Of a stretch of 64,000 bases of DNA, positions 1 through 64,000 are shown piece after piece. A program made the translations under genes and the position numbers. The notes under the pieces are model-generated. The model worked only from the letters and a program-made list of their open reading frames with translations. It had not been told where the DNA came from and ran no database searches. The stretch lies in assembly GCA_913043255.1 (NCBI GenBank), contig CAJWLK010000009.1, positions 27,706 through 91,705 of the forward strand. Reading direction: 5' to 3'. This stretch comes from an uncultured Gemmatimonadota bacterium (lineage in GTDB: Bacteria > Gemmatimonadota > Gemmatimonadetes > Palauibacterales > Palauibacteraceae). Position 1 is the first letter of the stretch; each line of letters opens with the position of its first letter.

Positions 1-417
1 CAGGCGATGGGACCGTGTCATCGATCCGCTACCAGTTAGTAAGACGCCTGGGTCTCCAGTCTCAATCAGGGTCAATAGTCGACACCATGCAGGATCTGTT
101 GAATCATGAATATCAAGAAGCACGTCAATCTCGCCGCCACATGAAAGCCCAACTCCTGCGGCCATCTCGTCCGTGATGCCGTAGGTGACGGTCTCAGGCG
201 CTTGCCCATCTAGTACAGCTAAGAGGCGTTCATGAAGGTCGCCCTCTACACAACCGCTTGAAATTGATCCGACAAACTCACCTGTACTCGAGACGGCAAA
301 GCGAGACCCTGGTGGGAGTGGTGCTGATCGACGCACGGAAATTAGGGTGGCGACCGCCACTTGATCGCCTTGGTCGAACCATCTATCCAATGCCTCTTGA
401 ACCACCTTTATGCTCAT
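1..417 (-). CDS. xdhC: XdhC/CoxI-family molybdenum cofactor maturation protein (N-terminal part; runs off the window edge)
   Basis: Absent from the ORF track; translated by hand: MSIKVVQEALDRWFDQGDQVAVATLISVRRSAPLPPGSRFAV...GSISSGCVEGD...TYGITDEMAAGVGLSCGGEIDV. GGAGG RBS just upstream; frame open to position 1. Confidence 0.85.
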   Translation of the reverse strand, partial: MSIKVVQEALDRWFDQGDQVAVATLISVRRSAPLPPGSRFAVSSTGEFVGSISSGCVEGDLHERLLAVLDGQAPETVTYGITDEMAAGVGLSCGGEIDVLLDIHDSTDPAWCRLLTLIETGDPGVLLTGSGSMTRSHRL

Positions 418-428
418 CACACCTCCGG

Positions 429-1412
429 TCAACCACTCCCGCGGACCTGCCGAATTGCTTCGGTGAGCACCGGAACTACTTCAAACAGATCGCCTACAAT
501 TCCAAAGTCAGAAACTCCGAAAATTGGAGCGTCCGCATCCCGGTTTATAGCGACAATCACCTTAGCCGTTCGTATGCCTGCTAGGTGTTGGATCGCTCCG
601 CTCACTCCCACTGCAAAATAAAGATTGGGAGATACTGTCTTGCCTGTTTGGCCAACTTGTTCACCATGGTCACGCCAGCCCGCGTCAACAACAGCGCGGC
701 TAGCACCAAGCGCAGCTTCATCTCCTAGTGCTTCGACCAACTCCTCAAGTATGTGCCAATTTTCCGGACCTTGCATGCCACGACCACCAGAAACCACAAT
801 GCTGGCTTCGCCGACGTCAAGTTTATTCCGATCACCAATCTCAACTGCAGTGGTAGTAACGCGGACTGGACCTTCAGGCGTTTCGAGCGAAACGATCTCA
901 CCAGCCCCAGTTTTCTCTTCAGGTTCGAATACATTAGGCCGGAGAGTCATCAACGCCGGGCCTGTGGTGAACTTCAGGGTGGCCATCGCCTTACCGGCAA
1001 ACATCGGCCGTTGGACAACGATGTCTCCACCCTCAACAGTCCAGGCCACCACTTCCGTTGCGACGGTGTGACCCAGCTTGGCCCCAACACGGGGTGCTAA
1101 ATCTTTCCCCCTAGCAGTCGCCGGGAAAAGCACAGCTTCATATTGACCCGACTCGGCAAGCGCCGTGACCACTGCAGAGTTCACATCGGGTTGATACAGG
1201 GCCAGGCTTTCATCTTCATAAATAAAAATTTTCTCCGCCCCATAAGAAGCTAATTCCGTTGCGGCAGTCTTTACGCCGATTGCGCCCAGCACGACCGCGT
1301 GAGCCTGCCCACCGAGTGTAGCGGCCAGCTGGTGAGCAGCCGTCAACACTTCACGTGAGGTTTTTTCAAAAATAGCGTCCCGAATCTCTACGTATGCCAG
1401 TACGTTCGCCAT
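429..1412 (-). CDS. etfA: Electron transfer flavoprotein alpha subunit
   Basis: VSGGRG, ASRAVVDAGW, QVGQTGKTV and GVSGAIQHLAG motifs. Confidence 0.96.
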   Translation of the reverse strand: MANVLAYVEIRDAIFEKTSREVLTAAHQLAATLGGQAHAVVLGAIGVKTAATELASYGAEKIFIYEDESLALYQPDVNSAVVTALAESGQYEAVLFPATARGKDLAPRVGAKLGHTVATEVVAWTVEGGDIVVQRPMFAGKAMATLKFTTGPALMTLRPNVFEPEEKTGAGEIVSLETPEGPVRVTTTAVEIGDRNKLDVGEASIVVSGGRGMQGPENWHILEELVEALGDEAALGASRAVVDAGWRDHGEQVGQTGKTVSPNLYFAVGVSGAIQHLAGIRTAKVIVAINRDADAPIFGVSDFGIVGDLFEVVPVLTEAIRQVRGSG

Positions 1413-2161
1413 CAGAGTGCTCCGACTTCTTCTCGCAGTGCTCTGATCAACTCAGGCACTGCGTCTGGACCTTCACCGACGATGCGCCCTGCAGCCGGCG
1501 CAGGCGGTTCATCGAGGGAGAGGAGCATGAGCGTAGAGGATGACAACACCACTTCTTTTTCTTCAAGTGGTTTCTTCTTGGCTGCCATAATTCCCTTTAG
1601 GCTTGGGTACCGAGGTTCGTTAAGCCCTTTTTGTACAGATACGACCGCTGGAAGCGAGAATTCCATGACCTCCTGACCACCTTCCACCTCACGTCGAGCA
1701 CTTACTCTGCCATCCGATACGCTCAGATCCACGACGACTGTAGCACAAGGCAACCCTAGAAATTCGGCAACCATCTGGGGCACTTGCATATTGTCGTCAT
1801 CAATAGCCTGCTTGCCAAAAAGAACGAGATCGAACTCGCGGCCCTGAATTTCGTCTGCAAGAGCGCGCGACACCGGAAGTGCATCGTGTAATCCCTCACA
1901 GCGAAGCAGTACGGCCTCGTCAGCTCCCATGGCCAAAGCCTGGCGCAGAGATTCGGCTGCATCAGCGGAACCCAGTGCTATCGCTACTACCGATCCTTCC
2001 CCCGCCTGCTCTTTTCGCCTTATGGCTTCCTCAAGCGCAAATTCATCATACGGATTGATCACGAACTTCACGCCCGCTGGATCCAAAGACCGACCGTCTT
2101 CCGCTACCCGAACGCGAGTAGCCGAGTCTGGTACACGTTTTATACAAACGATGGTATTCAC
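1412..2161 (-). CDS. etfB: Electron transfer flavoprotein beta subunit
   Basis: VCIKRVPD, INPYDEFALEEA, GKQAID and NEPRYPSLKGIMAAKKK; stop overlaps the etfA start. Confidence 0.96.
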   Translation of the reverse strand: MNTIVCIKRVPDSATRVRVAEDGRSLDPAGVKFVINPYDEFALEEAIRRKEQAGEGSVVAIALGSADAAESLRQALAMGADEAVLLRCEGLHDALPVSRALADEIQGREFDLVLFGKQAIDDDNMQVPQMVAEFLGLPCATVVVDLSVSDGRVSARREVEGGQEVMEFSLPAVVSVQKGLNEPRYPSLKGIMAAKKKPLEEKEVVLSSSTLMLLSLDEPPAPAAGRIVGEGPDAVPELIRALREEVGAL

Positions 2162-2262
2162 CTGGTCGCTTCTTCCAGTTTTTATGGTTCGTTGCCCCCA
2201 AGCAGAGGCAGGTGTTGTAGACGATGGTTACTCCCGGTACAACGCCATTACTCGATGACGAG

Positions 2263-2847
2263 CTAACGGCTCTGGCAAATCTCAATCTCGTCGTTTGTCA
2301 GAGAACAGATGCGAAAGGCAATCAAGTCGATCAAATCGTCCGTCACCTCTCTTTCCTGACGGATACGCTCGCGCTCATCTTCGGAGCCCGACGAGGCCCC
2401 TCGGAGACAGATGAATCGGTCGGCTAACCACTCGAGAAAATCATTTACTACATCTCGGTGCTCATGATCACGGTCCGGTTCCCCGTTTGCAGACCGTGGC
2501 AGGAGCGCGTCAATAAGCGTGAGAAGACCCGGGAAGACCATTTCCGTAAATAGGTCGTCGCCAACCATCTCCTCCGCAGCCTCAGCTTCCCAGCTAAGCT
2601 CGTTCCAATAGAGTTCGCAAGCTTCTTCAAACAGGTGTTTTCGTATGTCTGGCGTTGAACGGTTCGCCACAAGATCGCCAGCCCCGATCTGTCTTTCTAT
2701 CGCTTGCTGAATACCTAAGATACGCTCCTGGACGAGCGTCTTCGCTGCCACAAGCGACTCGCCTTGTGGCAACTCCATCACTGGGGGTGGGGTGGGCATA
2801 TCTCCGTTCACGGAGCCGAAGATGTCATGGCGTCTCTGCAGGAACAA
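2263..2847 (-). CDS. Hypothetical acidic helical protein
   Basis: 194-aa ORF with protein-like composition, co-oriented with etfBA; true start may be the downstream MPTPPP ATG. Confidence 0.7.
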   Translation of the reverse strand: MFLQRRHDIFGSVNGDMPTPPPVMELPQGESLVAAKTLVQERILGIQQAIERQIGAGDLVANRSTPDIRKHLFEEACELYWNELSWEAEAAEEMVGDDLFTEMVFPGLLTLIDALLPRSANGEPDRDHEHRDVVNDFLEWLADRFICLRGASSGSEDERERIRQEREVTDDLIDLIAFRICSLTNDEIEICQSR

Positions 2848-3139
2848 GGAGGCGGAAGAGACATTTATATCTCCACACGTGATACGGAAAAGGGGGAGCC
2901 CATATCTTCGGTAAGCATCTGCGGGCGAATCTCGCTAGGAGCTTTTCTGTGACTGAGTGGTACGATTCTCATTAAAAGTAAAAGTTTTCAGGCCCAGTTT
3001 TCTTTATTGGCATTGGCCAACTGACCAAGCACAGCGGATGATAGCGAGGTGGCAAAACATGTTGGGCGGAGTATTATCAGACTTGGACTGATTGCGCATA
3101 ATCTTCTTGATAGAATCCGAATATAGGAGACAGGAACAC

Positions 3140-4381
3140 GTGAACTCCAGGAACCTTCAGTGGCTAGAGGCGGAGTACACTCGCCGTTCCTTCCTCAGGC
3201 GAGTAGGTGGAGCCGGAAGCGGTTTGGCCTTGTTCGGGGCTGGGGGTACAGTGTGGGCTGCTGAGCCAACTTCAACTACCGGACCCGGGGCTCTTCAAGA
3301 AACACCTTTCCCGGTGGGGAAGGACGTCGACAGTCTGATCCGGCATTCTGGCCTAACGTTTGAAACAAAAAGAGATGCATTCGGGACCAGCACCATCGTC
3401 CCCTATGAGCGTCTCTTTGTGCGAAACAATCTCCCAACACCGGATCGTGCTCTGGTCGATGATCGGAACGCATGGACGTTATCTGTAGAAGGAGTGGCAC
3501 GTCCCGGCATACTAACACTTGTACAGTTGAAGGCCCTAGAGGTAGTGACGGTAGCAACAGTGCTTCAGTGTTCGGGAAATGGGCGCGCCTTTTTTGAACA
3601 TGAGGCAAGTGGCTCCCAGTGGGGTGTGGGTGCTGCAGGATGTGTTATTTGGAGCGGGGTCCCCGTTCGAGCGGTAGCAGAAGCCTTCGGGGGGGTCTCA
3701 CGGGGAGCACGGTTTGTAACAGGAACCGGGGGCGAGGAGCTTCCTGAAGGGATCTCCCCTGACGACGTGGTGGTGGAGCGTTCAATTCCGCTAGAAAAAG
3801 GGCTTGAAGACGCATTTTTAGCGTGGGAAATGAACGGAGAGCCGCTCCCCCTGGTCCACGGTGGTCCCCTGCGGCTGATTGTTCCAGGATACTTTGGAAT
3901 CAACCAAGTGAAGTTCCTCAGGACACTGGCCTTCACGCCGGAGGAAAGTAGTGCGGCGATCATGCAGACCGGATACCGCGTGCGTCCAATCGGGGAGAGC
4001 GGCGATCCAAATCAGCCCAGTATGTGGGAGATGAGTGTGAAGTCGTGGATCAATCACCCCAGCGGCGACGGTCCCATGCGTTCGGGTCGGGTTATGGTCG
4101 ACGGTGTGGCTTTCGGGGGCATGCGCGGTGTGCGTCGGGTTGAGCTCTCCGTAGATGGTGGGACCACTTGGCAAGATGCTCCTCTTATTGGTCCAAATCT
4201 GGGTCCGTATGCGTGGCGGCAATTCGCCGTGCCAGTAACCCTAGAAAGGGGTACGCATTTGCTCATGAGTCGTGCAGTTGACGATGCCGGCAACGTTCAA
4301 CCTGCTGACAGACTAGAGAACCATCGGGCATACGCAAACACGAGCTGGCGCGACCACGCGGTGACCGTAGAAGTCGAGTGA
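3140..4381 (+). CDS. Tat-exported sulfite oxidase-family molybdoenzyme (SorA/SorT-like sulfite dehydrogenase)
   Basis: Tat motif TRRSFL; FVRNNL; Mo-ligand Cys in LQCSGNGR; HGGPLRLIVPGYFG; C-terminal dimerisation domain (VELSVDGGTTW, YAWRQF). GTG start at 3140 chosen for its AGGAGA RBS. Confidence 0.9.
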   Translation: MNSRNLQWLEAEYTRRSFLRRVGGAGSGLALFGAGGTVWAAEPTSTTGPGALQETPFPVGKDVDSLIRHSGLTFETKRDAFGTSTIVPYERLFVRNNLPTPDRALVDDRNAWTLSVEGVARPGILTLVQLKALEVVTVATVLQCSGNGRAFFEHEASGSQWGVGAAGCVIWSGVPVRAVAEAFGGVSRGARFVTGTGGEELPEGISPDDVVVERSIPLEKGLEDAFLAWEMNGEPLPLVHGGPLRLIVPGYFGINQVKFLRTLAFTPEESSAAIMQTGYRVRPIGESGDPNQPSMWEMSVKSWINHPSGDGPMRSGRVMVDGVAFGGMRGVRRVELSVDGGTTWQDAPLIGPNLGPYAWRQFAVPVTLERGTHLLMSRAVDDAGNVQPADRLENHRAYANTSWRDHAVTVEVE

Positions 4382-4758
4382 AGTCAACCCGGTTATTATT
4401 CATGACTTTGACTCTCCTGCTACCACTGGGAATTGGCTCCTGTACGACACTCAGCTTGCAAGGTGGTGGAGACTCAACCGAAAACAGTCTGATGGAACTA
4501 GGCCGTGCTGTGTTTATAGAACTGTCCGAACCACAGTGCGGAGCATGTCACGTCCTCAAAGATGCTGGCACGCGCGGGATGATCGGCCCCGACCTGGACG
4601 CGCTGGGGCCGGATACAGATCGCGTCATAGCGGCGGTGTCCGGCGGCGTGGGAGTGATGGGTGCTCAGGAACATTTAACGGCCCAGGAGGTCAAGGCGGT
4701 AGCACACTACGTCGCCATGACGACCAACGGCATGGTATATAGCAAACCTAGAGATTGA
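4378..4758 (+). CDS. Monoheme cytochrome c, SorB/SorU-like partner (probable lipoprotein)
   Basis: CGACH heme motif, GPDLD, distal Met (GVGVM), signal peptide ending IGSC; overlaps the upstream stop. Confidence 0.85.
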   Translation: MKSTRLLFMTLTLLLPLGIGSCTTLSLQGGGDSTENSLMELGRAVFIELSEPQCGACHVLKDAGTRGMIGPDLDALGPDTDRVIAAVSGGVGVMGAQEHLTAQEVKAVAHYVAMTTNGMVYSKPRD

Positions 4759-4862
4759 CATTATCGTTGCAAATCCTAGAAATCCGCCAGAAGCTCTGAC
4801 TTTGTGCAATAGCTACGGTCAGCCACAGTGCGAAAAGCAAAGGTTAAATCGCCCGCCTAGTG

Positions 4863-4890
4863 TGCAACGGTCTTGATCCCGGAGGTGTTA
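4863..4890 (+). promoter_or_regulatory. Putative autoregulatory ECF sigma promoter
   Basis: TGCAAC (4863-4868), 17 nt, TGTTA (4886-4890), about 11 nt before ATG 4902 of the ECF gene; resembles the AAC/CGT ECF consensus. Confidence 0.45.
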
Positions 4891-4901
4891 TTTATGTTGC
4901 A

Positions 4902-5576
4902 ATGGAAATGTCCGTGGTGCAGCAAACGCGAACCGAACCGCATTCTCTAAATTCGTTGACTGAATCGACGTCGTCTAGTTCACAAGATCTAGACCAAGAA
5001 ATCGAGGAGCCAGGACTTGTCGAGGCCGTTCAGTCTGGCGACTTGAATGCTTTTTCACCGCTCGTAGCAAGGTATAGCTCGCCAGCATATGCAGTGGCTT
5101 TATCAATCTTACGCCATGAAGAGGATGCTGAAGATGCTGTACAAGCGGCCTTTATCCGTGCCTTGAATAAAATTGGCCAGCTCCGACCGGGGAGTCGGTT
5201 CGGGCCGTGGTTCTATCGCGTACTGCGGAGCACCTGTTTAAATCTAAGGCGTCATGAAATGGTGAGAGGACGAGGCTCTGTCGGGATAGAGCTAGACGTC
5301 GAGGACATGGCAACGTCAGAAGAAAATCCACATCGAGAGTTTGAACGAACGGATGCACGGAAAAGAGTGTTGGAGGCTCTACACCAACTTCCCGAGCGAC
5401 AGCGTACCGCGGTCATGATGTATGACTTAGAAGGATACGACCATGAGGACATTGCAAAGGTGCTCGGCATTGCGGTTGGCACTTCGCGGGCAAATCTGCA
5501 CCACGGAAGAAAAGCGCTGAAGCGAGCCCTCACGGGCAACATCGAATCAGGCCAGGGAGAGCAAGAAGATGACTGA
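4902..5576 (+). CDS. ECF (sigma-70 group 4) RNA polymerase sigma factor
   Basis: DAEDAVQAAF, FGPWFYRV and region 4 LPERQR...IAKVLGIAVGTSRANLHHGR; start moved from GTG 4860 to ATG 4902. Confidence 0.92.
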   Translation: MEMSVVQQTRTEPHSLNSLTESTSSSSQDLDQEIEEPGLVEAVQSGDLNAFSPLVARYSSPAYAVALSILRHEEDAEDAVQAAFIRALNKIGQLRPGSRFGPWFYRVLRSTCLNLRRHEMVRGRGSVGIELDVEDMATSEENPHREFERTDARKRVLEALHQLPERQRTAVMMYDLEGYDHEDIAKVLGIAVGTSRANLHHGRKALKRALTGNIESGQGEQEDD

Positions 5577-5979
5577 CGACCAACCAGACTGGAACAACAT
5601 GAAGTCACCGTCCGAGTGGCCCGAGTATCTCAAACCGCTGAGGCCAGACGAGGTGACTCAGTACCGTATCCGGAAACGTGTCATGGCCTCAGCTGAAGGG
5701 TTAAGGAATAGACGCATTGGTACCTGGTTTGATGTGACTGCGGGATGGTCAACCATACTGGCACCAGTCGCGGCCAGCTTACTAGTTGTTTTCGGTATAT
5801 TAGCATATAGGGCCGCGGTTCCAACCAGTGAAGAACGGATCGTATTCGATTCGACACCGGCATCAATAGACTTGCTGCCTTCGCTTGCTCCAGATGCAGA
5901 ACAATTACCAATACTACTTATCGACACTGCTGAACCAAGCAGAGATGCCGTACTCGCTGCGGCATTGATCACACCGTAA
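5569..5979 (+). CDS. Putative single-TM anti-sigma factor
   Basis: Overlaps the sigma stop; one hydrophobic helix (ILAPVAASLLVVFGILAY). Confidence 0.65.
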   Translation: MTDDQPDWNNMKSPSEWPEYLKPLRPDEVTQYRIRKRVMASAEGLRNRRIGTWFDVTAGWSTILAPVAASLLVVFGILAYRAAVPTSEERIVFDSTPASIDLLPSLAPDAEQLPILLIDTAEPSRDAVLAAALITP

Positions 5980-6000
5980 AGATTTAAAACGAAATAAGGG

Positions 6001-6432
6001 TTGGATTCTATGAATTCTTCGAAAACTAGAGCAGTGCTTCTTTTGGTTATGACATTTGCATCCGGTGTAGCAGCAGGTGTGGCAGGAGACAGATTCGACT
6101 TGATCCCTGCTGTAGCGGAAGCTACCGAGCCTGCCCTAGAAACGGACCCGTCGGACGACAAGAAACAAACAGCGATAGAATACTTTTCTGACAACCTTGG
6201 CCTTACTGTAGAACAGCGCTTCGAAGTTGAAATTCTTCTCGATTATTATCGATCTTCTGCCCACAATCTTCAAAAAACAGTTCGTCCTCAGTATCAAGCG
6301 CTAATGGATTCAGTGCGAACGAAGATGGAAGCCATTCTCAGCGATGACCAGGTGGAAAAGTTCCGGGACATACTTCAGAAGTACGGGCCAGGCAAGAATC
6401 GTCAGGACAACCCGCCATATGATCAAAATTAA
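6001..6432 (+). CDS. Membrane-anchored periplasmic Spy/CpxP/heavy-metal-sensor-like helical protein
   Basis: N-terminal TM (FASGVAAG), LGLTVEQ and ILSDDQ LTxxQ-like motifs; usual third gene of such ECF operons. Confidence 0.65.
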   Translation: MDSMNSSKTRAVLLLVMTFASGVAAGVAGDRFDLIPAVAEATEPALETDPSDDKKQTAIEYFSDNLGLTVEQRFEVEILLDYYRSSAHNLQKTVRPQYQALMDSVRTKMEAILSDDQVEKFRDILQKYGPGKNRQDNPPYDQN

Positions 6433-6453
6433 CTCGCGATACAATTCTTCTCT

Positions 6454-7878
6454 ATGAAAATGAAATCATTGCGATCACTAACAAACCAGCTTCATCGGGG
6501 GCTGAAGGTTGGCTCCACGGAACAAGGACTGATGACGAGCAAATATAGAAGCAGATACGGAGGCCGGTGTACTAAAGCACTTCGAAGGTGCATTGTCGCA
6601 CTCATCACCCTAGCGACACCATTGTCCGTCGACGTGCGTGCGCAAGAACTGCCAGGCGAGGCTTTTCGCCCAATTACGATCGAAGAAGCAGTCGAAGCCG
6701 CTCGCCGCCGAAACCCTTCACTCCAACAAGCCTACTCGGCAATCGAACAGGCCGAACATAATCGGCTCGGCGCATACGGGCAGTTTCTTCCTGCCGTCAA
6801 CATGAGCTTTGGCTACGGGAACTCCTCGTCAGGTCGACTCGACGCAATCGGCCAGGGAATCGTCACATCTAGTTACTCTACTCAGCTCACCGCTGGTTAC
6901 AATTTGTTTGACGGCTGGAGACGATTCACAGACCTAAAGGGAGCTAAACTCGGAGTTGTTGAGCAGAATGCACGATACCGTCAGGCTGAGTTCCAGATCG
7001 TTCAACAGGTTAAACAGGCCTACTCCGCTGCGGTAGCAGCACGCGAATTGGTTGGAGTTGAAGAACGCCGAGAGGCTCGACAAGAAGACCAGCTCGAATT
7101 TGTGCAGCAACAGCTTGAACTTGGGCGCGCTACACGATCAGACCTACTCCGATCTCAAGTTGACCTTAACAACGCAAGACTCGCCGTATTAAACGCACAG
7201 AACAATAGACGGACGACCACCTTCCGTTTAACGGAAGTTGTGGGCTCTGAAACGCGCGTAGGGCCAACGGCAGAGGCAGCACTAGAAATAAACCCACTAC
7301 CTTTCACACGCGACGAGTTATTCGCGATGGCGGGCACCTCTGCACCATCGCTTCAAAGTGCTGAAGCCGCGACAAAGGCAGCAGAAGCTGCGGTTTCAAG
7401 CGCTCGCTCGGCGTACCTGCCATCCCTATCGATGAGCGCGGGATGGGCGTGGGCCAATCAAGAGTTTCCGCCTCAAAATCGGTCGTGGTCGCTGTCACTG
7501 CGCGGTTCATATCCGCTATTCAATGGGTTCCAACGCGAAGTACAGGTATTTCAGGCACGGGCACGGGCTGACGTCGCGCAGGAGCAGGAGCGCGCCGCAC
7601 AGCTCAATCTAAGTTCAGAACTGGACGGCGCGTTTAGCACTACTCAATCAGCGCTTGCAGGTATCGATCTCGCTGGACAGAACGTCGAGCTTAGCGAAGA
7701 GAGTTTGCGGGTCGTCCAAGAGCGCTACCGGCTGGGACTCGCGACTATTCTGGAGCTTCAGGATGCTCAAATCACACTAACTCAGGCGGAAAGCGACTTG
7801 GTGAGCCGACGATTTGATTATCAGCTTGCCGTAGCAGCCATTGAGGCCCTCTTAGGTCGGGCCGTCGACCAGTTTTAG
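6454..7878 (+). CDS. TolC-family outer membrane efflux protein
   Basis: Duplicated OEP repeats (AARRRNPSL, FLPAV/YLPSL, YNLFDG/YPLFNG, ERYRLGLATILEL); true start probably downstream. Confidence 0.93.
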   Translation: MKMKSLRSLTNQLHRGLKVGSTEQGLMTSKYRSRYGGRCTKALRRCIVALITLATPLSVDVRAQELPGEAFRPITIEEAVEAARRRNPSLQQAYSAIEQAEHNRLGAYGQFLPAVNMSFGYGNSSSGRLDAIGQGIVTSSYSTQLTAGYNLFDGWRRFTDLKGAKLGVVEQNARYRQAEFQIVQQVKQAYSAAVAARELVGVEERREARQEDQLEFVQQQLELGRATRSDLLRSQVDLNNARLAVLNAQNNRRTTTFRLTEVVGSETRVGPTAEAALEINPLPFTRDELFAMAGTSAPSLQSAEAATKAAEAAVSSARSAYLPSLSMSAGWAWANQEFPPQNRSWSLSLRGSYPLFNGFQREVQVFQARARADVAQEQERAAQLNLSSELDGAFSTTQSALAGIDLAGQNVELSEESLRVVQERYRLGLATILELQDAQITLTQAESDLVSRRFDYQLAVAAIEALLGRAVDQF

Positions 7879-8038
7879 ACAATCCGGCGATGATCTTCAG
7901 AGGCCCACAGAGAGAAACCGACCAGGCGACGAATAAACTGAAAAGTGTTGAGTGTTCACCTAGACCAAACAGGCTATGCCCCAGAAGGGGGCTGCCGTGA
8001 GAAGTCCGTCCAAGACGGCTAATAGGAGAGGATCCTTG

Positions 8039-9463
8039 ATGCGGTTCACAAGAACTGCCCAACAGAAGCCTACCGTTGTTGCAGCCTTGATCACTGTGCT
8101 CAGCGGCTGCACGACCGGGGAGGCAAACGAAGCTGAACAGACCCTTCAAATTGAGACGGCATCGCGACAGAGCATCGTATCAAGTGTTGAGGCGACGGGA
8201 ACGATCGAGCCCATTCGAATCATCGAGGTTAAATCGCAAGCAGGCGGAGAGGTATTGGATCTGCCTGTTGAACTCGGCGACAATGTTGAGCGTGGCAAAC
8301 TTCTCGTACGCATTGATCCACGTGATGTAAACAACGCTTACGCGCAGGCGAAAGCGGATCTTGATGTTGCGGTAGCACGCTTCGATGTCGCCGAGCGCCA
8401 ACTCAAAAGGATGCAAGAACTACACAATTCGGACATCGTCACCGCAGAGGAACTCGAGTCGGCAATTCTTGAGCACGCGAACGCAAATGCTGCGCTGGTA
8501 CGCGCACAAACCAACCTCGAGTTAGCAGAAGACAAGCTTAATGACGTGACACTCCGAGCACCAATCACGGGTACTATTGTGGAGCGCACGGTGGAACAAG
8601 GACAGGTCGTAACGGGGACTCGCGATCTCACTGGCGGCACCGTGTTGATGCGCATGGCAGACCTCAACGAGGTCCAAGTTCGAACGCTTGTCGATGAAAC
8701 CGATATCGGCCGTCTCGAACCCGGACTCCCCGCTGAAATCACGGTTGAAGCTTATCCAGATCGGACTTTCCGCGGGAGCGTTCTTAAGATCGAACCGCAA
8801 GCGGTTGTCGAACAAAACGTAACAATGTTTGCGGTGTTAACACGGATCCAGAATGAAGAAGATTTGCTCCGTCCAGGAATGAACTCTGATGTAGAGGTGG
8901 TCATCGGGCGACGACAGGCTGTGCTCTCTTTGCCCAATAGCGGAGTGAAAACTCAACAGGCAGCCCAACAGTTGGTAAACGCACTCGGAATCGAAGTGGA
9001 CGTCAACGCGCTGCTGCGAGAAATGCGAAGTGGGAGTGAGACGACGGAGGGTATGCAGCCGGCCGATGACGAGCCACTCATCAATGGGCGCCGACTGTCT
9101 GAGATCCAGTCATTATCACAGGCAGAACGCCGAGAATGGTTCCAAGGGCTCTCCGCTGCAGAACGTTCACAGATGATGCAACAATTCCAAGGTGGCGGGC
9201 GAGGTGAGGAACGCCGTAGGGATCGCCCGGCGGAAACCTCCGGCGAACCTAAACCAGCCTTCGTGTTCCATTATGACGAAATGGGCATGCTCACACTAAA
9301 AGCTGTCATGATCGGGCTGAGCGATTTTGATAACACGGAGATCGTAAGCGGAATGACGGAAGGAGAGGAAGTCGTCGCAGTTCCATTTTCGCTGATCCAA
9401 CGACAGGAATTTGTTGACCGCATCCGAAGTCGTTCCGGGTTACCAGGCATGGGTGCACGATGA
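8039..9463 (+). CDS. MacA-like periplasmic adaptor (membrane fusion protein), lipoprotein
   Basis: VLSGC lipobox, EVKSQAGGEV, LRAPITGTI, VDETDIG, LRPGMNS; AGGAGAGG RBS before ATG 8039. Confidence 0.92.
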   Translation: MRFTRTAQQKPTVVAALITVLSGCTTGEANEAEQTLQIETASRQSIVSSVEATGTIEPIRIIEVKSQAGGEVLDLPVELGDNVERGKLLVRIDPRDVNNAYAQAKADLDVAVARFDVAERQLKRMQELHNSDIVTAEELESAILEHANANAALVRAQTNLELAEDKLNDVTLRAPITGTIVERTVEQGQVVTGTRDLTGGTVLMRMADLNEVQVRTLVDETDIGRLEPGLPAEITVEAYPDRTFRGSVLKIEPQAVVEQNVTMFAVLTRIQNEEDLLRPGMNSDVEVVIGRRQAVLSLPNSGVKTQQAAQQLVNALGIEVDVNALLREMRSGSETTEGMQPADDEPLINGRRLSEIQSLSQAERREWFQGLSAAERSQMMQQFQGGGRGEERRRDRPAETSGEPKPAFVFHYDEMGMLTLKAVMIGLSDFDNTEIVSGMTEGEEVVAVPFSLIQRQEFVDRIRSRSGLPGMGAR

Positions 9464-10674
9464 TTTTTGTCGAGATTCTTCGTGTAGCAATGGACGCGAT
9501 ACGCGCAAACAAACTTCGCTCTTTTCTTACCATGCTGGGGATTGTGATCGGAGTGGGGGCGGTCATCACGATGGTGGCTCTTGGCGAAGGTGCTCAAAGA
9601 GCCGTGGACGAGCAGATCTCTGCGCTCGGAACCAATGTGCTCACGGTCCGTCCTGGTCAAGGAATGTTCCGCGGAGTTCGAGGAGGATCGAACGCGCGAC
9701 TCACGATGGAGGATTTCGAAGCTGTCAAAGCCGGCGCCACCACGGCAATCGTCCAGCTTTCACCCGAGATGCAGGGGCAACTACAGGTGCAGTTTGGTCG
9801 CAGTAACGCCAGCATCCGAATCCTCGGAACAACACCTAACTTCGCCGATGTTAATAATTACACCGTCCAGATGGGGCGGTTTTTTGATGAATCAGAGGTC
9901 CAAGGACGGAGACGAGTTGCCGTCTTGGGTGGAGCCGTCCCAGCTGTCCTAGGTGTCGAGGCGGGAGATGTGCTCGGGCAGATGATATCAATCCGCAATA
10001 TCAGTTTCGAAGTCGTGGGAGTCCTTGAGGAAAAGGGTGGGCAAAGCTGGTTCAACGAAGATGAACAGATCTTCGTTCCAGTGGAGACGGCACAATTTCG
10101 ACTTTTAGGAACCGACCGTATAAACTCGTTTAAGGTCGTGGTGGAGAGTCAGTCAGCAATGCCAGTTGCTATGGTTCAGATTGAGGAAATCCTCCGTCGG
10201 GAACACCGTCTTTCACTTACAAAGGAGAGCGATTTCTGGATCTCAGATAACGCTATGTTCCTGCAGACAAGACAGGAGACAACGCAAACCTTCACCATGC
10301 TTCTAGCTGGGATTGCGGCCGTGAGTCTTTTGGTCGGCGGCATCGGAATTATGAACATCATGCTGGTATCCGTCACCGAACGAACCAAAGAGATCGGTGT
10401 CCGCAAGGCGCTCGGTGCTTCAAGAAATGCAGTTCTCCTACAGTTTCTCCTTGAGGCAACGACACTCTGCATAGCTGGAGGGATTCTAGGGGTGGCATTT
10501 GCGTACGGTGCATCTCGCACGTTGGCGCAGTCGGCTGGCTGGGAGATGGCAATCGCACCCCAAACCGTAGGAATGGCTGTTGTGTTCGCAGCGGTTGTGG
10601 GCGTCTTTTTCGGAATCTGGCCTGCCCGACGCGCGGCAAGCCTCGATCCAATAGTTGCACTTCGGTACGAATAG
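9460..10674 (+). CDS. MacB/FtsX-family ABC transporter permease (no ATPase domain)
   Basis: KLRSFLTMLGIVIGV, GGIGIMNIMLVSVTERTKEIGVRKALGA, PARRAASLDPIVALRYE. Confidence 0.95.
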   Translation: MIFVEILRVAMDAIRANKLRSFLTMLGIVIGVGAVITMVALGEGAQRAVDEQISALGTNVLTVRPGQGMFRGVRGGSNARLTMEDFEAVKAGATTAIVQLSPEMQGQLQVQFGRSNASIRILGTTPNFADVNNYTVQMGRFFDESEVQGRRRVAVLGGAVPAVLGVEAGDVLGQMISIRNISFEVVGVLEEKGGQSWFNEDEQIFVPVETAQFRLLGTDRINSFKVVVESQSAMPVAMVQIEEILRREHRLSLTKESDFWISDNAMFLQTRQETTQTFTMLLAGIAAVSLLVGGIGIMNIMLVSVTERTKEIGVRKALGASRNAVLLQFLLEATTLCIAGGILGVAFAYGASRTLAQSAGWEMAIAPQTVGMAVVFAAVVGVFFGIWPARRAASLDPIVALRYE

Positions 10675-10822
10675 GACACGCAGTACAATCGTGCCTCAGA
10701 AAAAAGCATACAATCTTCTATGATCAAGTTCGCAACTGGTGGCAGTACACCGTATGGTCCCGAGATCTGGGTAATATGTTTTTGCTAGCCCAAACAAAAC
10801 CAAATTGTTCTATAGAGGTTCG

Positions 10823-11332
10823 ATGAGCCTTCCTTTAACAGAGCTTCCAGATTCTGCGCGGGTATGGATATACGGGCTTCAGCGACCGCTCGATGACGAA
10901 AAAAGTGATGCACTTCGCACCAATCTCCTTCATTTTGTGGATCATTGGACTGCCCATGGTGCCCAGCTCCGGGCCGCGATTGACATTATCGAAAACCGTT
11001 TTGCGATCGTGGCAGTCGATGAGGCCGTGGTAGAAACATCTGGCTGTTCAATCGATGCCATAGTCGAACACATGGCCGGCATTGAGGAAGAACTAGACTG
11101 TTCATTGCTAGATGGGATGCGGGTTTTTTATCGAACTGATCAAGGTGAGATCAAGAGTTGTGACCGAAGCGTGTTTCGGACAGAAGCAGAGTTAGGCACC
11201 ATCTCAAAGTCGACCCCCGTCTTTGATCTCACAATTTCAACATTGGGTGAATTTCGATCAGGGGCACTGGAACGTCCACTCCACGACTCTTGGCACCGAC
11301 ATCTTGTAAATAAGGCACTCAAGTCCTCTTAA
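10823..11332 (+). CDS. Conserved hypothetical protein (RVWIY / WxAHG / SGCSID family)
   Basis: Motifs ARVWIYG, HWTAHGAQL and SGCSIDA, which I recall from an uncharacterised FCB-group family; no Walker A. Confidence 0.75.
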   Translation: MSLPLTELPDSARVWIYGLQRPLDDEKSDALRTNLLHFVDHWTAHGAQLRAAIDIIENRFAIVAVDEAVVETSGCSIDAIVEHMAGIEEELDCSLLDGMRVFYRTDQGEIKSCDRSVFRTEAELGTISKSTPVFDLTISTLGEFRSGALERPLHDSWHRHLVNKALKSS

Positions 11333-11344
11333 ACTGAGGCACAC

Positions 11345-12499
11345 GTGACGCAGCAAGTGGTAGAAGAAGAAAAAAGATCGAAGTTGGCAGTGGCCCTTTC
11401 TGGCGGAGGAGCGCGCGCTGCTTATCAGGCGGGGGTTTTATATCACATCGGTCAACGGCTCCCCAAGCTCCAAGTCCCCATCCTCACCGGCGTCTCTGCT
11501 GGTGGCATTAATCTGGGGTTTCTCGCGTCTTCTAAAGGTGATTTTCTAGGTGCGACACAAACCCTAAAACATCATTGGCTCTCACTCTCAACTAAAGAAG
11601 TATTCCAAACGAGCCCGACCTCACTCCTCAAAGGGGTTTTTCGATCGGGAGTATCGTTGCTCGCAGGTGGCAGCACTCTTGGACCTCAATTTCGGAGCTT
11701 ACTCGACACATCCCCGCTGCTCCAGTTCGTTACAAACAACATGATTATCAGTAACATACAGGAACGACTGGACGCCGGTGAGATAGAAGCCGTTGGGCTA
11801 ACGGCGATCTCGTATCAGACAGGGCGTACTGTACTCTTCGTCCAGGGCAACACGCCTATCCAAGCCACACCTTCGCGCTCTCACCACCGTATTGTGCAGA
11901 CAGCATTGAGGATCGACCATATCATGGCCTCCGCAGCCATTCCTCTTCTCTTTCCAGCTGTCAAGATTGGGCGGAAGCACTATGGCGACGGAAGTTTTCG
12001 ATTGACAGCTCCCTTGGGACCGGCAATCCACCTCGGAGCGGAGAAGATATTTGCTATATCCGCCCGGTACGGTCGTGCACCCTCAGAGGAAAACCGGTTC
12101 GACGCTATTGGCGGCTACCCAGCTCCCGCTCGAGTTTTAGGGTTACTCCTCAACTCGGTGTTTCTAGATACATTAGACTGGGATGCCATCTCGGTTCGAC
12201 GAATCAACCATCTAATTGATCAACTCACACCTGCCGCACGTGAAAAGGAGAGCTTGCGTCGAGTTGATCTTATGATCCAGCGTCCATCGAAAGACATAGG
12301 GAAACTAGCCAGCAATTTTGAGGTGCAACTGCCTCGCGGCTTGCGGTTCTTAGTCCGAGGATTGGGCACACCTAACAACCGAAATGCAGACTTTTTGAGT
12401 TATCTGCTTTTTGAAAGCGAATACATAAGGGCTCTGGTTGAGCTGGGAGAGGCAGACGCCGAATCAAACTGGGAAAATATCCGAAACTTCTTGACCTAA
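11345..12499 (+). CDS. Patatin-like phospholipase
   Basis: LSGGGARAAYQAG oxyanion loop, GVSAG nucleophile, ASAAIP, DGS catalytic Asp. Confidence 0.92.
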   Translation: MTQQVVEEEKRSKLAVALSGGGARAAYQAGVLYHIGQRLPKLQVPILTGVSAGGINLGFLASSKGDFLGATQTLKHHWLSLSTKEVFQTSPTSLLKGVFRSGVSLLAGGSTLGPQFRSLLDTSPLLQFVTNNMIISNIQERLDAGEIEAVGLTAISYQTGRTVLFVQGNTPIQATPSRSHHRIVQTALRIDHIMASAAIPLLFPAVKIGRKHYGDGSFRLTAPLGPAIHLGAEKIFAISARYGRAPSEENRFDAIGGYPAPARVLGLLLNSVFLDTLDWDAISVRRINHLIDQLTPAAREKESLRRVDLMIQRPSKDIGKLASNFEVQLPRGLRFLVRGLGTPNNRNADFLSYLLFESEYIRALVELGEADAESNWENIRNFLT

Positions 12500-12574
12500 T
12501 CCTTCACACATAACAGCGCAGGCGACCGGCACAACCAACTCAAAAAGCCGGATTCGACTGAGTCAACATCAACA

Positions 12575-13576
12575 TCATTTGAACGCTTTCGAACTCGTTG
12601 AATGTCCCGGGGCCACTTTCGCACTTGGGTCCAAGTAATGCACTGCGTTGTTAACAGCGATTGCGGCCTCGCCAAAGCCAGTGGAAATCAACTCAAGCTT
12701 TCCTTCGTATGTTGCTATGTCGCCTGCTGCATATACACCTGCAATATTTGTCTGCATGCGTGAGTCGACCTGGATGGCATTCCCTTCGAGTTTGAGACCC
12801 CATTCCGCGATTGGTCCAATGTTGGGAACAAACCCTATCAGCGCGAGAACCTCGTCCACCTCGAGAATCTGGGTTTCCTTTGTTTTAGTATGCACCAAAG
12901 TCACTCGGTCAACTCGATCATCTCCGTGGACATCCTCGACCGAGTAGAACTTTAGGAGGTTCAACTCGCCTCGTTTGTCTGCACTTTCCACTTGGTTTAC
13001 GGTCCGTTCATGCGCACGAAAACGGTCCGACCGGTGAATATGGGTAAGTTCATGTGCAATCCCGCGTAGTGCCCAACTCCAGTCAAACGCCGAATCACCA
13101 CCACCTACAATCAGCACCTTTTTCCCGCGAAAAAACTCAGGGTCTTTCACGTGCGTGGTAATTCCCTTACCCCAAAACTTATCCCACCCATCCACAGACA
13201 AGGTCCTACTCTTAAAAGCACCCTTCCCCCCAGCAATCACCAGGGAGCGAGTAGGCTTGGGTCCTTTGTCCGTCATGAGGTCAAAGTGCCGGTCACCTGG
13301 ATTCAACTTTAGGACGCGGTGCTCCAGACATACATCGGCCTCGAACTGCATCGCTTGCTCAACAAGATCACGAGCGAGATCCTTGGCCAAGACTCTCGGG
13401 AAGCCGGCCACATCATACACATCCTTTTCCGGATAAAGTGCGGTTAGCTGGCCACCAAGCTCCGGAAGAACATCAATGATCCGCGCCGACACACCACGCA
13501 TGCCCGCATAAAACAGGCCATAGAGACCTGTGGGACCACCCCCAATGATCGTGATGTCGACAGTTTCGGTGCTCAT
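12575..13576 (-). CDS. Thioredoxin-reductase-type ferredoxin--NADP(+) reductase (YumC-like)
   Basis: IIGGGPTG, GGQLTALYPEKDVYD, GGGDSA, HRSDRFRAH, GDIATYEGK, C-terminal PGHS; no CxxC. ATG 13576 overlaps the upstream stop. Confidence 0.88.
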   Translation of the reverse strand: MSTETVDITIIGGGPTGLYGLFYAGMRGVSARIIDVLPELGGQLTALYPEKDVYDVAGFPRVLAKDLARDLVEQAMQFEADVCLEHRVLKLNPGDRHFDLMTDKGPKPTRSLVIAGGKGAFKSRTLSVDGWDKFWGKGITTHVKDPEFFRGKKVLIVGGGDSAFDWSWALRGIAHELTHIHRSDRFRAHERTVNQVESADKRGELNLLKFYSVEDVHGDDRVDRVTLVHTKTKETQILEVDEVLALIGFVPNIGPIAEWGLKLEGNAIQVDSRMQTNIAGVYAAGDIATYEGKLELISTGFGEAAIAVNNAVHYLDPSAKVAPGHSTSSKAFK

Positions 13577-14160
13577 GTCGACATCCCTCCAGCCCCATCC
13601 CTCTCGGACCACGCTGTCACGTTCTCCCATTTTCGTTTTAGCGAATGTGACCCATAGTCGATGATGGCCCACACCGAAGTCACACCCACCAATAACACGA
13701 GGAGAGGAACATATCTGGGGTCGAAGATCAGAGCGAGTAAGGCAAGGAGCTGGAGACCAGTAGCAATCTTTCCTGGCCACCTTGGTCTAAACGGAATAAC
13801 CAGAGAAACAAGTCGTCCCAACGCATAGCACCCAGTGGTAAAGGCGTCCCGTAAGATTAGAATTAGGAACGAAGCCCAATCCAAGTGCGGACCGAGGAGA
13901 AATCCAGACAATGCAAGCAGTACGAACAGCTTATCACAGAGCGGATCAAGGAGAAGCCCGATTTGGGATACCGTCCCGCTCACGCGCGCGATAAATCCAT
14001 CCAGTACGTCCGTCGCACCAGCAACGACGACGATCAAGGCCATCATTTCCGGTTCCGGCACCGCAATGAAGGCTATGCCTAGTGGCACTCTGGATAGTGA
14101 CAACACGTTGGAAAGGGTAAGAAACCCTGGGTCATGCGTCTGTATGGGAACGCCTCTCAC
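13573..14160 (-). CDS. CDP-alcohol phosphatidyltransferase (PgsA-like)
   Basis: NVLSLSR and the TDVLDGFIAR...GLLLDPLCDK signature. Confidence 0.9.
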   Translation of the reverse strand: MRGVPIQTHDPGFLTLSNVLSLSRVPLGIAFIAVPEPEMMALIVVVAGATDVLDGFIARVSGTVSQIGLLLDPLCDKLFVLLALSGFLLGPHLDWASFLILILRDAFTTGCYALGRLVSLVIPFRPRWPGKIATGLQLLALLALIFDPRYVPLLVLLVGVTSVWAIIDYGSHSLKRKWENVTAWSERDGAGGMST

Positions 14161-14407
14161 TCTTATTCAGCTGTAACACGCCGTTGGGTTCACGGTATTT
14201 TTCATCTATTTTCAGCTATAGGAAGATGCACATTCTGACCCCATAGCTTCTAGTGGTCGATAGCGAAGCACCTAGAACCAGTAATTGTAACAACCAAAAC
14301 CGCCAATACCTGGCGAGTCAGTTTCAACTCCTATTGTCAAAATAGCTTACTTTCTCAACAAAGAGACCTCCAACAATGGGTAGCCGGCAAGTTATTAAAT
14401 AAATGAG

Positions 14408-15409
14408 ATGGATCTTGACTCAGATCCCAGGATGGATTCTGCTAGTAAAATGAAGAACATGAGACTCAGAGAAGACATAGCAACACCGTGGAGAGGATTC
14501 TCCCTAATCATTTCTATCATGACCGTTGTGGTCTGCATCTTCTTCTTAGACGTTACCGTTCGGGCCACAACCGAAGGGGAAAAGATAACCGTTCGCACGC
14601 CCTCTGCTCCTGATCTACGGGCCGGGTCGCCTGTTTGGGTAGCCGGACGCCCAGCCGGGCGTGTCCTTTCCGTTGACTTCATACCACCATCCCATGGCGG
14701 ACCAAACGTGGTCATCCAAGCGGCCCTTAAAAACAGTGCCGGTTCGTTTGTGCGAGCAGATGCTCGGGCCACAGTTCGCACATCCGATTTTTTGGCTCCT
14801 ATGATTTTAGCAATCGACCCCGGTTCAGGAAACGAGGCACCGTGGGATTATACCGATACGCTTTACACGGAAGAGCCACCACACAATCCAGAGACTATCA
14901 TCGCGCTTTCCAACGGTCTTTTGGAGGGAGTACAACGCCTTAAAATCCAGGCGGAAGAAACGAAACGCGCTGTAGAAAATGGACCCGGGTCCCTCGCACT
15001 TATTCAACAGAATCCAAATTTACTTCAAGCCATGCGCGATGAGCTTGAACAGATGCAAGAGACGCTTGAAAACAATCTGCCACATTCATTGTTAGGTCAA
15101 CTTTCGTCCGACACGGTGGTTGGCCCCTCATTCACTAGAATTAAGGATCGGCTCGCCCAATGGAGCAATCTGCCGCGCCGACAAAGCACACTAGCAAGCA
15201 TTAAAGCTTCGATCAAAGCTTTTGAAGCAATCTCGTCACGTCTACAGCAAATCATCAGGAATGTGGCAGTCGGTCAGGGCACAGCGGGCCGATCACTCGT
15301 GGACGAGGAGCTTGCCTACCAGATTGAGTTACTCAAAGCTCAAATTGGCGACATTTCTGAGCACCTTAAAAATCACCCGACCACGTGGCTACGAGTGCGG
15401 GTCTTTTAA
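14408..15409 (+). CDS. MlaD/MCE-domain protein with long helical C-terminus
   Basis: N-terminal TM, LRAGSPVWVAGRPAGRV MCE motif, IDPG, coiled-coil tail with GTAGR...LKNHP. Confidence 0.8.
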   Translation: MDLDSDPRMDSASKMKNMRLREDIATPWRGFSLIISIMTVVVCIFFLDVTVRATTEGEKITVRTPSAPDLRAGSPVWVAGRPAGRVLSVDFIPPSHGGPNVVIQAALKNSAGSFVRADARATVRTSDFLAPMILAIDPGSGNEAPWDYTDTLYTEEPPHNPETIIALSNGLLEGVQRLKIQAEETKRAVENGPGSLALIQQNPNLLQAMRDELEQMQETLENNLPHSLLGQLSSDTVVGPSFTRIKDRLAQWSNLPRRQSTLASIKASIKAFEAISSRLQQIIRNVAVGQGTAGRSLVDEELAYQIELLKAQIGDISEHLKNHPTTWLRVRVF

Positions 15410-15448
15410 AGAAAAACGCACTGAGGTTAAGAACACCTCGCCCCGAAC

Positions 15449-15805
15449 TTACGATCTCTTGCTAGGCAGCCCACCCTGAACCACAAATTTCATTAAATCA
15501 ACCTTTCGTCCACGCTTTCTCTTCACTCCGATCACAACGTGGTCAACCACCGAGTCTCGATCTTCCAACGAAAATGCTACGTCGACTGATCCATCCGCGG
15601 ATGAGATGCGGGTTCGCACCACTCTACCGGGTTCAGCTTCCGCCTTACGAGCCGGATTTCGAACTAAAGTTTGTGACGAACGCCGTCGACCAGCCGGAAG
15701 TGATCGAGACAACTTAATCAACCTGAACCAATCGGGCTGGTAGCTAACTCGCCATAAGTTTCCGAGCTGATCTAGACCCTTTCCCTCTCGATTGTGCCGT
15801 GCCAT
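15449..15805 (-). CDS. Hypothetical basic protein
   Basis: ATG with AGGAG RBS; 118 aa, Arg-rich; divergent from rho. Confidence 0.75.
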   Translation of the reverse strand: MARHNREGKGLDQLGNLWRVSYQPDWFRLIKLSRSLPAGRRRSSQTLVRNPARKAEAEPGRVVRTRISSADGSVDVAFSLEDRDSVVDHVVIGVKRKRGRKVDLMKFVVQGGLPSKRS

Positions 15806-15876
15806 TAATGCTCCTTTATTTCCCGAAAAATGGTCGTCACCATAAATAAAAGTTTTGTTCGTACAAGAGACAGCGC

Positions 15877-15905
15877 TTGACCGTTCTAGCGTGAATCATT
15901 ATGGT
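15877..15905 (+). promoter_or_regulatory. Putative sigma-70 promoter of rho
   Basis: TTGACC (15877-15882), 17 nt, TATGGT (15900-15905). Confidence 0.5.
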
Positions 15906-16066
15906 CGTTTTAACCAGCCCGAACCACATCCCCGAATCTTGCCGTACAAACAACCGTTGGAATCACTGGCGCTGTTGATTGTATTTACTGAGGGGATCTA
16001 CGGCACACGGAAGAATCCACGCTTGACAATCTCACCGAGAAACATCTCTTACCGGAGGAAAATCCG

Positions 16067-17320
16067 TTGGACATCGGCACACTGAAATCCAAGTCGATCG
16101 GCGAGCTTCACTCGATGGCTGAAGAACTCGACATTCGTAACTTCTCAGGCTTGCGAAAGCCAGATCTTATCTTCCGAATCGAACAAAACTTGCTCGACTC
16201 TGACGTAGTTCTTCGCGGGGAGGGCGTTCTTGAGATCCTTCCTGAAGGATATGGTTTTCTTAGGAGCCAAGACTGGAACTACCTCTATGGTACAGACGAC
16301 ATCTACGTATCTCCATCGCAAATCAAACGTTTCGATATGCGGACGGGAGATACGATCCAGGGGCAGGTCCGACCGCCAAAAGATGGTGAGCGATATCTCG
16401 CTTTATTAAAAGTTGAGGAGGCAAACGGTACTGATCCAGAGAAGGCTAAGCACCGAATTGCGTTTGACAATCTCCGACCACGTTATCCAGAAGAACGGCT
16501 TGTTCTCGAGGGTGAGGATGGAGATATATCCACTCGGATTCTCGACCTCATTGCCCCCATAGGGAAAGGACAACGCAGTCTCATCGTGTCCCCTCCCAAG
16601 GCAGGGAAAACAATTCTCCTGCAAAAAATCGCCAATGCAATCGTCAAGAATCAACCGGATGCCAAAGTAATCGTCCTGCTCATCGATGAACGACCCGAAG
16701 AAGTCACCGACATGGAAGAAAATGTTCCTGCGGAAATCATATCTTCGACTTTTGATGAGCCAGCGGATCGTCACACACAGGTGGCTGACATGGTGCTTGA
16801 GAAAGCAAAGCGGCTTGTCGAATACAAACATGATGTTGTGATCTTGCTTGACTCGATAACACGGCTGGCACGCGCCTACAACACCACAATTCCACACTCC
16901 GGGAAAATTCTGTCGGGTGGTGTAGACGCAAACGCCCTCCACAAACCAAAGCGATTCTTTGGAGCGGCGAGAAATATTGAAGAGGGGGGAAGTTTGACGA
17001 TCATTGCCACGGCTCTCATTGAGACTGGGAGTCGGATGGACGAGGTTATCTTCGAAGAGTTCAAGGGAACGGGTAACAGCGAAGTTTTGCTCGATCGTCA
17101 GATCGCTGACAAACGAATATATCCGGCAATTGACCTCAACCGATCGAGTACACGGAAAGAGGAACTTCTCTTAAACGAAATCGAACTCAACCGCATGTAT
17201 CTGCTACGCAATTTTATCGCGGACATGCCTGCTTCCGAAGCGATCCAATTTATGATCAAACGACTCAACCGTACCGAAAACAATCAAGAATTTCTTGATT
17301 CGATGGCCGCAGGTGAGTAG
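16067..17320 (+). CDS. rho: Transcription termination factor Rho
   Basis: [50 protein letters not shown]; TTG start after GGAGG. Confidence 0.98.
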
Positions 17321-17499
17321 CGGGATTCTGCACAAACCACACGTTGAAACTCATTTTAGAATTCCACAGGTATCGGAACACTCCCCCAAGAAGCAATTGT
17401 GGATCGCTCCCGATGTCTCTGTATCGTATAATTATGGTTCAATGTTAAACCGTACACTGCCACACCACCGTAATGACTAGTTTCAAGCGAGGGAAAGTA

Positions 17500-19080
17500 A
17501 TGAGACGTCTATTCGCTGCTGTATTTGTCCTGCTCACGGGTCTAAGTGAAACTACCGAGGCCCAATTTGATAACGTGGGCTCGATTCAATTCCCCACATC
17601 CGCTGCTGGTGAAGCGCAGCAACATTTCCTTCGTGGCGTCTCGATCCTCCATAGCTTCGGCTGGAAACAAGCACGAGCGCAGTTCCACGCAGCACAAGAG
17701 ATTGACCCTGACTTTGCTTTGGCATACTGGGGGGAATCACTCGCTTACAACCACCCGCTCGTTTCGCAGATGGACACCACTGAACCTCGAAAGGCTCTTG
17801 CAAGACTGGCTCCTACTCGTGCCGAGCGGCTGGCCAAAGCTCCTACTGACAGGGAAAAAGGGTTCTTGAATGCAGTCGAGATCTTGTGGGGTGAAGACGA
17901 ACATGTGGCGCGCCGGGTTGGTTACATGGAAGCGATGGCGGACCTATATGAACAATACCCAGAGGATCCAGAAGTTGCGGCATTCTATTCGTTGTCGATG
18001 CTAGGCGCCGTCGCAGCCACAGGAGACTTGAGTCAACGTCTTAATGTTAGAGCAGGCAGTATTGCGCTCGAACTGTTCAAAGATAATCCGAATCACCCCG
18101 GGGCAGCACACTACACGATCCACTCTTTTGACAACCCTCTTATGGCGCCCCTTGCACTCAAAGCAGCGTATCAATTCGCTAATATTGCCCCTGCTGTCTC
18201 ACACGCCCGACACATGCCGACTCACATTTTCATTCAGCATGGGATGTGGACCAGAGTATCAGGAAACAACCAATCGGCCTACGATGCAGCCGCCGAATTA
18301 TGGGAACCAGGGGATGCACTTGGAGATGGGATCCACGCGCTCGATTGGGGTCAATACGGAGATTTACAGCGTGGAGACTATGAGAAGGCTCGAGTTTGGA
18401 TGACGCGGCTAGACGACATGGTGGCAATGAATGGGTACTCGAGCGGCGGGGCGCGAGGCGCCGCCGGCATCGATCGCGCCAAAAACAGTGTATCACTCCT
18501 TAAGGCACGCTATATCGTCGAGACGGAGGAGTGGGAAATCCTCCCCATTACTGCTGAGTCTCGGGCGCACGAGCTACTGGCTACAGGCCTCAGTGCTGCG
18601 CGGATGGGGGACCAAGATAATTTGGCCGCCGCCGAATCCGCACTCTCCAAGCTGGCGGAATCAGGTAACAACGCAAACAAGATTATGTATAAAGAAGTCA
18701 GCGCGCTCCTACATGCGGGCATGGGACACGGTGACTTTGCTACCAGTCTGATGGATGAAGCGGTGACAATTGTAGAAACCATGGCCCCACCTCGCGGCGC
18801 TGCCAGTCCAGTAAAGCCCGTATACGAGTTGTACGGAGAACTCCTACTTGACCTAAATCGGCCTGGTGACGCGATCGAAAAGTTCGAAACATCGCTTACG
18901 CGCATGCCTCTGAGGCCAAGGTCCTTGCTTGGATTGGCACGGGCCAATGCTGCAACCGAAAATTACGCAGATGCGGCAGAGGCTTATGCAATGCTAACCA
19001 AGATCTGGACAGGTCACGATTCATTCGAAGCCATGCAGGAGGCGAAAAAGTTTCTGGAGACGGCCGACTATCAACCGTAG
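17500..19080 (+). CDS. Secreted TPR-repeat protein with His-rich conserved motifs
   Basis: Signal peptide, DPDFALAYWG TPR, HPGAAHYTIH and HARHMPTHIF motifs. Confidence 0.8.
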   Translation: MRRLFAAVFVLLTGLSETTEAQFDNVGSIQFPTSAAGEAQQHFLRGVSILHSFGWKQARAQFHAAQEIDPDFALAYWGESLAYNHPLVSQMDTTEPRKALARLAPTRAERLAKAPTDREKGFLNAVEILWGEDEHVARRVGYMEAMADLYEQYPEDPEVAAFYSLSMLGAVAATGDLSQRLNVRAGSIALELFKDNPNHPGAAHYTIHSFDNPLMAPLALKAAYQFANIAPAVSHARHMPTHIFIQHGMWTRVSGNNQSAYDAAAELWEPGDALGDGIHALDWGQYGDLQRGDYEKARVWMTRLDDMVAMNGYSSGGARGAAGIDRAKNSVSLLKARYIVETEEWEILPITAESRAHELLATGLSAARMGDQDNLAAAESALSKLAESGNNANKIMYKEVSALLHAGMGHGDFATSLMDEAVTIVETMAPPRGAASPVKPVYELYGELLLDLNRPGDAIEKFETSLTRMPLRPRSLLGLARANAATENYADAAEAYAMLTKIWTGHDSFEAMQEAKKFLETADYQP

Positions 19081-19175
19081 TATTGGTCGAGCCGGTAGCA
19101 AGTTAAATCGCCATCGAGAAAACAACACTTAAAGTCACCATACGGCGACCGTTTACTGGCGCTGAGGAATAGACT

Positions 19176-19424
19176 ATGCCGATCTACGAATATGCCTGCC
19201 GTTCCTGTGAATGCGCGTTCGAGCTCTTGATCCGTAATGAGTTGACACCTACCTGCCCTTCGTGCGAGGGCCAAGACCTAGAGCGGATGCTATCCCTGCC
19301 TCGGGTACATTCGGAAGGTCGAAAAGCGCGCAGTCTGTCGGCCGCACGGCAACGCGATACCAAACTAGGACAGGAGCGCGTCCGGACTCAACGTGAATAC
19401 GAACTAGCTCACGATGACCACTAA
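19176..19424 (+). CDS. FmdB-family zinc ribbon protein
   Basis: MPIYEYACRSC...FELL...CPSC. Confidence 0.88.
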   Translation: MPIYEYACRSCECAFELLIRNELTPTCPSCEGQDLERMLSLPRVHSEGRKARSLSAARQRDTKLGQERVRTQREYELAHDDH

Positions 19425-19480
19425 TCAAATAGAACAAGAGCCCAGTACGGACAAACCTTAAGCCGGAGAAATCAACGGAA

Positions 19481-19873
19481 GTGAGTGACCCGTACGGGCA
19501 AGCGATAGTCAAACACGGCTTGGAAGATGTTCAACCGAGATATCGGCAATTCCTTCTCGAACTAAAGGCAAAAGACTCCAAAGCTTATGAAGGGGCTGTC
19601 GCACGCTACAAAACGCACGTTGAAGGATCAGACCCGAATTCTGTACTGGATGCATGGGTCGGTTACGGTGCATGGCTAGCAGCTGAGCTAGCGCCCGGAG
19701 AACTGGTCACCATCGACAGAAAAGGACGGTCCCGTCGCGTTGAAGGGACGAAACCGCTAGGGGCCTTACTGATTCAAATTCCTGATGACAATCGGGAACG
19801 GGCGTTACCAGTGACGATCCCTATAAAAGCTAGTACCGCTCAACAGGAAACAGTGGCCCTCTTGTGTCGATGA
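19481..19873 (+). CDS. Hypothetical protein
   Basis: 130-aa ORF co-oriented with neighbours, protein-like composition. Confidence 0.65.
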   Translation: MSDPYGQAIVKHGLEDVQPRYRQFLLELKAKDSKAYEGAVARYKTHVEGSDPNSVLDAWVGYGAWLAAELAPGELVTIDRKGRSRRVEGTKPLGALLIQIPDDNRERALPVTIPIKASTAQQETVALLCR

Positions 19874-20088
19874 GATGATCAATTCTAGCAGGATCGTAAG
19901 TGCCGACTGCTTTCTAGGGTTGAAAAAATAATCGGTTTACGAGCTGGATTTTTGCACAGTTACTTGAAACCGGTTCGTACCTTCCGCACTATCCAAACAT
20001 TCTCCGAAAATCCTACCTCGAGCGTAGGGCAAGTCCCCGGGCTCACGAATGCCTCACCGGCTGACGATGAGGAAGAGGAGGCAATGCA

Positions 20089-22614
20089 GTGACGCAAGGC
20101 ATCGTACAGGGCGAGCGCATCAAACCTCGGTTGCTGGAAGACGAGATGCGCGACTCGTTCATCGACTACTCAATGAGCGTGATTGTACAACGTGCGCTAC
20201 CCGATGCGCGCGACGGACTTAAACCGGTCCACCGCCGGATTCTTTATGCCATGCGCGAAGAGGGACTGCACCCCTCAAGTCCTTACAAAAAGAGTGCAAC
20301 CGTCGTAGGTAATGTACTAGGTCGTTATCATCCCCACGGTGACAGTGCCGTCTACGACACGATCGTTCGAATGGTACAAGAATTTTCGCTTAGATATCCG
20401 TTGGTTGATGGACAGGGAAACTTCGGGTCCATAGACGGTGATTCTGCAGCAGCCTATCGGTATACCGAAATTCGGATGACTGCGTTAGCCGTTGAACTGC
20501 TCACGGATATTGACCGTAACACCGTTGATATGCGCCCCAATTTCGATGGCCGCCTCACCGAGCCGGAAGTGCTTCCTTGTCGTTTACCGCACCTCCTCCT
20601 CAACGGTTCAGATGGTATTGCAGTCGGCATGGCTACGAAGATTCCACCACATAACGCTGTCGAACTTCTGCTCGCCGTAGATCATCTCATTGGTAAACCA
20701 GAGTGCGATGTGGACGACCTTATCAGCCTCCTGCCGGGTCCAGATTTTCCAACCGGCGGCTACATCTGGGGACGAGAAGGCATCGAAAATGCGTATCGAA
20801 CCGGCCGCGGACTCCTCGACATGCGCGCTAGAATTCACTGTGAAGAGGGCAGGTTCGGAAAGAGTTCATTGGTCGTCACAGAACTCCCGTACCAAGTGAA
20901 CAAGACCCGCATAATCGAACAAATTACGCGCCTTGTCCGCTCGGGTCGGGCCGACACAATCACAGACCTTCGAGATGAGTCGGACCGCGATGGAGTACGG
21001 TTGGTGATCGAACTCAAAAGGGATGCGAAGCCAGAGAAAGTCCTCTCCATTCTATTCAAGAAAACACAGCTCCGGTATACATTCGGCGTCATCATACTAG
21101 CGCTAGTCGATGGCAGACCTGAGGAACTGGATCTCAAACAAACGTTGGAGACCTGGGTCGATCACCGCCTCACCGTCATTCGCCGACGTGCGGCCCATGA
21201 CCTCTCTGTAGCAGAAGACCGAGCTCACGTCGTCGATGGCCTTCTTCTCGCCCTCGATGATATCGACCGTGTAATCGAAATTATCCGTGGCTCCAGGAAC
21301 CCCGAATCTGCGAGGAATAAGCTTCGGAAAGAGTTTAAGCTGAGCGAAAAACAGGCAGACGCCATTCTGGCGATGCGGCTCGCGCAGCTCACAGGGCTTG
21401 AACACCGCAAACTCCTCGAAGAACTCAAGGGCCTTCATCAAAAGATAGATCATCTTACTGAACTCGTCGACAACGAGTCTGCGCGGCGAACCTTCCTGAG
21501 AGAGGAGATTCAGGAACTCACTGTACAATATGGCGACCCTCGACGAACCCAGATTCTCAAAAGTGACACTCCATATAAACTCACTCGTAGTACCGGCGAT
21601 GAATCATACTTGGTACTTGTGAGCCGGAAGGGGTACGTGAAAACTCAAGTTCCCGAAGATTTTTCCACGCTAGCGGGTGCTGACGCGCTGTCGGCCCGCG
21701 AGGGCGACTTTGCCCGGGACGCGTTTCTTTGCCGCGGGACACACACACTTCTCATAGTAACAGCTCATGGACATGTACACGCACTTCCCGTCTCTGCACT
21801 GCCACAAGGGACACGTAGTTCGCGGGGTAAGCGACTAGACAACTTTGTAAAACTCGCACTCGGCGATGAAATTGTGTCCGTAAGCGCGGTAGATGAATTC
21901 TCGCCAAACCGTTTCCTCGTTGCGGCCACTCGTCAAGGCCAAATCAAGCGTTCTGCGCTTTCAGAGTATGGCAACGCTAGAGCAAACGGGATCATCGGCA
22001 TGGGCTTAAATCGGGGCGACGAGATCGTATCTGCTTTTTTGACGGATGGCGATACCGACCTCGTCTTCGCCACTCGATCCGGACAAGCCATCCGCTTCCC
22101 TGAAACTGCGACCCGACCCATGGGACGAACCGCTCGAGGTGTCAAAGGAATCGATCTTTCAGGTAGCGATGTCGTAGTCGGGGCACTGGCGCCGCGTACG
22201 GATAGCGATCTTTTAGCTGCAACAACCGGCGGATATGCAAAACGGATCCCTTTTACGGAGTTCAAGACGCAAGGGCGAGCGGGGAAAGGGCTGCCAATCC
22301 TCCCAGACCTTCCAGAAGCGGATCAGCTTGTGGGACTCCTCGAGGTAGATTCAGGAAATCGGATAGCATGGGAACTATCCGACGGAACCCTGGAGATGAC
22401 ATCGGTCGATTCCGTGATCAGACGTGCACGGCGGGAAGCGAGCCGACCCGTCATCGATCTAGCACTTGATGTCGCCGCAGAGGCAGTACACCCGATTCAG
22501 ATGAAGGAAATCCCTATAACTGCGGGAGAGCCAGAAACCGATCCAGAAAACCCGGAGACTTCTCATGAGGGAAGCGAAAAACGAGCACAGGTGGAACTTG
22601 GTCTGGATGTCTAG
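20089..22614 (+). CDS. gyrA: Type IIA topoisomerase A subunit, GyrA-like but lacking the GyrA-box (possibly ParC-like in function)
   Basis: [29 protein letters not shown], catalytic Tyr in AAYRYTE, beta-pinwheel CTD; QRRGGKG absent from blade 1. Confidence 0.9.
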
Positions 22615-22742
22615 CAGACCCTGGAGATCCGCACAGGATGTCAGATGATCATTCGACCTTCGGGAGAGTATCTCGCCACCCGCTATAAGAGTGTGGTGAA
22701 CAACCAAGAAACTCCCAAAGGGTGTTTCAACTGGGGTATGAC

Positions 22743-24473
22743 ATGAGCAGAACCGTTGGAGATCCGCTAGCCCATGATTCGATCGCGGCAAGCGATGAGG
22801 AGGGAAGCAGGTATCGCGCTGGTGTCTACGAGCCAATAGACGAATCCACTCTAGAAGATGCACCTGATGGTGGATCGTACCCCGTGCGCGGACATGGTCC
22901 AGCTTTCAAAAAAGGCCCCAAAGTCCCACGCGTGCCTAAATTACGACATATTTTGGGGCCTTCGGTTATTGCGCTCGGCATGGGTCTCGGTAGCGGAGAG
23001 TTCCTATTGTGGCCAAATCTCGTAGCCGTAAACGGCTACGGAATATGGTGGTTGTTTTGGGTGGGCGTACTTACCCAATTCCTTATGATCAGCGAGATAG
23101 AACGCTGGACATTGGCAACGGGCGAATCGACCTTTGCCGGTATGGCACGGCTCGATCGTGTATCTTTCTGGCCTTGGTTTCTATTGGCCGCAACACTGAT
23201 AAGCTTCTTCTGGCCAGGCTGGGCCTCACAGTCAGCAGAGTTCATAGCACAAATTGTTGCCGCGGTGGGAGGGCCACGTTTCACCTGGCAACCTCTCGCA
23301 ATCCTATTCCTGTCATTTTGTTGGTTTGGGTTGGCGGTCTCGACGTTCGTATACAACGCTCTAGAACGGTTTGAGATTGCACTGGTAGCCGGTTTCTTCC
23401 CTCTGCTGGGAATCACACTGTTAGTGGTGGGCTTAGCCCCCACGGATATGCTCGACCTTGTTGTCGGGGCCGTCTCAATTGGCACAGCGCCACGTGAGCT
23501 TCTAACGGGCGATCAGTTTCCAACGCTTCTGCTTGCAGTAGCCTATGCGGGCACGGGGGGCTGCTTGTTACTTGCCCAGTCTCTGTGGATTCGTGATAAG
23601 GGTTTTGGAATGGCCAGGTACCAGGGTCGAATCGCTGGGATTCGAGGTAAAAACGAACATATCAGTGAAACAGGCTTTGTTTTCGACGCGACCGATGTTA
23701 CGGCACTAGCTCGGTTTCGCGGGTGGATGCGAATTGCAGAACGTGAACTTTTGTTCACGTTCGTGTTACTAACGCTGTTGAGCGTAGTCATCACTTGTCT
23801 TCTTGTGACAACAACGTTGGGAACCAACAATCCTGGCTTAGCTGGTAACCTGACAGGAATGCTTGAACAGGAAAGTGCCGTAATTGAGAGCGTGGGTGGG
23901 CTGTGGCTCCGAGTAGCATTCGTTTTAGGTGGATCACTCGTCATATTTTCTACACAGCTTGCCATCATAGATACTGTGACTCGGATCACCGGAAGTATCT
24001 TCTACGAACGGTATGGCCGAAAAACCACGTTTTGGGATCAAAAACGAACGTTTTTGCTCTTCCTTACGATTCTAGTTCTCGCATCGATGGGAATAATCGC
24101 TGCCTCGTGGTTTGGTGGTGAGGCGCTCGCAGCGCTTCAACCCGACTTCCTATTGCTGATAGCTGGCCCAGCTACCATGACAAGCATGTTCGTGTTTACA
24201 CTTATCGTAGGGTACATGAACATTCGGCGGCTCCCGTCCGAACTTACACCACCTCGATGGAAACGATGGGGGATGCTCTGGGCAGCGATTCTCTGGGGAT
24301 GGTTCACGGCCGAACAATTGTCGAGAACGGTGATGCGTATAGCAGGTGTAGAGAATTCTACAATCGAATCCCTAACGGGTCACCCAATTCGGATCACGCT
24401 ATATGCATTGTGGCTCGGAAGTCTCGTTTGGTTCGCTTCCCGCTTGCTTCCTAGAAAGCCTCGGACAGGCTAA
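22743..24473 (+). CDS. Nramp/APC-superfamily membrane transporter
   Basis: GPSVIALGMGLGSGEFLLWP, ERWTLATGES, about 12 TM helices. Confidence 0.75.
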   Translation: MSRTVGDPLAHDSIAASDEEGSRYRAGVYEPIDESTLEDAPDGGSYPVRGHGPAFKKGPKVPRVPKLRHILGPSVIALGMGLGSGEFLLWPNLVAVNGYGIWWLFWVGVLTQFLMISEIERWTLATGESTFAGMARLDRVSFWPWFLLAATLISFFWPGWASQSAEFIAQIVAAVGGPRFTWQPLAILFLSFCWFGLAVSTFVYNALERFEIALVAGFFPLLGITLLVVGLAPTDMLDLVVGAVSIGTAPRELLTGDQFPTLLLAVAYAGTGGCLLLAQSLWIRDKGFGMARYQGRIAGIRGKNEHISETGFVFDATDVTALARFRGWMRIAERELLFTFVLLTLLSVVITCLLVTTTLGTNNPGLAGNLTGMLEQESAVIESVGGLWLRVAFVLGGSLVIFSTQLAIIDTVTRITGSIFYERYGRKTTFWDQKRTFLLFLTILVLASMGIIAASWFGGEALAALQPDFLLLIAGPATMTSMFVFTLIVGYMNIRRLPSELTPPRWKRWGMLWAAILWGWFTAEQLSRTVMRIAGVENSTIESLTGHPIRITLYALWLGSLVWFASRLLPRKPRTG

Positions 24474-25465
24474 ACGACAGGCGCTGGAACCGCCCCCATC
24501 ATCTTTCTCTCTGTTTCCTCGGCGGTCTGCATCTGGGAAAGATCCAGACTGAAGTCAGGCCGCTCGGGAGGAGCGAGCTTGTCGCATAGCTCCTGAATTT
24601 CCCGTCCAGAAAGGCCCAGTTCTTCGAGATCTTCTTCGGTAAGAGGAGGTACTCCGTCTCGCGATCCGACACCGTCTTTCCCCGCACGCAGTAGTCGACT
24701 GAGAGCTCTTCGCTCACCATAGCTGAGATGTGCACCCAATACGTTATAATCGATCCAGGCTTCGTAAGTGAGCGGTGCTACACGCTGAAGTATACCAGCC
24801 ATCACCCGTCCGTACTCCTGGATCTCCCACTGTGCGTGTGTGTCAACCCGAAGCGTGAGGAAATGGAGCAGGTTGTGGAGATCGATCTTCCAGTACCATT
24901 GCGTGTACGTCGATAGCGGTAAATCGATGCGCGCCAATTCACGGGCTACGTCTTCCCCTAACAACCAACCGTAGGTGTCTGCAGCGTCTTCACGAAGGCT
25001 TTCCCAGCGTTCGATCGCGCCAGCGTAAAGCTCATTTGACGTCGGCGTTGATTGACGACCTTGGTTATTCGAGCTGCTTTGGTGTGCGAAATTCGAATGG
25101 TCTGGTTCGTAAAACAATAACGGGAGGAGACTGTATCTGGCACTCAATTCATTCACCGATGCTGTTCTGTGCCGAATCCACTGGCGAGCCACGAACATGG
25201 GCATCGAACAGTGGAATTTGAATTCCACCATCTCGCTGGGCGTCGTGTGGGCATGTCGCCTCAAGTATCTTACAAGCCCCCTGGTCTGACTGACTTTTCG
25301 TGTCCCGGCTCCGTAGCTCACACGGGCCGCACTTTCGATGTCCTGGTCGGATCCCATGTAATCGACAAGCGCAACAAAACCATGATCCAAGACGGAAAAA
25401 TATCCGCCGAGGATCTCTTCAGCCTCCGGAACAGTTGGTCTCTTCGTTTCCATACGGGTGGTCAA
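24470..25465 (-). CDS. thyX: FAD-dependent thymidylate synthase
   Basis: AARVSY, HTTPSEM, RQWIRHRTASVNELSARY, ARELARIDLP, LRVDTHAQWEI. Confidence 0.96.
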   Translation of the reverse strand: MTTRMETKRPTVPEAEEILGGYFSVLDHGFVALVDYMGSDQDIESAARVSYGAGTRKVSQTRGLVRYLRRHAHTTPSEMVEFKFHCSMPMFVARQWIRHRTASVNELSARYSLLPLLFYEPDHSNFAHQSSSNNQGRQSTPTSNELYAGAIERWESLREDAADTYGWLLGEDVARELARIDLPLSTYTQWYWKIDLHNLLHFLTLRVDTHAQWEIQEYGRVMAGILQRVAPLTYEAWIDYNVLGAHLSYGERRALSRLLRAGKDGVGSRDGVPPLTEEDLEELGLSGREIQELCDKLAPPERPDFSLDLSQMQTAEETERKMMGAVPAPVV

Positions 25466-25532
25466 GTAAAGGTTCGTCGCTTCAGGAGAGGCAGAATATC
25501 GGGACTCGCCATGTCAGCGCCATGGATGGCCC

Positions 25533-27023
25533 TCACTTCGACAGGGTCCTAGAAACGGCTGTTTTCCACCCAGAGTAAAGCTCATCGCGGTGTTCATCCA
25601 TCATCGATGGACTCCATACACAGTCGCTCCTCAAGGTTACCGTGATCTCCTCAAGATCTTGATACACACCCGCTCCAAGTCCAGCTAGCGTTGCGGCGCC
25701 TAGCGCCGTCATCTCCGTTACAACAGGTCGTTCTATGTCTATACTCAGGATATCGCTCAGAAACTGCATGGCCCAACCGTTCTCCGTCAGTCCACCATCG
25801 ACCTTGAGCTTAGACGGTTGTTTTGCACCGTCGGCTTCCATCGCCTCGAAAAGCTCCCGGGTCTGATATGCGATCGCTTCGAGCGCGGCGCGGGCAATCT
25901 CCGCTGGTCCAGTGTCACGGGTCATTCCAAACAATGCACCACGTGCAGCCGTATCCCAGTGTGGAGCCCCAAGCCCAACGAATGCTGGCACGAAATAGAC
26001 ACCGTGCGTCGACTCAAGGCCTGCCGCGAGAGCCTCTGTTTCAGAGGCATTCTTGATAATTCCAAGACCATCGCGGAGCCATTGTACCGACGCACCAGCC
26101 ACAAAAATGCTGCCTTCGAGTGCATACGTAAGAGATCCCTCTAGTTGCCATGCAACGGTAGTAAGCAGACGGTTCTTCGACTCAATTCGCTCATTGCCTG
26201 TATTCAACAGTGCGAACGCACCGGTTCCATATGTGCATTTCATCATCCCTGATCGGAACGCAGCCTGACCGAAAGTTGACGCCTGTTGATCGCCGGCAAT
26301 CCCAGTGATGGAGATGGGGCGACCAAAAATCGCCGCATCAGTGGTACCAAAATCACCCGCCGAGTCCCGGACCTCGGGAAGTAGGGTAGGAGGAACTCGC
26401 AGTGCTTCCATCAGGTCACCTGACCAGCACCCTGCCCGAATGTCGTAGAGCATCGTGCGCGAGGCATTCGATGCATCTGTCGCATGTACTTTCCCTCCGG
26501 TCAGGTTCCAAAGAAGCCACGTATCGATGGTGCCGAACGCGAGTTCACTCTTCTCTGCAGCTTCACGAGCACCTGCAACGGTATCGAGTATCCAAGCCAG
26601 TTTCGTTCCAGAAAAATATGGATCCAACAGTAGCCCTGATCTCTTTTTTACGTGCTCTTCGTAGCCGGCCTCCTTGAGAATCTCACATACGTCTGCGGTC
26701 CGTCGATCTTGCCATACAATGGCGGGAGAAATAGGACGACCCGTATCACGTTCCCATACAACCGTTGTTTCACGTTGGTTCGTGATGCCAATCGCGGCTA
26801 CTAAACTGCCTTCCGCCTCGACCGCTTGGACCACATCGCGCGTCACTTCAATCGCGTCGCGACAAATCTGCTCAGCATCATGTTCGACCCAGCCGGGTTG
26901 TGGATAACTCTGGGCGAGTTCCCGCCGGGACATCTTTTGTGGGAGACCATCGAGGCCGAAGGCTATCGCACGAGTAGAGGTAGTCCCTTGGTCGATGGCG
27001 ACGAGAACTGGACGTTTAGTCAA
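25533..27023 (-). CDS. glpK: Glycerol kinase
   Basis: IDQGTTSTR, GITNQRET, WQDRRT, DPYFSGTK, TDASNASRT, GDQQA, KCTYGTG. Confidence 0.96.
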   Translation of the reverse strand: MTKRPVLVAIDQGTTSTRAIAFGLDGLPQKMSRRELAQSYPQPGWVEHDAEQICRDAIEVTRDVVQAVEAEGSLVAAIGITNQRETTVVWERDTGRPISPAIVWQDRRTADVCEILKEAGYEEHVKKRSGLLLDPYFSGTKLAWILDTVAGAREAAEKSELAFGTIDTWLLWNLTGGKVHATDASNASRTMLYDIRAGCWSGDLMEALRVPPTLLPEVRDSAGDFGTTDAAIFGRPISITGIAGDQQASTFGQAAFRSGMMKCTYGTGAFALLNTGNERIESKNRLLTTVAWQLEGSLTYALEGSIFVAGASVQWLRDGLGIIKNASETEALAAGLESTHGVYFVPAFVGLGAPHWDTAARGALFGMTRDTGPAEIARAALEAIAYQTRELFEAMEADGAKQPSKLKVDGGLTENGWAMQFLSDILSIDIERPVVTEMTALGAATLAGLGAGVYQDLEEITVTLRSDCVWSPSMMDEHRDELYSGWKTAVSRTLSK

Positions 27024-27141
27024 TGATGAGTCGGGTTAAGTGTGAGGTGGGAATCAATAGGCCGCAGATGGACGCATAGGTATAGGACTCTAGAGGACCC
27101 AGCGTAACTGATATGTTGGGGCAGCCTTAGCAAATCCCGGA

Positions 27142-29536
<2,395 letters not shown>

Positions 29537-29540
<4 letters not shown>

Positions 29541-30772
29541 GAAAACAGGCACCCGTTCTGGATCCTCCAATGATCCAAATCGCCACCCCGAAGCGGCACA
29601 TCGCCTGGTTTGGGTGCCGCAAGGATCACCTGTCCTTCTCGGCCGTCATCAAAGAGTGAAAGTAGTCGCTCCGAACGACCTTCATCGAGTTCCGCAAACA
29701 CATCGTCTAGCAAGTATGTCGGTTCCCGATCGAGTCGCTCGCGCAGGCAATCTGCCTCCAGAAGCCTGAGGGCAAGGGCTGCAGTGCGTTGTTGACCACT
29801 TGATCCGTAGCCTCGAAGATCCCGAACTCCCTCCTCGGCGTCGACCAGAAAACGGATCTCATCTCGGTGTGGCCCAACAAGCGTCAGACCACGGGTCCTC
29901 TCACGCTCACGAGTAGCCTCGAGAGCCCTCCGAAACTTTTCCGTCCATGTGGCCAACTCGATTGACTCCATTTCAGGTTCAGAGCCTTTTTTCACGGTGG
30001 CCTCTATTGATGAAGCATACTTAAGGTGCGCAATATCTCCATCCGAAATCGTCGCATAGTGCTGCTGGTATCGGCGCATCCCGTCCTGGACCCACTTCGA
30101 CCGACTTGTAGTCACCACAGCTCCGGCTTCAACCAACCCATCAGTCCAGGCGTCCACCTCATCACTAGTGATCCCGCGGCGGAGCGCTTCGTTTCGTTGG
30201 GTAAGTATATTTCTATACCGCTGAAGTGCGGCAAGATATTTAGGCTCACCAACCGAGAGCGTCATATCGAGAAATCGACGTCTGGATTGTGGGCTTCCCC
30301 GAATAATGTCCACATCTTCAAGTCGAAACACCGCCACCCCTAACGAACCGATACCGTCGGACGCTCGTTCGAGTCCCCGCTCGTTCAATTCCACTTTTTT
30401 GAGCCGACGTGTCCGATCATAAGCTGCCGCCATCGACAACGACGGATCTCCCCCAACTTGGAGTTCCCCTTCAACACGAAAAACCGACTCTCCGAACCTT
30501 ACGAGATCACGATCTCGTACACCCCTGAAAGATCTGAAGACTTCCAGATAGTATATGGACTCGAGAAGATTCGTCTTCCCAGATCCATTCGGCCCGACGA
30601 TCGCGACTCCGACATTGGGGAATTCACATTCCAGATGTTCAAAGTTGCGATAATTGCGTAAGACCAGCCGCCCAAGATGGGGTACGGAGCACGTTGTCGA
30701 TTGGGAAATAGACCGTGCCTCCGCTGTCTTGATCACAGACCCTAAACTACCTCTAAAACCCTTGTGTCGCAA
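29537..30772 (-). CDS. recF: DNA replication/repair protein RecF
   Basis: LRNYRN, GPNGSGKTNLLE, GPHRDE, SSGQQR, LLDDVFAELD; real start probably about 30736. Confidence 0.95.
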
Positions 30773-30856
30773 TGCGATTCAGACGATCCGACTCGAAAAA
30801 TTGAGTTGGAATTACGCTTGCATCGATCTTCAACAGACTTCAGGTTCGAGGAGCCT

Positions 30857-31681
30857 ATGACAACGCTCACTTATTTCTTACGAAGCTCTCTGAGAACCGG
30901 TATTACGATTATATTGGGACTCCTTTTTATTCTCGTGCCAACGGCGAGAGCACAAGATGCTCCACCGGTCCCAACATCGATTCAAGTTGAAGAGCCTAAC
31001 CCGTTGAAGTGGTCTTACCTGGCTGGTGGATTTGTAGTACTGGGAGGACTCGCCCTACTTGATGAGCCTGTACGCAATTTTACAAGCGACTTACAATCGG
31101 ACTTTGGCCGCGACTTCGCTCGAACGGCTACCGATTATGGCAAGGCCACACTAATGGCTCCAATCTTTTTGGGGGGCAGCATCCTTGTCGGAACTATAAC
31201 GGATGGTGGGCAGGGATTTAAACGCGCTGCCGCGGCTGGAATTGGAATGGCTGTAGGAAGCCTTGTCAACGAAACGCTAAACCAAATTGTGGGACGGCGA
31301 AGGCCATCGGAAGAGGTGGGGGCATGGGAGTTTGACCCGCTCCACGGCCACGCTTCGTTCCCTTCAGGACATACGGCATTTACGTTCGCAATCGCTGGTG
31401 CGGTCGATGAAGCAACCGAAGGTTGGGTTGCCATCCCGTTCTATACTGCGGCAACCATAACCGGACTAACCCGTATCTACCTTGACCGCCATTGGCTCAC
31501 AGATGTGGTGGTCGGAAGCTTAATCGGCGTCTGGATGAGCCGGCGTGTTACACGGACCGCAATGCGCCTGTTTAACGCCGACCGACCCACCTCAAGCTCG
31601 CGAAGTGGGGTTCAAGCACTACTCGATCGTATGGAGCCCGTAGCCAGTCCACACTTCCTTGGGGTCCGGGTTCGGTTATAA
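30857..31681 (+). CDS. PAP2-family phosphatase
   Basis: GRRRP, SFPSGH, TRIYLDRHWLTDV; GAGGAG RBS before ATG 30857. Confidence 0.88.
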   Translation: MTTLTYFLRSSLRTGITIILGLLFILVPTARAQDAPPVPTSIQVEEPNPLKWSYLAGGFVVLGGLALLDEPVRNFTSDLQSDFGRDFARTATDYGKATLMAPIFLGGSILVGTITDGGQGFKRAAAAGIGMAVGSLVNETLNQIVGRRRPSEEVGAWEFDPLHGHASFPSGHTAFTFAIAGAVDEATEGWVAIPFYTAATITGLTRIYLDRHWLTDVVVGSLIGVWMSRRVTRTAMRLFNADRPTSSSRSGVQALLDRMEPVASPHFLGVRVRL

Positions 31682-31705
31682 ACGAAGACCCCGTCCGTGT
31701 ACCTG

Positions 31706-32599
31706 TTATCGCAATTTTACAAAGTCAGAGACAGTCGGTTCTTCACCGCTATAGTCGTAGAATCCCTTCCCAGTTTTCCTGCCGTGATATCCAGCTAGAA
31801 ACATACGACGCAAAAGTGATGGGGACGCGAACCGAGCATCCTTGTATTCATCAAACATGATTTTTGTGATGTGATATAGCGTATCCAGACCAACGAAGTC
31901 TCCAAGCGTGAATGGGCCCATCGGATAGCCACAGCCAAGCTTCAGTCCCTTGTCAATATCGGGAATCGAGGCAACACCCGCCTCATATGCTCGAATTGCA
32001 TCAAGCATATATGGTACCAATAATCGGTTGACGACAAAGCCTGTGTTATCACCACATGCGATTGGGCTCTTCCCAATCGCTTCAGAGAACGCAAAAGCGA
32101 GATTGAAGCACTCTTCAGAAGTCTCTCCGCAACGAACAACTTCCACCAGCGGCATTACGGGCACGGGGCTAAAAAAATGAAGACCGACGAACCGATCAGG
32201 CCGACTGGTTCCCGCGGCAAGTTCCGTAATCGACAAACTTGACGTATTTGACGCAAAAATTGTTGTTTCCTTGCAACCTCGATCAAGAGAGGCGAAGAGG
32301 TTTTGTTTCTCCTCCAAATTTTCGACAATTGCCTCAATAATGAGATCGGAATCGGCCAAGTCACCTAGCTGAAGCGTGGGGTGGATACGTCCCATAACAA
32401 CATCGCGATCAGACTCTGTCATATCCCCCTTTTCGACAGCACGATCCAGATTCTTCTTGATCTGCTTCATGCCCCGGTCGAGGAATGCCTGATCTAACTC
32501 ACAAACAACGGGCTCGTACCCAGCTTGCGCACAAATCTGCGCGATCCCACCACCCATCAAGCCACAACCAACAACACCCACTTTTTGTATCTCGCTCAC
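31706..32599 (-). CDS. hbd: 3-hydroxybutyryl-CoA dehydrogenase
   Basis: GCGLMGGGIAQ, EAIVE, ASNTSS, GLHFFSP, GFVVNRLL, PMGPF. Confidence 0.92.
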   Translation of the reverse strand: MSEIQKVGVVGCGLMGGGIAQICAQAGYEPVVCELDQAFLDRGMKQIKKNLDRAVEKGDMTESDRDVVMGRIHPTLQLGDLADSDLIIEAIVENLEEKQNLFASLDRGCKETTIFASNTSSLSITELAAGTSRPDRFVGLHFFSPVPVMPLVEVVRCGETSEECFNLAFAFSEAIGKSPIACGDNTGFVVNRLLVPYMLDAIRAYEAGVASIPDIDKGLKLGCGYPMGPFTLGDFVGLDTLYHITKIMFDEYKDARFASPSLLRRMFLAGYHGRKTGKGFYDYSGEEPTVSDFVKLR

Positions 32600-32753
32600 C
32601 GAATCACTCCTTCTTTGTATTTGTCTCTACTTGTTCTTAAGTAATCAGCCGTGTTACGACTCTCCACAATTCGCTCAGTTTCGGATGCCTTACCGTAATA
32701 AATAGGGATTGGAATGGCTGTTACCATTAAAAGGGGTTGTCATATATAGGCAC

Positions 32754-33953
32754 TTACGAGTCCAGTTGAACTACAATCGCCGCACCCTGGCCACCTCCAA
32801 TGCAAGCACTACCCAAGCCGAATTCGCCACCCCGTCGGCGTAGTTCGTGGAGTAAGTGTCCGGCAATACGCGCACCCGTCATGCCTAGCGGGTGACTGAG
32901 TGCAATCGCTCCACCATTCACGTTCACTTTGTCACGATCCAGCTCCAACTCGCGCTCCACAGCCATATATTGGGGTGCGAAAGCCTCATTTATCTCAATG
33001 AGATCCATATCTTCAATCGTAAGGCCGACCTTTTCGAGGGCCGCACGAGACGCTGGTGCCGGGCCAATTCCCATGATATGTGGTGGCACACCGGCAACGG
33101 CGTATGAGACCAGTTTTCCAAGTGGATTCAGGCCATTCGAGACAGCGTAATCCGCACTTGCCATCACAAGAGCTGCCCCTCCATCACCAATCCCACTCGC
33201 ATTCCCTGCCGTAACCAAACCATCTTCCTTGAAGTATGGTCGCAGTCCCGCGAGGGCGTCTATGGTCGTTTCAGGCCGCAGGTGCTCGTCGCGATCAAAG
33301 GATTTCTCCCGGCCCTTTCGTCCCACCATTACGGGTACAACTTCCTGTGTGTATCGTCCATCTTCCCACGCTATATGGGCAAGTTTTTGGCTCCTTAATG
33401 CAATTTCGTCCGCTTCTGAACGTGATATCCCGTATTCCTCAGCCAAGTTCTCCGCAGTCTGAGCCATCGAAAATCCGCAATACGGATCCGTTAGAGCTTC
33501 CCACAATGAGTCCTCCAAATCGGGTTCCGATCCCAAACGTAAGCCCCAGCGCGCGCCCCGTACGATGTGGGGTGCCTGGCTCATTGATTCTGAACCTCCC
33601 ACGAGACATACATCGCTCTCACCAAGCTCAATCTCCTGCGATCCACTAATGACCGCCTGAAATCCTGAACCGCACAGCCTGTTGATAGCGAGTGCAGACG
33701 TTTCAATCGGAAGACCAGCACGTAACCCGATATGACGGGCAAGATAAATCGCATCTGCCGAGGTCTGCATTACATTTCCAAACACGACATGGCCGAACTC
33801 TTCCTTTGGCACCCCCGAACGTTCAATGGCCGGGTCTGACGCGAGCACACCAAGGTCAGTGGCAGTGTGGTCCTTAAGACTTCCTCCGAACGCACCCATG
33901 GCCGTTCGCGCAGCAGAAAGAAAGACAGTTCCGTTCCGTTTTTTCTTATCCAT
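32754..33953 (-). CDS. Acetyl-CoA C-acyltransferase (thiolase)
   Basis: NRLCGSG, TAGNASG, NEAFA, GGAIALSHPLG, CIGGGQG. Confidence 0.95.
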   Translation of the reverse strand: MDKKKRNGTVFLSAARTAMGAFGGSLKDHTATDLGVLASDPAIERSGVPKEEFGHVVFGNVMQTSADAIYLARHIGLRAGLPIETSALAINRLCGSGFQAVISGSQEIELGESDVCLVGGSESMSQAPHIVRGARWGLRLGSEPDLEDSLWEALTDPYCGFSMAQTAENLAEEYGISRSEADEIALRSQKLAHIAWEDGRYTQEVVPVMVGRKGREKSFDRDEHLRPETTIDALAGLRPYFKEDGLVTAGNASGIGDGGAALVMASADYAVSNGLNPLGKLVSYAVAGVPPHIMGIGPAPASRAALEKVGLTIEDMDLIEINEAFAPQYMAVERELELDRDKVNVNGGAIALSHPLGMTGARIAGHLLHELRRRGGEFGLGSACIGGGQGAAIVVQLDS

Positions 33954-34036
33954 CAGTCAATTCCTCTATATGTCTACAAGTCCACCTTTACCATGTAAGC
34001 CGACATTCTTCCAAGTCGAAAAATAACTACTCCAGG

Positions 34037-35098
34037 TCAACCTTCACCTTCCAAAACACGCGCTGCCAGCCAGCTACCCACTTCCACTGTAGTAGCGGTA
34101 CCGCCGATGTCGGGTGTTCTCAGACCCTCAATAAGCGCTTCCGTGACGGCGTCTTCAATAATGACTGCTGCATCCAATGCTCCTTGGTCTCGTAACAATA
34201 AAGCCGCACTTAAAATAGCTGCCATTGGATTGGCACGGCCCGTACCAGAGATATCTGGTGCACTACCGTGCACAGGTTCGTATAAGCCGTGCACTCCGGG
34301 ATTTACATTCGCCGATGGAGCAAGCCCAGGGCCACCTACTAACTCTGCTGAGAGATCGGAGAGAATGTCGCCCAAAAGGTTAGACGTCACAATCACACCG
34401 AATCGCTCTGGTACCCGAACAAGCTCCATAGCTAAAGCATCTACATAGGTCATCTCAGACTCGACGTTGGGATACTCAGCTGCGATCTCAGAAAAAACGC
34501 GTCGCCACAAACCAAACATATGAGGCATCGCGTTCGCCTTGTCCGCCAAAGTCACTCGCACCCCGGCGTATTCCGCATAATCAAAAGCCGCGCGAACGAT
34601 TCGATCTATACCACGACGGGAAGCAAGCCCTTCCGTGATCGCGAGTTCCAAATCAGTGCCTTCGTTCTCAACCCGACCCGTTCCAACGTATAGACCTTCC
34701 GTATTTTCCCGATAAATAACGAAATCGATTGGAGCAGTGCCGGCTGACTTAAGAGGAGATAAATCAGCTACACGAAGTCTAAGCGGTCGTCGATTAATGA
34801 ATAGATCAAGACGAAAACGGAGCCCGAGCAACAAGTCACGCGCGTGTTCTCCTCCAGGAATTCTCGGATCTCCGACCGCCCCAAACAGTATCGCGTCGAA
34901 GTCGTCACGAAGCGTTGTAAACGTAACATCCGAAAGAGTCTCTCCAGATGTCAGGTAGTGGTCTGCACCATGCGGGAAATGTACCATTTCCACATCTGCA
35001 AGACCTTTTTCTTGAACGGCACCCAGAACTCGGCAAGCTTGGTCGATAACCTCTGGCCCGATCCCGTCGCCACCAATCACAGCGATCCGTATTGTCAT
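34037..35098 (-). CDS. Isocitrate/isopropylmalate dehydrogenase family (LeuB type 2-like)
   Basis: GDGIGPEV, GAVGDP, RENTEGLY, DKAN, GDILSD, EPVHGSAPDI. Confidence 0.88.
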   Translation of the reverse strand: MTIRIAVIGGDGIGPEVIDQACRVLGAVQEKGLADVEMVHFPHGADHYLTSGETLSDVTFTTLRDDFDAILFGAVGDPRIPGGEHARDLLLGLRFRLDLFINRRPLRLRVADLSPLKSAGTAPIDFVIYRENTEGLYVGTGRVENEGTDLELAITEGLASRRGIDRIVRAAFDYAEYAGVRVTLADKANAMPHMFGLWRRVFSEIAAEYPNVESEMTYVDALAMELVRVPERFGVIVTSNLLGDILSDLSAELVGGPGLAPSANVNPGVHGLYEPVHGSAPDISGTGRANPMAAILSAALLLRDQGALDAAVIIEDAVTEALIEGLRTPDIGGTATTVEVGSWLAARVLEGEG

Positions 35099-35267
35099 TC
35101 GCTTGAGAGCCTACTAAGGCAGTACCTGAAACAATGAAATTTCACATCCATGAGTTCGTTCACGGGCAGAAAACAATCGCCTCTGCCACAAGACTCTGGT
35201 TAGGCTGAAACCGAACAGGGTTATCTCTTCGGGCAGTACGATCTTCATCTGTCTGAATCACAGGTGC

Positions 35268-36371
35268 TCAGCGCTCTATCGCAAGTGCACCCACACGTGC
35301 GGAATCCTCAATGAAAGCTTGAGCTGTCTCCCATGACACCGTCATTCCGGTCATTGCATGAAGCCGAAGAGCTTCAAACCTCATAAAATCAGCTATCGAG
35401 AGGGTCGACCGATCTGATTGGTTTCTCATCTCACAGACAATTGCTTCCCAATCTCCTTCATAGATCGTTCCGTTTGAAACCCGTACCCGATGGGGCACCT
35501 CCATCGAAGCCTCAGGCGGCCGCCCAAAAAGATCAAGTTGAGTTAGGCTGGGCCGTCCCACCCGTCCTGCGGCTTGTGCCTCTATCTCAGCCAAAATGCG
35601 ATCTTCCGGGCTCGGATCGGCGGTCAGTTCTTCTAATACTGCGAGGTACGGCTGGAGTTCCGCGGAGTCAGGATCGAGACCATGCAGCCTCCGTTTGAGT
35701 TCGATAATTCGCCATGCTACAGCGGGGTCGCCAACGTTCGGTGCCTGGATGGTCTCGAGTTGCTCTAACGCACCCCGGAAGTCTCCACGCTCGTAAAGAA
35801 CATTCCCATATAGTGCCCGCGCACCCAGAAAATGGGGATCGAGCTTTGCGGCTTTGCGGCTCCAGAAAAGTGCGCTCTCTAAATCGCCACCACGATAAAA
35901 TGTGAACGCTAGATCAAGAGCAGCATCAGGGCTCTGGGGATCAGTTTCCTGGGCGAGATGAAAGAACCTCTCGGCACGCTCTAAAAGGTTCTCACGAAGA
36001 AGACTACGACCCACACAAATCATAATTTCAATGTCATGATCGAAGCCTAGTTCAACCAGTCTATCAAATGCCCGAAAGGCTCCTGCCCGATCACCTAGCT
36101 TAAGCATTGCATCGCCAATGCCCGCTAGCGCTTCCTCATGCTCGCCTTCAATCTGGAGCGCCCGCCGAAACGCCTCTCTCGCAAAAACGTATTCCTCCCG
36201 AGCGAGGCGAGTGTATCCCATTGAGACAAGCAATTCAGTAGAATCAGGATATTGATTTAGAGCATGCTTAAGAAGATCAAGTGCTTGATCGTAGTCACCG
36301 ACCTCATACAGACGCTGTGCTTCAGCATCGTACTGGTCTCCGTCCCAGGAATTGGGCTGGTTTATACTCAA
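35268..36371 (-). CDS. TPR-repeat protein with small C-terminal domain
   Basis: Repeated TPR-like helices (YDQALDLL, AREAFRRAL, ESALFWSRKA). Confidence 0.82.
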   Translation of the reverse strand: MSINQPNSWDGDQYDAEAQRLYEVGDYDQALDLLKHALNQYPDSTELLVSMGYTRLAREEYVFAREAFRRALQIEGEHEEALAGIGDAMLKLGDRAGAFRAFDRLVELGFDHDIEIMICVGRSLLRENLLERAERFFHLAQETDPQSPDAALDLAFTFYRGGDLESALFWSRKAAKLDPHFLGARALYGNVLYERGDFRGALEQLETIQAPNVGDPAVAWRIIELKRRLHGLDPDSAELQPYLAVLEELTADPSPEDRILAEIEAQAAGRVGRPSLTQLDLFGRPPEASMEVPHRVRVSNGTIYEGDWEAIVCEMRNQSDRSTLSIADFMRFEALRLHAMTGMTVSWETAQAFIEDSARVGALAIER

Positions 36372-36470
36372 GATCGTTCCGACGGGTTGAAGCCATTCCT
36401 TGCTCGGACGCTCATAATATTCCGTCGTGATTGAACTGAATAAGTGTTAACATTCTCACAGTAATGTTGC

Positions 36471-37829
36471 TCACAGAACGGACCTTTTGCGGAGTTTGAC
36501 GAGGTTTTCGTCTGATATACCATGAAGCTGGACACGTGTAACTCTGCGGTCCGTCAACTCGACAACTTCGACCGTTACAGCGCCTAGTGAAACCCGATCC
36601 CCTTCTTCGGGGATCCGTCCGAGTTCACCGATAATAAAGCCCGCTACGGTGTCATACTGCTCTGCCTCAAGAACCTTTTCAAGATCTAACCAATCGAGAA
36701 GATCCGAGATGGAGCACCCACCATCAATTGCAATCCTACCATCACGATCTACAGAAATGCTCTGCTCCGCCACATCGTGTTCGTCATAAATTTCGCCCAC
36801 AATTTCTTCTAGCAAATCTTCCAGCGTGACGACCCCATCCGTCCCCCCAAATTCATCGACGACCACCGCCATGTGCGTCTTTCGCGCGCGAAGCTCAGCC
36901 AGCAGATCATCGATTGCTTTCGTATCCGGGACAAAAACCGCCTCTCGCATCACTTCACGAGCGGTCCGAGTTGAAGGCTGTTCACCCATGATCTCTGATA
37001 AGAGGTCCTTTACCACCACAATGCCGATGATTTCGTCGAGTGAATCCTCGATGACCGGGAGGCGAGAGAAGCCCGATTCCTCTGCAATCTCAAGAATACG
37101 GTCCGGCGTGGCGACAGATTCAACAGCCACAATATCCGGTCGAGGAGTCATAACTTCCCGAGTCATGGTACGTGTAAGTTCAAACACACCCTCAATCATG
37201 GCCTGCTCGTCCTCTTCGACAATCCCTTCCCGGCGACTCTCACGAACAAGTATCTCGATCTCGTCAGGGCTATGGGCGTGTTCAAGACCGTGCGACACCG
37301 TCGGCACACGGATCAGCTTGAGGAAGAAACGAGCTGATCCATTGAGGAACCAAATCCCGGGCCACATGATCCGGTTAAAGGTCAGCAGTGGGCCCGCTAC
37401 GTATCGACTCACCGCTTCAGGTCGAAGCAACGCAACCGTTTTGGGTGCCAGTTCTCCAAGCACAATGTGTAGATACGTAATGAGGAGGAATGCGATGATG
37501 ATAGCAGTAGTGTGGATCGCAGCTGGGGACGTCGAAAAGCCTGATGCCGCAAACAAGGGTTCAAGGGAACCGGCCACTGCTGGCTCACCTATCCAACCTA
37601 GGCCAAGAGAGGCAAGAGTAATTCCCAGTTGAGTTCCTGAAATGGCTTGGTCAAGATCACGTTGAGCAGTCTGCGCCCGCCGTGCGAGGCGATCTCCACT
37701 ATCCGCGAGTTCATCTATTCGCGTACTCCGCGCGCTAACGAGCGCAAATTCAGCAGCAACGAAAAAGCCGTTCGCCACGACTAAAGCCAATACTGCGGCA
37801 AGCCGGAACACCAACCCAAGGTCCATCAC
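36471..37829 (-). CDS. CNNM/TlyC 'hemolysin family' Mg/Co transporter (DUF21 + 2xCBS + CorC_HlyC)
   Basis: NGFFVAAEFAL, QLGITLASLGLG, HIVLGELAPK, SRLPV, VVDEFGGTDG, EDLLEEIVGEI, TVAGF. Confidence 0.93.
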   Translation of the reverse strand: MMDLGLVFRLAAVLALVVANGFFVAAEFALVSARSTRIDELADSGDRLARRAQTAQRDLDQAISGTQLGITLASLGLGWIGEPAVAGSLEPLFAASGFSTSPAAIHTTAIIIAFLLITYLHIVLGELAPKTVALLRPEAVSRYVAGPLLTFNRIMWPGIWFLNGSARFFLKLIRVPTVSHGLEHAHSPDEIEILVRESRREGIVEEDEQAMIEGVFELTRTMTREVMTPRPDIVAVESVATPDRILEIAEESGFSRLPVIEDSLDEIIGIVVVKDLLSEIMGEQPSTRTAREVMREAVFVPDTKAIDDLLAELRARKTHMAVVVDEFGGTDGVVTLEDLLEEIVGEIYDEHDVAEQSISVDRDGRIAIDGGCSISDLLDWLDLEKVLEAEQYDTVAGFIIGELGRIPEEGDRVSLGAVTVEVVELTDRRVTRVQLHGISDENLVKLRKRSVL

Positions 37830-37841
37830 CGGTCCATCACC
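37820..37841. repeat. Perfect 11-bp tandem duplication over the CNNM gene start
   Basis: GGTCCATCACC at 37820-37830 and 37831-37841. Confidence 0.9.
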
Positions 37842-37987
37842 GCAAGGATACCTGCGCCTCCAGAAATTGGAAGGCGATTCGGGCAGTACGTCTGGTCGTC
37901 AAAATCAGACCTGGAACCCCTGCCGATGGTCGCCGAACGAACCCAGTTCGTATAGATCCCGGTTCGTCCAGGGCTACAGGGTTTTGT
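37842..37987. ncRNA. Structured intergenic RNA, 6S RNA-like (alternatively a cis-regulatory leader); strand uncertain
   Basis: Nested helices read by eye. Closing stem: CCTG 37851-54/CAGG 37977-80 and GCC/GGC. Apical arm: GGCGA 37873-77/TCGCC 37930-34, GGCAG 37882-86/CTGCC 37920-24, GTCTG 37890-94/CAGAC 37906-10. Bubble hairpin: ACGAACC 37937-43/GGTTCGT 37961-67. Confidence 0.5.
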
Positions 37988-38326
37988 TCAGGCTGCGTTC
38001 ACCTCGCCGGCATCGATCATCTCATTCTCCTCAACTTCCGTCACTGTTTCAACCGGTGTTTCCTTAGTGTCCGTACCCGAGCTTCCACCATGCGGAATCG
38101 GAGGTGCGCAGTAGCGCTCACCTATAGTTCTGAGACTCGTGAGATCCTCTTCTGAAAGCTCAGGGTATTGCTCGCGAAGATACTGCATTGTTTCGGTGAA
38201 CCACTTTTCGCGCTCTTCGTTTTCTGCTTCCAATACACCGCAACGACGAATATGACTAAAGAGTTCATCCCGTACTCGGTCGATCGAACTCTGCTCTTGG
38301 CTTCCCTTGCTCAACACACCTCCCAT
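37988..38326 (-). CDS. Conserved-looking hypothetical protein
   Basis: RDELFSHIRRCGVL...WFTETMQYL...YPEL...IGERYC helical core with acidic tail. Confidence 0.75.
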   Translation of the reverse strand: MGGVLSKGSQEQSSIDRVRDELFSHIRRCGVLEAENEEREKWFTETMQYLREQYPELSEEDLTSLRTIGERYCAPPIPHGGSSGTDTKETPVETVTEVEENEMIDAGEVNAA

Positions 38327-38433
38327 TTAACGGTCGTCTAAGATTTTACCGAAATTTGGTGCAGTCACCAACTCGATCAAGCTAAGGCGAATTGGCGCCC
38401 AAGCAAAAATGAGTCGTGGTGTTTAGCTACGAT

Positions 38434-39270
38434 TCAAGCGCCCACCTCAAATCGTCGCAAATACATGTTCACCTCTCCAATCCCCATCTTGGTCTTGAGC
38501 TGTACTATCAATCGGCGCTCGTCATCGGAAATGTACACCTCCGCCTCTCCATCCTCTGAAAATAGACCATCTGCCTGAATGATGGGACGGACGACAATGG
38601 TCTTAAATGTACCCGACCGAACACGTACTCGCTCTCGTCTTAATACTTCCAATACTACCGGATTACCCTCATCTTCGAAGTAACCGTTGAATGTGTAGGT
38701 TCGCCCCACTTCAAGTGGCAATGTCCTGATCAAATAAAGATAAGATATTTCGTCCAAGGCGCCGACAGGGATCGGCAAGTCCCTGTGTTTAGGATGTGCT
38801 TTGTACTCACCGACCTCCTCATCCCAATCCTCTCGTGTTACAGTGCCGACATCGTGATACAACTCGAAACGTCTATGTCGTCGATACCCACCCTCTCTTA
38901 GGACCTGCTCGAATCGCATTGACCGATAGGGGTTGCTCGCGAGCCAACTTACAGTCCGATCATCGATCTTATAGACTGGTATACCGCCATCAATCTCAAA
39001 AGCCAGTCGGAAAGTTGACGTCTCTCGGATCGATTCTTCCGCTTCTATACGGAGGTGTGCCCTACCAATGTGAACAGGCCCGAAGGTGACATCGTACTCG
39101 GCCTCTTCTCCAACCCTGAACGGCCACACAGGGAAGATCGCGTCAGGGTTTCCTGCAGTCGCTCCGCGTGAGGCTAGCTCGTTCTGGCCACTTGCAGTCA
39201 TCGTCCCTGCAGCAGTGATAATCGTGACCCAGACAATCAACACAAACCCTCGCATGTTAAACCATTGCAT
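38434..39270 (-). CDS. DUF3108-family exported protein
   Basis: Signal peptide, GEEAEYDV, DEISYLYLIRTLPL, ERVRVRSGTFKT, YISDDERRL. Confidence 0.78.
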   Translation of the reverse strand: MQWFNMRGFVLIVWVTIITAAGTMTASGQNELASRGATAGNPDAIFPVWPFRVGEEAEYDVTFGPVHIGRAHLRIEAEESIRETSTFRLAFEIDGGIPVYKIDDRTVSWLASNPYRSMRFEQVLREGGYRRHRRFELYHDVGTVTREDWDEEVGEYKAHPKHRDLPIPVGALDEISYLYLIRTLPLEVGRTYTFNGYFEDEGNPVVLEVLRRERVRVRSGTFKTIVVRPIIQADGLFSEDGEAEVYISDDERRLIVQLKTKMGIGEVNMYLRRFEVGA

Positions 39271-40012
39271 TAAGGTTGCTCACCAGTTTTCGGATTGCCG
39301 GGTCACGGCTTGCCCGAATCAGGCCGTAGAGCTCTCGCCAAGCGCGGTATCGTGAGTCACGATACCGTCGGGTTTTTATCGACTCTGCACGAATCTCTTC
39401 AAACCGACGGAGGAATTTTCCCACTCTGAGCAAGAGTTCTGCATTCGCCGCCCAACCTTCATGGTTCAGAACTTGACCCCGCGAATCACTTTCATCTATC
39501 GCGCGGGCTAAAACGAACAAACGATATAGACGCAAGCTCGCGAATGGGTCATCGACCAACTTTGTAGTGTGCAGGCCCCGTGCAAGTTGTTGGCCAGCAA
39601 TACGCGTAAACCGTCGCGCAAATGGTTCATTGGGAACTGATCCGACTGTGACAAGGTCTGCCCCGCCCTCAAAGCGCCGCATCATCTCGCATATACGTTC
39701 CGGGGAGTCAGAAAAGTCACCCTGCATGGTGACCAAAGCATCACGCTTCGGGTACGTCGAGCGCTTCAAGGCAGCTTTGATCAGCCTTTCAAGACTCGCC
39801 GCGTATCCTTTTCTAACGTCATTATGAAAGAAAGTCATAGGAAGAAAGTGCTCATATTGTGACAATGTTTCGCTGGTCCCATCATTCGAAGCATCGTCGC
39901 AAATAAGCACATGATACTCACGCTGCTCTCCGTATAAGATCTCACGGATCCGCCACAGAAGTGGACCAATCGTCTCACGTTCGTTTCGAACTGGTATGCC
40001 GATATATATCAC
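39257..40012 (-). CDS. Glycosyltransferase family 2
   Basis: IPVRNE, DDASNDGT, QGDFSDSP. Confidence 0.85.
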   Translation of the reverse strand: MIYIGIPVRNERETIGPLLWRIREILYGEQREYHVLICDDASNDGTSETLSQYEHFLPMTFFHNDVRKGYAASLERLIKAALKRSTYPKRDALVTMQGDFSDSPERICEMMRRFEGGADLVTVGSVPNEPFARRFTRIAGQQLARGLHTTKLVDDPFASLRLYRLFVLARAIDESDSRGQVLNHEGWAANAELLLRVGKFLRRFEEIRAESIKTRRYRDSRYRAWRELYGLIRASRDPAIRKLVSNLNAMV

Positions 40013-40039
40013 GATCTCAACGCAGATCCTTGATCAAGG

Positions 40040-40975
40040 TTATCCCTTTACCATTGCGTGCAAATGCTCGTTCGTCCATGCCTTAGCCGCGCGGGTTCCT
40101 TTCCAGCGGCGATGAAACCAAAAGTACTGCTCCGGATGATCTTGTACGTAACGCTCGAGAGCCAGAACCCAACGGCGAGTAAGCTCCAATTGGTCGGTTT
40201 CCTCAGCAACCACCTCGCCACCGTGTATTTTTTCGAATCGGAAATGGTATTCTTCGCCGTCACATAAATTAACCGCGAGGAAGAGGGGGACGCGTGCCCC
40301 AAGACACAATCGAGCAGGTCCGAGTGTAGTCCACGCAGGGCGCCCGAAAAACTCAACAGGTGCTGAGCCACGACGAGTATGTTGGTCGGCGACAAGCACC
40401 AATATGCGACCGTCATGCAGTGCCTGAACAAGCCGTCGCGAGTGTGAATCTCTGTAGACAATTTCTAACTCCATGCGCTCCTGCATAGCAGCGAAACGAC
40501 GGTCTGAGATAGCAGTCAGTGAGTGTTGGCGTTGAGCTATGGTGGTAGTCGGAAACCCCAACCATGCCGCATAGGCCGCAGCCAACCAAAAATTTCCGAT
40601 GTGCCCAGTCACGATGACTGCTCCACCATCTAGGGTCATCGCCCCTTCAAGCATCCCTGCAGCGTCGTCAAGATCAGAAATCTTGGCAAGGTTTTGTTCG
40701 ATTCTCGAAGGGTTAGCCAACACCGTGGCAAGTTCTCCACCAAAGTGTCGATAACAACCTCGGGCAGTCTCCTGAATCCATGTGGAATCCACATCTGGAA
40801 AGCTAGCAGCCAGTTGTTCCTCGACTACCCGTCGACGGATTCCCATCGGACGATAAGCGGCATTACTTAAGAACGCTCCTGCCGCACGGCTTACCTTCTC
40901 CGGCATAGTACGCCATAATGCATCCAGGCCCCAGGCAGCTGGAATAACAGCTCGCCTCACCACACGAGAGATCAA
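40040..40975 (-). CDS. LpxL/HtrB-family lipid A late acyltransferase
   Basis: TGHIGN, VADQ, FFGRPA, PEQYFWFHRRWK; the acid of the H-x4-D/E dyad is missing. Confidence 0.85.
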   Translation of the reverse strand: MISRVVRRAVIPAAWGLDALWRTMPEKVSRAAGAFLSNAAYRPMGIRRRVVEEQLAASFPDVDSTWIQETARGCYRHFGGELATVLANPSRIEQNLAKISDLDDAAGMLEGAMTLDGGAVIVTGHIGNFWLAAAYAAWLGFPTTTIAQRQHSLTAISDRRFAAMQERMELEIVYRDSHSRRLVQALHDGRILVLVADQHTRRGSAPVEFFGRPAWTTLGPARLCLGARVPLFLAVNLCDGEEYHFRFEKIHGGEVVAEETDQLELTRRWVLALERYVQDHPEQYFWFHRRWKGTRAAKAWTNEHLHAMVKG

Positions 40976-42819
40976 GTCGGAACACTCCGCCTTGGCTCTG
41001 CCTGGTGACCAAATAGCCTACGATACACGCCCGGACGACTCATAAGAGTTTCATGTGTACCCCTATCGACAATCCGCCCCTCGTCAAGCACAAAAATCTT
41101 ATCGACTTCGCGCACGGTAGATAGGCGGTGTGCAATCACAATCACAGTCCTCCCACGAAAAAGCTCCGCCAAGCCAGCCTTGATCGAGAGTTCACTCTCC
41201 GCATCTAGCGCAGATGTCGCTTCGTCCAGAATCAGAATCGGAGGGTCGCGAAGAACAGCGCGGGCAATCCCTATACGCTGCCGTTGTCCACCTGACAAAC
41301 GAACTCCTCGGTCACCAAGTATTGTGTCGTATCCATCTGGAAGGTCCATAACAAAGTCATGCGCAAAAGCTGCACGAGATGCAGCTTCGACGGCACTTCG
41401 TGACGGATCCGGATCACCGTATGCAATGTTCGCTTCTACAGTATCATGGAGGATTGTTGTCTCCTGACTCACAATTCCAATCAGATGACGGAGTGATACT
41501 GTCGTGAACTCGCGAATATCAGTCCCATCTATCGTCACATGACCTTCTTGTGGATCAGAAAAACGTGGAAGTAGATCAACAAGCGTGCTCTTTCCACTAC
41601 CTGAGGGTCCAACCAATGCAATCACGTGTCCCTTGGTAATCGTAAGATTTAGATTGCGGAGAATCTTGCGTTCAGGTTCATAGGAGAAATTTACACCCTC
41701 AAAACAAATTTCGTCCTCAATACCCATCGCTGTGAGCACCCCTCCTGAGGGTTCTGGCGCTTGGTCAAGAATCGAAAAAAATCGTTCGGCCGCAGTTAGT
41801 CCTTGCTGCAAAGCCGCCGGGTATTGTGCCAGCGCCTTGATGGGCGAGATAGCTCGAAGTGCGACAGTGACGAAAGCCAGAAACTGCTCCGGACCCAACG
41901 TTCCCGCTTCGATTACAAGAGCTGCCCCAACCCAAATAAGACCGACGGCCACGACACTCGCTAAAACTTCTGAGAGCGGCGAGGCGAGTTGTTGGGTAGC
42001 AGCCGCATGAATACGGCGGCGGCCATATCGATCAGATCGAATGCGAAAGCGTTTTTCTTCATAGTCTTCCGCACTCCACAATTTCACAAGTCGAATCCCA
42101 TTAAGTGACTCTTGGAGTGTAGCTAGAAGTTCTCCTTGATCGTGGTATACCCGTCGAAACCTATTTCTGAGACGTCGGAATAACGGTTGCATCGTTAAAA
42201 GAAGAAGGGGCACAAGGATAAGTGCGATGATTGCAAGCTGCCACGAAATTGCGCATAAGACAGCTGCGTATGCCACGGCAGTTGCACATTGGCGTATCGC
42301 TTGCGCAAGAGCATCCGTTACAACGGGTTTTGATTCGTTCGTGTCCGATAGCACTCTTGTCAGAAGTTGACCTAACTTCTGACTCTCGAAGAACGCCATA
42401 GGAAGACGCTGGAGTCGTGCGTGCACAGTGTCTCGGACATCTCGAACGAAAAATTCCTGCACACGTATAGATAATACCTTGCCCGAGTAGAGAAATACGT
42501 TCTTTAAGAGGAGTGCACACAATGCGAGAAGGCACACTACTCGCAATCCATCAAGCCCCTCAACACCGGTGAGCCAGTGCCCTGCTACGTTATCAATCAG
42601 CCTCTCAGCAGCGTTTCGACCTCCATCGGGTACTAGGGGACCCATGCTGAAGAGTGATCGAAGCATGGGCACAAGAAGTAAAAGACTGAACGCTTCGAAA
42701 AAGGCGGCGAAAACACCGAGAACAATGCCGGCCACAAAAATAGTACGGTACGGCTTGAGGAAGCCCAATAGTCGGAAAAACAACGATCGACCGGTAAGAG
42801 TCTCGATGGCCTTGGTCAA
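40972..42819 (-). CDS. msbA: MsbA-like ABC exporter (TMD + NBD)
   Basis: GPSGSGKS, LSGGQRQR, ILDEATSALD, IAHRLST; sits among lipid A genes. Confidence 0.85.
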   Translation of the reverse strand: MTKAIETLTGRSLFFRLLGFLKPYRTIFVAGIVLGVFAAFFEAFSLLLLVPMLRSLFSMGPLVPDGGRNAAERLIDNVAGHWLTGVEGLDGLRVVCLLALCALLLKNVFLYSGKVLSIRVQEFFVRDVRDTVHARLQRLPMAFFESQKLGQLLTRVLSDTNESKPVVTDALAQAIRQCATAVAYAAVLCAISWQLAIIALILVPLLLLTMQPLFRRLRNRFRRVYHDQGELLATLQESLNGIRLVKLWSAEDYEEKRFRIRSDRYGRRRIHAAATQQLASPLSEVLASVVAVGLIWVGAALVIEAGTLGPEQFLAFVTVALRAISPIKALAQYPAALQQGLTAAERFFSILDQAPEPSGGVLTAMGIEDEICFEGVNFSYEPERKILRNLNLTITKGHVIALVGPSGSGKSTLVDLLPRFSDPQEGHVTIDGTDIREFTTVSLRHLIGIVSQETTILHDTVEANIAYGDPDPSRSAVEAASRAAFAHDFVMDLPDGYDTILGDRGVRLSGGQRQRIGIARAVLRDPPILILDEATSALDAESELSIKAGLAELFRGRTVIVIAHRLSTVREVDKIFVLDEGRIVDRGTHETLMSRPGVYRRLFGHQAEPRRSVPT

Positions 42820-44387
42820 CGAGGAGTAAGCAAAGCAACGGGAAGCACCATCTCATCGGGGCTAACGCCACCGTGCAGAAAGTTGTCGCGATATCGATTC
42901 TGGTACTCACGGAGCTTGGTCGGGTACACAAAGAAATAGTCCTCGCGACACAAGGCATACCTCTGGTTCATACTGCCCGGCGGTAACCGCAGTTCGTCCG
43001 CGTCACCCGTTAAGAAGGCTGCATCTGGATTGTCTACTCGAAGGTCTTCACCGAATTTATAGCGAAGGTTCGCCGTTGCATCCCGTTTAGCATATATCGT
43101 GGCCGGACGATGACAATGCACCGAACCATGGTCCGTTGTGAGGAGAACACGGACTCCCCGTTGGGCAGCAAGTTTGAGAGCGGCAAGAGCAGGCGACCGT
43201 TCAAACCAAGTCACCGTAAGAGACCGAAGTGCACTTGTATCTCGCGCCATTTCCCAGATTAACCGTGACTCGGCCCGACCGTGTGTAAGCATGTCGACAA
43301 ATCCAAATACAAGAGCGGTTGCCGAAGGACTCGACAGATATCCACCGAGTCGATTTAACATCGCCTTTCCTTGGGCAGCAGTGAAGATTTTCTCGTAGTG
43401 GGTCGGGAGTTTGGCTCCAGCCAATTTGTGTATGACCCCCTTGAACAACTCATCTTCAAAGGAATTGAAACCAATTTGGTCACCTCGCTCCCACCACTCT
43501 GGGCGCATCTCAGCCAATTCATCCGGGAAGACGGCACCGAAGAGTGCATTTCGGGCAAATGGCGTCGCTGTTGGGAGTATCGAAGCGTACAACTCTTCTT
43601 CTATTTCAAAATACTCACTGAGTATCGGCATTATTGCACGCCATTGTCCGAGCTGCATGCAGTCCATTACGACAAAAACACCGGAAGGATCTTCACTAAG
43701 GATAGGCTGAAAGAAGCGGCTTAAGATGTCGACTGAGAGCGTTGGGCCAGACTCGCCGTCTTCATGCACCCAATCCCCATATTGCTCTGCAACCAAATCG
43801 CAAAAACCTCGACTCAAGTCCAACATCAGCGAACGCAATATGTCGCCGAACCCGGTTTCGCCAGCGCCTTCGAGTTTTAGATCCCAATCGACAAGCTCTG
43901 AATAGAGACTAGCCCAATCCGTCCATGACGATGCGGAGGCTAGCATCTCACGAAGTTCTCCAAACCGGCGTGAAAAATCGCGAGCAATCTGCTCGTGTTG
44001 GAGTGCCGGTCCAGCGAGAATCCGAGTGACGACTGATAATACTTGCCGAGGGCTCGTTGGCTTTACGATGTAGTCATCTGCTCGTCGACCAATAGCCTCA
44101 TGCATTGTCGAGTCTTCTTCACTCTTAGTAACCATGACTACTGGTAATCGAGGAGAACCAGAGCGCACTCTTTCAAGCACTTCGATCCCTCTGAGACCAG
44201 GCATCTGTTCGTCAAGCAGGACCAAATCGTATGAGCGTGTGGACAACAGTTCCAGCGCATCTTGACCGTTCATAGTAGCATCGACGGAATAACCTGCGGA
44301 TTGAAGCAACATCAGATGCGGGCGCAGTAAATCGACTTCATCATCCACCCATAAGATGCGCCCAAAAGTAGGCTTCAATGCCTCCAT
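42816..44387 (-). CDS. PorX-like response regulator: receiver + PglZ/alkaline-phosphatase-superfamily domain
   Basis: WVDDE, LLDEQMPG, MVTKSEE, IVKP receiver; MDCM, LPTATPFARNALF, FVDMLTH, TTDHG, HGGVSPDEM PglZ motifs. Confidence 0.88.
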   Translation of the reverse strand: MEALKPTFGRILWVDDEVDLLRPHLMLLQSAGYSVDATMNGQDALELLSTRSYDLVLLDEQMPGLRGIEVLERVRSGSPRLPVVMVTKSEEDSTMHEAIGRRADDYIVKPTSPRQVLSVVTRILAGPALQHEQIARDFSRRFGELREMLASASSWTDWASLYSELVDWDLKLEGAGETGFGDILRSLMLDLSRGFCDLVAEQYGDWVHEDGESGPTLSVDILSRFFQPILSEDPSGVFVVMDCMQLGQWRAIMPILSEYFEIEEELYASILPTATPFARNALFGAVFPDELAEMRPEWWERGDQIGFNSFEDELFKGVIHKLAGAKLPTHYEKIFTAAQGKAMLNRLGGYLSSPSATALVFGFVDMLTHGRAESRLIWEMARDTSALRSLTVTWFERSPALAALKLAAQRGVRVLLTTDHGSVHCHRPATIYAKRDATANLRYKFGEDLRVDNPDAAFLTGDADELRLPPGSMNQRYALCREDYFFVYPTKLREYQNRYRDNFLHGGVSPDEMVLPVALLTPR

Positions 44388-44389
44388 AC

Positions 44390-45451
44390 TCAGGCCTGTC
44401 GCTCTGGATAATTTTGCAAGGCGAGTTCCAACTTCTCCAGAACATCCTCCGCTTGAATTCGTGCCATGTTTCCCTTTCGCTTCTTCCGCGAAGGATTCGT
44501 CTCCCCTAATCTCGTGTATTGATCAACGGTCAACTCACTAAAGTGACGGTACGGCCCAGACCGTTTAGGGTCGGTATACCCATACAACCCTACCGTCGGC
44601 GTTCCCAACCCCACTGCTATGTGAAGCGGGCCAGTATCAGGGCTGAGAACAAAATCACTCGCATCAAGGAGCCAAGCCATTCTTCTCAGATCAGTCCCCA
44701 ACTCAACACGTGGTGAAGCTTTACTGAGTTTAATCAAACGCGTGGCCCAATCACGTTCTTCGGTTGAGGGGCCACCCACAATAACCGGTTCGAGATTAAG
44801 ATCGTGTGCTGCAATATCCAGTACTCGTGCATATCGTTCCAGAATCCAATTTTTCTGCGAATGCGAGGAGCACAGGACAACTGCCAGTACTCTCCGATCA
44901 ATTTTCTGCCGCCACCTGTGCTGATCATTACGTTCCGTTTCGGTGAAGAAAAAATTCCATTCACGCCGCACTGGCACACCTAATACCTCAATAAACTCTA
45001 GAAGTTCATCCTGCGTATGAGCTGTAGCACAGGCTGGTAGGCGACGATTTGTCGCAAGCCAACTGAAGTCTTGGGACCGACTGCGATCGTAACCAAGCTT
45101 AATAGGTGCGGGAAGAAGTTGGGTAACGACCCCACCTTTGAATACCGGCTGCAAATCAAGCACCAAGTCGAATGTCCTGTCTTGCAGTCGACGCCGAAAA
45201 TCCATATACGCCCGTACCCCTAGCTCACGTCTAAAACACAGGAATTCATCGACGTCGGGTCTGCCACTCATAAGCATGTGGGGCACCTTTTGGATGACCC
45301 ATGAGATATGAGTATCACACCATGCCTTCCGAAGTGATGCTATCACCGGGAGCGCATGCACCGAATCGCCAATGGCACTCATCCGAACGATTGCCACCCT
45401 GCGAGGTGGTTCGGGGAGCACTATCTCCCTCAAGGGGTCAAATTTTAGCAC
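44390..45451 (-). CDS. GT9 LPS heptosyltransferase (WaaC/F-like)
   Basis: RMSAIGDSVH, DLQ, DTGPLHIA, GLYG. Confidence 0.9.
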   Translation of the reverse strand: MLKFDPLREIVLPEPPRRVAIVRMSAIGDSVHALPVIASLRKAWCDTHISWVIQKVPHMLMSGRPDVDEFLCFRRELGVRAYMDFRRRLQDRTFDLVLDLQPVFKGGVVTQLLPAPIKLGYDRSRSQDFSWLATNRRLPACATAHTQDELLEFIEVLGVPVRREWNFFFTETERNDQHRWRQKIDRRVLAVVLCSSHSQKNWILERYARVLDIAAHDLNLEPVIVGGPSTEERDWATRLIKLSKASPRVELGTDLRRMAWLLDASDFVLSPDTGPLHIAVGLGTPTVGLYGYTDPKRSGPYRHFSELTVDQYTRLGETNPSRKKRKGNMARIQAEDVLEKLELALQNYPERQA

Positions 45452-45572
45452 AGGTTCACACTGTATTAACCTTGGCGATCTTGCCAGTGGAGGATCTTGA
45501 ATACCATTGAATGGTACTCATTACTAGAACTGGACGATGACAAAGAACAGCAAGGGCTGTAACCTCGAAGTG

Positions 45573-47000
45573 ATGCGAACTCTAACACGATACCTCCTGC
45601 GCCTTCATCTGGCGCCATTTCTATTCGCCGTAACCGGCCTGACACTTTTGCTGTTGCTTGACCAGGTAAGCAAACGGTTTCAAGACCTCATTGGGAAAGA
45701 CCTTCATTGGTCAGTAATCGCTGAAGTCTTTGTTTACTCCATCCCATTCATCCTTGCTCAAACACTCCCTATGGCTGTCCTGATCACCGTTCTCTACGTG
45801 TATAGTCGTTTGGAGGGTGATTTTGAAATCACCGCTATCAAGGCTAGTGGGGTGCCCCTTCACAGAGTTATGGCTCCCATATTGCTTGCAGCCACAATAT
45901 TAGCGGGCGGGATGACCTGGTTTAATAACGTTGTGCTACCGGAATCCAACCATCACCTCCAAGTGCTGCTCACGGGGGTCGGGCGAAAGAAACCAACCTT
46001 TTACTTACGTGAACGAACTATCAACGAGGTACTTCCCTCGCGCTTATACGTCCAACCTGCCGCGATTGATCGAGAGCGAAGCGAACTCGATGATGCGGTA
46101 ATCTATGACGAAAGAGGCGGCCAACAGAGTCGGACGATATACGCGAGTGGTGGTAAAATGGCGTTCGAAGAGAGCGGTGAAGATCTATACCTAGATTTAA
46201 GCAATGGAGTCCTCCAAGAGCGCCCCAACAGACAGCCAAATGCATTTAGGAGAATTGAGTTTGATCGCCTAGTGATGCGAGTTCCAGCCGTGACCAATTC
46301 CCTTGAGCGCGACACGCTTAGTGGGTATCGAAGTGATCGTGAGATGAACATCGGACAAATGCGCGCCGAGGCTAAAAAAGGAGAGCGCACGGTGGCCACA
46401 TCTCAAGCGGAAAGCCGTGGATACGCGATTGCGATAACTAAAAAACTTGTCAAACCTCAAGCATTAGCGGAACCGACGATTCAAGGGCCTATGACAGCTC
46501 AAGGTAGAGCAAGTGGCTCCCGGTCCAGACTTCGAGCCACGACCTGGCCAGAAGAGGAAGTGTTTGATTCAGAATGGAAACAGGGCCCATTATCAGCAGA
46601 CTCAGCTATTCAGGCAGGGGTACTTGCAGCGGAACGGTTTTATAGCGCCACAGACGCAGCGACACAGTTTCGAGCCTATAGAGAGCGTGAGGAAGCCGGA
46701 CTGCGTCGCATCAACAAATTTTGGGTGGAGATTCACAAAAAGGGCTCGATCCCAGCTGCATGTATCATCTTCGTACTTATTGGCGCACCGATCGCCGTAA
46801 GATACCCACGGGGCGGAGTTGCGCTCGTTGTCGGCGTCAGCCTCGCTTTCTTCGCCGCATACTATGTTTCACTCGTGGGAGGAGAAGATCTGTCGGATCG
46901 CCGGCTAATATCGCCACTGTGGGCCATGTGGGCCCCGAACATCTTGTTTGGCACCTTCGGGTTAGTAGCACTATGGCGAGCCACCCACATACCTCGGTGA
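45573..47000 (+). CDS. lptF: LPS export permease LptF family, with an insertion in the periplasmic region
   Basis: LPMAVL, EITAIKASG, EIHKKGSIP, WAPN. Confidence 0.85.
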   Translation: MRTLTRYLLRLHLAPFLFAVTGLTLLLLLDQVSKRFQDLIGKDLHWSVIAEVFVYSIPFILAQTLPMAVLITVLYVYSRLEGDFEITAIKASGVPLHRVMAPILLAATILAGGMTWFNNVVLPESNHHLQVLLTGVGRKKPTFYLRERTINEVLPSRLYVQPAAIDRERSELDDAVIYDERGGQQSRTIYASGGKMAFEESGEDLYLDLSNGVLQERPNRQPNAFRRIEFDRLVMRVPAVTNSLERDTLSGYRSDREMNIGQMRAEAKKGERTVATSQAESRGYAIAITKKLVKPQALAEPTIQGPMTAQGRASGSRSRLRATTWPEEEVFDSEWKQGPLSADSAIQAGVLAAERFYSATDAATQFRAYREREEAGLRRINKFWVEIHKKGSIPAACIIFVLIGAPIAVRYPRGGVALVVGVSLAFFAAYYVSLVGGEDLSDRRLISPLWAMWAPNILFGTFGLVALWRATHIPR

Positions 47001-47004
47001 TCAA

Positions 47005-48081
47005 GTGAAACTGCTAGATCGATACGTAACAGCGCAGTTCCTCAGGATCTTTGGGGTTTGTGTACTCGGCGTACCGTTCCTCTTCATGGTTATTGATCTC
47101 ACCGACAATATCGACCGTTTTATTGATCAAGGGATGACACGCACACAGGTTACTCTCCACTATATTTACCAGTTCCCTTATCAGTCCCTCCTCGCATTCC
47201 CGATAGCAGCACTCCTCGCTTCGGTATTCACAGTCTCGGGTATGACACGACGATTTGAAATCACCGCCATAAAGGCCGGAGGTTTCTCCTTCTATCGATT
47301 CAGTCTGCCAATCTTGATGATGGCGACAATTCTCAGCTTTGGAGCACTCGCTCTCACTGAGCTTGTCGCTACCACAAACCGAAAGTCTGTGGAAGTGCTC
47401 GAGCGGGATGAATCTCGTAGCCAAACCATCCGCCTGTCCTTCGTTTACCGAGGGGATGAAGGGCTGGTATACAAAGTCCGACGATTGGATTCAAGAGAAG
47501 GGCGTATGGATGACGTGCAAGTTGAACGAGAAGGAATAGGTCCGGAATTTCCGACTATGAATCTCTCTGCGAACACAGCCATGTTCGACACATTATCGGC
47601 GCGATGGGTATTGCAGGACGGGTGGGCAAGACGTTTCCTGGAAGCTGATCGAGAACGGGCATATGAGTTTCTAGAAATGCATGTACGAGAACTTGATGAG
47701 CAACCTGATGATCTCCGGGCACAACCTAAGGATGTTGATGAGATGCGTTTTGCAGAGCTTGGAAAGTTCATAGACGCGATCGAACGCTCCGGAGGAACTG
47801 CGTGGGATCTCCAGACAGCCCAAGCCCAACGAATTGCATTCCCATTTGCATGCCTGGTTATCACACTCTTTGGGATGCCATTGGCACACTCGAATCGCAG
47901 GGGGGGAGCTCCGCTCTCAATTGGAATCGCACTCGCAACAACGATCGTCTTCCTGATCTTCACTCGGATCACGGAAGCTCTTGGAGCGGGAGGTGCACTA
48001 CCTGCAACGGTAGCTGCATGGTTACCAAATTGGGTATTTCTCTTCGCCGGATTCGTGCTCTTTTCACGAGTGCGCACATAA
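47005..48081 (+). CDS. lptG: LPS export permease LptG family
   Basis: LLDRYV, EITAIKAGG, RIAFPF, AAWLPN. Confidence 0.85.
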   Translation: MKLLDRYVTAQFLRIFGVCVLGVPFLFMVIDLTDNIDRFIDQGMTRTQVTLHYIYQFPYQSLLAFPIAALLASVFTVSGMTRRFEITAIKAGGFSFYRFSLPILMMATILSFGALALTELVATTNRKSVEVLERDESRSQTIRLSFVYRGDEGLVYKVRRLDSREGRMDDVQVEREGIGPEFPTMNLSANTAMFDTLSARWVLQDGWARRFLEADRERAYEFLEMHVRELDEQPDDLRAQPKDVDEMRFAELGKFIDAIERSGGTAWDLQTAQAQRIAFPFACLVITLFGMPLAHSNRRGGAPLSIGIALATTIVFLIFTRITEALGAGGALPATVAAWLPNWVFLFAGFVLFSRVRT

Positions 48082-48105
48082 TAGCTCATACCCATGCGCA
48101 AAGTC

Positions 48106-49080
48106 TCAGTACGTGGTGACCTCGCCTGCTTCCAAGCGCTGAATATCCGCACGCACCATCTGCCGTATTAATTCATCAAAAGATACATGCGGTTTCCACC
48201 CGAGCTCGTCTTTTGCCTTTGTTGAATCGGCACATAAATGGTCCACCTCAGCCGGACGTAGCAGCGATGGGTCCTGTATAACAAAATCGTTCCAGTTTCG
48301 GCCAACTTCGTCGAAAGCGATTGTGAGCAAATCTTCTACAGAGTGCGTTTCGCCCGTTCCAATAACGTAGTCTTGGGGAGTGTCTGCTTGGAGCATCATC
48401 CACATCGCTTCGGCATAATCACCTGCAAATCCCCAATCCCGCCGAGCACTAAGGTTACCCATAGGGAGTTGATCCATAAGCCCGAGGTGAATCTGTGCCA
48501 CGTGCCAGCTCACCTTCCGAGACACAAACTCAAGACCTCGTCGCGGACTTTCATGGTTGAATAAGATCCCACTGACTGAGAACAAATCGTAACTTTCACG
48601 GTAATTCACTGTTATAAAATGGCCATATACTTTGGCTACCCCATACGGACTCCTCGGATAAAATGGGGTATTCTCGTTTTGCGGTGTCTGACGAACTTTG
48701 CCAAACATCTCCGACGAAGATGCCTGGTAGAAGCGTATTCCAGTGTTCACTGCGCGGATCGCCTCAAGAACCCGTGTCACTCCAAGTGCTGTAAACTCCG
48801 CCGTCAACAATGGTTGTTCCCACGATGTGGGAACAAATGATTGTGCGGCGAGGTTGTATACTTCAGTCGGTCGGATTTTTTCCAAAACACGGATCAGTGA
48901 TAGCTGGTCAAGCAAGTCGGCCTGGTGCAGTGTAATCCGGTCTCTTAGGTGGACTATACGGTCGTACTTCTCGACCGATGAGCGTCTTACTACACCATGG
49001 ACATCGTAGCCTTTGTTAAGCAAAAGCTCAGCTAGATACGATCCATCCTGACCAGTAATGCCGGTAATGAGCGCAATCAT
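48106..49080 (-). CDS. gmd: GDP-mannose 4,6-dehydratase
   Basis: [50 protein letters not shown]. Confidence 0.96.
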
Positions 49081-50675
49081 ATGTGTTCAGTTTCGCCAAG
49101 GTTGTTGCTAGCCCCTGTGGGGGTCTCTTTCACCTCATCGCCATTGTCATTGTTGAGACTTTTTCCAAGTTCTTGGGTTGCGACCCGTGCAATGAGGATG
49201 GCCGCAACCAAAGTCGCGATGAGTCCCACCACCAACAATCCGGTTTTGCCCCAATTCGCGGCCCCACTGGCCACTTCGGCCAATTCTGCGCCCGCGACCC
49301 CGATGTAGACATAGAGGAGCGTGCCCGGAAGCATAGCAAACAAAGACGCGAGAGTGTAGTGCCAGAAACTGACGCCCGTGAGACCATAGAAATAGTTCTG
49401 CAGATTAAATGGCAACACAGGTGAAAGGCGGGTCAAAACGACAACTCGCCATCCTTGGCTTTCTACAGCTCGATCAACCGCACTCAACTTTTCGTGTGGA
49501 GCAAGCCATTTTTTTACGCGAGAACGCATCACGTACCTAGCAATCAGAAAAGCAAAGCTGGCCCCGATCGTGGCGGATAGCACAGCGGTCAGAGTACCAA
49601 GGCCGATTCCAAATGCCACCCCTGCTCCGATAGTTAGCGGAGAAGCAGGCAGTACCAGGATGATGGCAAGAATATAAATAGCTCCATAGACCAGTGGGCC
49701 GAACACTCCAAAACCGCTCACCCATTTGCGAAGTTGTTCAACCCAATTCTTGTTAACACGCGTTAGCGCTTGAGATGACTCGGCTATATCAGATGACGGG
49801 GGGAGGGGAGAATATGTGCCGATTAACTCGGCGCATGTACCGGATGAAGCGTCAACTGAAGATTTTTTTAACTGATTCAACGACCAGTCGTAGTCTATGT
49901 AAACGAGAGAGATTTCCGGATTGGCTTTGATCGCAGTTTGAATCTCGACACTTGTATAGCGGGAGATGAATTCCGGTATGGACTCGGCACGTGGCTCCCA
50001 ATTTGGCAAAGTGAAATCGTTTCCGTACCAATCAAAATAGCGAGAGATTCGAAGCATGCCGCGATCAAGTTCGACATTCCGCGAATCAGACAAAAACGCT
50101 TGCGATCTCTCTTCTAGTTGGTCCTCAAGTTGATCACCCGTGTAGGCCCACCGAGGTAGTGGCGCACATGAATGCGATGCGCAGTTGACAACGAAGTGGA
50201 TGCGAGGATCCTTAAAAAAAGGCCGAAGTAGGTTATGTTCGATATTGTCGAGCGTGACCGGAAACCCGCCAATATCCCACGTGAGGCTGGTCCAAACACC
50301 GTCAATGTCGCGGATTGAAGCAACGCCAGAGTTGTTGAGGATCGCCACAACCGTGAACGCGTTATACGCGTTAATCAGAAGCGCCTTGAGTTCGTTTCGC
50401 TCAAGACGATCTAGTTGGACCTGAGCAATGCTCTCGACGTATGCATTTAGTTCTTGACGGTGTGATTGCATGATCTTGTAATCGACCAGCCCGCCCTCGG
50501 TACCTTCATGAAGTAAGCCTCCCCATACAGAGTGGTCGAACGTAGCTGTACCACTCGCCAAAGCCCGCTCCATTGCTGAACCAAGCGCCCCACTCGCGGG
50601 ATCAGCCCGCGGAACGATACACCCCGACCCGGCGGTGAGAACGGTTATCAAGAGAAGCACCCTCATTCGGATCAC
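49077..50675 (-). CDS. Fusion: lipoprotein DUF547 domain + C-terminal DedA/TVP38 (VTT) membrane domain
   Basis: AGSGC lipobox; [42 protein letters not shown] (DUF547); [18 protein letters not shown] (VTT). Confidence 0.85.
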
Positions 50676-50762
50676 AAAGACTTCCTATGACTCTTTCATG
50701 ACAGCAAGGAATCCTAGAGCAAGGTTATAAAGAGGAGTAAAACACCATTCAAACCTAAATGA

Positions 50763-52001
50763 TCATGGCCGAGTGAGACGATTGTAGCTTCCCAAAATCC
50801 GTATGAGCTCATCGTGCGGAAGGCCAGGAATCAACAAATCATCACGCCCAATCATGGTCTCGGAGGCAACCATCGCATTCGTAATGGCTTCCTCAGTGGC
50901 CTGAGCTGTCGCAAGCAGAATGGGAGAGATCTGGTCATTTGGGAGCATTTCAACTGTCGTGGACTGCTCGCGATTCCATGCCTGCGGGTTTGCTGTGGAA
51001 AACGCGATGAAAATGTCTCCAGAGCTGTTGCTTCCATATCCACCCATGCGCCCGATCCCTACGGGAACGCGGCGCGCGAGCCGTTTAAGTTGGTGCGGTA
51101 GCAGTGGGGCATCCGTCGCCACAACTACGATGATTGAGCCAACGTCTTCAGGAGGCAAAAAAGGGTCTCCTCTCTTAGAAAACCCAAGAACGGATTCGTC
51201 GATCTGATCCTTCGGCAACTCCCAATCGAGAAGATGCTGCCCAACGGGGATACCCGCGATTAGCAAGTCGGGCCGCCGACCGTAGTTGCATTGAACGAGC
51301 ACTCCGACGGTATAGTCCCCGACCAACCTCGAAGATGTCCCGATTCCCCCTTTGAACGAATTGCAGATCATCCCAGTCCCACCGCCCACAGCTCCTTCCA
51401 CCACCGGACCAGGAGTGGCTGAATCAATCGCCTGAAAGGCATGTTCCTTCGTCACGTGGAACCCATTGATGTCGTTGAGCGATCCATCCCATGTCTCTGC
51501 AACTACGGGCAAGCTCCACCATACTCCAGGTGCAATCGGATGATTCGCCTTGGCATCTCGTGACCACTCAATTACGGCGTCATGGACGATACCAACACTG
51601 TGCGTATTTGTGATCATGACGGGGCCTTCGAGAAAGCCAGACTCCTCAACCCAAGTTGTACCCGTCATCTCACCATTGCCGTTAAGAGAATACCAGCCTG
51701 CGAACACCGGGCTGTAGCTTCCCGTTCGTGGAATCACGGCAGTCACGCCAGTCCGGACGGGCCCCTCTCCCACAACCAAGGCACCCTCACCCTCGATGAG
51801 AGTGGTATGCCCAACCCGCACACCTGCGACATCGGTGATCCCATTGTATCGACCGGGTTCACCAGGAAAGGGTACCCCTAGGTCGCGAGCTCGCAGGCGA
51901 TCTTGGCCTACGAGTGCCTCTGTTTGCCCAAAGATGAAGAGAATTAGAGATGTGACAAGTAAAAAGCGTATGTAAGATGGGGAACACGAGACTAACATCA
52001 T
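50763..52001 (-). CDS. DmpA-like peptidase family S58 (P1), secreted
   Basis: NGITDVAGVRVGH, NGNGEMTG, VGGGTGM, G|SIIVVVATDAP autocleavage site, SSGDIFIAFST. Confidence 0.92.
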   Translation of the reverse strand: MMLVSCSPSYIRFLLVTSLILFIFGQTEALVGQDRLRARDLGVPFPGEPGRYNGITDVAGVRVGHTTLIEGEGALVVGEGPVRTGVTAVIPRTGSYSPVFAGWYSLNGNGEMTGTTWVEESGFLEGPVMITNTHSVGIVHDAVIEWSRDAKANHPIAPGVWWSLPVVAETWDGSLNDINGFHVTKEHAFQAIDSATPGPVVEGAVGGGTGMICNSFKGGIGTSSRLVGDYTVGVLVQCNYGRRPDLLIAGIPVGQHLLDWELPKDQIDESVLGFSKRGDPFLPPEDVGSIIVVVATDAPLLPHQLKRLARRVPVGIGRMGGYGSNSSGDIFIAFSTANPQAWNREQSTTVEMLPNDQISPILLATAQATEEAITNAMVASETMIGRDDLLIPGLPHDELIRILGSYNRLTRP

Positions 52002-52188
52002 CGGCCTCCCTTATAGTTAATAGGACAACATCGAACACAGTGAAGAGGCTATCCCAACCAGACCACAGCAAACGCCTAATTTAGCTTGATATCCCCGTAT
52101 CTATATATCGATGGGAAGCAAAAGTGTTGCCTTGAAGAACACGATCGCCGCTCTGGCATATCCCTTTCGGATGCGGCCAAGACACGTT

Positions 52189-53550
52189 CTACCGAAAGGC
52201 ACTCTGGAGCGCCAGGGTCCACATCATATCGGGACGCAAACCGACGTTACGAACTGGGACTAGGGCGTTTGTAACGAGTAGCATGTCACTGCCGATTCGG
52301 AACTTGAGACCGACGGCCATATCCAATGCACGGCGGCTCTTGGGGTTGCTCAAGCCAGGAATCGAGCTTGGCTCAATCATAATCTGCGGATCATAGAAAG
52401 TTGCTGCCCGTTCCCGAGGAAGACTGATCTGCCCTGGATGAGCATACTTCGGGACATCGTGCTCCCACTGCGATATAAGATCCAGTGCAAAAGTCATGTG
52501 GTCATTCACATGAGCATCCAAACCTATCGTTCCGAGAAACGCATCGGGCCGGCCATCCCCCTGGCGAAGTAAGTAACCAACGTTGAGGTGGGGAGAGATA
52601 CCCTCCCACCGTCCAGAAACGATTGCAAGCGCCCGGACCATACCTGCCCCTAGGCCCAGAAACTCATCTGCATCTCCTGTGGGGAGTAGCACATCGGCCA
52701 TAAAAGCAGCCCCAACTGTTGATGGAGACTGGTTCCTAGTTGTACCTCCCACAAGATTGATCTTCAGCCTGGCTGAGACGTCTCCAATTCCCGTAGCTGT
52801 ACCATTCACCGAACTCGAGGAATGCATCGCTGGATCGGTGGGCGTGCCTCCAAATCGGTGTTGGTAGGCCGGGTCCAACGCGAGGATCTGCGCGTTGGAC
52901 GTGCCCTTGAGTCTTGTACGAACAACGGGGATTGCCACACCTATATCCATGAAGCTCGTCAGACCAGCGGTGAGCACAGTCGTTGCCATAACCACGTTCA
53001 GATCCAGTGCTGTCCTCACTTGGAAAATATCTCTCTCATCCAAGCGTCTACCAGCCAATGCCGGATCATCGACCGCGGAAAGTGGATGGCTGTTCACGTG
53101 TGCAAAGTTAAAAAGCATCCTGTCGATGGGGGCACCGTTGAAGTTGCTGACGCTGAATGCGCTGGTCTGGAGGCCGACGAAAAACCGTCCTGCACCCAGG
53201 GTCTCAGCGCGTTCTGCAAATATCGGTCCGAACGAAGTAGGGACGAGGTCACCATTTTCATCTTCATACCCGATCAGGTCACCGCCCATGGCCGGCGCCG
53301 GAACAGTACCGAGCATGTTTGAGAATCCGTCTTCGAAGAAAAAGAGCATGGAACCGTTTTGTGCAACGCGATTTGGCGAGTAGTGATCCCCATGCCCGTC
53401 GACAAGATCCAAGCACAGCACTTCACCGCAGGATCCAAAAGTAAACAAATCAGATACGAGTTCACGTAACGATTGGCCGACCACACCTTGCGCTAAAGGC
53501 AGTTGAAAAACAGCCGAAACGTAAAGCATATAAAGAAAACGCTTGATCAT
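52189..53550 (-). CDS. Exported hypothetical protein, probable outer-membrane beta-barrel
   Basis: Signal peptide from ATG 53550, FAERAETLG, GIGDV, amphipathic strands, near-terminal Phe. Confidence 0.6.
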   Translation of the reverse strand: MIKRFLYMLYVSAVFQLPLAQGVVGQSLRELVSDLFTFGSCGEVLCLDLVDGHGDHYSPNRVAQNGSMLFFFEDGFSNMLGTVPAPAMGGDLIGYEDENGDLVPTSFGPIFAERAETLGAGRFFVGLQTSAFSVSNFNGAPIDRMLFNFAHVNSHPLSAVDDPALAGRRLDERDIFQVRTALDLNVVMATTVLTAGLTSFMDIGVAIPVVRTRLKGTSNAQILALDPAYQHRFGGTPTDPAMHSSSSVNGTATGIGDVSARLKINLVGGTTRNQSPSTVGAAFMADVLLPTGDADEFLGLGAGMVRALAIVSGRWEGISPHLNVGYLLRQGDGRPDAFLGTIGLDAHVNDHMTFALDLISQWEHDVPKYAHPGQISLPRERAATFYDPQIMIEPSSIPGLSNPKSRRALDMAVGLKFRIGSDMLLVTNALVPVRNVGLRPDMMWTLALQSAFR

Positions 53551-53736
53551 CCCCACCCCTAACCATGATTGGCGCGGCAAACTACCAGTGTACTGAGAAA
53601 AAGTAGACAAAAGCCTGCACAGCGCAAGAAAGATCCAAGAGCAACAACCTCCCCCTTGACCTCGCGGTCCCTGTAGGAACATTCTCGCCTATGATCTCTC
53701 CAATATCAGCAACTAGTAGCCGCACCTCGCTGCACC

Positions 53737-55509
53737 ATGGGTAGAACGAACCGAGATTCATACGACGTCGTAGTAGTGGGCTCAGGCGCTGGAGGTGGTA
53801 TGGCCGCATACGTGTTGGCTTGCCACGGCGTCCGCGTGCTTATGCTAGAGGCTGGCCGAGACTACGACCCCGTCTCTGAGACTCCGATGTTCCAACTCCC
53901 TAGAGAAGCACCTCTCCGCGGCGCGGCCACGGATGACAAGCCTTTTGGGTTTTATGACGCCACAGTAGATGGCGGTTGGCGTGTACCTGGTGAGCCGTAC
54001 ACAAGCGCGGACGGTGTGAACTTCATGTGGTGGCGCTCACGCATGCTTGGCGGCCGAACAAATCATTGGGGCCGCATATCTCTCCGCATGGGCCCCTATG
54101 ACTTCAAACCTTATAGCCGCGACGGCCATGGGTTTGACTGGCCTATGACATACAAGGATATGGCACCTTGGTACGATAAGACGGAGGCGTTTGTAGGCGT
54201 ATATGGATCTAACGAAGGACTCGAGAACACACCCGATTCTTCGCCAGGCATCCTCCAACCACCACCAGCTCCACGCGCGTATGAATTGCTGACGCAGAAG
54301 GCATGCAAAGGGCTTGATATTCCCACGGTGCCAGCACACCTCGCTATTCTTACCGAGCGGCAGGACGCCGATCGTCTCTCAAAATTCCTCTGGCCCAATA
54401 ACCCGTTAGCACAAAGAGTGACACGTGAATCCATGCAAGACCGTGCAGCATGTTACTGGGCGACACCTTGTGGTCGAGGATGCTCAATAAAGGCAAATTT
54501 TCAGTCACCCACAGTCTGCCTGCCGCCTGCGTTAGCCACAGGAAATCTCACGATTGTTACCAACGCCATGGTGCGTGAGGTGATGATTGATCGAAAGGGA
54601 CGAGCGACCGGCGTTCACTACATTGATAAAGAAACACGGACAGACCAGGAAGCCCGTGCAGATGTTGTGATACTCGCTGCCAGTGCGTGCGAATCCGCAC
54701 GGATCCTGCTGAACTCGAAGTCCTCTCTTTTCATGGATGGGCTCGCAAATAACAGTGGCCTCGTAGGCAAATACCTCATGGACACGGTGGGAGCAGGCGT
54801 CTCCGGACAGATTCCGGCACTAGAGAATCTTCCCCGCCACCCGGAGGAAGGGGCTTCAGCCCTGCACATGTACATGCCATGGTGGCTATACGATCAGGAA
54901 CTCGACTTTGCACGGGGGTACCATATCGAATTTGGTGGAGGGCAGCGCATGCCAGGCTTTGGAGCGTTCAGCGGTATCGAACCTCTTACTGAGGGCGCAT
55001 ATGGCCAGAAGTTCAAGGAGGAGTGCCGTCGATACTACGGCTCTTTCATGTACTTCGACGGTCGCGGCGAAATGATCCCAAATGAAGATTGTTACTGCGA
55101 GATCGACCCGGACGTTGTGGATGAGTGGGGCATCCCTGTACTCAAGTTCCATTGGAAGTGGTCAGATCATGAGATCCATCAAGCGCGCCACATGCACCAG
55201 ACCTTCGCTGAAATTTTTGAGGCTATGGGTGGACGCGTTCTATCAAACGTCGAAACGGATGGGGCACGTGCAATCCTCGCCCCTGGCCAAATCATCCACG
55301 AGGTTGGGTGCACACGTATGGGTGATGATCCTTCACATTCAGTGGTCAATCAGTACTGTCAGTCGTGGGATGTGCCTAACCTATTTGTGATGGACGGTGG
55401 TCCATTTGTATCAAACGCGGACAAGAACCCCACACTTTCCATTATGGCAATTGCCTGGCGCTCATCAGAGTATCTTGTCGAACAACTCCGACATAGGAGT
55501 TTTCGATGA
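53737..55509 (+). CDS. GMC oxidoreductase large subunit (glycoside 3-dehydrogenase-like)
   Basis: VVGSGAGG, MLGGRTNHWGR, Cx5Cx3C (CYWATPCGRGC), IHEVG, KNPTL. Confidence 0.9.
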   Translation: MGRTNRDSYDVVVVGSGAGGGMAAYVLACHGVRVLMLEAGRDYDPVSETPMFQLPREAPLRGAATDDKPFGFYDATVDGGWRVPGEPYTSADGVNFMWWRSRMLGGRTNHWGRISLRMGPYDFKPYSRDGHGFDWPMTYKDMAPWYDKTEAFVGVYGSNEGLENTPDSSPGILQPPPAPRAYELLTQKACKGLDIPTVPAHLAILTERQDADRLSKFLWPNNPLAQRVTRESMQDRAACYWATPCGRGCSIKANFQSPTVCLPPALATGNLTIVTNAMVREVMIDRKGRATGVHYIDKETRTDQEARADVVILAASACESARILLNSKSSLFMDGLANNSGLVGKYLMDTVGAGVSGQIPALENLPRHPEEGASALHMYMPWWLYDQELDFARGYHIEFGGGQRMPGFGAFSGIEPLTEGAYGQKFKEECRRYYGSFMYFDGRGEMIPNEDCYCEIDPDVVDEWGIPVLKFHWKWSDHEIHQARHMHQTFAEIFEAMGGRVLSNVETDGARAILAPGQIIHEVGCTRMGDDPSHSVVNQYCQSWDVPNLFVMDGGPFVSNADKNPTLSIMAIAWRSSEYLVEQLRHRSFR

Positions 55510-56261
55510 ACCGCGACGAAATGAGGCTGCCCCACCCTGCTGAAAAAGCGGAGCATTTCTCAGAGAAAAGCGGGGTTGAGATCAACACATCAAAATTGAA
55601 ACGAGGAGTCACGCGTCGCCGTGCACTAAAGGTATTGGCTGCTGGGGCTGCCGGGGCCGCAGCCCTTCAATCCACTGGTTGCATAGACGAATCAGAGACT
55701 GCGCCCAACACCGGAGCTTTCGGAGAAACCACGGGCAGAAAACCACGCGCTGCCGGCACCTCGACGGACCCGAACCTCATCACTCCAGTTGTTCCCTGGG
55801 ACCTCGTATTAACAAAAGAAGAGCTAGAAACACTCGCTGCATTGTGCGATGTCATCATCCCTGGCGACGCACGATCTCCCAGTGCTTCGACGGTCGATGC
55901 ACACGGCTTTATCGACGAATGGGTGAGTGCACCGTACGAAGGGAACCAGAATGACTTAGTGATAGTACGTGGAGGGTTAGTATGGCTCGGTGTTGAGTCG
56001 ACGAACCGATTTGGACGCCGGTTCGTCGAGATCGGACCAAATGAAAAAGCGGAAATTTGCGATGATATTTGTTACGAACCAAATGCTGCTCCTGAGTTCA
56101 AGGTGGCCGCACGCTTCTTCGATAAGGTTCGAGATCTCACATCGACAGCGTTTTGGACAACGGATGAGGGAATGGCTGATCTCGGATTTGTTGGTAACCG
56201 CCCAATGCCTAGCTTCGAGGGTCCGCCTCCGGAAGTCCTGCGTCTTTTGAGACTCATATAA
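55506..56261 (+). CDS. Gluconate 2-dehydrogenase subunit 3 family (Tat hitch-hiker small subunit)
   Basis: TRRRALK Tat motif, LCDVIIP, FIDEWV, FWT...DLGFVGN. Confidence 0.88.
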   Translation: MNRDEMRLPHPAEKAEHFSEKSGVEINTSKLKRGVTRRRALKVLAAGAAGAAALQSTGCIDESETAPNTGAFGETTGRKPRAAGTSTDPNLITPVVPWDLVLTKEELETLAALCDVIIPGDARSPSASTVDAHGFIDEWVSAPYEGNQNDLVIVRGGLVWLGVESTNRFGRRFVEIGPNEKAEICDDICYEPNAAPEFKVAARFFDKVRDLTSTAFWTTDEGMADLGFVGNRPMPSFEGPPPEVLRLLRLI

Positions 56262-56287
56262 GAGTCGTATTCCAGGAGATCCTCACC

Positions 56288-57634
56288 ATGCCAGAGCATA
56301 TTTTTTCACGAAGGCAGTTTGTCCGAACATCGTCTGTCGCGGGCGCGGGCTTCACGATTATGCCGAGACGCGTATTCGGTGGCCCAAAGTACCGGGCGCC
56401 TAGCGACACACTCAACGTGGCACACATCGGCGTGGGAGGGATGGGTCGCGGTGATGTCCAGGGAATGGCTAATGCCGGCGAAAACATCTACGCACTATGT
56501 GATGTTGACGATAATCAAGCCTCTTCTGCATGGAGCGCGTTTCCGCAAGCGAAGCGATACCGTGACTTCCGTGTCATGCTGGAACATGAAGCCGAGAATA
56601 TCGACGCAGTCGTGATCTCTACGCCGGATCACACACATGCGGTCGCTGGGATGATGGCCCTGTCGTTGGGTAAGCCAACCCGAATTCAAAAACCTCTGGC
56701 CAGAACAATGTGGGAAGTACAACAATTGATGTCCGCTGCGGAAGTTGCCGGTGTCGCCACGCAAATGGGGAACCAAGGCCACGCACAAGAAGGTACACGT
56801 CAGATGCGTGAATGGTACGAGGCCGGGGCAATTGGGGAGATTCTCCGTGTTGAGTATTGGACGAACAGACCGATTTGGCCCCAGGCTATCCATCGTCCTA
56901 CTGATGTACACCATGTACCTCCCGGATTGGACTGGGACCTTTGGTTGGGCCCAGCACCGGAACGCCCTTATCATCCAGCCTACGCTCCGTTCAACTGGCG
57001 TGGGTGGTGGGACTTTGGGACCGGCGCCCTCGGTGACATCGCTTGTCACGCAATGGATGCTGCATTCTGGACCTTCGACCTACGAATGCCCGAACGAATA
57101 TCTGCCGAATCAACAACATTGTTCTCAGAGACGGCACCGGCATCATCACGAATTGAATACAGCTTCCCAATCCGCGGTTCTCGGCCAGCTGTAGAGGTGG
57201 TATGGCGCGACGGAAACTTGTCACCACCTAGGCCTGAGGAGATCTCTAACGAGGCCACCTGGCCACTAGAACCAAGCGGCCAATTATGGATCGGGACCGA
57301 CGGAAAGATGTTTGCGGGCATTTATGGGGAAAACCCACGACTGCTTGATGATGAACGAGACCGAGAGATCAGAAACAATCCGCCCCCACAGAAGTATCCG
57401 CGCACTGGTGGCGTCTATGCCGAATTTGCCAATGCTTGTAAGGAAGGCCCGGATGCAGGATCCAACTTTGTCGAACATGCAGGACCACTCACTGAAATGG
57501 TGTTACTCGGGAACCTGGCCGTGCGAACATCGGGAGAGATCAGGCTCAATCCCTCGACCGGTGAAATTCTAAACGGCGAATCGGTTCCAGGTGCCTACAT
57601 CCGGTCGCCGTATCGACGAGAGTGGGTCTTTTAG
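56288..57634 (+). CDS. Tat-exported Gfo/Idh/MocA oxidoreductase
   Basis: SRRQFV, IGVGGMG, STPDHTH, QKPL, WDLWLGPAP, GALGDIACH. Confidence 0.92.
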   Translation: MPEHIFSRRQFVRTSSVAGAGFTIMPRRVFGGPKYRAPSDTLNVAHIGVGGMGRGDVQGMANAGENIYALCDVDDNQASSAWSAFPQAKRYRDFRVMLEHEAENIDAVVISTPDHTHAVAGMMALSLGKPTRIQKPLARTMWEVQQLMSAAEVAGVATQMGNQGHAQEGTRQMREWYEAGAIGEILRVEYWTNRPIWPQAIHRPTDVHHVPPGLDWDLWLGPAPERPYHPAYAPFNWRGWWDFGTGALGDIACHAMDAAFWTFDLRMPERISAESTTLFSETAPASSRIEYSFPIRGSRPAVEVVWRDGNLSPPRPEEISNEATWPLEPSGQLWIGTDGKMFAGIYGENPRLLDDERDREIRNNPPPQKYPRTGGVYAEFANACKEGPDAGSNFVEHAGPLTEMVLLGNLAVRTSGEIRLNPSTGEILNGESVPGAYIRSPYRREWVF

Positions 57635-57688
57635 GGTTTACGCGAAGAGTCTTCACGGTTAGAACCATATACTCCAAGGTACAATTGA

Positions 57689-58633
57689 TTGATGCGTCTC
57701 ACGCTTGCCATTCTCGCAGCCGGTCGCTCACAGCGGTTCGGGCGACCCAAGCAACTAGAGCCGGTGGGGCCCAATAGCGAATCTCTCTTTGAGTACACGG
57801 TATACGACGCAATCCGTCTTGGCTGCGACCGTGTTGTATTTGTCCTTCCACCTCACGGCAAAGATTTTATTCAGGCTGCTATCACGAACCGCCTAGCCCG
57901 CTCCATTCCTATCGAATTCATCTCACAGGATCTAAAGGACGTTCCATGCGGGTTTCAGCTTCCGCCGGAAAGGTGTAAACCGTGGGGAACCGCCCACGCG
58001 GTACTCGCACTGCGTAATGTGGTGCAAGAACCCTTTCTGTTAGCCAACGCAGATGATTTCTATGGACCCCAAGGTATACGGAGTTTAGCCTATCGAATTC
58101 GCACTGCCGCCTCGGCTGACGACCCATCCCATTTTTTAGTTGGTTATGAGGTCCAAAGCACAAGCATTTCCAGCAAACGTGGAGTTAATCGGGGACTCTG
58201 TAAAATCGATGAAGCTCTTACACTAGAGCAACTCGAGGAAATCTTCGACGTACGAGAAATCGATGGAGTGTTCTTGGGTTATAAAAGAAACGGCGAAGAA
58301 ATAATGATCCCCTCCAACGGCCTGTGTTCAATGAATTTATGGGCATTCCAATCGTCCATCTTTGAGTGCTTAGCTGAAGAGTTTGTGCGGTTTCAGGAAT
58401 ACTCAGACAATCTAGTTAAAAGCGAATTCCTGCTCAGCCAGACTGTGAGCCAACTGATTTCAACGGCACGCGCTAACGTGCAGATCGTTCCCACCTCCGA
58501 CCGTGCTATTGGACTTACACACCCCGCAGACTTAGCGAGTGTAAAATCGGCGCTACGCCTGGCGGTGGCCAATGGAGACTACCCAGACGACCTGGGGACA
58601 TGGTTCAGTGAACGGAGCGAGCGGTGCAGCTAA
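57689..58633 (+). CDS. Sugar-1-phosphate nucleotidyltransferase (single domain)
   Basis: ILAAGRSQRFGRPKQ, KPWGTAHA, NADDFYG, SMNLWAF. Confidence 0.85.
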   Translation: MMRLTLAILAAGRSQRFGRPKQLEPVGPNSESLFEYTVYDAIRLGCDRVVFVLPPHGKDFIQAAITNRLARSIPIEFISQDLKDVPCGFQLPPERCKPWGTAHAVLALRNVVQEPFLLANADDFYGPQGIRSLAYRIRTAASADDPSHFLVGYEVQSTSISSKRGVNRGLCKIDEALTLEQLEEIFDVREIDGVFLGYKRNGEEIMIPSNGLCSMNLWAFQSSIFECLAEEFVRFQEYSDNLVKSEFLLSQTVSQLISTARANVQIVPTSDRAIGLTHPADLASVKSALRLAVANGDYPDDLGTWFSERSERCS

Positions 58634-60387
58634 ACGGACTCGACTGGCTGGTCCTCGCAGGCTACGGGGTCGTCGCGCTCGGCGTCGGTCTTTATTTCGC
58701 GAAACGTGCAGGGTCGGGCACCGATGAGTTCTTTCTTGCTGGCCGAAATCTTCCATGGTGGCTGTTAGGCACCTCACTGGTTGCCACAACATTCTCAACT
58801 GATACGCCTAACCTTGTCACGGATTTTGTGCGAAATGGGGGCGTAAGCGGAAACTGGACCTGGTGGACATTCTTGATCACCGGAATGTGTACGACCTTCT
58901 TCTACGCCAAGTTGTGGCGTAGGTCGGGCGTGTTTACCGACATCGGGTTCTACGAGCTACGCTATTCAGGCCGACCCGCCGCGTTCCTTCGCGGATTCCG
59001 TGCGTTGTACCTCGGCGTGTTCTTCAACGTAATAATCATGGCTACCGTCATGTTAGCCGCAATCAAGATTGCCGGCGTAGTGTTAGGTGCAGAGAAGTAC
59101 ACGACCGTATTTGTGGCGGGAACCGTAACGGCTCTCTACTCTGCCACATCGGGCCTGTGGGGTGTGGTTGTAACCGACCTGCTGCTGTTTGCGATTGCCA
59201 TGATCGGATCCATTGCAGCCGCCTATTATGCGCTCTCACATCCAGAGGTGGGCGGGTTATCTGGTCTTATGTCTAACCCGGATATCACCAACAGCCTGGC
59301 GCTTCTTCCCGACTTCCATGACTGGAAAACCGCAACCACGATCTTAATCATTCCGATCGCCGTACAATGGTGGGCCACATGGTACCCCGGTGCAGAGCCA
59401 GGAGGAGGGGGATATGCAGCCCAGCGAATGCTTGCAGCGCGCAACGAACGGGATTCAATGCGTGCTGTCTTGTGGTTCAACGTCGCACACTACGCACTGC
59501 GCCCTTGGCCATGGATTCTCGTAGCCCTCGCGTCCCTGGTGGTCTATCCCACCCTCGACTCGATTGCAGCCGCTTTCCCCAACCTCGACCCCTCGATCAT
59601 TCGGCATGACTTAGCCTATCCAGCCATGCTGGTGTTTCTGCCGCACGGGTTACTAGGCCTTGTTATTGCTTCGCTCGCCGCCGCTTTCATGTCGACAATC
59701 TCCACCCACCTCAACTGGGGGTCATCGTATATCGTCAACGACTACTACCGTCGCTTCATAGCGCCTACGCGGAGCGAGAGACATTACGTCCGCATAGGGC
59801 GGCTCTCCACAGTGGGGTTGGTCCTGCTGGCTTCTATAGTTGCGCTGTGGTTGGAAAATGCGATGCAGGCATTCCAGATCCTACTTCAGATTGGTGCTGG
59901 CACCGGGCTGATCTTTCTACTGCGCTGGTTCTGGTGGCGAATTAACGCCTGGTCGGAGATATCCGCGATGGCAACCTCTTTTTTGGTAGCGTTATGGTTC
60001 CAGTTTGGACATGAACGATTTGGCTTCGCGTCTTTTGACCCGGCCATCCAGCTAGTAGTGGGTGTTGTTGTAACAACAACTGTCTGGGTCACGGTCACCT
60101 ATCGTACACAACCAACGGAGAGCGCTACGCTCCAGTCATTCTACGATCGCATTCGACCTTCTCCAGGTGGGTGGAGGACGGCAGTAAATACTGACATCAC
60201 ATCTTCTGACAACATATCCGCTAGCCTCATGGCTTGGGGACTTGGCTGTCTCTCCGTGTACTCCGCGTTGTTTGGGACCGGGATGTTTCTTTATGGACGA
60301 ACGACTGAGGCGATTGTGTTTATGATCATTTCCATTGCGGCAGGTGCCAACCTGTTCCGGACGCTTTCAAAAATTGGGTTTGAGTAG
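58624..60387 (+). CDS. Sodium:solute symporter (SSS family)
   Basis: FFLAGRNLPWW, ATTFSTDTP, AQRMLAA, AAFMST. Confidence 0.92.
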   Translation: MQLNGLDWLVLAGYGVVALGVGLYFAKRAGSGTDEFFLAGRNLPWWLLGTSLVATTFSTDTPNLVTDFVRNGGVSGNWTWWTFLITGMCTTFFYAKLWRRSGVFTDIGFYELRYSGRPAAFLRGFRALYLGVFFNVIIMATVMLAAIKIAGVVLGAEKYTTVFVAGTVTALYSATSGLWGVVVTDLLLFAIAMIGSIAAAYYALSHPEVGGLSGLMSNPDITNSLALLPDFHDWKTATTILIIPIAVQWWATWYPGAEPGGGGYAAQRMLAARNERDSMRAVLWFNVAHYALRPWPWILVALASLVVYPTLDSIAAAFPNLDPSIIRHDLAYPAMLVFLPHGLLGLVIASLAAAFMSTISTHLNWGSSYIVNDYYRRFIAPTRSERHYVRIGRLSTVGLVLLASIVALWLENAMQAFQILLQIGAGTGLIFLLRWFWWRINAWSEISAMATSFLVALWFQFGHERFGFASFDPAIQLVVGVVVTTTVWVTVTYRTQPTESATLQSFYDRIRPSPGGWRTAVNTDITSSDNISASLMAWGLGCLSVYSALFGTGMFLYGRTTEAIVFMIISIAAGANLFRTLSKIGFE

Positions 60388-60457
60388 AAAGTGAAGAAGG
60401 ACGAAAAATCGCAAGTGGCAGGAGAGCAAAGCATGAGTGTTTTGAAGGCGAAACCTC

Positions 60458-61687
60458 TCAAAGCAAACTAACGGTAGCACCCTCTGAAGGTCGTACTATG
60501 AAAGGGGTTTCATCAGAAAGACCCGCCAAAACATTCTCAATGTTATTCGCCGGGCAGATCGCCACGATGGAACCGCCTAAACCAGCTCCCGTGAGACGGG
60601 CGCCTGAAGCACCTGAATCAAGGGCTGTCTCGACCATGGTATCCAATTGATGAGTACTCACTTCGTAATCGTCCCGCAGACTTCGGTGGGACGCCGTCAA
60701 AAGTTTTCCGAATTGTGCAAGTTTTCCGGCTCGCATTGCCTCTTCGGCACGGGAAACCCGATGGGCTTCGGTCAAGATGTGTCGAAAGCGGCGATAGCTG
60801 GTCGAGTCTAAAAATTTTTTTGATTTTTCGAGGATGTCGTTGTATCCAAGCAGCCCCTTATAAGACCTTAGGCCTTGATCACCGGCCGTTTGGAAGCGAT
60901 TAGGCTCACCGAAGATGCTCCAAGCTTTTTGCGCTGCTCGCCTAGCTTCTTCCGTCCTTTGGTTGTAGACCTGCTGTGCCGCACCCGATTTCTCTGCTTT
61001 GTCTCCACTATGCGCGACGATAAAGCTCCAGTCTGGCGGCACCGGGATAGGAGTTACCGCCAACGGATCGAAATCCACGCGAATGGCACACTCCGAACAA
61101 CCCATAAGACAAGCTGCTTGATCCATGCCTCCACCTGCAGTTCCCACATAACGCTCCCCACGGGCTAGTTTGTCAGCCAACTCTAGGCGGAAACTGGGGT
61201 TGTTCTCGCAAATACGCTCAAGATCATCCCTGCCTGCTGTCACGACCAAGGCCAAAGCTGTCGCAACAACGAGGGCCGATGATGAGCTAAGCCCCATAGC
61301 AAGCGGCAGGTCCGCGTCGACAATAGCATCAAATCCGGGAGGACTTGTTCGGCGAACCGAAAAGTTGCCTGTCAATAACGTCTCTGCTGCCGCACGCACA
61401 TAATTGACCCAGTCTCCAGGTTGACCAGTGACGATAGGGGTTAGTGTGGAGAACTCTGCAGAGGTGAAGCCAGCAACAGTTGTAGCAATCCGGATTTTTT
61501 CTAGATGATTTGGACGTAACGCAAGCCAGACGGCCCGATCAATGGCCATGGGGAGCACTGACAACCCACAATAGTCGATATGTTCACCAATCAGGTTAAC
61601 ACGGCCAGGCACTCGAATGACGTGAGTGGGTGGAGCAGCGTACATATCTTCAAACCGCTCAATAAGCATAGTCCGGTCAAACATCAT
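60458..61687 (-). CDS. galK: GHMP kinase, galactokinase family (GALK2/GalNAc kinase-like)
   Basis: PGRVNLIGEHIDYCG, GLSSSSAL, ERYVGTAGGGMDQ, GARLTGAG. Confidence 0.88.
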   Translation of the reverse strand: MMFDRTMLIERFEDMYAAPPTHVIRVPGRVNLIGEHIDYCGLSVLPMAIDRAVWLALRPNHLEKIRIATTVAGFTSAEFSTLTPIVTGQPGDWVNYVRAAAETLLTGNFSVRRTSPPGFDAIVDADLPLAMGLSSSSALVVATALALVVTAGRDDLERICENNPSFRLELADKLARGERYVGTAGGGMDQAACLMGCSECAIRVDFDPLAVTPIPVPPDWSFIVAHSGDKAEKSGAAQQVYNQRTEEARRAAQKAWSIFGEPNRFQTAGDQGLRSYKGLLGYNDILEKSKKFLDSTSYRRFRHILTEAHRVSRAEEAMRAGKLAQFGKLLTASHRSLRDDYEVSTHQLDTMVETALDSGASGARLTGAGLGGSIVAICPANNIENVLAGLSDETPFIVRPSEGATVSLL

Positions 61688-61703
61688 TCAGACCAGCTAC
61701 CAA

Positions 61704-62498
61704 TCACGGGTCAATCACCAAGTTGTCGATAATAAGCACGTGCCCAGGCGGCCCCCACCCATCTAGGGAGATACGGTCGAGGCCGGTCGCTGCTTCGGCC
61801 AGAACCCGTTCGGAACGAAATTGGCTTCGCCCTGCCGGACGATAACGTGTCGCCACAGTTCGGATAACTGCCGTGTCTTCGATACGGTTACCACGGCTCC
61901 AGACGATGATTTCAAATGGGTCAATCATATCCGGACCGTAGATGGTGAACTCAACCTTCCGAGGACGACCCGGAAAGTCGAGTTGAATCACCCCGACTTC
62001 TAATCCATGCTCCTGAGACAAGGCACCGCCCAGGGCATGTCGCGGCGAGTTAGAGGGTAAAAAATTGCTTGCATCGATTATGTACGGCCGAGTTGAATTT
62101 GCGGTCCAAGAATGGAAAGACAATAACAATCCGCTCACCTCCCACTCATCGGAGACGGGGCAATTAGCGCAGAATGATTTTCCGGGAGGAGGGCTCTCGA
62201 AGTCGATCGTCACGAGTTCACCTATGCCAACTGACGCGTTCTCGGCTACAAGGGCTAGTTCGCCTTCTTGGGAAAGTTCCCCTGCAGGAACTGGTTGCGA
62301 GGTCCGAAACCCATCCGGGAACGTAGCCCTAGCCACCTCGACTAGGCTTTGGCGATCTTCCAAATCGTGCTCTAGGCCTTGATCTGGATTCTCCCATCTA
62401 AGCTGAAATCCTGCAAAACGCAGACTCTTGTAGCTGACAAATACGACAAGAGCAACCACTAAAAACCCAGCGATCCTGCGCAGAACCCTTGGTAACAA
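61704..62498 (-). CDS. Membrane-anchored hypothetical protein with beta-rich domain and CxxC
   Basis: N-terminal TM, TIDFE, FCANCP, ends IIDNLVI; lies between GH109 and the kinase. Confidence 0.7.
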   Translation of the reverse strand: MLPRVLRRIAGFLVVALVVFVSYKSLRFAGFQLRWENPDQGLEHDLEDRQSLVEVARATFPDGFRTSQPVPAGELSQEGELALVAENASVGIGELVTIDFESPPPGKSFCANCPVSDEWEVSGLLLSFHSWTANSTRPYIIDASNFLPSNSPRHALGGALSQEHGLEVGVIQLDFPGRPRKVEFTIYGPDMIDPFEIIVWSRGNRIEDTAVIRTVATRYRPAGRSQFRSERVLAEAATGLDRISLDGWGPPGHVLIIDNLVIDP

Positions 62499-62521
62499 GC
62501 GAGGGCGCCTGTTCCGAATAT

Positions 62522-63904
62522 TCAGGCGGTCACCACATCAAGTTGAGGCCAATTTTTCCAATGGCCTCTCGTAAAGTCGGGGAAATCTATGGGACGACTC
62601 CGATTTGCTACCGACTCTTCAGACAAAGCACATACGGCCGAGAGTGCTGCCGCATCATAGACGTTCATATCAGTCGGAAGCCCCTCGCGAAGGCACTTGA
62701 TGAGGCGATAATCCTCTAGATAGTCCATGCTACCATGTCCGCGTCCTTCGCCTACACCTGCCATCTGAGCCCAAAGTGGATGCTCGAAATCCTGGATATA
62801 GGTCTCAGCATCATCCCATCGGTGCCCCTCGCTATGGCCTTCGACATATATCCGGTTAGGATAGCCCTGAAATAGACCTCGCGTCCCCTGGACCATGTGG
62901 ATTCGTGAATAGGGGCGAGGAAGATTTGTATCGTGCGAGACATAGATTGTGCGCCCTTGAGCCGTCATGATCAGCGACACATTAACGTCACCTAATTCGT
63001 ACGTCTCGCTTCCCTTGGGAGTCTCAGGAAGAAAGTTGTCTCGAGCGTAGTTTTGAAGACCTCGAGACGGACCACTCATTGAGACGATGTAGTCGAATTG
63101 ATCTCCGCGATTTATGTCCATACAGTTTGCAATGGGGCCAAGACCGTGGGTCGGATAGAGATTCCCGTTGCGTGTCTTTGAATGCTCTCGCCGCCATAAC
63201 CCCTCACCACTTCCCGCAAACTTGATTTCTCGGAGATCGTGAAGATAGCCGCCTTCGCCGTGTAAGATTTCGCCAAATATCCCCTGACGGACCATGTGGA
63301 ACACCATCATCTCCCACCGTCCGTAGTTCACGTTCTCCATCATGACGCAGTGTTTACTCTTGGCTTCGGCTGTTTCGACAAGCCTCCAACAATCTTCAAG
63401 TGTATACGCCGCGGGCACCTCTGTCGCAGCATGGGCCCCATTTTCCATGGCAGCGACACAAACGGGGACGTGCCAGCGCCACGGTGTCGCCGTGTATACG
63501 AGGTCGAGGTCTTCCTCTTCACACATACGTATAAAATCTGTATCGCCGCGGGTGTAGAGTGTGGGCTCGGGCTGACCAGCCTCCACAACCCAATTGCGTG
63601 CGCGTTCGGCATGCTCTGGAACGATGTCACATAAAGCGGTCAGTTCGACACCATCTATGTCAAGCAGGTTTTGGACATGGACAGACCCCATCCCTCCAAT
63701 TCCAACGAAGCCAACTCGAACCGTATCAATCGGGGCAAAAGATACTGGTTTATCAGGGACACTTCCGTGATCGACAGTGCGATCACCGTCTACGTCTCCG
63801 GGAGAGCATCCAGGAAGAAGTGCGGCCCCAGCACCAAGGGCACCTAGCTTGAATAGAGTGCGCCGATCGAAGCTCTCATCGTGCAGTCCAGGTGTTCCTT
63901 CCAT
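62522..63904 (-). CDS. GH109 NAD+-dependent alpha-N-acetylgalactosaminidase-like (Tat, probable lipoprotein)
   Basis: DRRTLFK + LLPGC, TPWRWH, EVPAA, MMENVNY, YLHDLR, GNLYPTHGLGP, PRPYSR, GHGSMD. Confidence 0.9.
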   Translation of the reverse strand: MEGTPGLHDESFDRRTLFKLGALGAGAALLPGCSPGDVDGDRTVDHGSVPDKPVSFAPIDTVRVGFVGIGGMGSVHVQNLLDIDGVELTALCDIVPEHAERARNWVVEAGQPEPTLYTRGDTDFIRMCEEEDLDLVYTATPWRWHVPVCVAAMENGAHAATEVPAAYTLEDCWRLVETAEAKSKHCVMMENVNYGRWEMMVFHMVRQGIFGEILHGEGGYLHDLREIKFAGSGEGLWRREHSKTRNGNLYPTHGLGPIANCMDINRGDQFDYIVSMSGPSRGLQNYARDNFLPETPKGSETYELGDVNVSLIMTAQGRTIYVSHDTNLPRPYSRIHMVQGTRGLFQGYPNRIYVEGHSEGHRWDDAETYIQDFEHPLWAQMAGVGEGRGHGSMDYLEDYRLIKCLREGLPTDMNVYDAAALSAVCALSEESVANRSRPIDFPDFTRGHWKNWPQLDVVTA

Positions 63905-64000
63905 CTGGCAGTCCTTGCTTAAAAGAGTGTTTCGTTACGCTTGGCCCTTATTTGTCGATGGACAGGCCACTAGGTACAGAAACCGGGGCCAGACTGTTGA

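Follow-up and report, generated by a model that had tools for sequence, protein, structure and literature searches.

In animals, GalNAc is salvaged by GALK2, a GalNAc 1-kinase, together with the UDP-HexNAc pyrophosphorylase AGX1/UAP1. The bifidobacterial GNB/LNB pathway consists of NahK, LnpC and GalE, the AmgK/MurU system of Pseudomonas salvages peptidoglycan sugars through an anomeric kinase and a sugar-1-phosphate uridylyltransferase, and Fkp of Bacteroides is a bifunctional L-fucokinase/GDP-fucose pyrophosphorylase. In Akkermansia, the NTase-kinase fusion Amuc_1591 is proposed for fucose (PMC13313206, in excerpt). Bacterial catabolism of GalNAc uses the Aga PTS, or AgaP/AgaK to reach GalNAc-6-P, followed by AgaA and AgaS (PMC12118421, in excerpt).

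The window analysed here is a 64,000-nucleotide stretch of DNA from an uncultured Gemmatimonadota bacterium. With moderate confidence, we propose that five of its genes form a module harvesting an N-acetylhexosamine, most likely GalNAc, straight into the nucleotide-sugar pool. The module is probably a new bacterial version of kinase-plus-pyrophosphorylase sugar salvage, and our literature search found no description of this version. If so, this marine Gemmatimonadota bacterium would recycle an amino sugar directly into its activated form, by an apparently undescribed bacterial route.

The locus and its predicted products

The ORF listing and the Pfam and NCBIfam scans confirm two convergent gene sets at 57689-63904, as the first-pass annotation had it, with a nucleotidyltransferase (NT) and a symporter (SSS) on the + strand and the kinase (KIN), U264 and GH109 on the - strand. 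The four genes named there are real and correctly placed; however, the module has five, as the 264-aa ORF between kinase and GH109 had been overlooked. At the family level, sequence matches establish what the genes encode:

53737-55509, upstream of the + strand set with short spacing: GMC oxidoreductase
55506-56261, upstream of the + strand set with short spacing: Gluconate_2-dh3
56288..57634, + strand: Tat-signal Gfo/Idh/MocA oxidoreductase (NF058561 below cut-off, PF01408, PF19051)
57689..58633, + strand: NT, sugar-1-phosphate nucleotidyltransferase, 314 aa (PF12804, PF00483, PDB 3pnn)
58624..60387, + strand: SSS, importer of the sodium:solute symporter family, 587 aa (PF00474)
60458..61687, - strand: KIN, GALK2-like kinase of the galactokinase family, GHMP superfamily, 409 aa (PF10509, PF00288, PF08544, TIGR00131)
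61704..62498, - strand: U264, membrane-anchored protein of unknown family, 264 aa (AlphaFold2 model)
62522..63904, - strand: GH109, exported NAD-dependent glycosidase, 460 aa (PF21252, PF01408, PDB 6t2b/2ixa)

The stop of NT and the start of SSS share 10 bases, and 54 bases separate NT from the Gfo/Idh/MocA ORF. The + strand operon may start upstream of NT, at this Tat-exported dehydrogenase. The NT-SSS pair described earlier is present, but the short-spaced genes upstream had been left out, including the dehydrogenase conserved beside the symporter. Past GH109 lies a cytochrome c peroxidase gene, with unrelated genes after it. Contigs from other public runs, one of which may be the source sample, span the locus without joints (57912-64000 on a 9763-base contig, 55081-60715 and 58975-60850), and these bridging contigs exclude an assembly artefact as the cause of the gene order.

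NT matches PF12804 at 34.7 bits (cut-off 27) and PF00483, likewise over its cut-off, in the Pfam scan, while PDB 3pnn, a "conserved domain protein", aligns to residues 2-301 at E 6e-58. By these matches, NT is a protein of the sugar-1-phosphate nucleotidyltransferase fold from the uncharacterised 3pnn family. Its LAAGRSQRFGRPKQ motif is invariant in the alignment, and of its 1360 homologues most have either no name or that of "NTP transferase domain-containing protein". The homologues begin at the ATG at 57692, likely the true start, which gives 313 aa. Neither the glycine-rich motif nor the best Pfam model (the MobA-like NTP_transf_3) identifies the nucleotide used, and no UAP1-type protein is found among the PDB matches.

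KIN matches all three galactokinase/GHMP Pfam domains and passes the galactokinase equivalog TIGR00131 in the NCBIfam scan (243.3 vs 226.65 bits). In the PDB search, human N-acetylgalactosamine kinase 2a2c comes out as its closest solved relative, at 173.4 bits, with no galactokinase scoring over 142.3 bits, a result that bears out the GALK2-like assignment made from the sequence. Its motifs EHIDYCGLSVLP and GGGMDQ resemble those of GALK2, where E. coli GalK has EHTDYNDGFVLP and CGIMDQ instead. EHIDYC and GGGMDQ occur also in yeast Gal1p, a true galactokinase.

GH109 matches PF21252 at 207.9 bits and PF01408 at 56.7 bits. Its nearest solved relatives are the Akkermansia GH109 6t2b (E 1.7e-103) and the alpha-N-acetylgalactosaminidase 2ixa (E 7.9e-87), and its loop GRGHGSMD aligns to GGHGGMD. 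It is probably an alpha-N-acetylgalactosaminidase. The predicted Tat/lipoprotein N-terminus is seen in the translation, with the twin-arginine motif RRTLFK followed by LLPGC, a possible lipobox.

The neighbouring U264 has no match in the Pfam and NCBIfam scans. The 83 members of its family are all unnamed or "hypothetical", and every named taxon is a Gemmatimonadota; a homologue (187-192 bits) adjoins GH109 in two congeneric loci. Some database records use an alternative start 13 codons 3'. In the AlphaFold2 model (pLDDT 82.2; helix 2-28, low confidence 49-80, strands 96-263), U264 is predicted to be an N-terminal transmembrane helix, a disordered linker and a C-terminal beta-sandwich. The best Foldseek matches are weak (E about 2e-3) and are to the carbohydrate-binding modules CBM4, CBM27 and CBM29; U264 is possibly a glycan-binding partner of GH109.

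SSS matches PF00474 at 93.5 bits in the Pfam scan and reaches no NCBIfam equivalog. Throughout the phylum its orthologues (62-78% identity) adjoin one or more of NT, the kinase and GH109, and homologues of 650-1003 bits adjoin NT in loci that include some from Acidobacteriota and Bacteroidota. The upstream Gfo/Idh/MocA protein carries an SRRQFVR motif in its translation and matches PF01408, PF19051 and, under the equivalog cut-off, NF058561 (455.5 vs 750 bits). It could belong to the BT_2158-like glycoside 3-dehydrogenase family and be a periplasmic partner of the module. In the same two congeneric loci its orthologue (831-837 bits) lies directly 5' of the SSS orthologue.

Linkage, fusions and exchange of the kinase

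The co-occurrence check suggested in the first-pass annotation was run on 251 genomes of the phylum, and the genes are linked elsewhere. Kinase orthologues, defined as matches of at least 250 bits, a tier chosen after a gap in the scores was seen (250.5 vs 195.8 bits), are present in 52 genomes beside the window's own. Within 10 kb of the kinase, NT is found in 37 of the 52, top-tier SSS in 30, both in 24, GH109 in 11 and all three in 7, counts that are not independent events because genomes of one phylum are related. A tblastn search of fetched loci places NT beside SSS-KIN in two genomes missed by the scan.

Gene fusions join the same partners. In the window's genus, NT and KIN form one ORF of 727 aa (NT aa 12-326, KIN aa 347-696) or 794 aa in two loci, and the other 9 genomes have both matches within one open frame. 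Elsewhere SSS is fused to an NTP_transferase (871 and 878 aa), followed by a galactokinase-family kinase, and one locus has GH109-SSS-NTase-kinase as a single co-directional block. Five Acidobacteriota-type loci have NT-SSS with no kinase within 10 kb, some with a mandelate-racemase-family gene upstream instead.

Within the window's genus, 6 genomes have the NT-KIN fusion and SSS-GH109 on one contig, about 150-220 kb apart, and 5 have them on different contigs. The window's NT and KIN are 38-43% and 46-50% identical to those of its congeners, compared with 73-75% for SSS and 78-84% for GH109. Since NT and kinase are far less congener-like, the pattern fits a GFO-SSS / U264-GH109 cluster that existed first and into which NT and kinase were inserted as separate genes.

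A NahK-type N-acetylhexosamine 1-kinase is present in 23 of the 251 genomes; NT occurs in all 23, at most 2 kb away in 22. Because these genomes never carry the GHMP kinase (overlap with the 52 genomes: 0), the data suggest that the two kinases replace one another beside NT. Among 80 NT loci across phyla, NahK is found within 5 kb in 24, SSS in 14, GalE in 9 and GH20 in 5; one NahK beside NT matches PDB 4ocu at E 5.4e-66, and two genomes have the arrangement GH109-NT-NahK. Recurrent synteny, two kinds of fusion and the kinase displacement strongly support NT, kinase, SSS and GH109 as a functional unit.

Proposed route and its alternatives

In the proposed route, the Tat-exported GH109 would free GalNAc from glycans in the periplasm, a step that U264, and perhaps also the neighbouring Gfo/Idh/MocA dehydrogenase, may aid. 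The symporter would bring in the free sugar, the GALK2-like kinase would phosphorylate it at C1, and NT would join the sugar-1-phosphate and an NTP, probably UTP, into an NDP-sugar, probably UDP-GalNAc. This would then go to envelope or exopolysaccharide synthesis, or be epimerised. We infer that the sugar is GalNAc and the nucleotide UTP, and likewise the direction of transport, the ion coupling, what U264 does and where the product goes.

The window's own genome is 93.9% complete. Neither GalT of either class nor a NagA/AgaA-type deacetylase is found in it, so their absence, first noted for the locus, extends genome-wide; NahK and GH20 are absent from it too. GlmS is present, i.e., another source of amino sugar exists, and the route would therefore be one of salvage. 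The description of the system as "complete" is not borne out: no epimerase or glycosyltransferase consuming the product was identified in this genome, and its best GalE-like match scores 174-179 bits, under the cut-off of 262.

Could the sugar be galactose instead? On this reading, galactose would enter through SSS, KIN would act as a plain galactokinase, and NT would use UTP to turn Gal-1-P into UDP-Gal, as in an Isselbacher-type bypass; the GH109-like enzyme would either free galactose or have only a loose association with the rest. KIN passes the galactokinase equivalog and carries the galactose-binding signature PF10509, so galactose is a possible substrate, and both NCBI and JGI give KIN homologues the name "galactokinase". 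As GalT is absent, a galactose route would need a pyrophosphorylase, and Akkermansia likewise has GalK without GalT (PMC13313206, in excerpt). However, the best solved relative of KIN is a GalNAc kinase, the NT family pairs with the HexNAc kinase NahK both across phyla and in the 23 genomes lacking the GHMP kinase, the nearest solved GH109 relatives are GalNAc-ases, GH20 hexosaminidases recur next to the NT module, and no GalE over the cut-off would take UDP-Gal into central metabolism. We regard this reading as unlikely.

Less probable still is an AmgK/MurU-like recycling of the cell wall, in which peptidoglycan MurNAc or GlcNAc would be imported and converted through the 1-phosphate to UDP-MurNAc or UDP-GlcNAc. 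The logic of anomeric kinase plus NTase is shared, the NahK-type partners of NT accept GlcNAc besides GalNAc (PMC6264712, in excerpt), and MurT of Tannerella is a MurNAc transporter of the sodium-symporter superfamily (PMC5790795, in excerpt). However, NT matches neither the NCBIfam MurU model nor the MurU structure 4y7t (E<=1), KIN falls in the galacto-specific GHMP branch and not the APH type, the GH109 linkage indicates glycan-derived GalNAc, and GalE beside NT suggests a galacto/gluco pair rather than MurNAc. In the 10 Bacteroidales loci searched, MurQ has no SSS homologue as a neighbour, so the link to MurT is not made. Finally, chance neighbours or separate pathways with no common substrate are very improbable: the genes form two convergent sets rather than one operon, GH109 is near the kinase in just 11 of 52 genomes and a promoter/terminator scan of the locus gave nothing exceeding shuffled expectation, but the fusions, the NT-kinase linkage, the co-directional blocks and the mutual exclusion of NahK and GHMP kinase all speak against it.

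Comparison with known systems

Like bacterial GalNAc catabolism, the GalNAc route proposed here starts with GalNAc freed by GH109 and other GalNAc-ases. However, the genome lacks the NagA/AgaA-type deacetylase, and phosphorylation is predicted at C1 instead of C6, for activation rather than breakdown. With AmgK/MurU it shares an anomeric kinase and a sugar-1-phosphate uridylyltransferase that bypass de novo synthesis, while the kinase is GHMP instead of APH, NT is of a family without MurU model or structure match, and the sugar is probably GalNAc instead of MurNAc/GlcNAc.

The NT-KIN fusions of the window's genus resemble Fkp and Amuc_1591 in joining an NTase domain to a GHMP sugar-1-kinase, but their domains are different, as is the probable sugar, and the window has two separate genes. 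With the fusion protein as query, an Akkermansia genome yielded no homologous fusion, just a separate NT, beside NahK, and a separate galactokinase.

In the bifidobacterial GNB/LNB pathway, GalNAc/GlcNAc is also phosphorylated at the anomeric position and then converted to a UDP-sugar, and homologues of NahK and GalE recur beside the window's NT family. The window has a GHMP kinase in place of NahK, a predicted pyrophosphorylase-type NT in place of a GalT-type transferase, and a predicted SSS importer of free monosaccharide in place of an ABC system for disaccharides.

Animal GalNAc salvage follows the same order, sugar to sugar-1-phosphate to NDP-sugar, with a kinase of the same GHMP family. 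However, KIN, at 409 aa, falls short of GALK2 (PDB chain 478 residues) by about 50 residues, the window's predicted pyrophosphorylase is of another, much smaller family (3pnn-like, about 310 aa), and the window couples these steps to an SSS importer of their own and to a GH109 in the periplasm. The proposal of an animal-like route holds up for the GALK2-like kinase but not as something uniquely animal-like, since this NT family is found together with a NahK-type kinase widely among bacteria. What the window has would therefore be a kinase-swapped form of a broader NT-based HexNAc module that is itself apparently undescribed.

Gene layout of the region

The ORF listing together with the Pfam and NCBIfam scans reveals two convergent gene sets in this region. 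The four genes from which the first-pass annotation had drawn an animal-like route, leading from GalNAc release over uptake and GalNAc-1-P to UDP-GalNAc, are all present, but a fifth gene in the minus-strand set, U264, had gone unmentioned.

Genes of the region (positions in the window)
56288-57634, plus strand: GFO, Tat-signal Gfo/Idh/MocA dehydrogenase, similar to the glycoside 3-dehydrogenase BT_2158 (455 bits against a cut-off of 750)
57689-58633, plus strand: NT, nucleotidyltransferase, 313/314 aa; the start used by homologues is the ATG at 57692
58624-60387, plus strand: SSS, sodium:solute symporter family, 587 aa; its first 10 bases coincide with the end of NT
60458-61687, minus strand: KIN, kinase, 409 aa
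61704-62498, minus strand: U264, ORF of 264 aa
62522-63904, minus strand: GH109, exported putative alpha-N-acetylgalactosaminidase, 460 aa

A GMC oxidoreductase, a Gluconate_2-dh3 Tat subunit and GFO (window 53737-57634) directly precede NT on the same strand with short spacing, and SSS is directly downstream of the GFO orthologue in two loci of the same genus (L101 and L102). These three genes may form a periplasmic glycoside-oxidising step tied to SSS. Beyond GH109 there is a cytochrome c peroxidase, followed by unrelated genes. A consensus scan returned three promoter-like and nine terminator-like sites, not exceeding the shuffled expectation, and neither kind of site in the 70-base convergent gap.

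In other public runs, one of which may be the source sample, 57912-64000, 55081-60715 and 58975-60850 are each spanned by a contig without joints, so the gene arrangement is not an assembly artefact. A near-identical stretch was found in seawater and marine plankton metagenomes from seven studies. Within the SSS gene, 43 bases (58778-58820) recur in three runs on distinct contigs that look unrelated, in one case at a higher depth (32.4); this patch is probably conserved and shared with the SSS genes of other organisms.

Further upstream, 9-18 kb from the cluster, window 39257-49080 holds an envelope-biogenesis block with a GT2, a lipid A acyltransferase, an MsbA-like ABC exporter, a PglZ response regulator, a GT9 heptosyltransferase, LptF/LptG and a GDP-mannose 4,6-dehydratase. 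Two long ORFs in the window have no Pfam family: 52189-53682 (minus strand, 497 aa) and 22722-24473 (plus strand, 583 aa).

The proteins and the genome that encodes them

GH109 matches PF21252 with 207.9 bits (cut-off 27) and the N-terminal Gfo/Idh/MocA Rossmann domain PF01408 with 56.7 bits. It aligns to the Akkermansia GH109 6t2b (E 1.7e-103) and to the Elizabethkingia alpha-N-acetylgalactosaminidase 2ixa (E 7.9e-87), and its GRGHGSMD is aligned to GGHGGMD in the conserved histidine loop. The N-terminus, read off the translation, has the twin-arginine motif RRTLFK followed by LLPGC.

The symporter contains the SSF domain PF00474 (93.5 bits, cut-off 22.8). No NCBIfam model reaches its cut-off, the best being TIGR00813 with 121 against 184 bits, so family membership does not reveal the substrate. 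U264 has no Pfam or NCBIfam match; its family consists of 83 proteins, all unnamed or "hypothetical", with Gemmatimonadota as every named taxon, and a protein atlas search returned unnamed clusters only. Structurally, the AlphaFold2 model of U264 (pLDDT 82) starts with a transmembrane helix, which a disordered linker joins to a beta-sandwich. In Foldseek the beta-sandwich is weakly similar to carbohydrate-binding modules (E about 2e-3, TM about 0.4), so predicted glycan-binding is a lead and not a finding.

The kinase shows the galactose-binding signature (PF10509, 70.8 bits) and the GHMP N and C domains (PF00288, 48.4 bits, and PF08544, 51.4 bits), and its score with the "galactokinase" model TIGR00131, 243.3 bits, is just over the cut-off of 226.65. 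It had been described as GALK2-like, and the structural database agrees: human N-acetylgalactosamine kinase (2a2c) is the top solved relative with 173.4 bits, while the galactokinase maximum, 6tep in second place, is 142.3 bits. The motifs EHIDYCG.SVLP and GGGMDQ are common to KIN and GALK2; their counterparts in E. coli GalK are EHTDYNDGFVLP and CGIMDQ. Motifs of this type also occur in yeast Gal1p, so they are not proof of GalNAc specificity. The GALK2 resemblance is already visible in databases, as, among ten clusters looked up for bacterial relatives of ~480-500 aa, four have the automatic JGI name "N-acetylgalactosamine kinase", two are called "galactokinase" and four are unnamed.

The window's own genome, G000, is 2.45 Mb in size and 93.9% complete. 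In line with the earlier statement that galT is lacking, PF01087 and TIGR01239 (class I and II) gave no match in this genome with positive controls, and the reported lack of a deacetylase also stands, as the best match to TIGR00221 (NagA/AgaA) covers 56 positions and reaches 31.6 bits, where the model's cut-off is 225.65. Without GalT and without a deacetylase of the NagA/AgaA type, the module is neither a Leloir pathway nor one for amino-sugar catabolism. G000 has no homologue of the N-acetylhexosamine 1-kinase NahK (tblastn and phylum scan), no GH20 (tblastn) and no GalE above the cut-off (best 174-179 bits, one of these beside an exopolysaccharide tyrosine kinase). A canonical bifunctional GlmU is also missing from G000, and the best match is a 337-aa nucleotidyltransferase resembling archaeal GlmU and RmlA-long (C17:13881-14846), with 108 bits on the ORF and 104.5 in the genome scan, where the GlmU model has a cut-off of 367. 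GlmS (785 bits) is encoded next to a GlmM-like gene (C4:180972-184211). The cell is thus not dependent on the module for amino sugars, and amino-sugar auxotrophy is ruled out as its rationale.

What fits the gene content of G000 is salvage into a nucleotide sugar. A GalT-independent galactose route would accommodate the galactokinase score; with human GALK2 ahead of every galactokinase among solved structures, and with GH109 nearby, we regard it as unlikely.

The nucleotidyltransferase, its partners and gene fusions

NT matches PF12804 (MobA-like NTP_transf_3) with 34.7 bits (cut-off 27) and PF00483 (NTP_transferase) with 21.4 bits (cut-off 21.2). Among PDB structures it aligns over the full length to 3pnn, a "conserved domain protein" from Porphyromonas gingivalis (E 6e-58), and all other matches are no better than E 0.019. 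The N-terminal glycine-rich NTP-binding motif is invariant in alignment A1.

Recycling of cell-wall sugars by an AmgK/MurU-like pair would also join a kinase to a nucleotidyltransferase. The MurU model NF045761 is absent from the NCBIfam matches of NT, and the MurU structure 4y7t from its PDB matches at E<=1. We consider cell-wall recycling improbable, more so than the galactose route. Regarding a possible link of SSS to MurT, the MurNAc transporter of Tannerella, MurQ is absent from five Bacteroidales genomes with NT loci, and ten MurQ loci from 121 Bacteroidales genomes have no SSS homologue within about 6 kb.

A scan with the NT alignment, taking one genome per species, located 80 loci in Acidobacteriota, Bacteroidota, Clostridia, Chloroflexota, Verrucomicrobiota (including Akkermansia), Spirochaetota, Planctomycetota and others. 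Neighbours were counted 5 kb either way, and many loci end early at contig ends. An APH-family kinase is found in 24 of the 80 loci, mostly immediately downstream on the same strand, and one of these kinases matches Bifidobacterium NahK with E 5.4e-66. SSS is present in 14/80 loci, together with the APH-family kinase in 5/80, GalE in 9/80 and a GH20 hexosaminidase in 5/80; one locus, L053, has the order ROK-SSS-NT-NahK-GH20. From the GalE neighbours and by analogy, we infer that NT would use UTP. Five loci of the Acidobacteriota type (L003-L006 and L020) contain an NT-SSS pair (SSS 989-1003 bits) without a kinase within 10 kb, some of them with a mandelate racemase/enolase-family gene directly upstream and a CHAD-domain gene downstream.

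Within the phylum, each protein was used to scan the same set of 251 Gemmatimonadota genomes. NahK is present in 23, all of which have NT, within 2 kb in 22. There is no overlap between these 23 and the 52 genomes that have the GHMP kinase. The 78 genomes with NT other than G000 divide into 44 with the GHMP kinase, 23 with NahK, five in which a kinase was matched in two pieces and six with neither detected. Two genomes (G021 and G220) have GH109-NT-NahK blocks. As the two kinases never share a genome beside NT, the GHMP kinase appears to do the job of NahK, i.e., a non-orthologous displacement.

KIN scores have two modes, one ending at 250.5 bits and the next beginning only at 195.8, and the orthologue tier (>=250 bits), set after seeing the gap, contains 52 genomes besides that of the window. 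Within 10 kb of KIN, NT is found in 37/52, the top-tier SSS in 30/52, both in 24/52, GH109 in 11/52 and all three in 7/52. In the remaining genomes NT is on another contig (6), 28 kb away (1) or unreported at E<=1e-30 (8). For G205 and G130, two of these eight, the loci were fetched and tblastn located NT beside SSS-KIN, so the counts are lower bounds. Many further genomes also have GH109 adjacent to SSS, in these cases from paralogue tiers that are more distant (e.g. L105 and L114). Further genes recur beside the module in relatives (L112:6130-7056, L112:8476-9510, L103:355-2415 and L104:7918-9765), among them a type I phosphodiesterase/nucleotide pyrophosphatase between the kinase and GH109, a phosphofructokinase and DUF885 proteins flanking GH109.

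In the window's genus, 11 of the 12 other genomes sampled have NT and kinase sharing an open frame, and a single ORF with both Pfam domain sets was confirmed in two of them: in L100 it has 727 aa (NT at aa 12-326, kinase at aa 347-696) and in L117 794 aa. In the two fetched genus genomes L101 and L102, GFO, SSS, U264 and GH109 form a cluster apart from the fusion, and in the genus the two are about 150-220 kb apart on the same contig or on different contigs. The fusion is rare, as a search of 1.84 billion representatives gave two full-length fusions (739 and 798 aa) among the best 150 of 21349 matches. Compared with its congeners, the window has NT at 38-43% and KIN at 46-50% identity, while SSS is at 73-75% and GH109 at 78-84%. 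This far greater divergence suggests that separate NT and KIN genes from another lineage may have replaced the fusion, inserted into an older GFO-SSS / U264-GH109 cluster.

A second module variant contains an ordinary PF00483-type nucleotidyltransferase (best PDB match 49 bits) and a very divergent galactokinase-family kinase (63 bits); in L105 it forms one co-directional block, GH109-SSS-NTase-kinase. The same variant also occurs in L106:2105-4720 (871 aa) and L118:1679-4315 (878 aa), where a single ORF, followed by a galactokinase-family kinase, encodes a complete SSS transporter with a C-terminal NTP_transferase domain. Open frames of 873-973 aa in the same SSS tier suggest that this fusion recurs in six genomes (G072, G074, G131, G214, G219 and G244). 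It is unusual for a transporter to be joined to an enzyme that forms nucleotide sugars, and this may point to channelling at the membrane.

Owing to the relatedness of the genomes, the linkage counts do not represent independent events. With linkage and fusions of this kind, we regard it as highly improbable that the genes are unrelated neighbours.

Proposed pathway and known systems

We suggest that the module would release, import and activate GalNAc or HexNAc as a sugar. GH109 would free GalNAc in the periplasm, possibly with the help of U264, SSS would bring it into the cell, KIN would convert it to GalNAc-1-P, and NT would turn this into an NDP-sugar. That transport, kinase and NT are coupled has good support, and we hold it with considerable confidence. 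For the statement as a whole our confidence is moderate, somewhat on the favourable side. GalNAc/HexNAc as the sugar is suggested by three independent, indirect lines: the GH109 family, the GALK2 likeness and the partnership with NahK.

A bolder proposal, which we put forward tentatively, is that the 3pnn family is an unrecognised UDP-N-acetylhexosamine pyrophosphorylase at the core of a widespread bacterial import-and-activate pathway. The kinase would be of the NahK type or, in Gemmatimonadota, of the GALK2 type, which would be the first bacterial GHMP GalNAc kinase. Through translational overlap and the SSS~NTase and NT~kinase fusions, transporter and enzymes would be coupled closely enough for the GalNAc freed by GH109 and imported to be channelled to UDP-GalNAc at the membrane.

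If true, a structural-genomics orphan family found in at least ten phylum-level groups gains a function. Direct activation would be a third bacterial fate of GalNAc, beside catabolism by PTS/6-kinase and the bifidobacterial phosphorylase route, and a candidate route for bacterial incorporation of exogenous GalNAc analogues. The compact kinase-pyrophosphorylase pairs and natural fusions could serve enzymatic UDP-HexNAc synthesis. In ecological terms, a streamlined planktonic marine Gemmatimonadota would scavenge GalNAc bound in glycans and so spare itself the de novo synthesis of amino sugars.

An Akkermansia fusion of a nucleotidyltransferase and a kinase, Amuc_1591, is proposed for fucose in PMC13313206. 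It is not a close relative. A search of an Akkermansia genome with the Gemmatimonadota fusion returned NT paired with NahK and, separately, GalK, and no fusion. The Palauibacterales paper (PMC10469786), as far as its text is available, makes no mention of GH109 or galactokinase; its CAZyme supplements may list GH109. Searches of the main texts of the openly accessible literature found no paper that describes a bacterial combination of GHMP GalNAc kinase, nucleotidyltransferase, SSS and GH109 or gives an experimental or pathway account of such a module, and none that cites 3PNN as a protein structure.

Several known systems follow a similar logic: GALK2 and UAP1 in animals, NahK, LnpC and GalE in bifidobacteria, AmgK and MurU in Pseudomonas, and Fkp in Bacteroides. 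The module described here differs from each of them by its combination of a kinase of the GHMP GalNAc type, a nucleotidyltransferase of the 3pnn family, an SSS transporter and a GH109.
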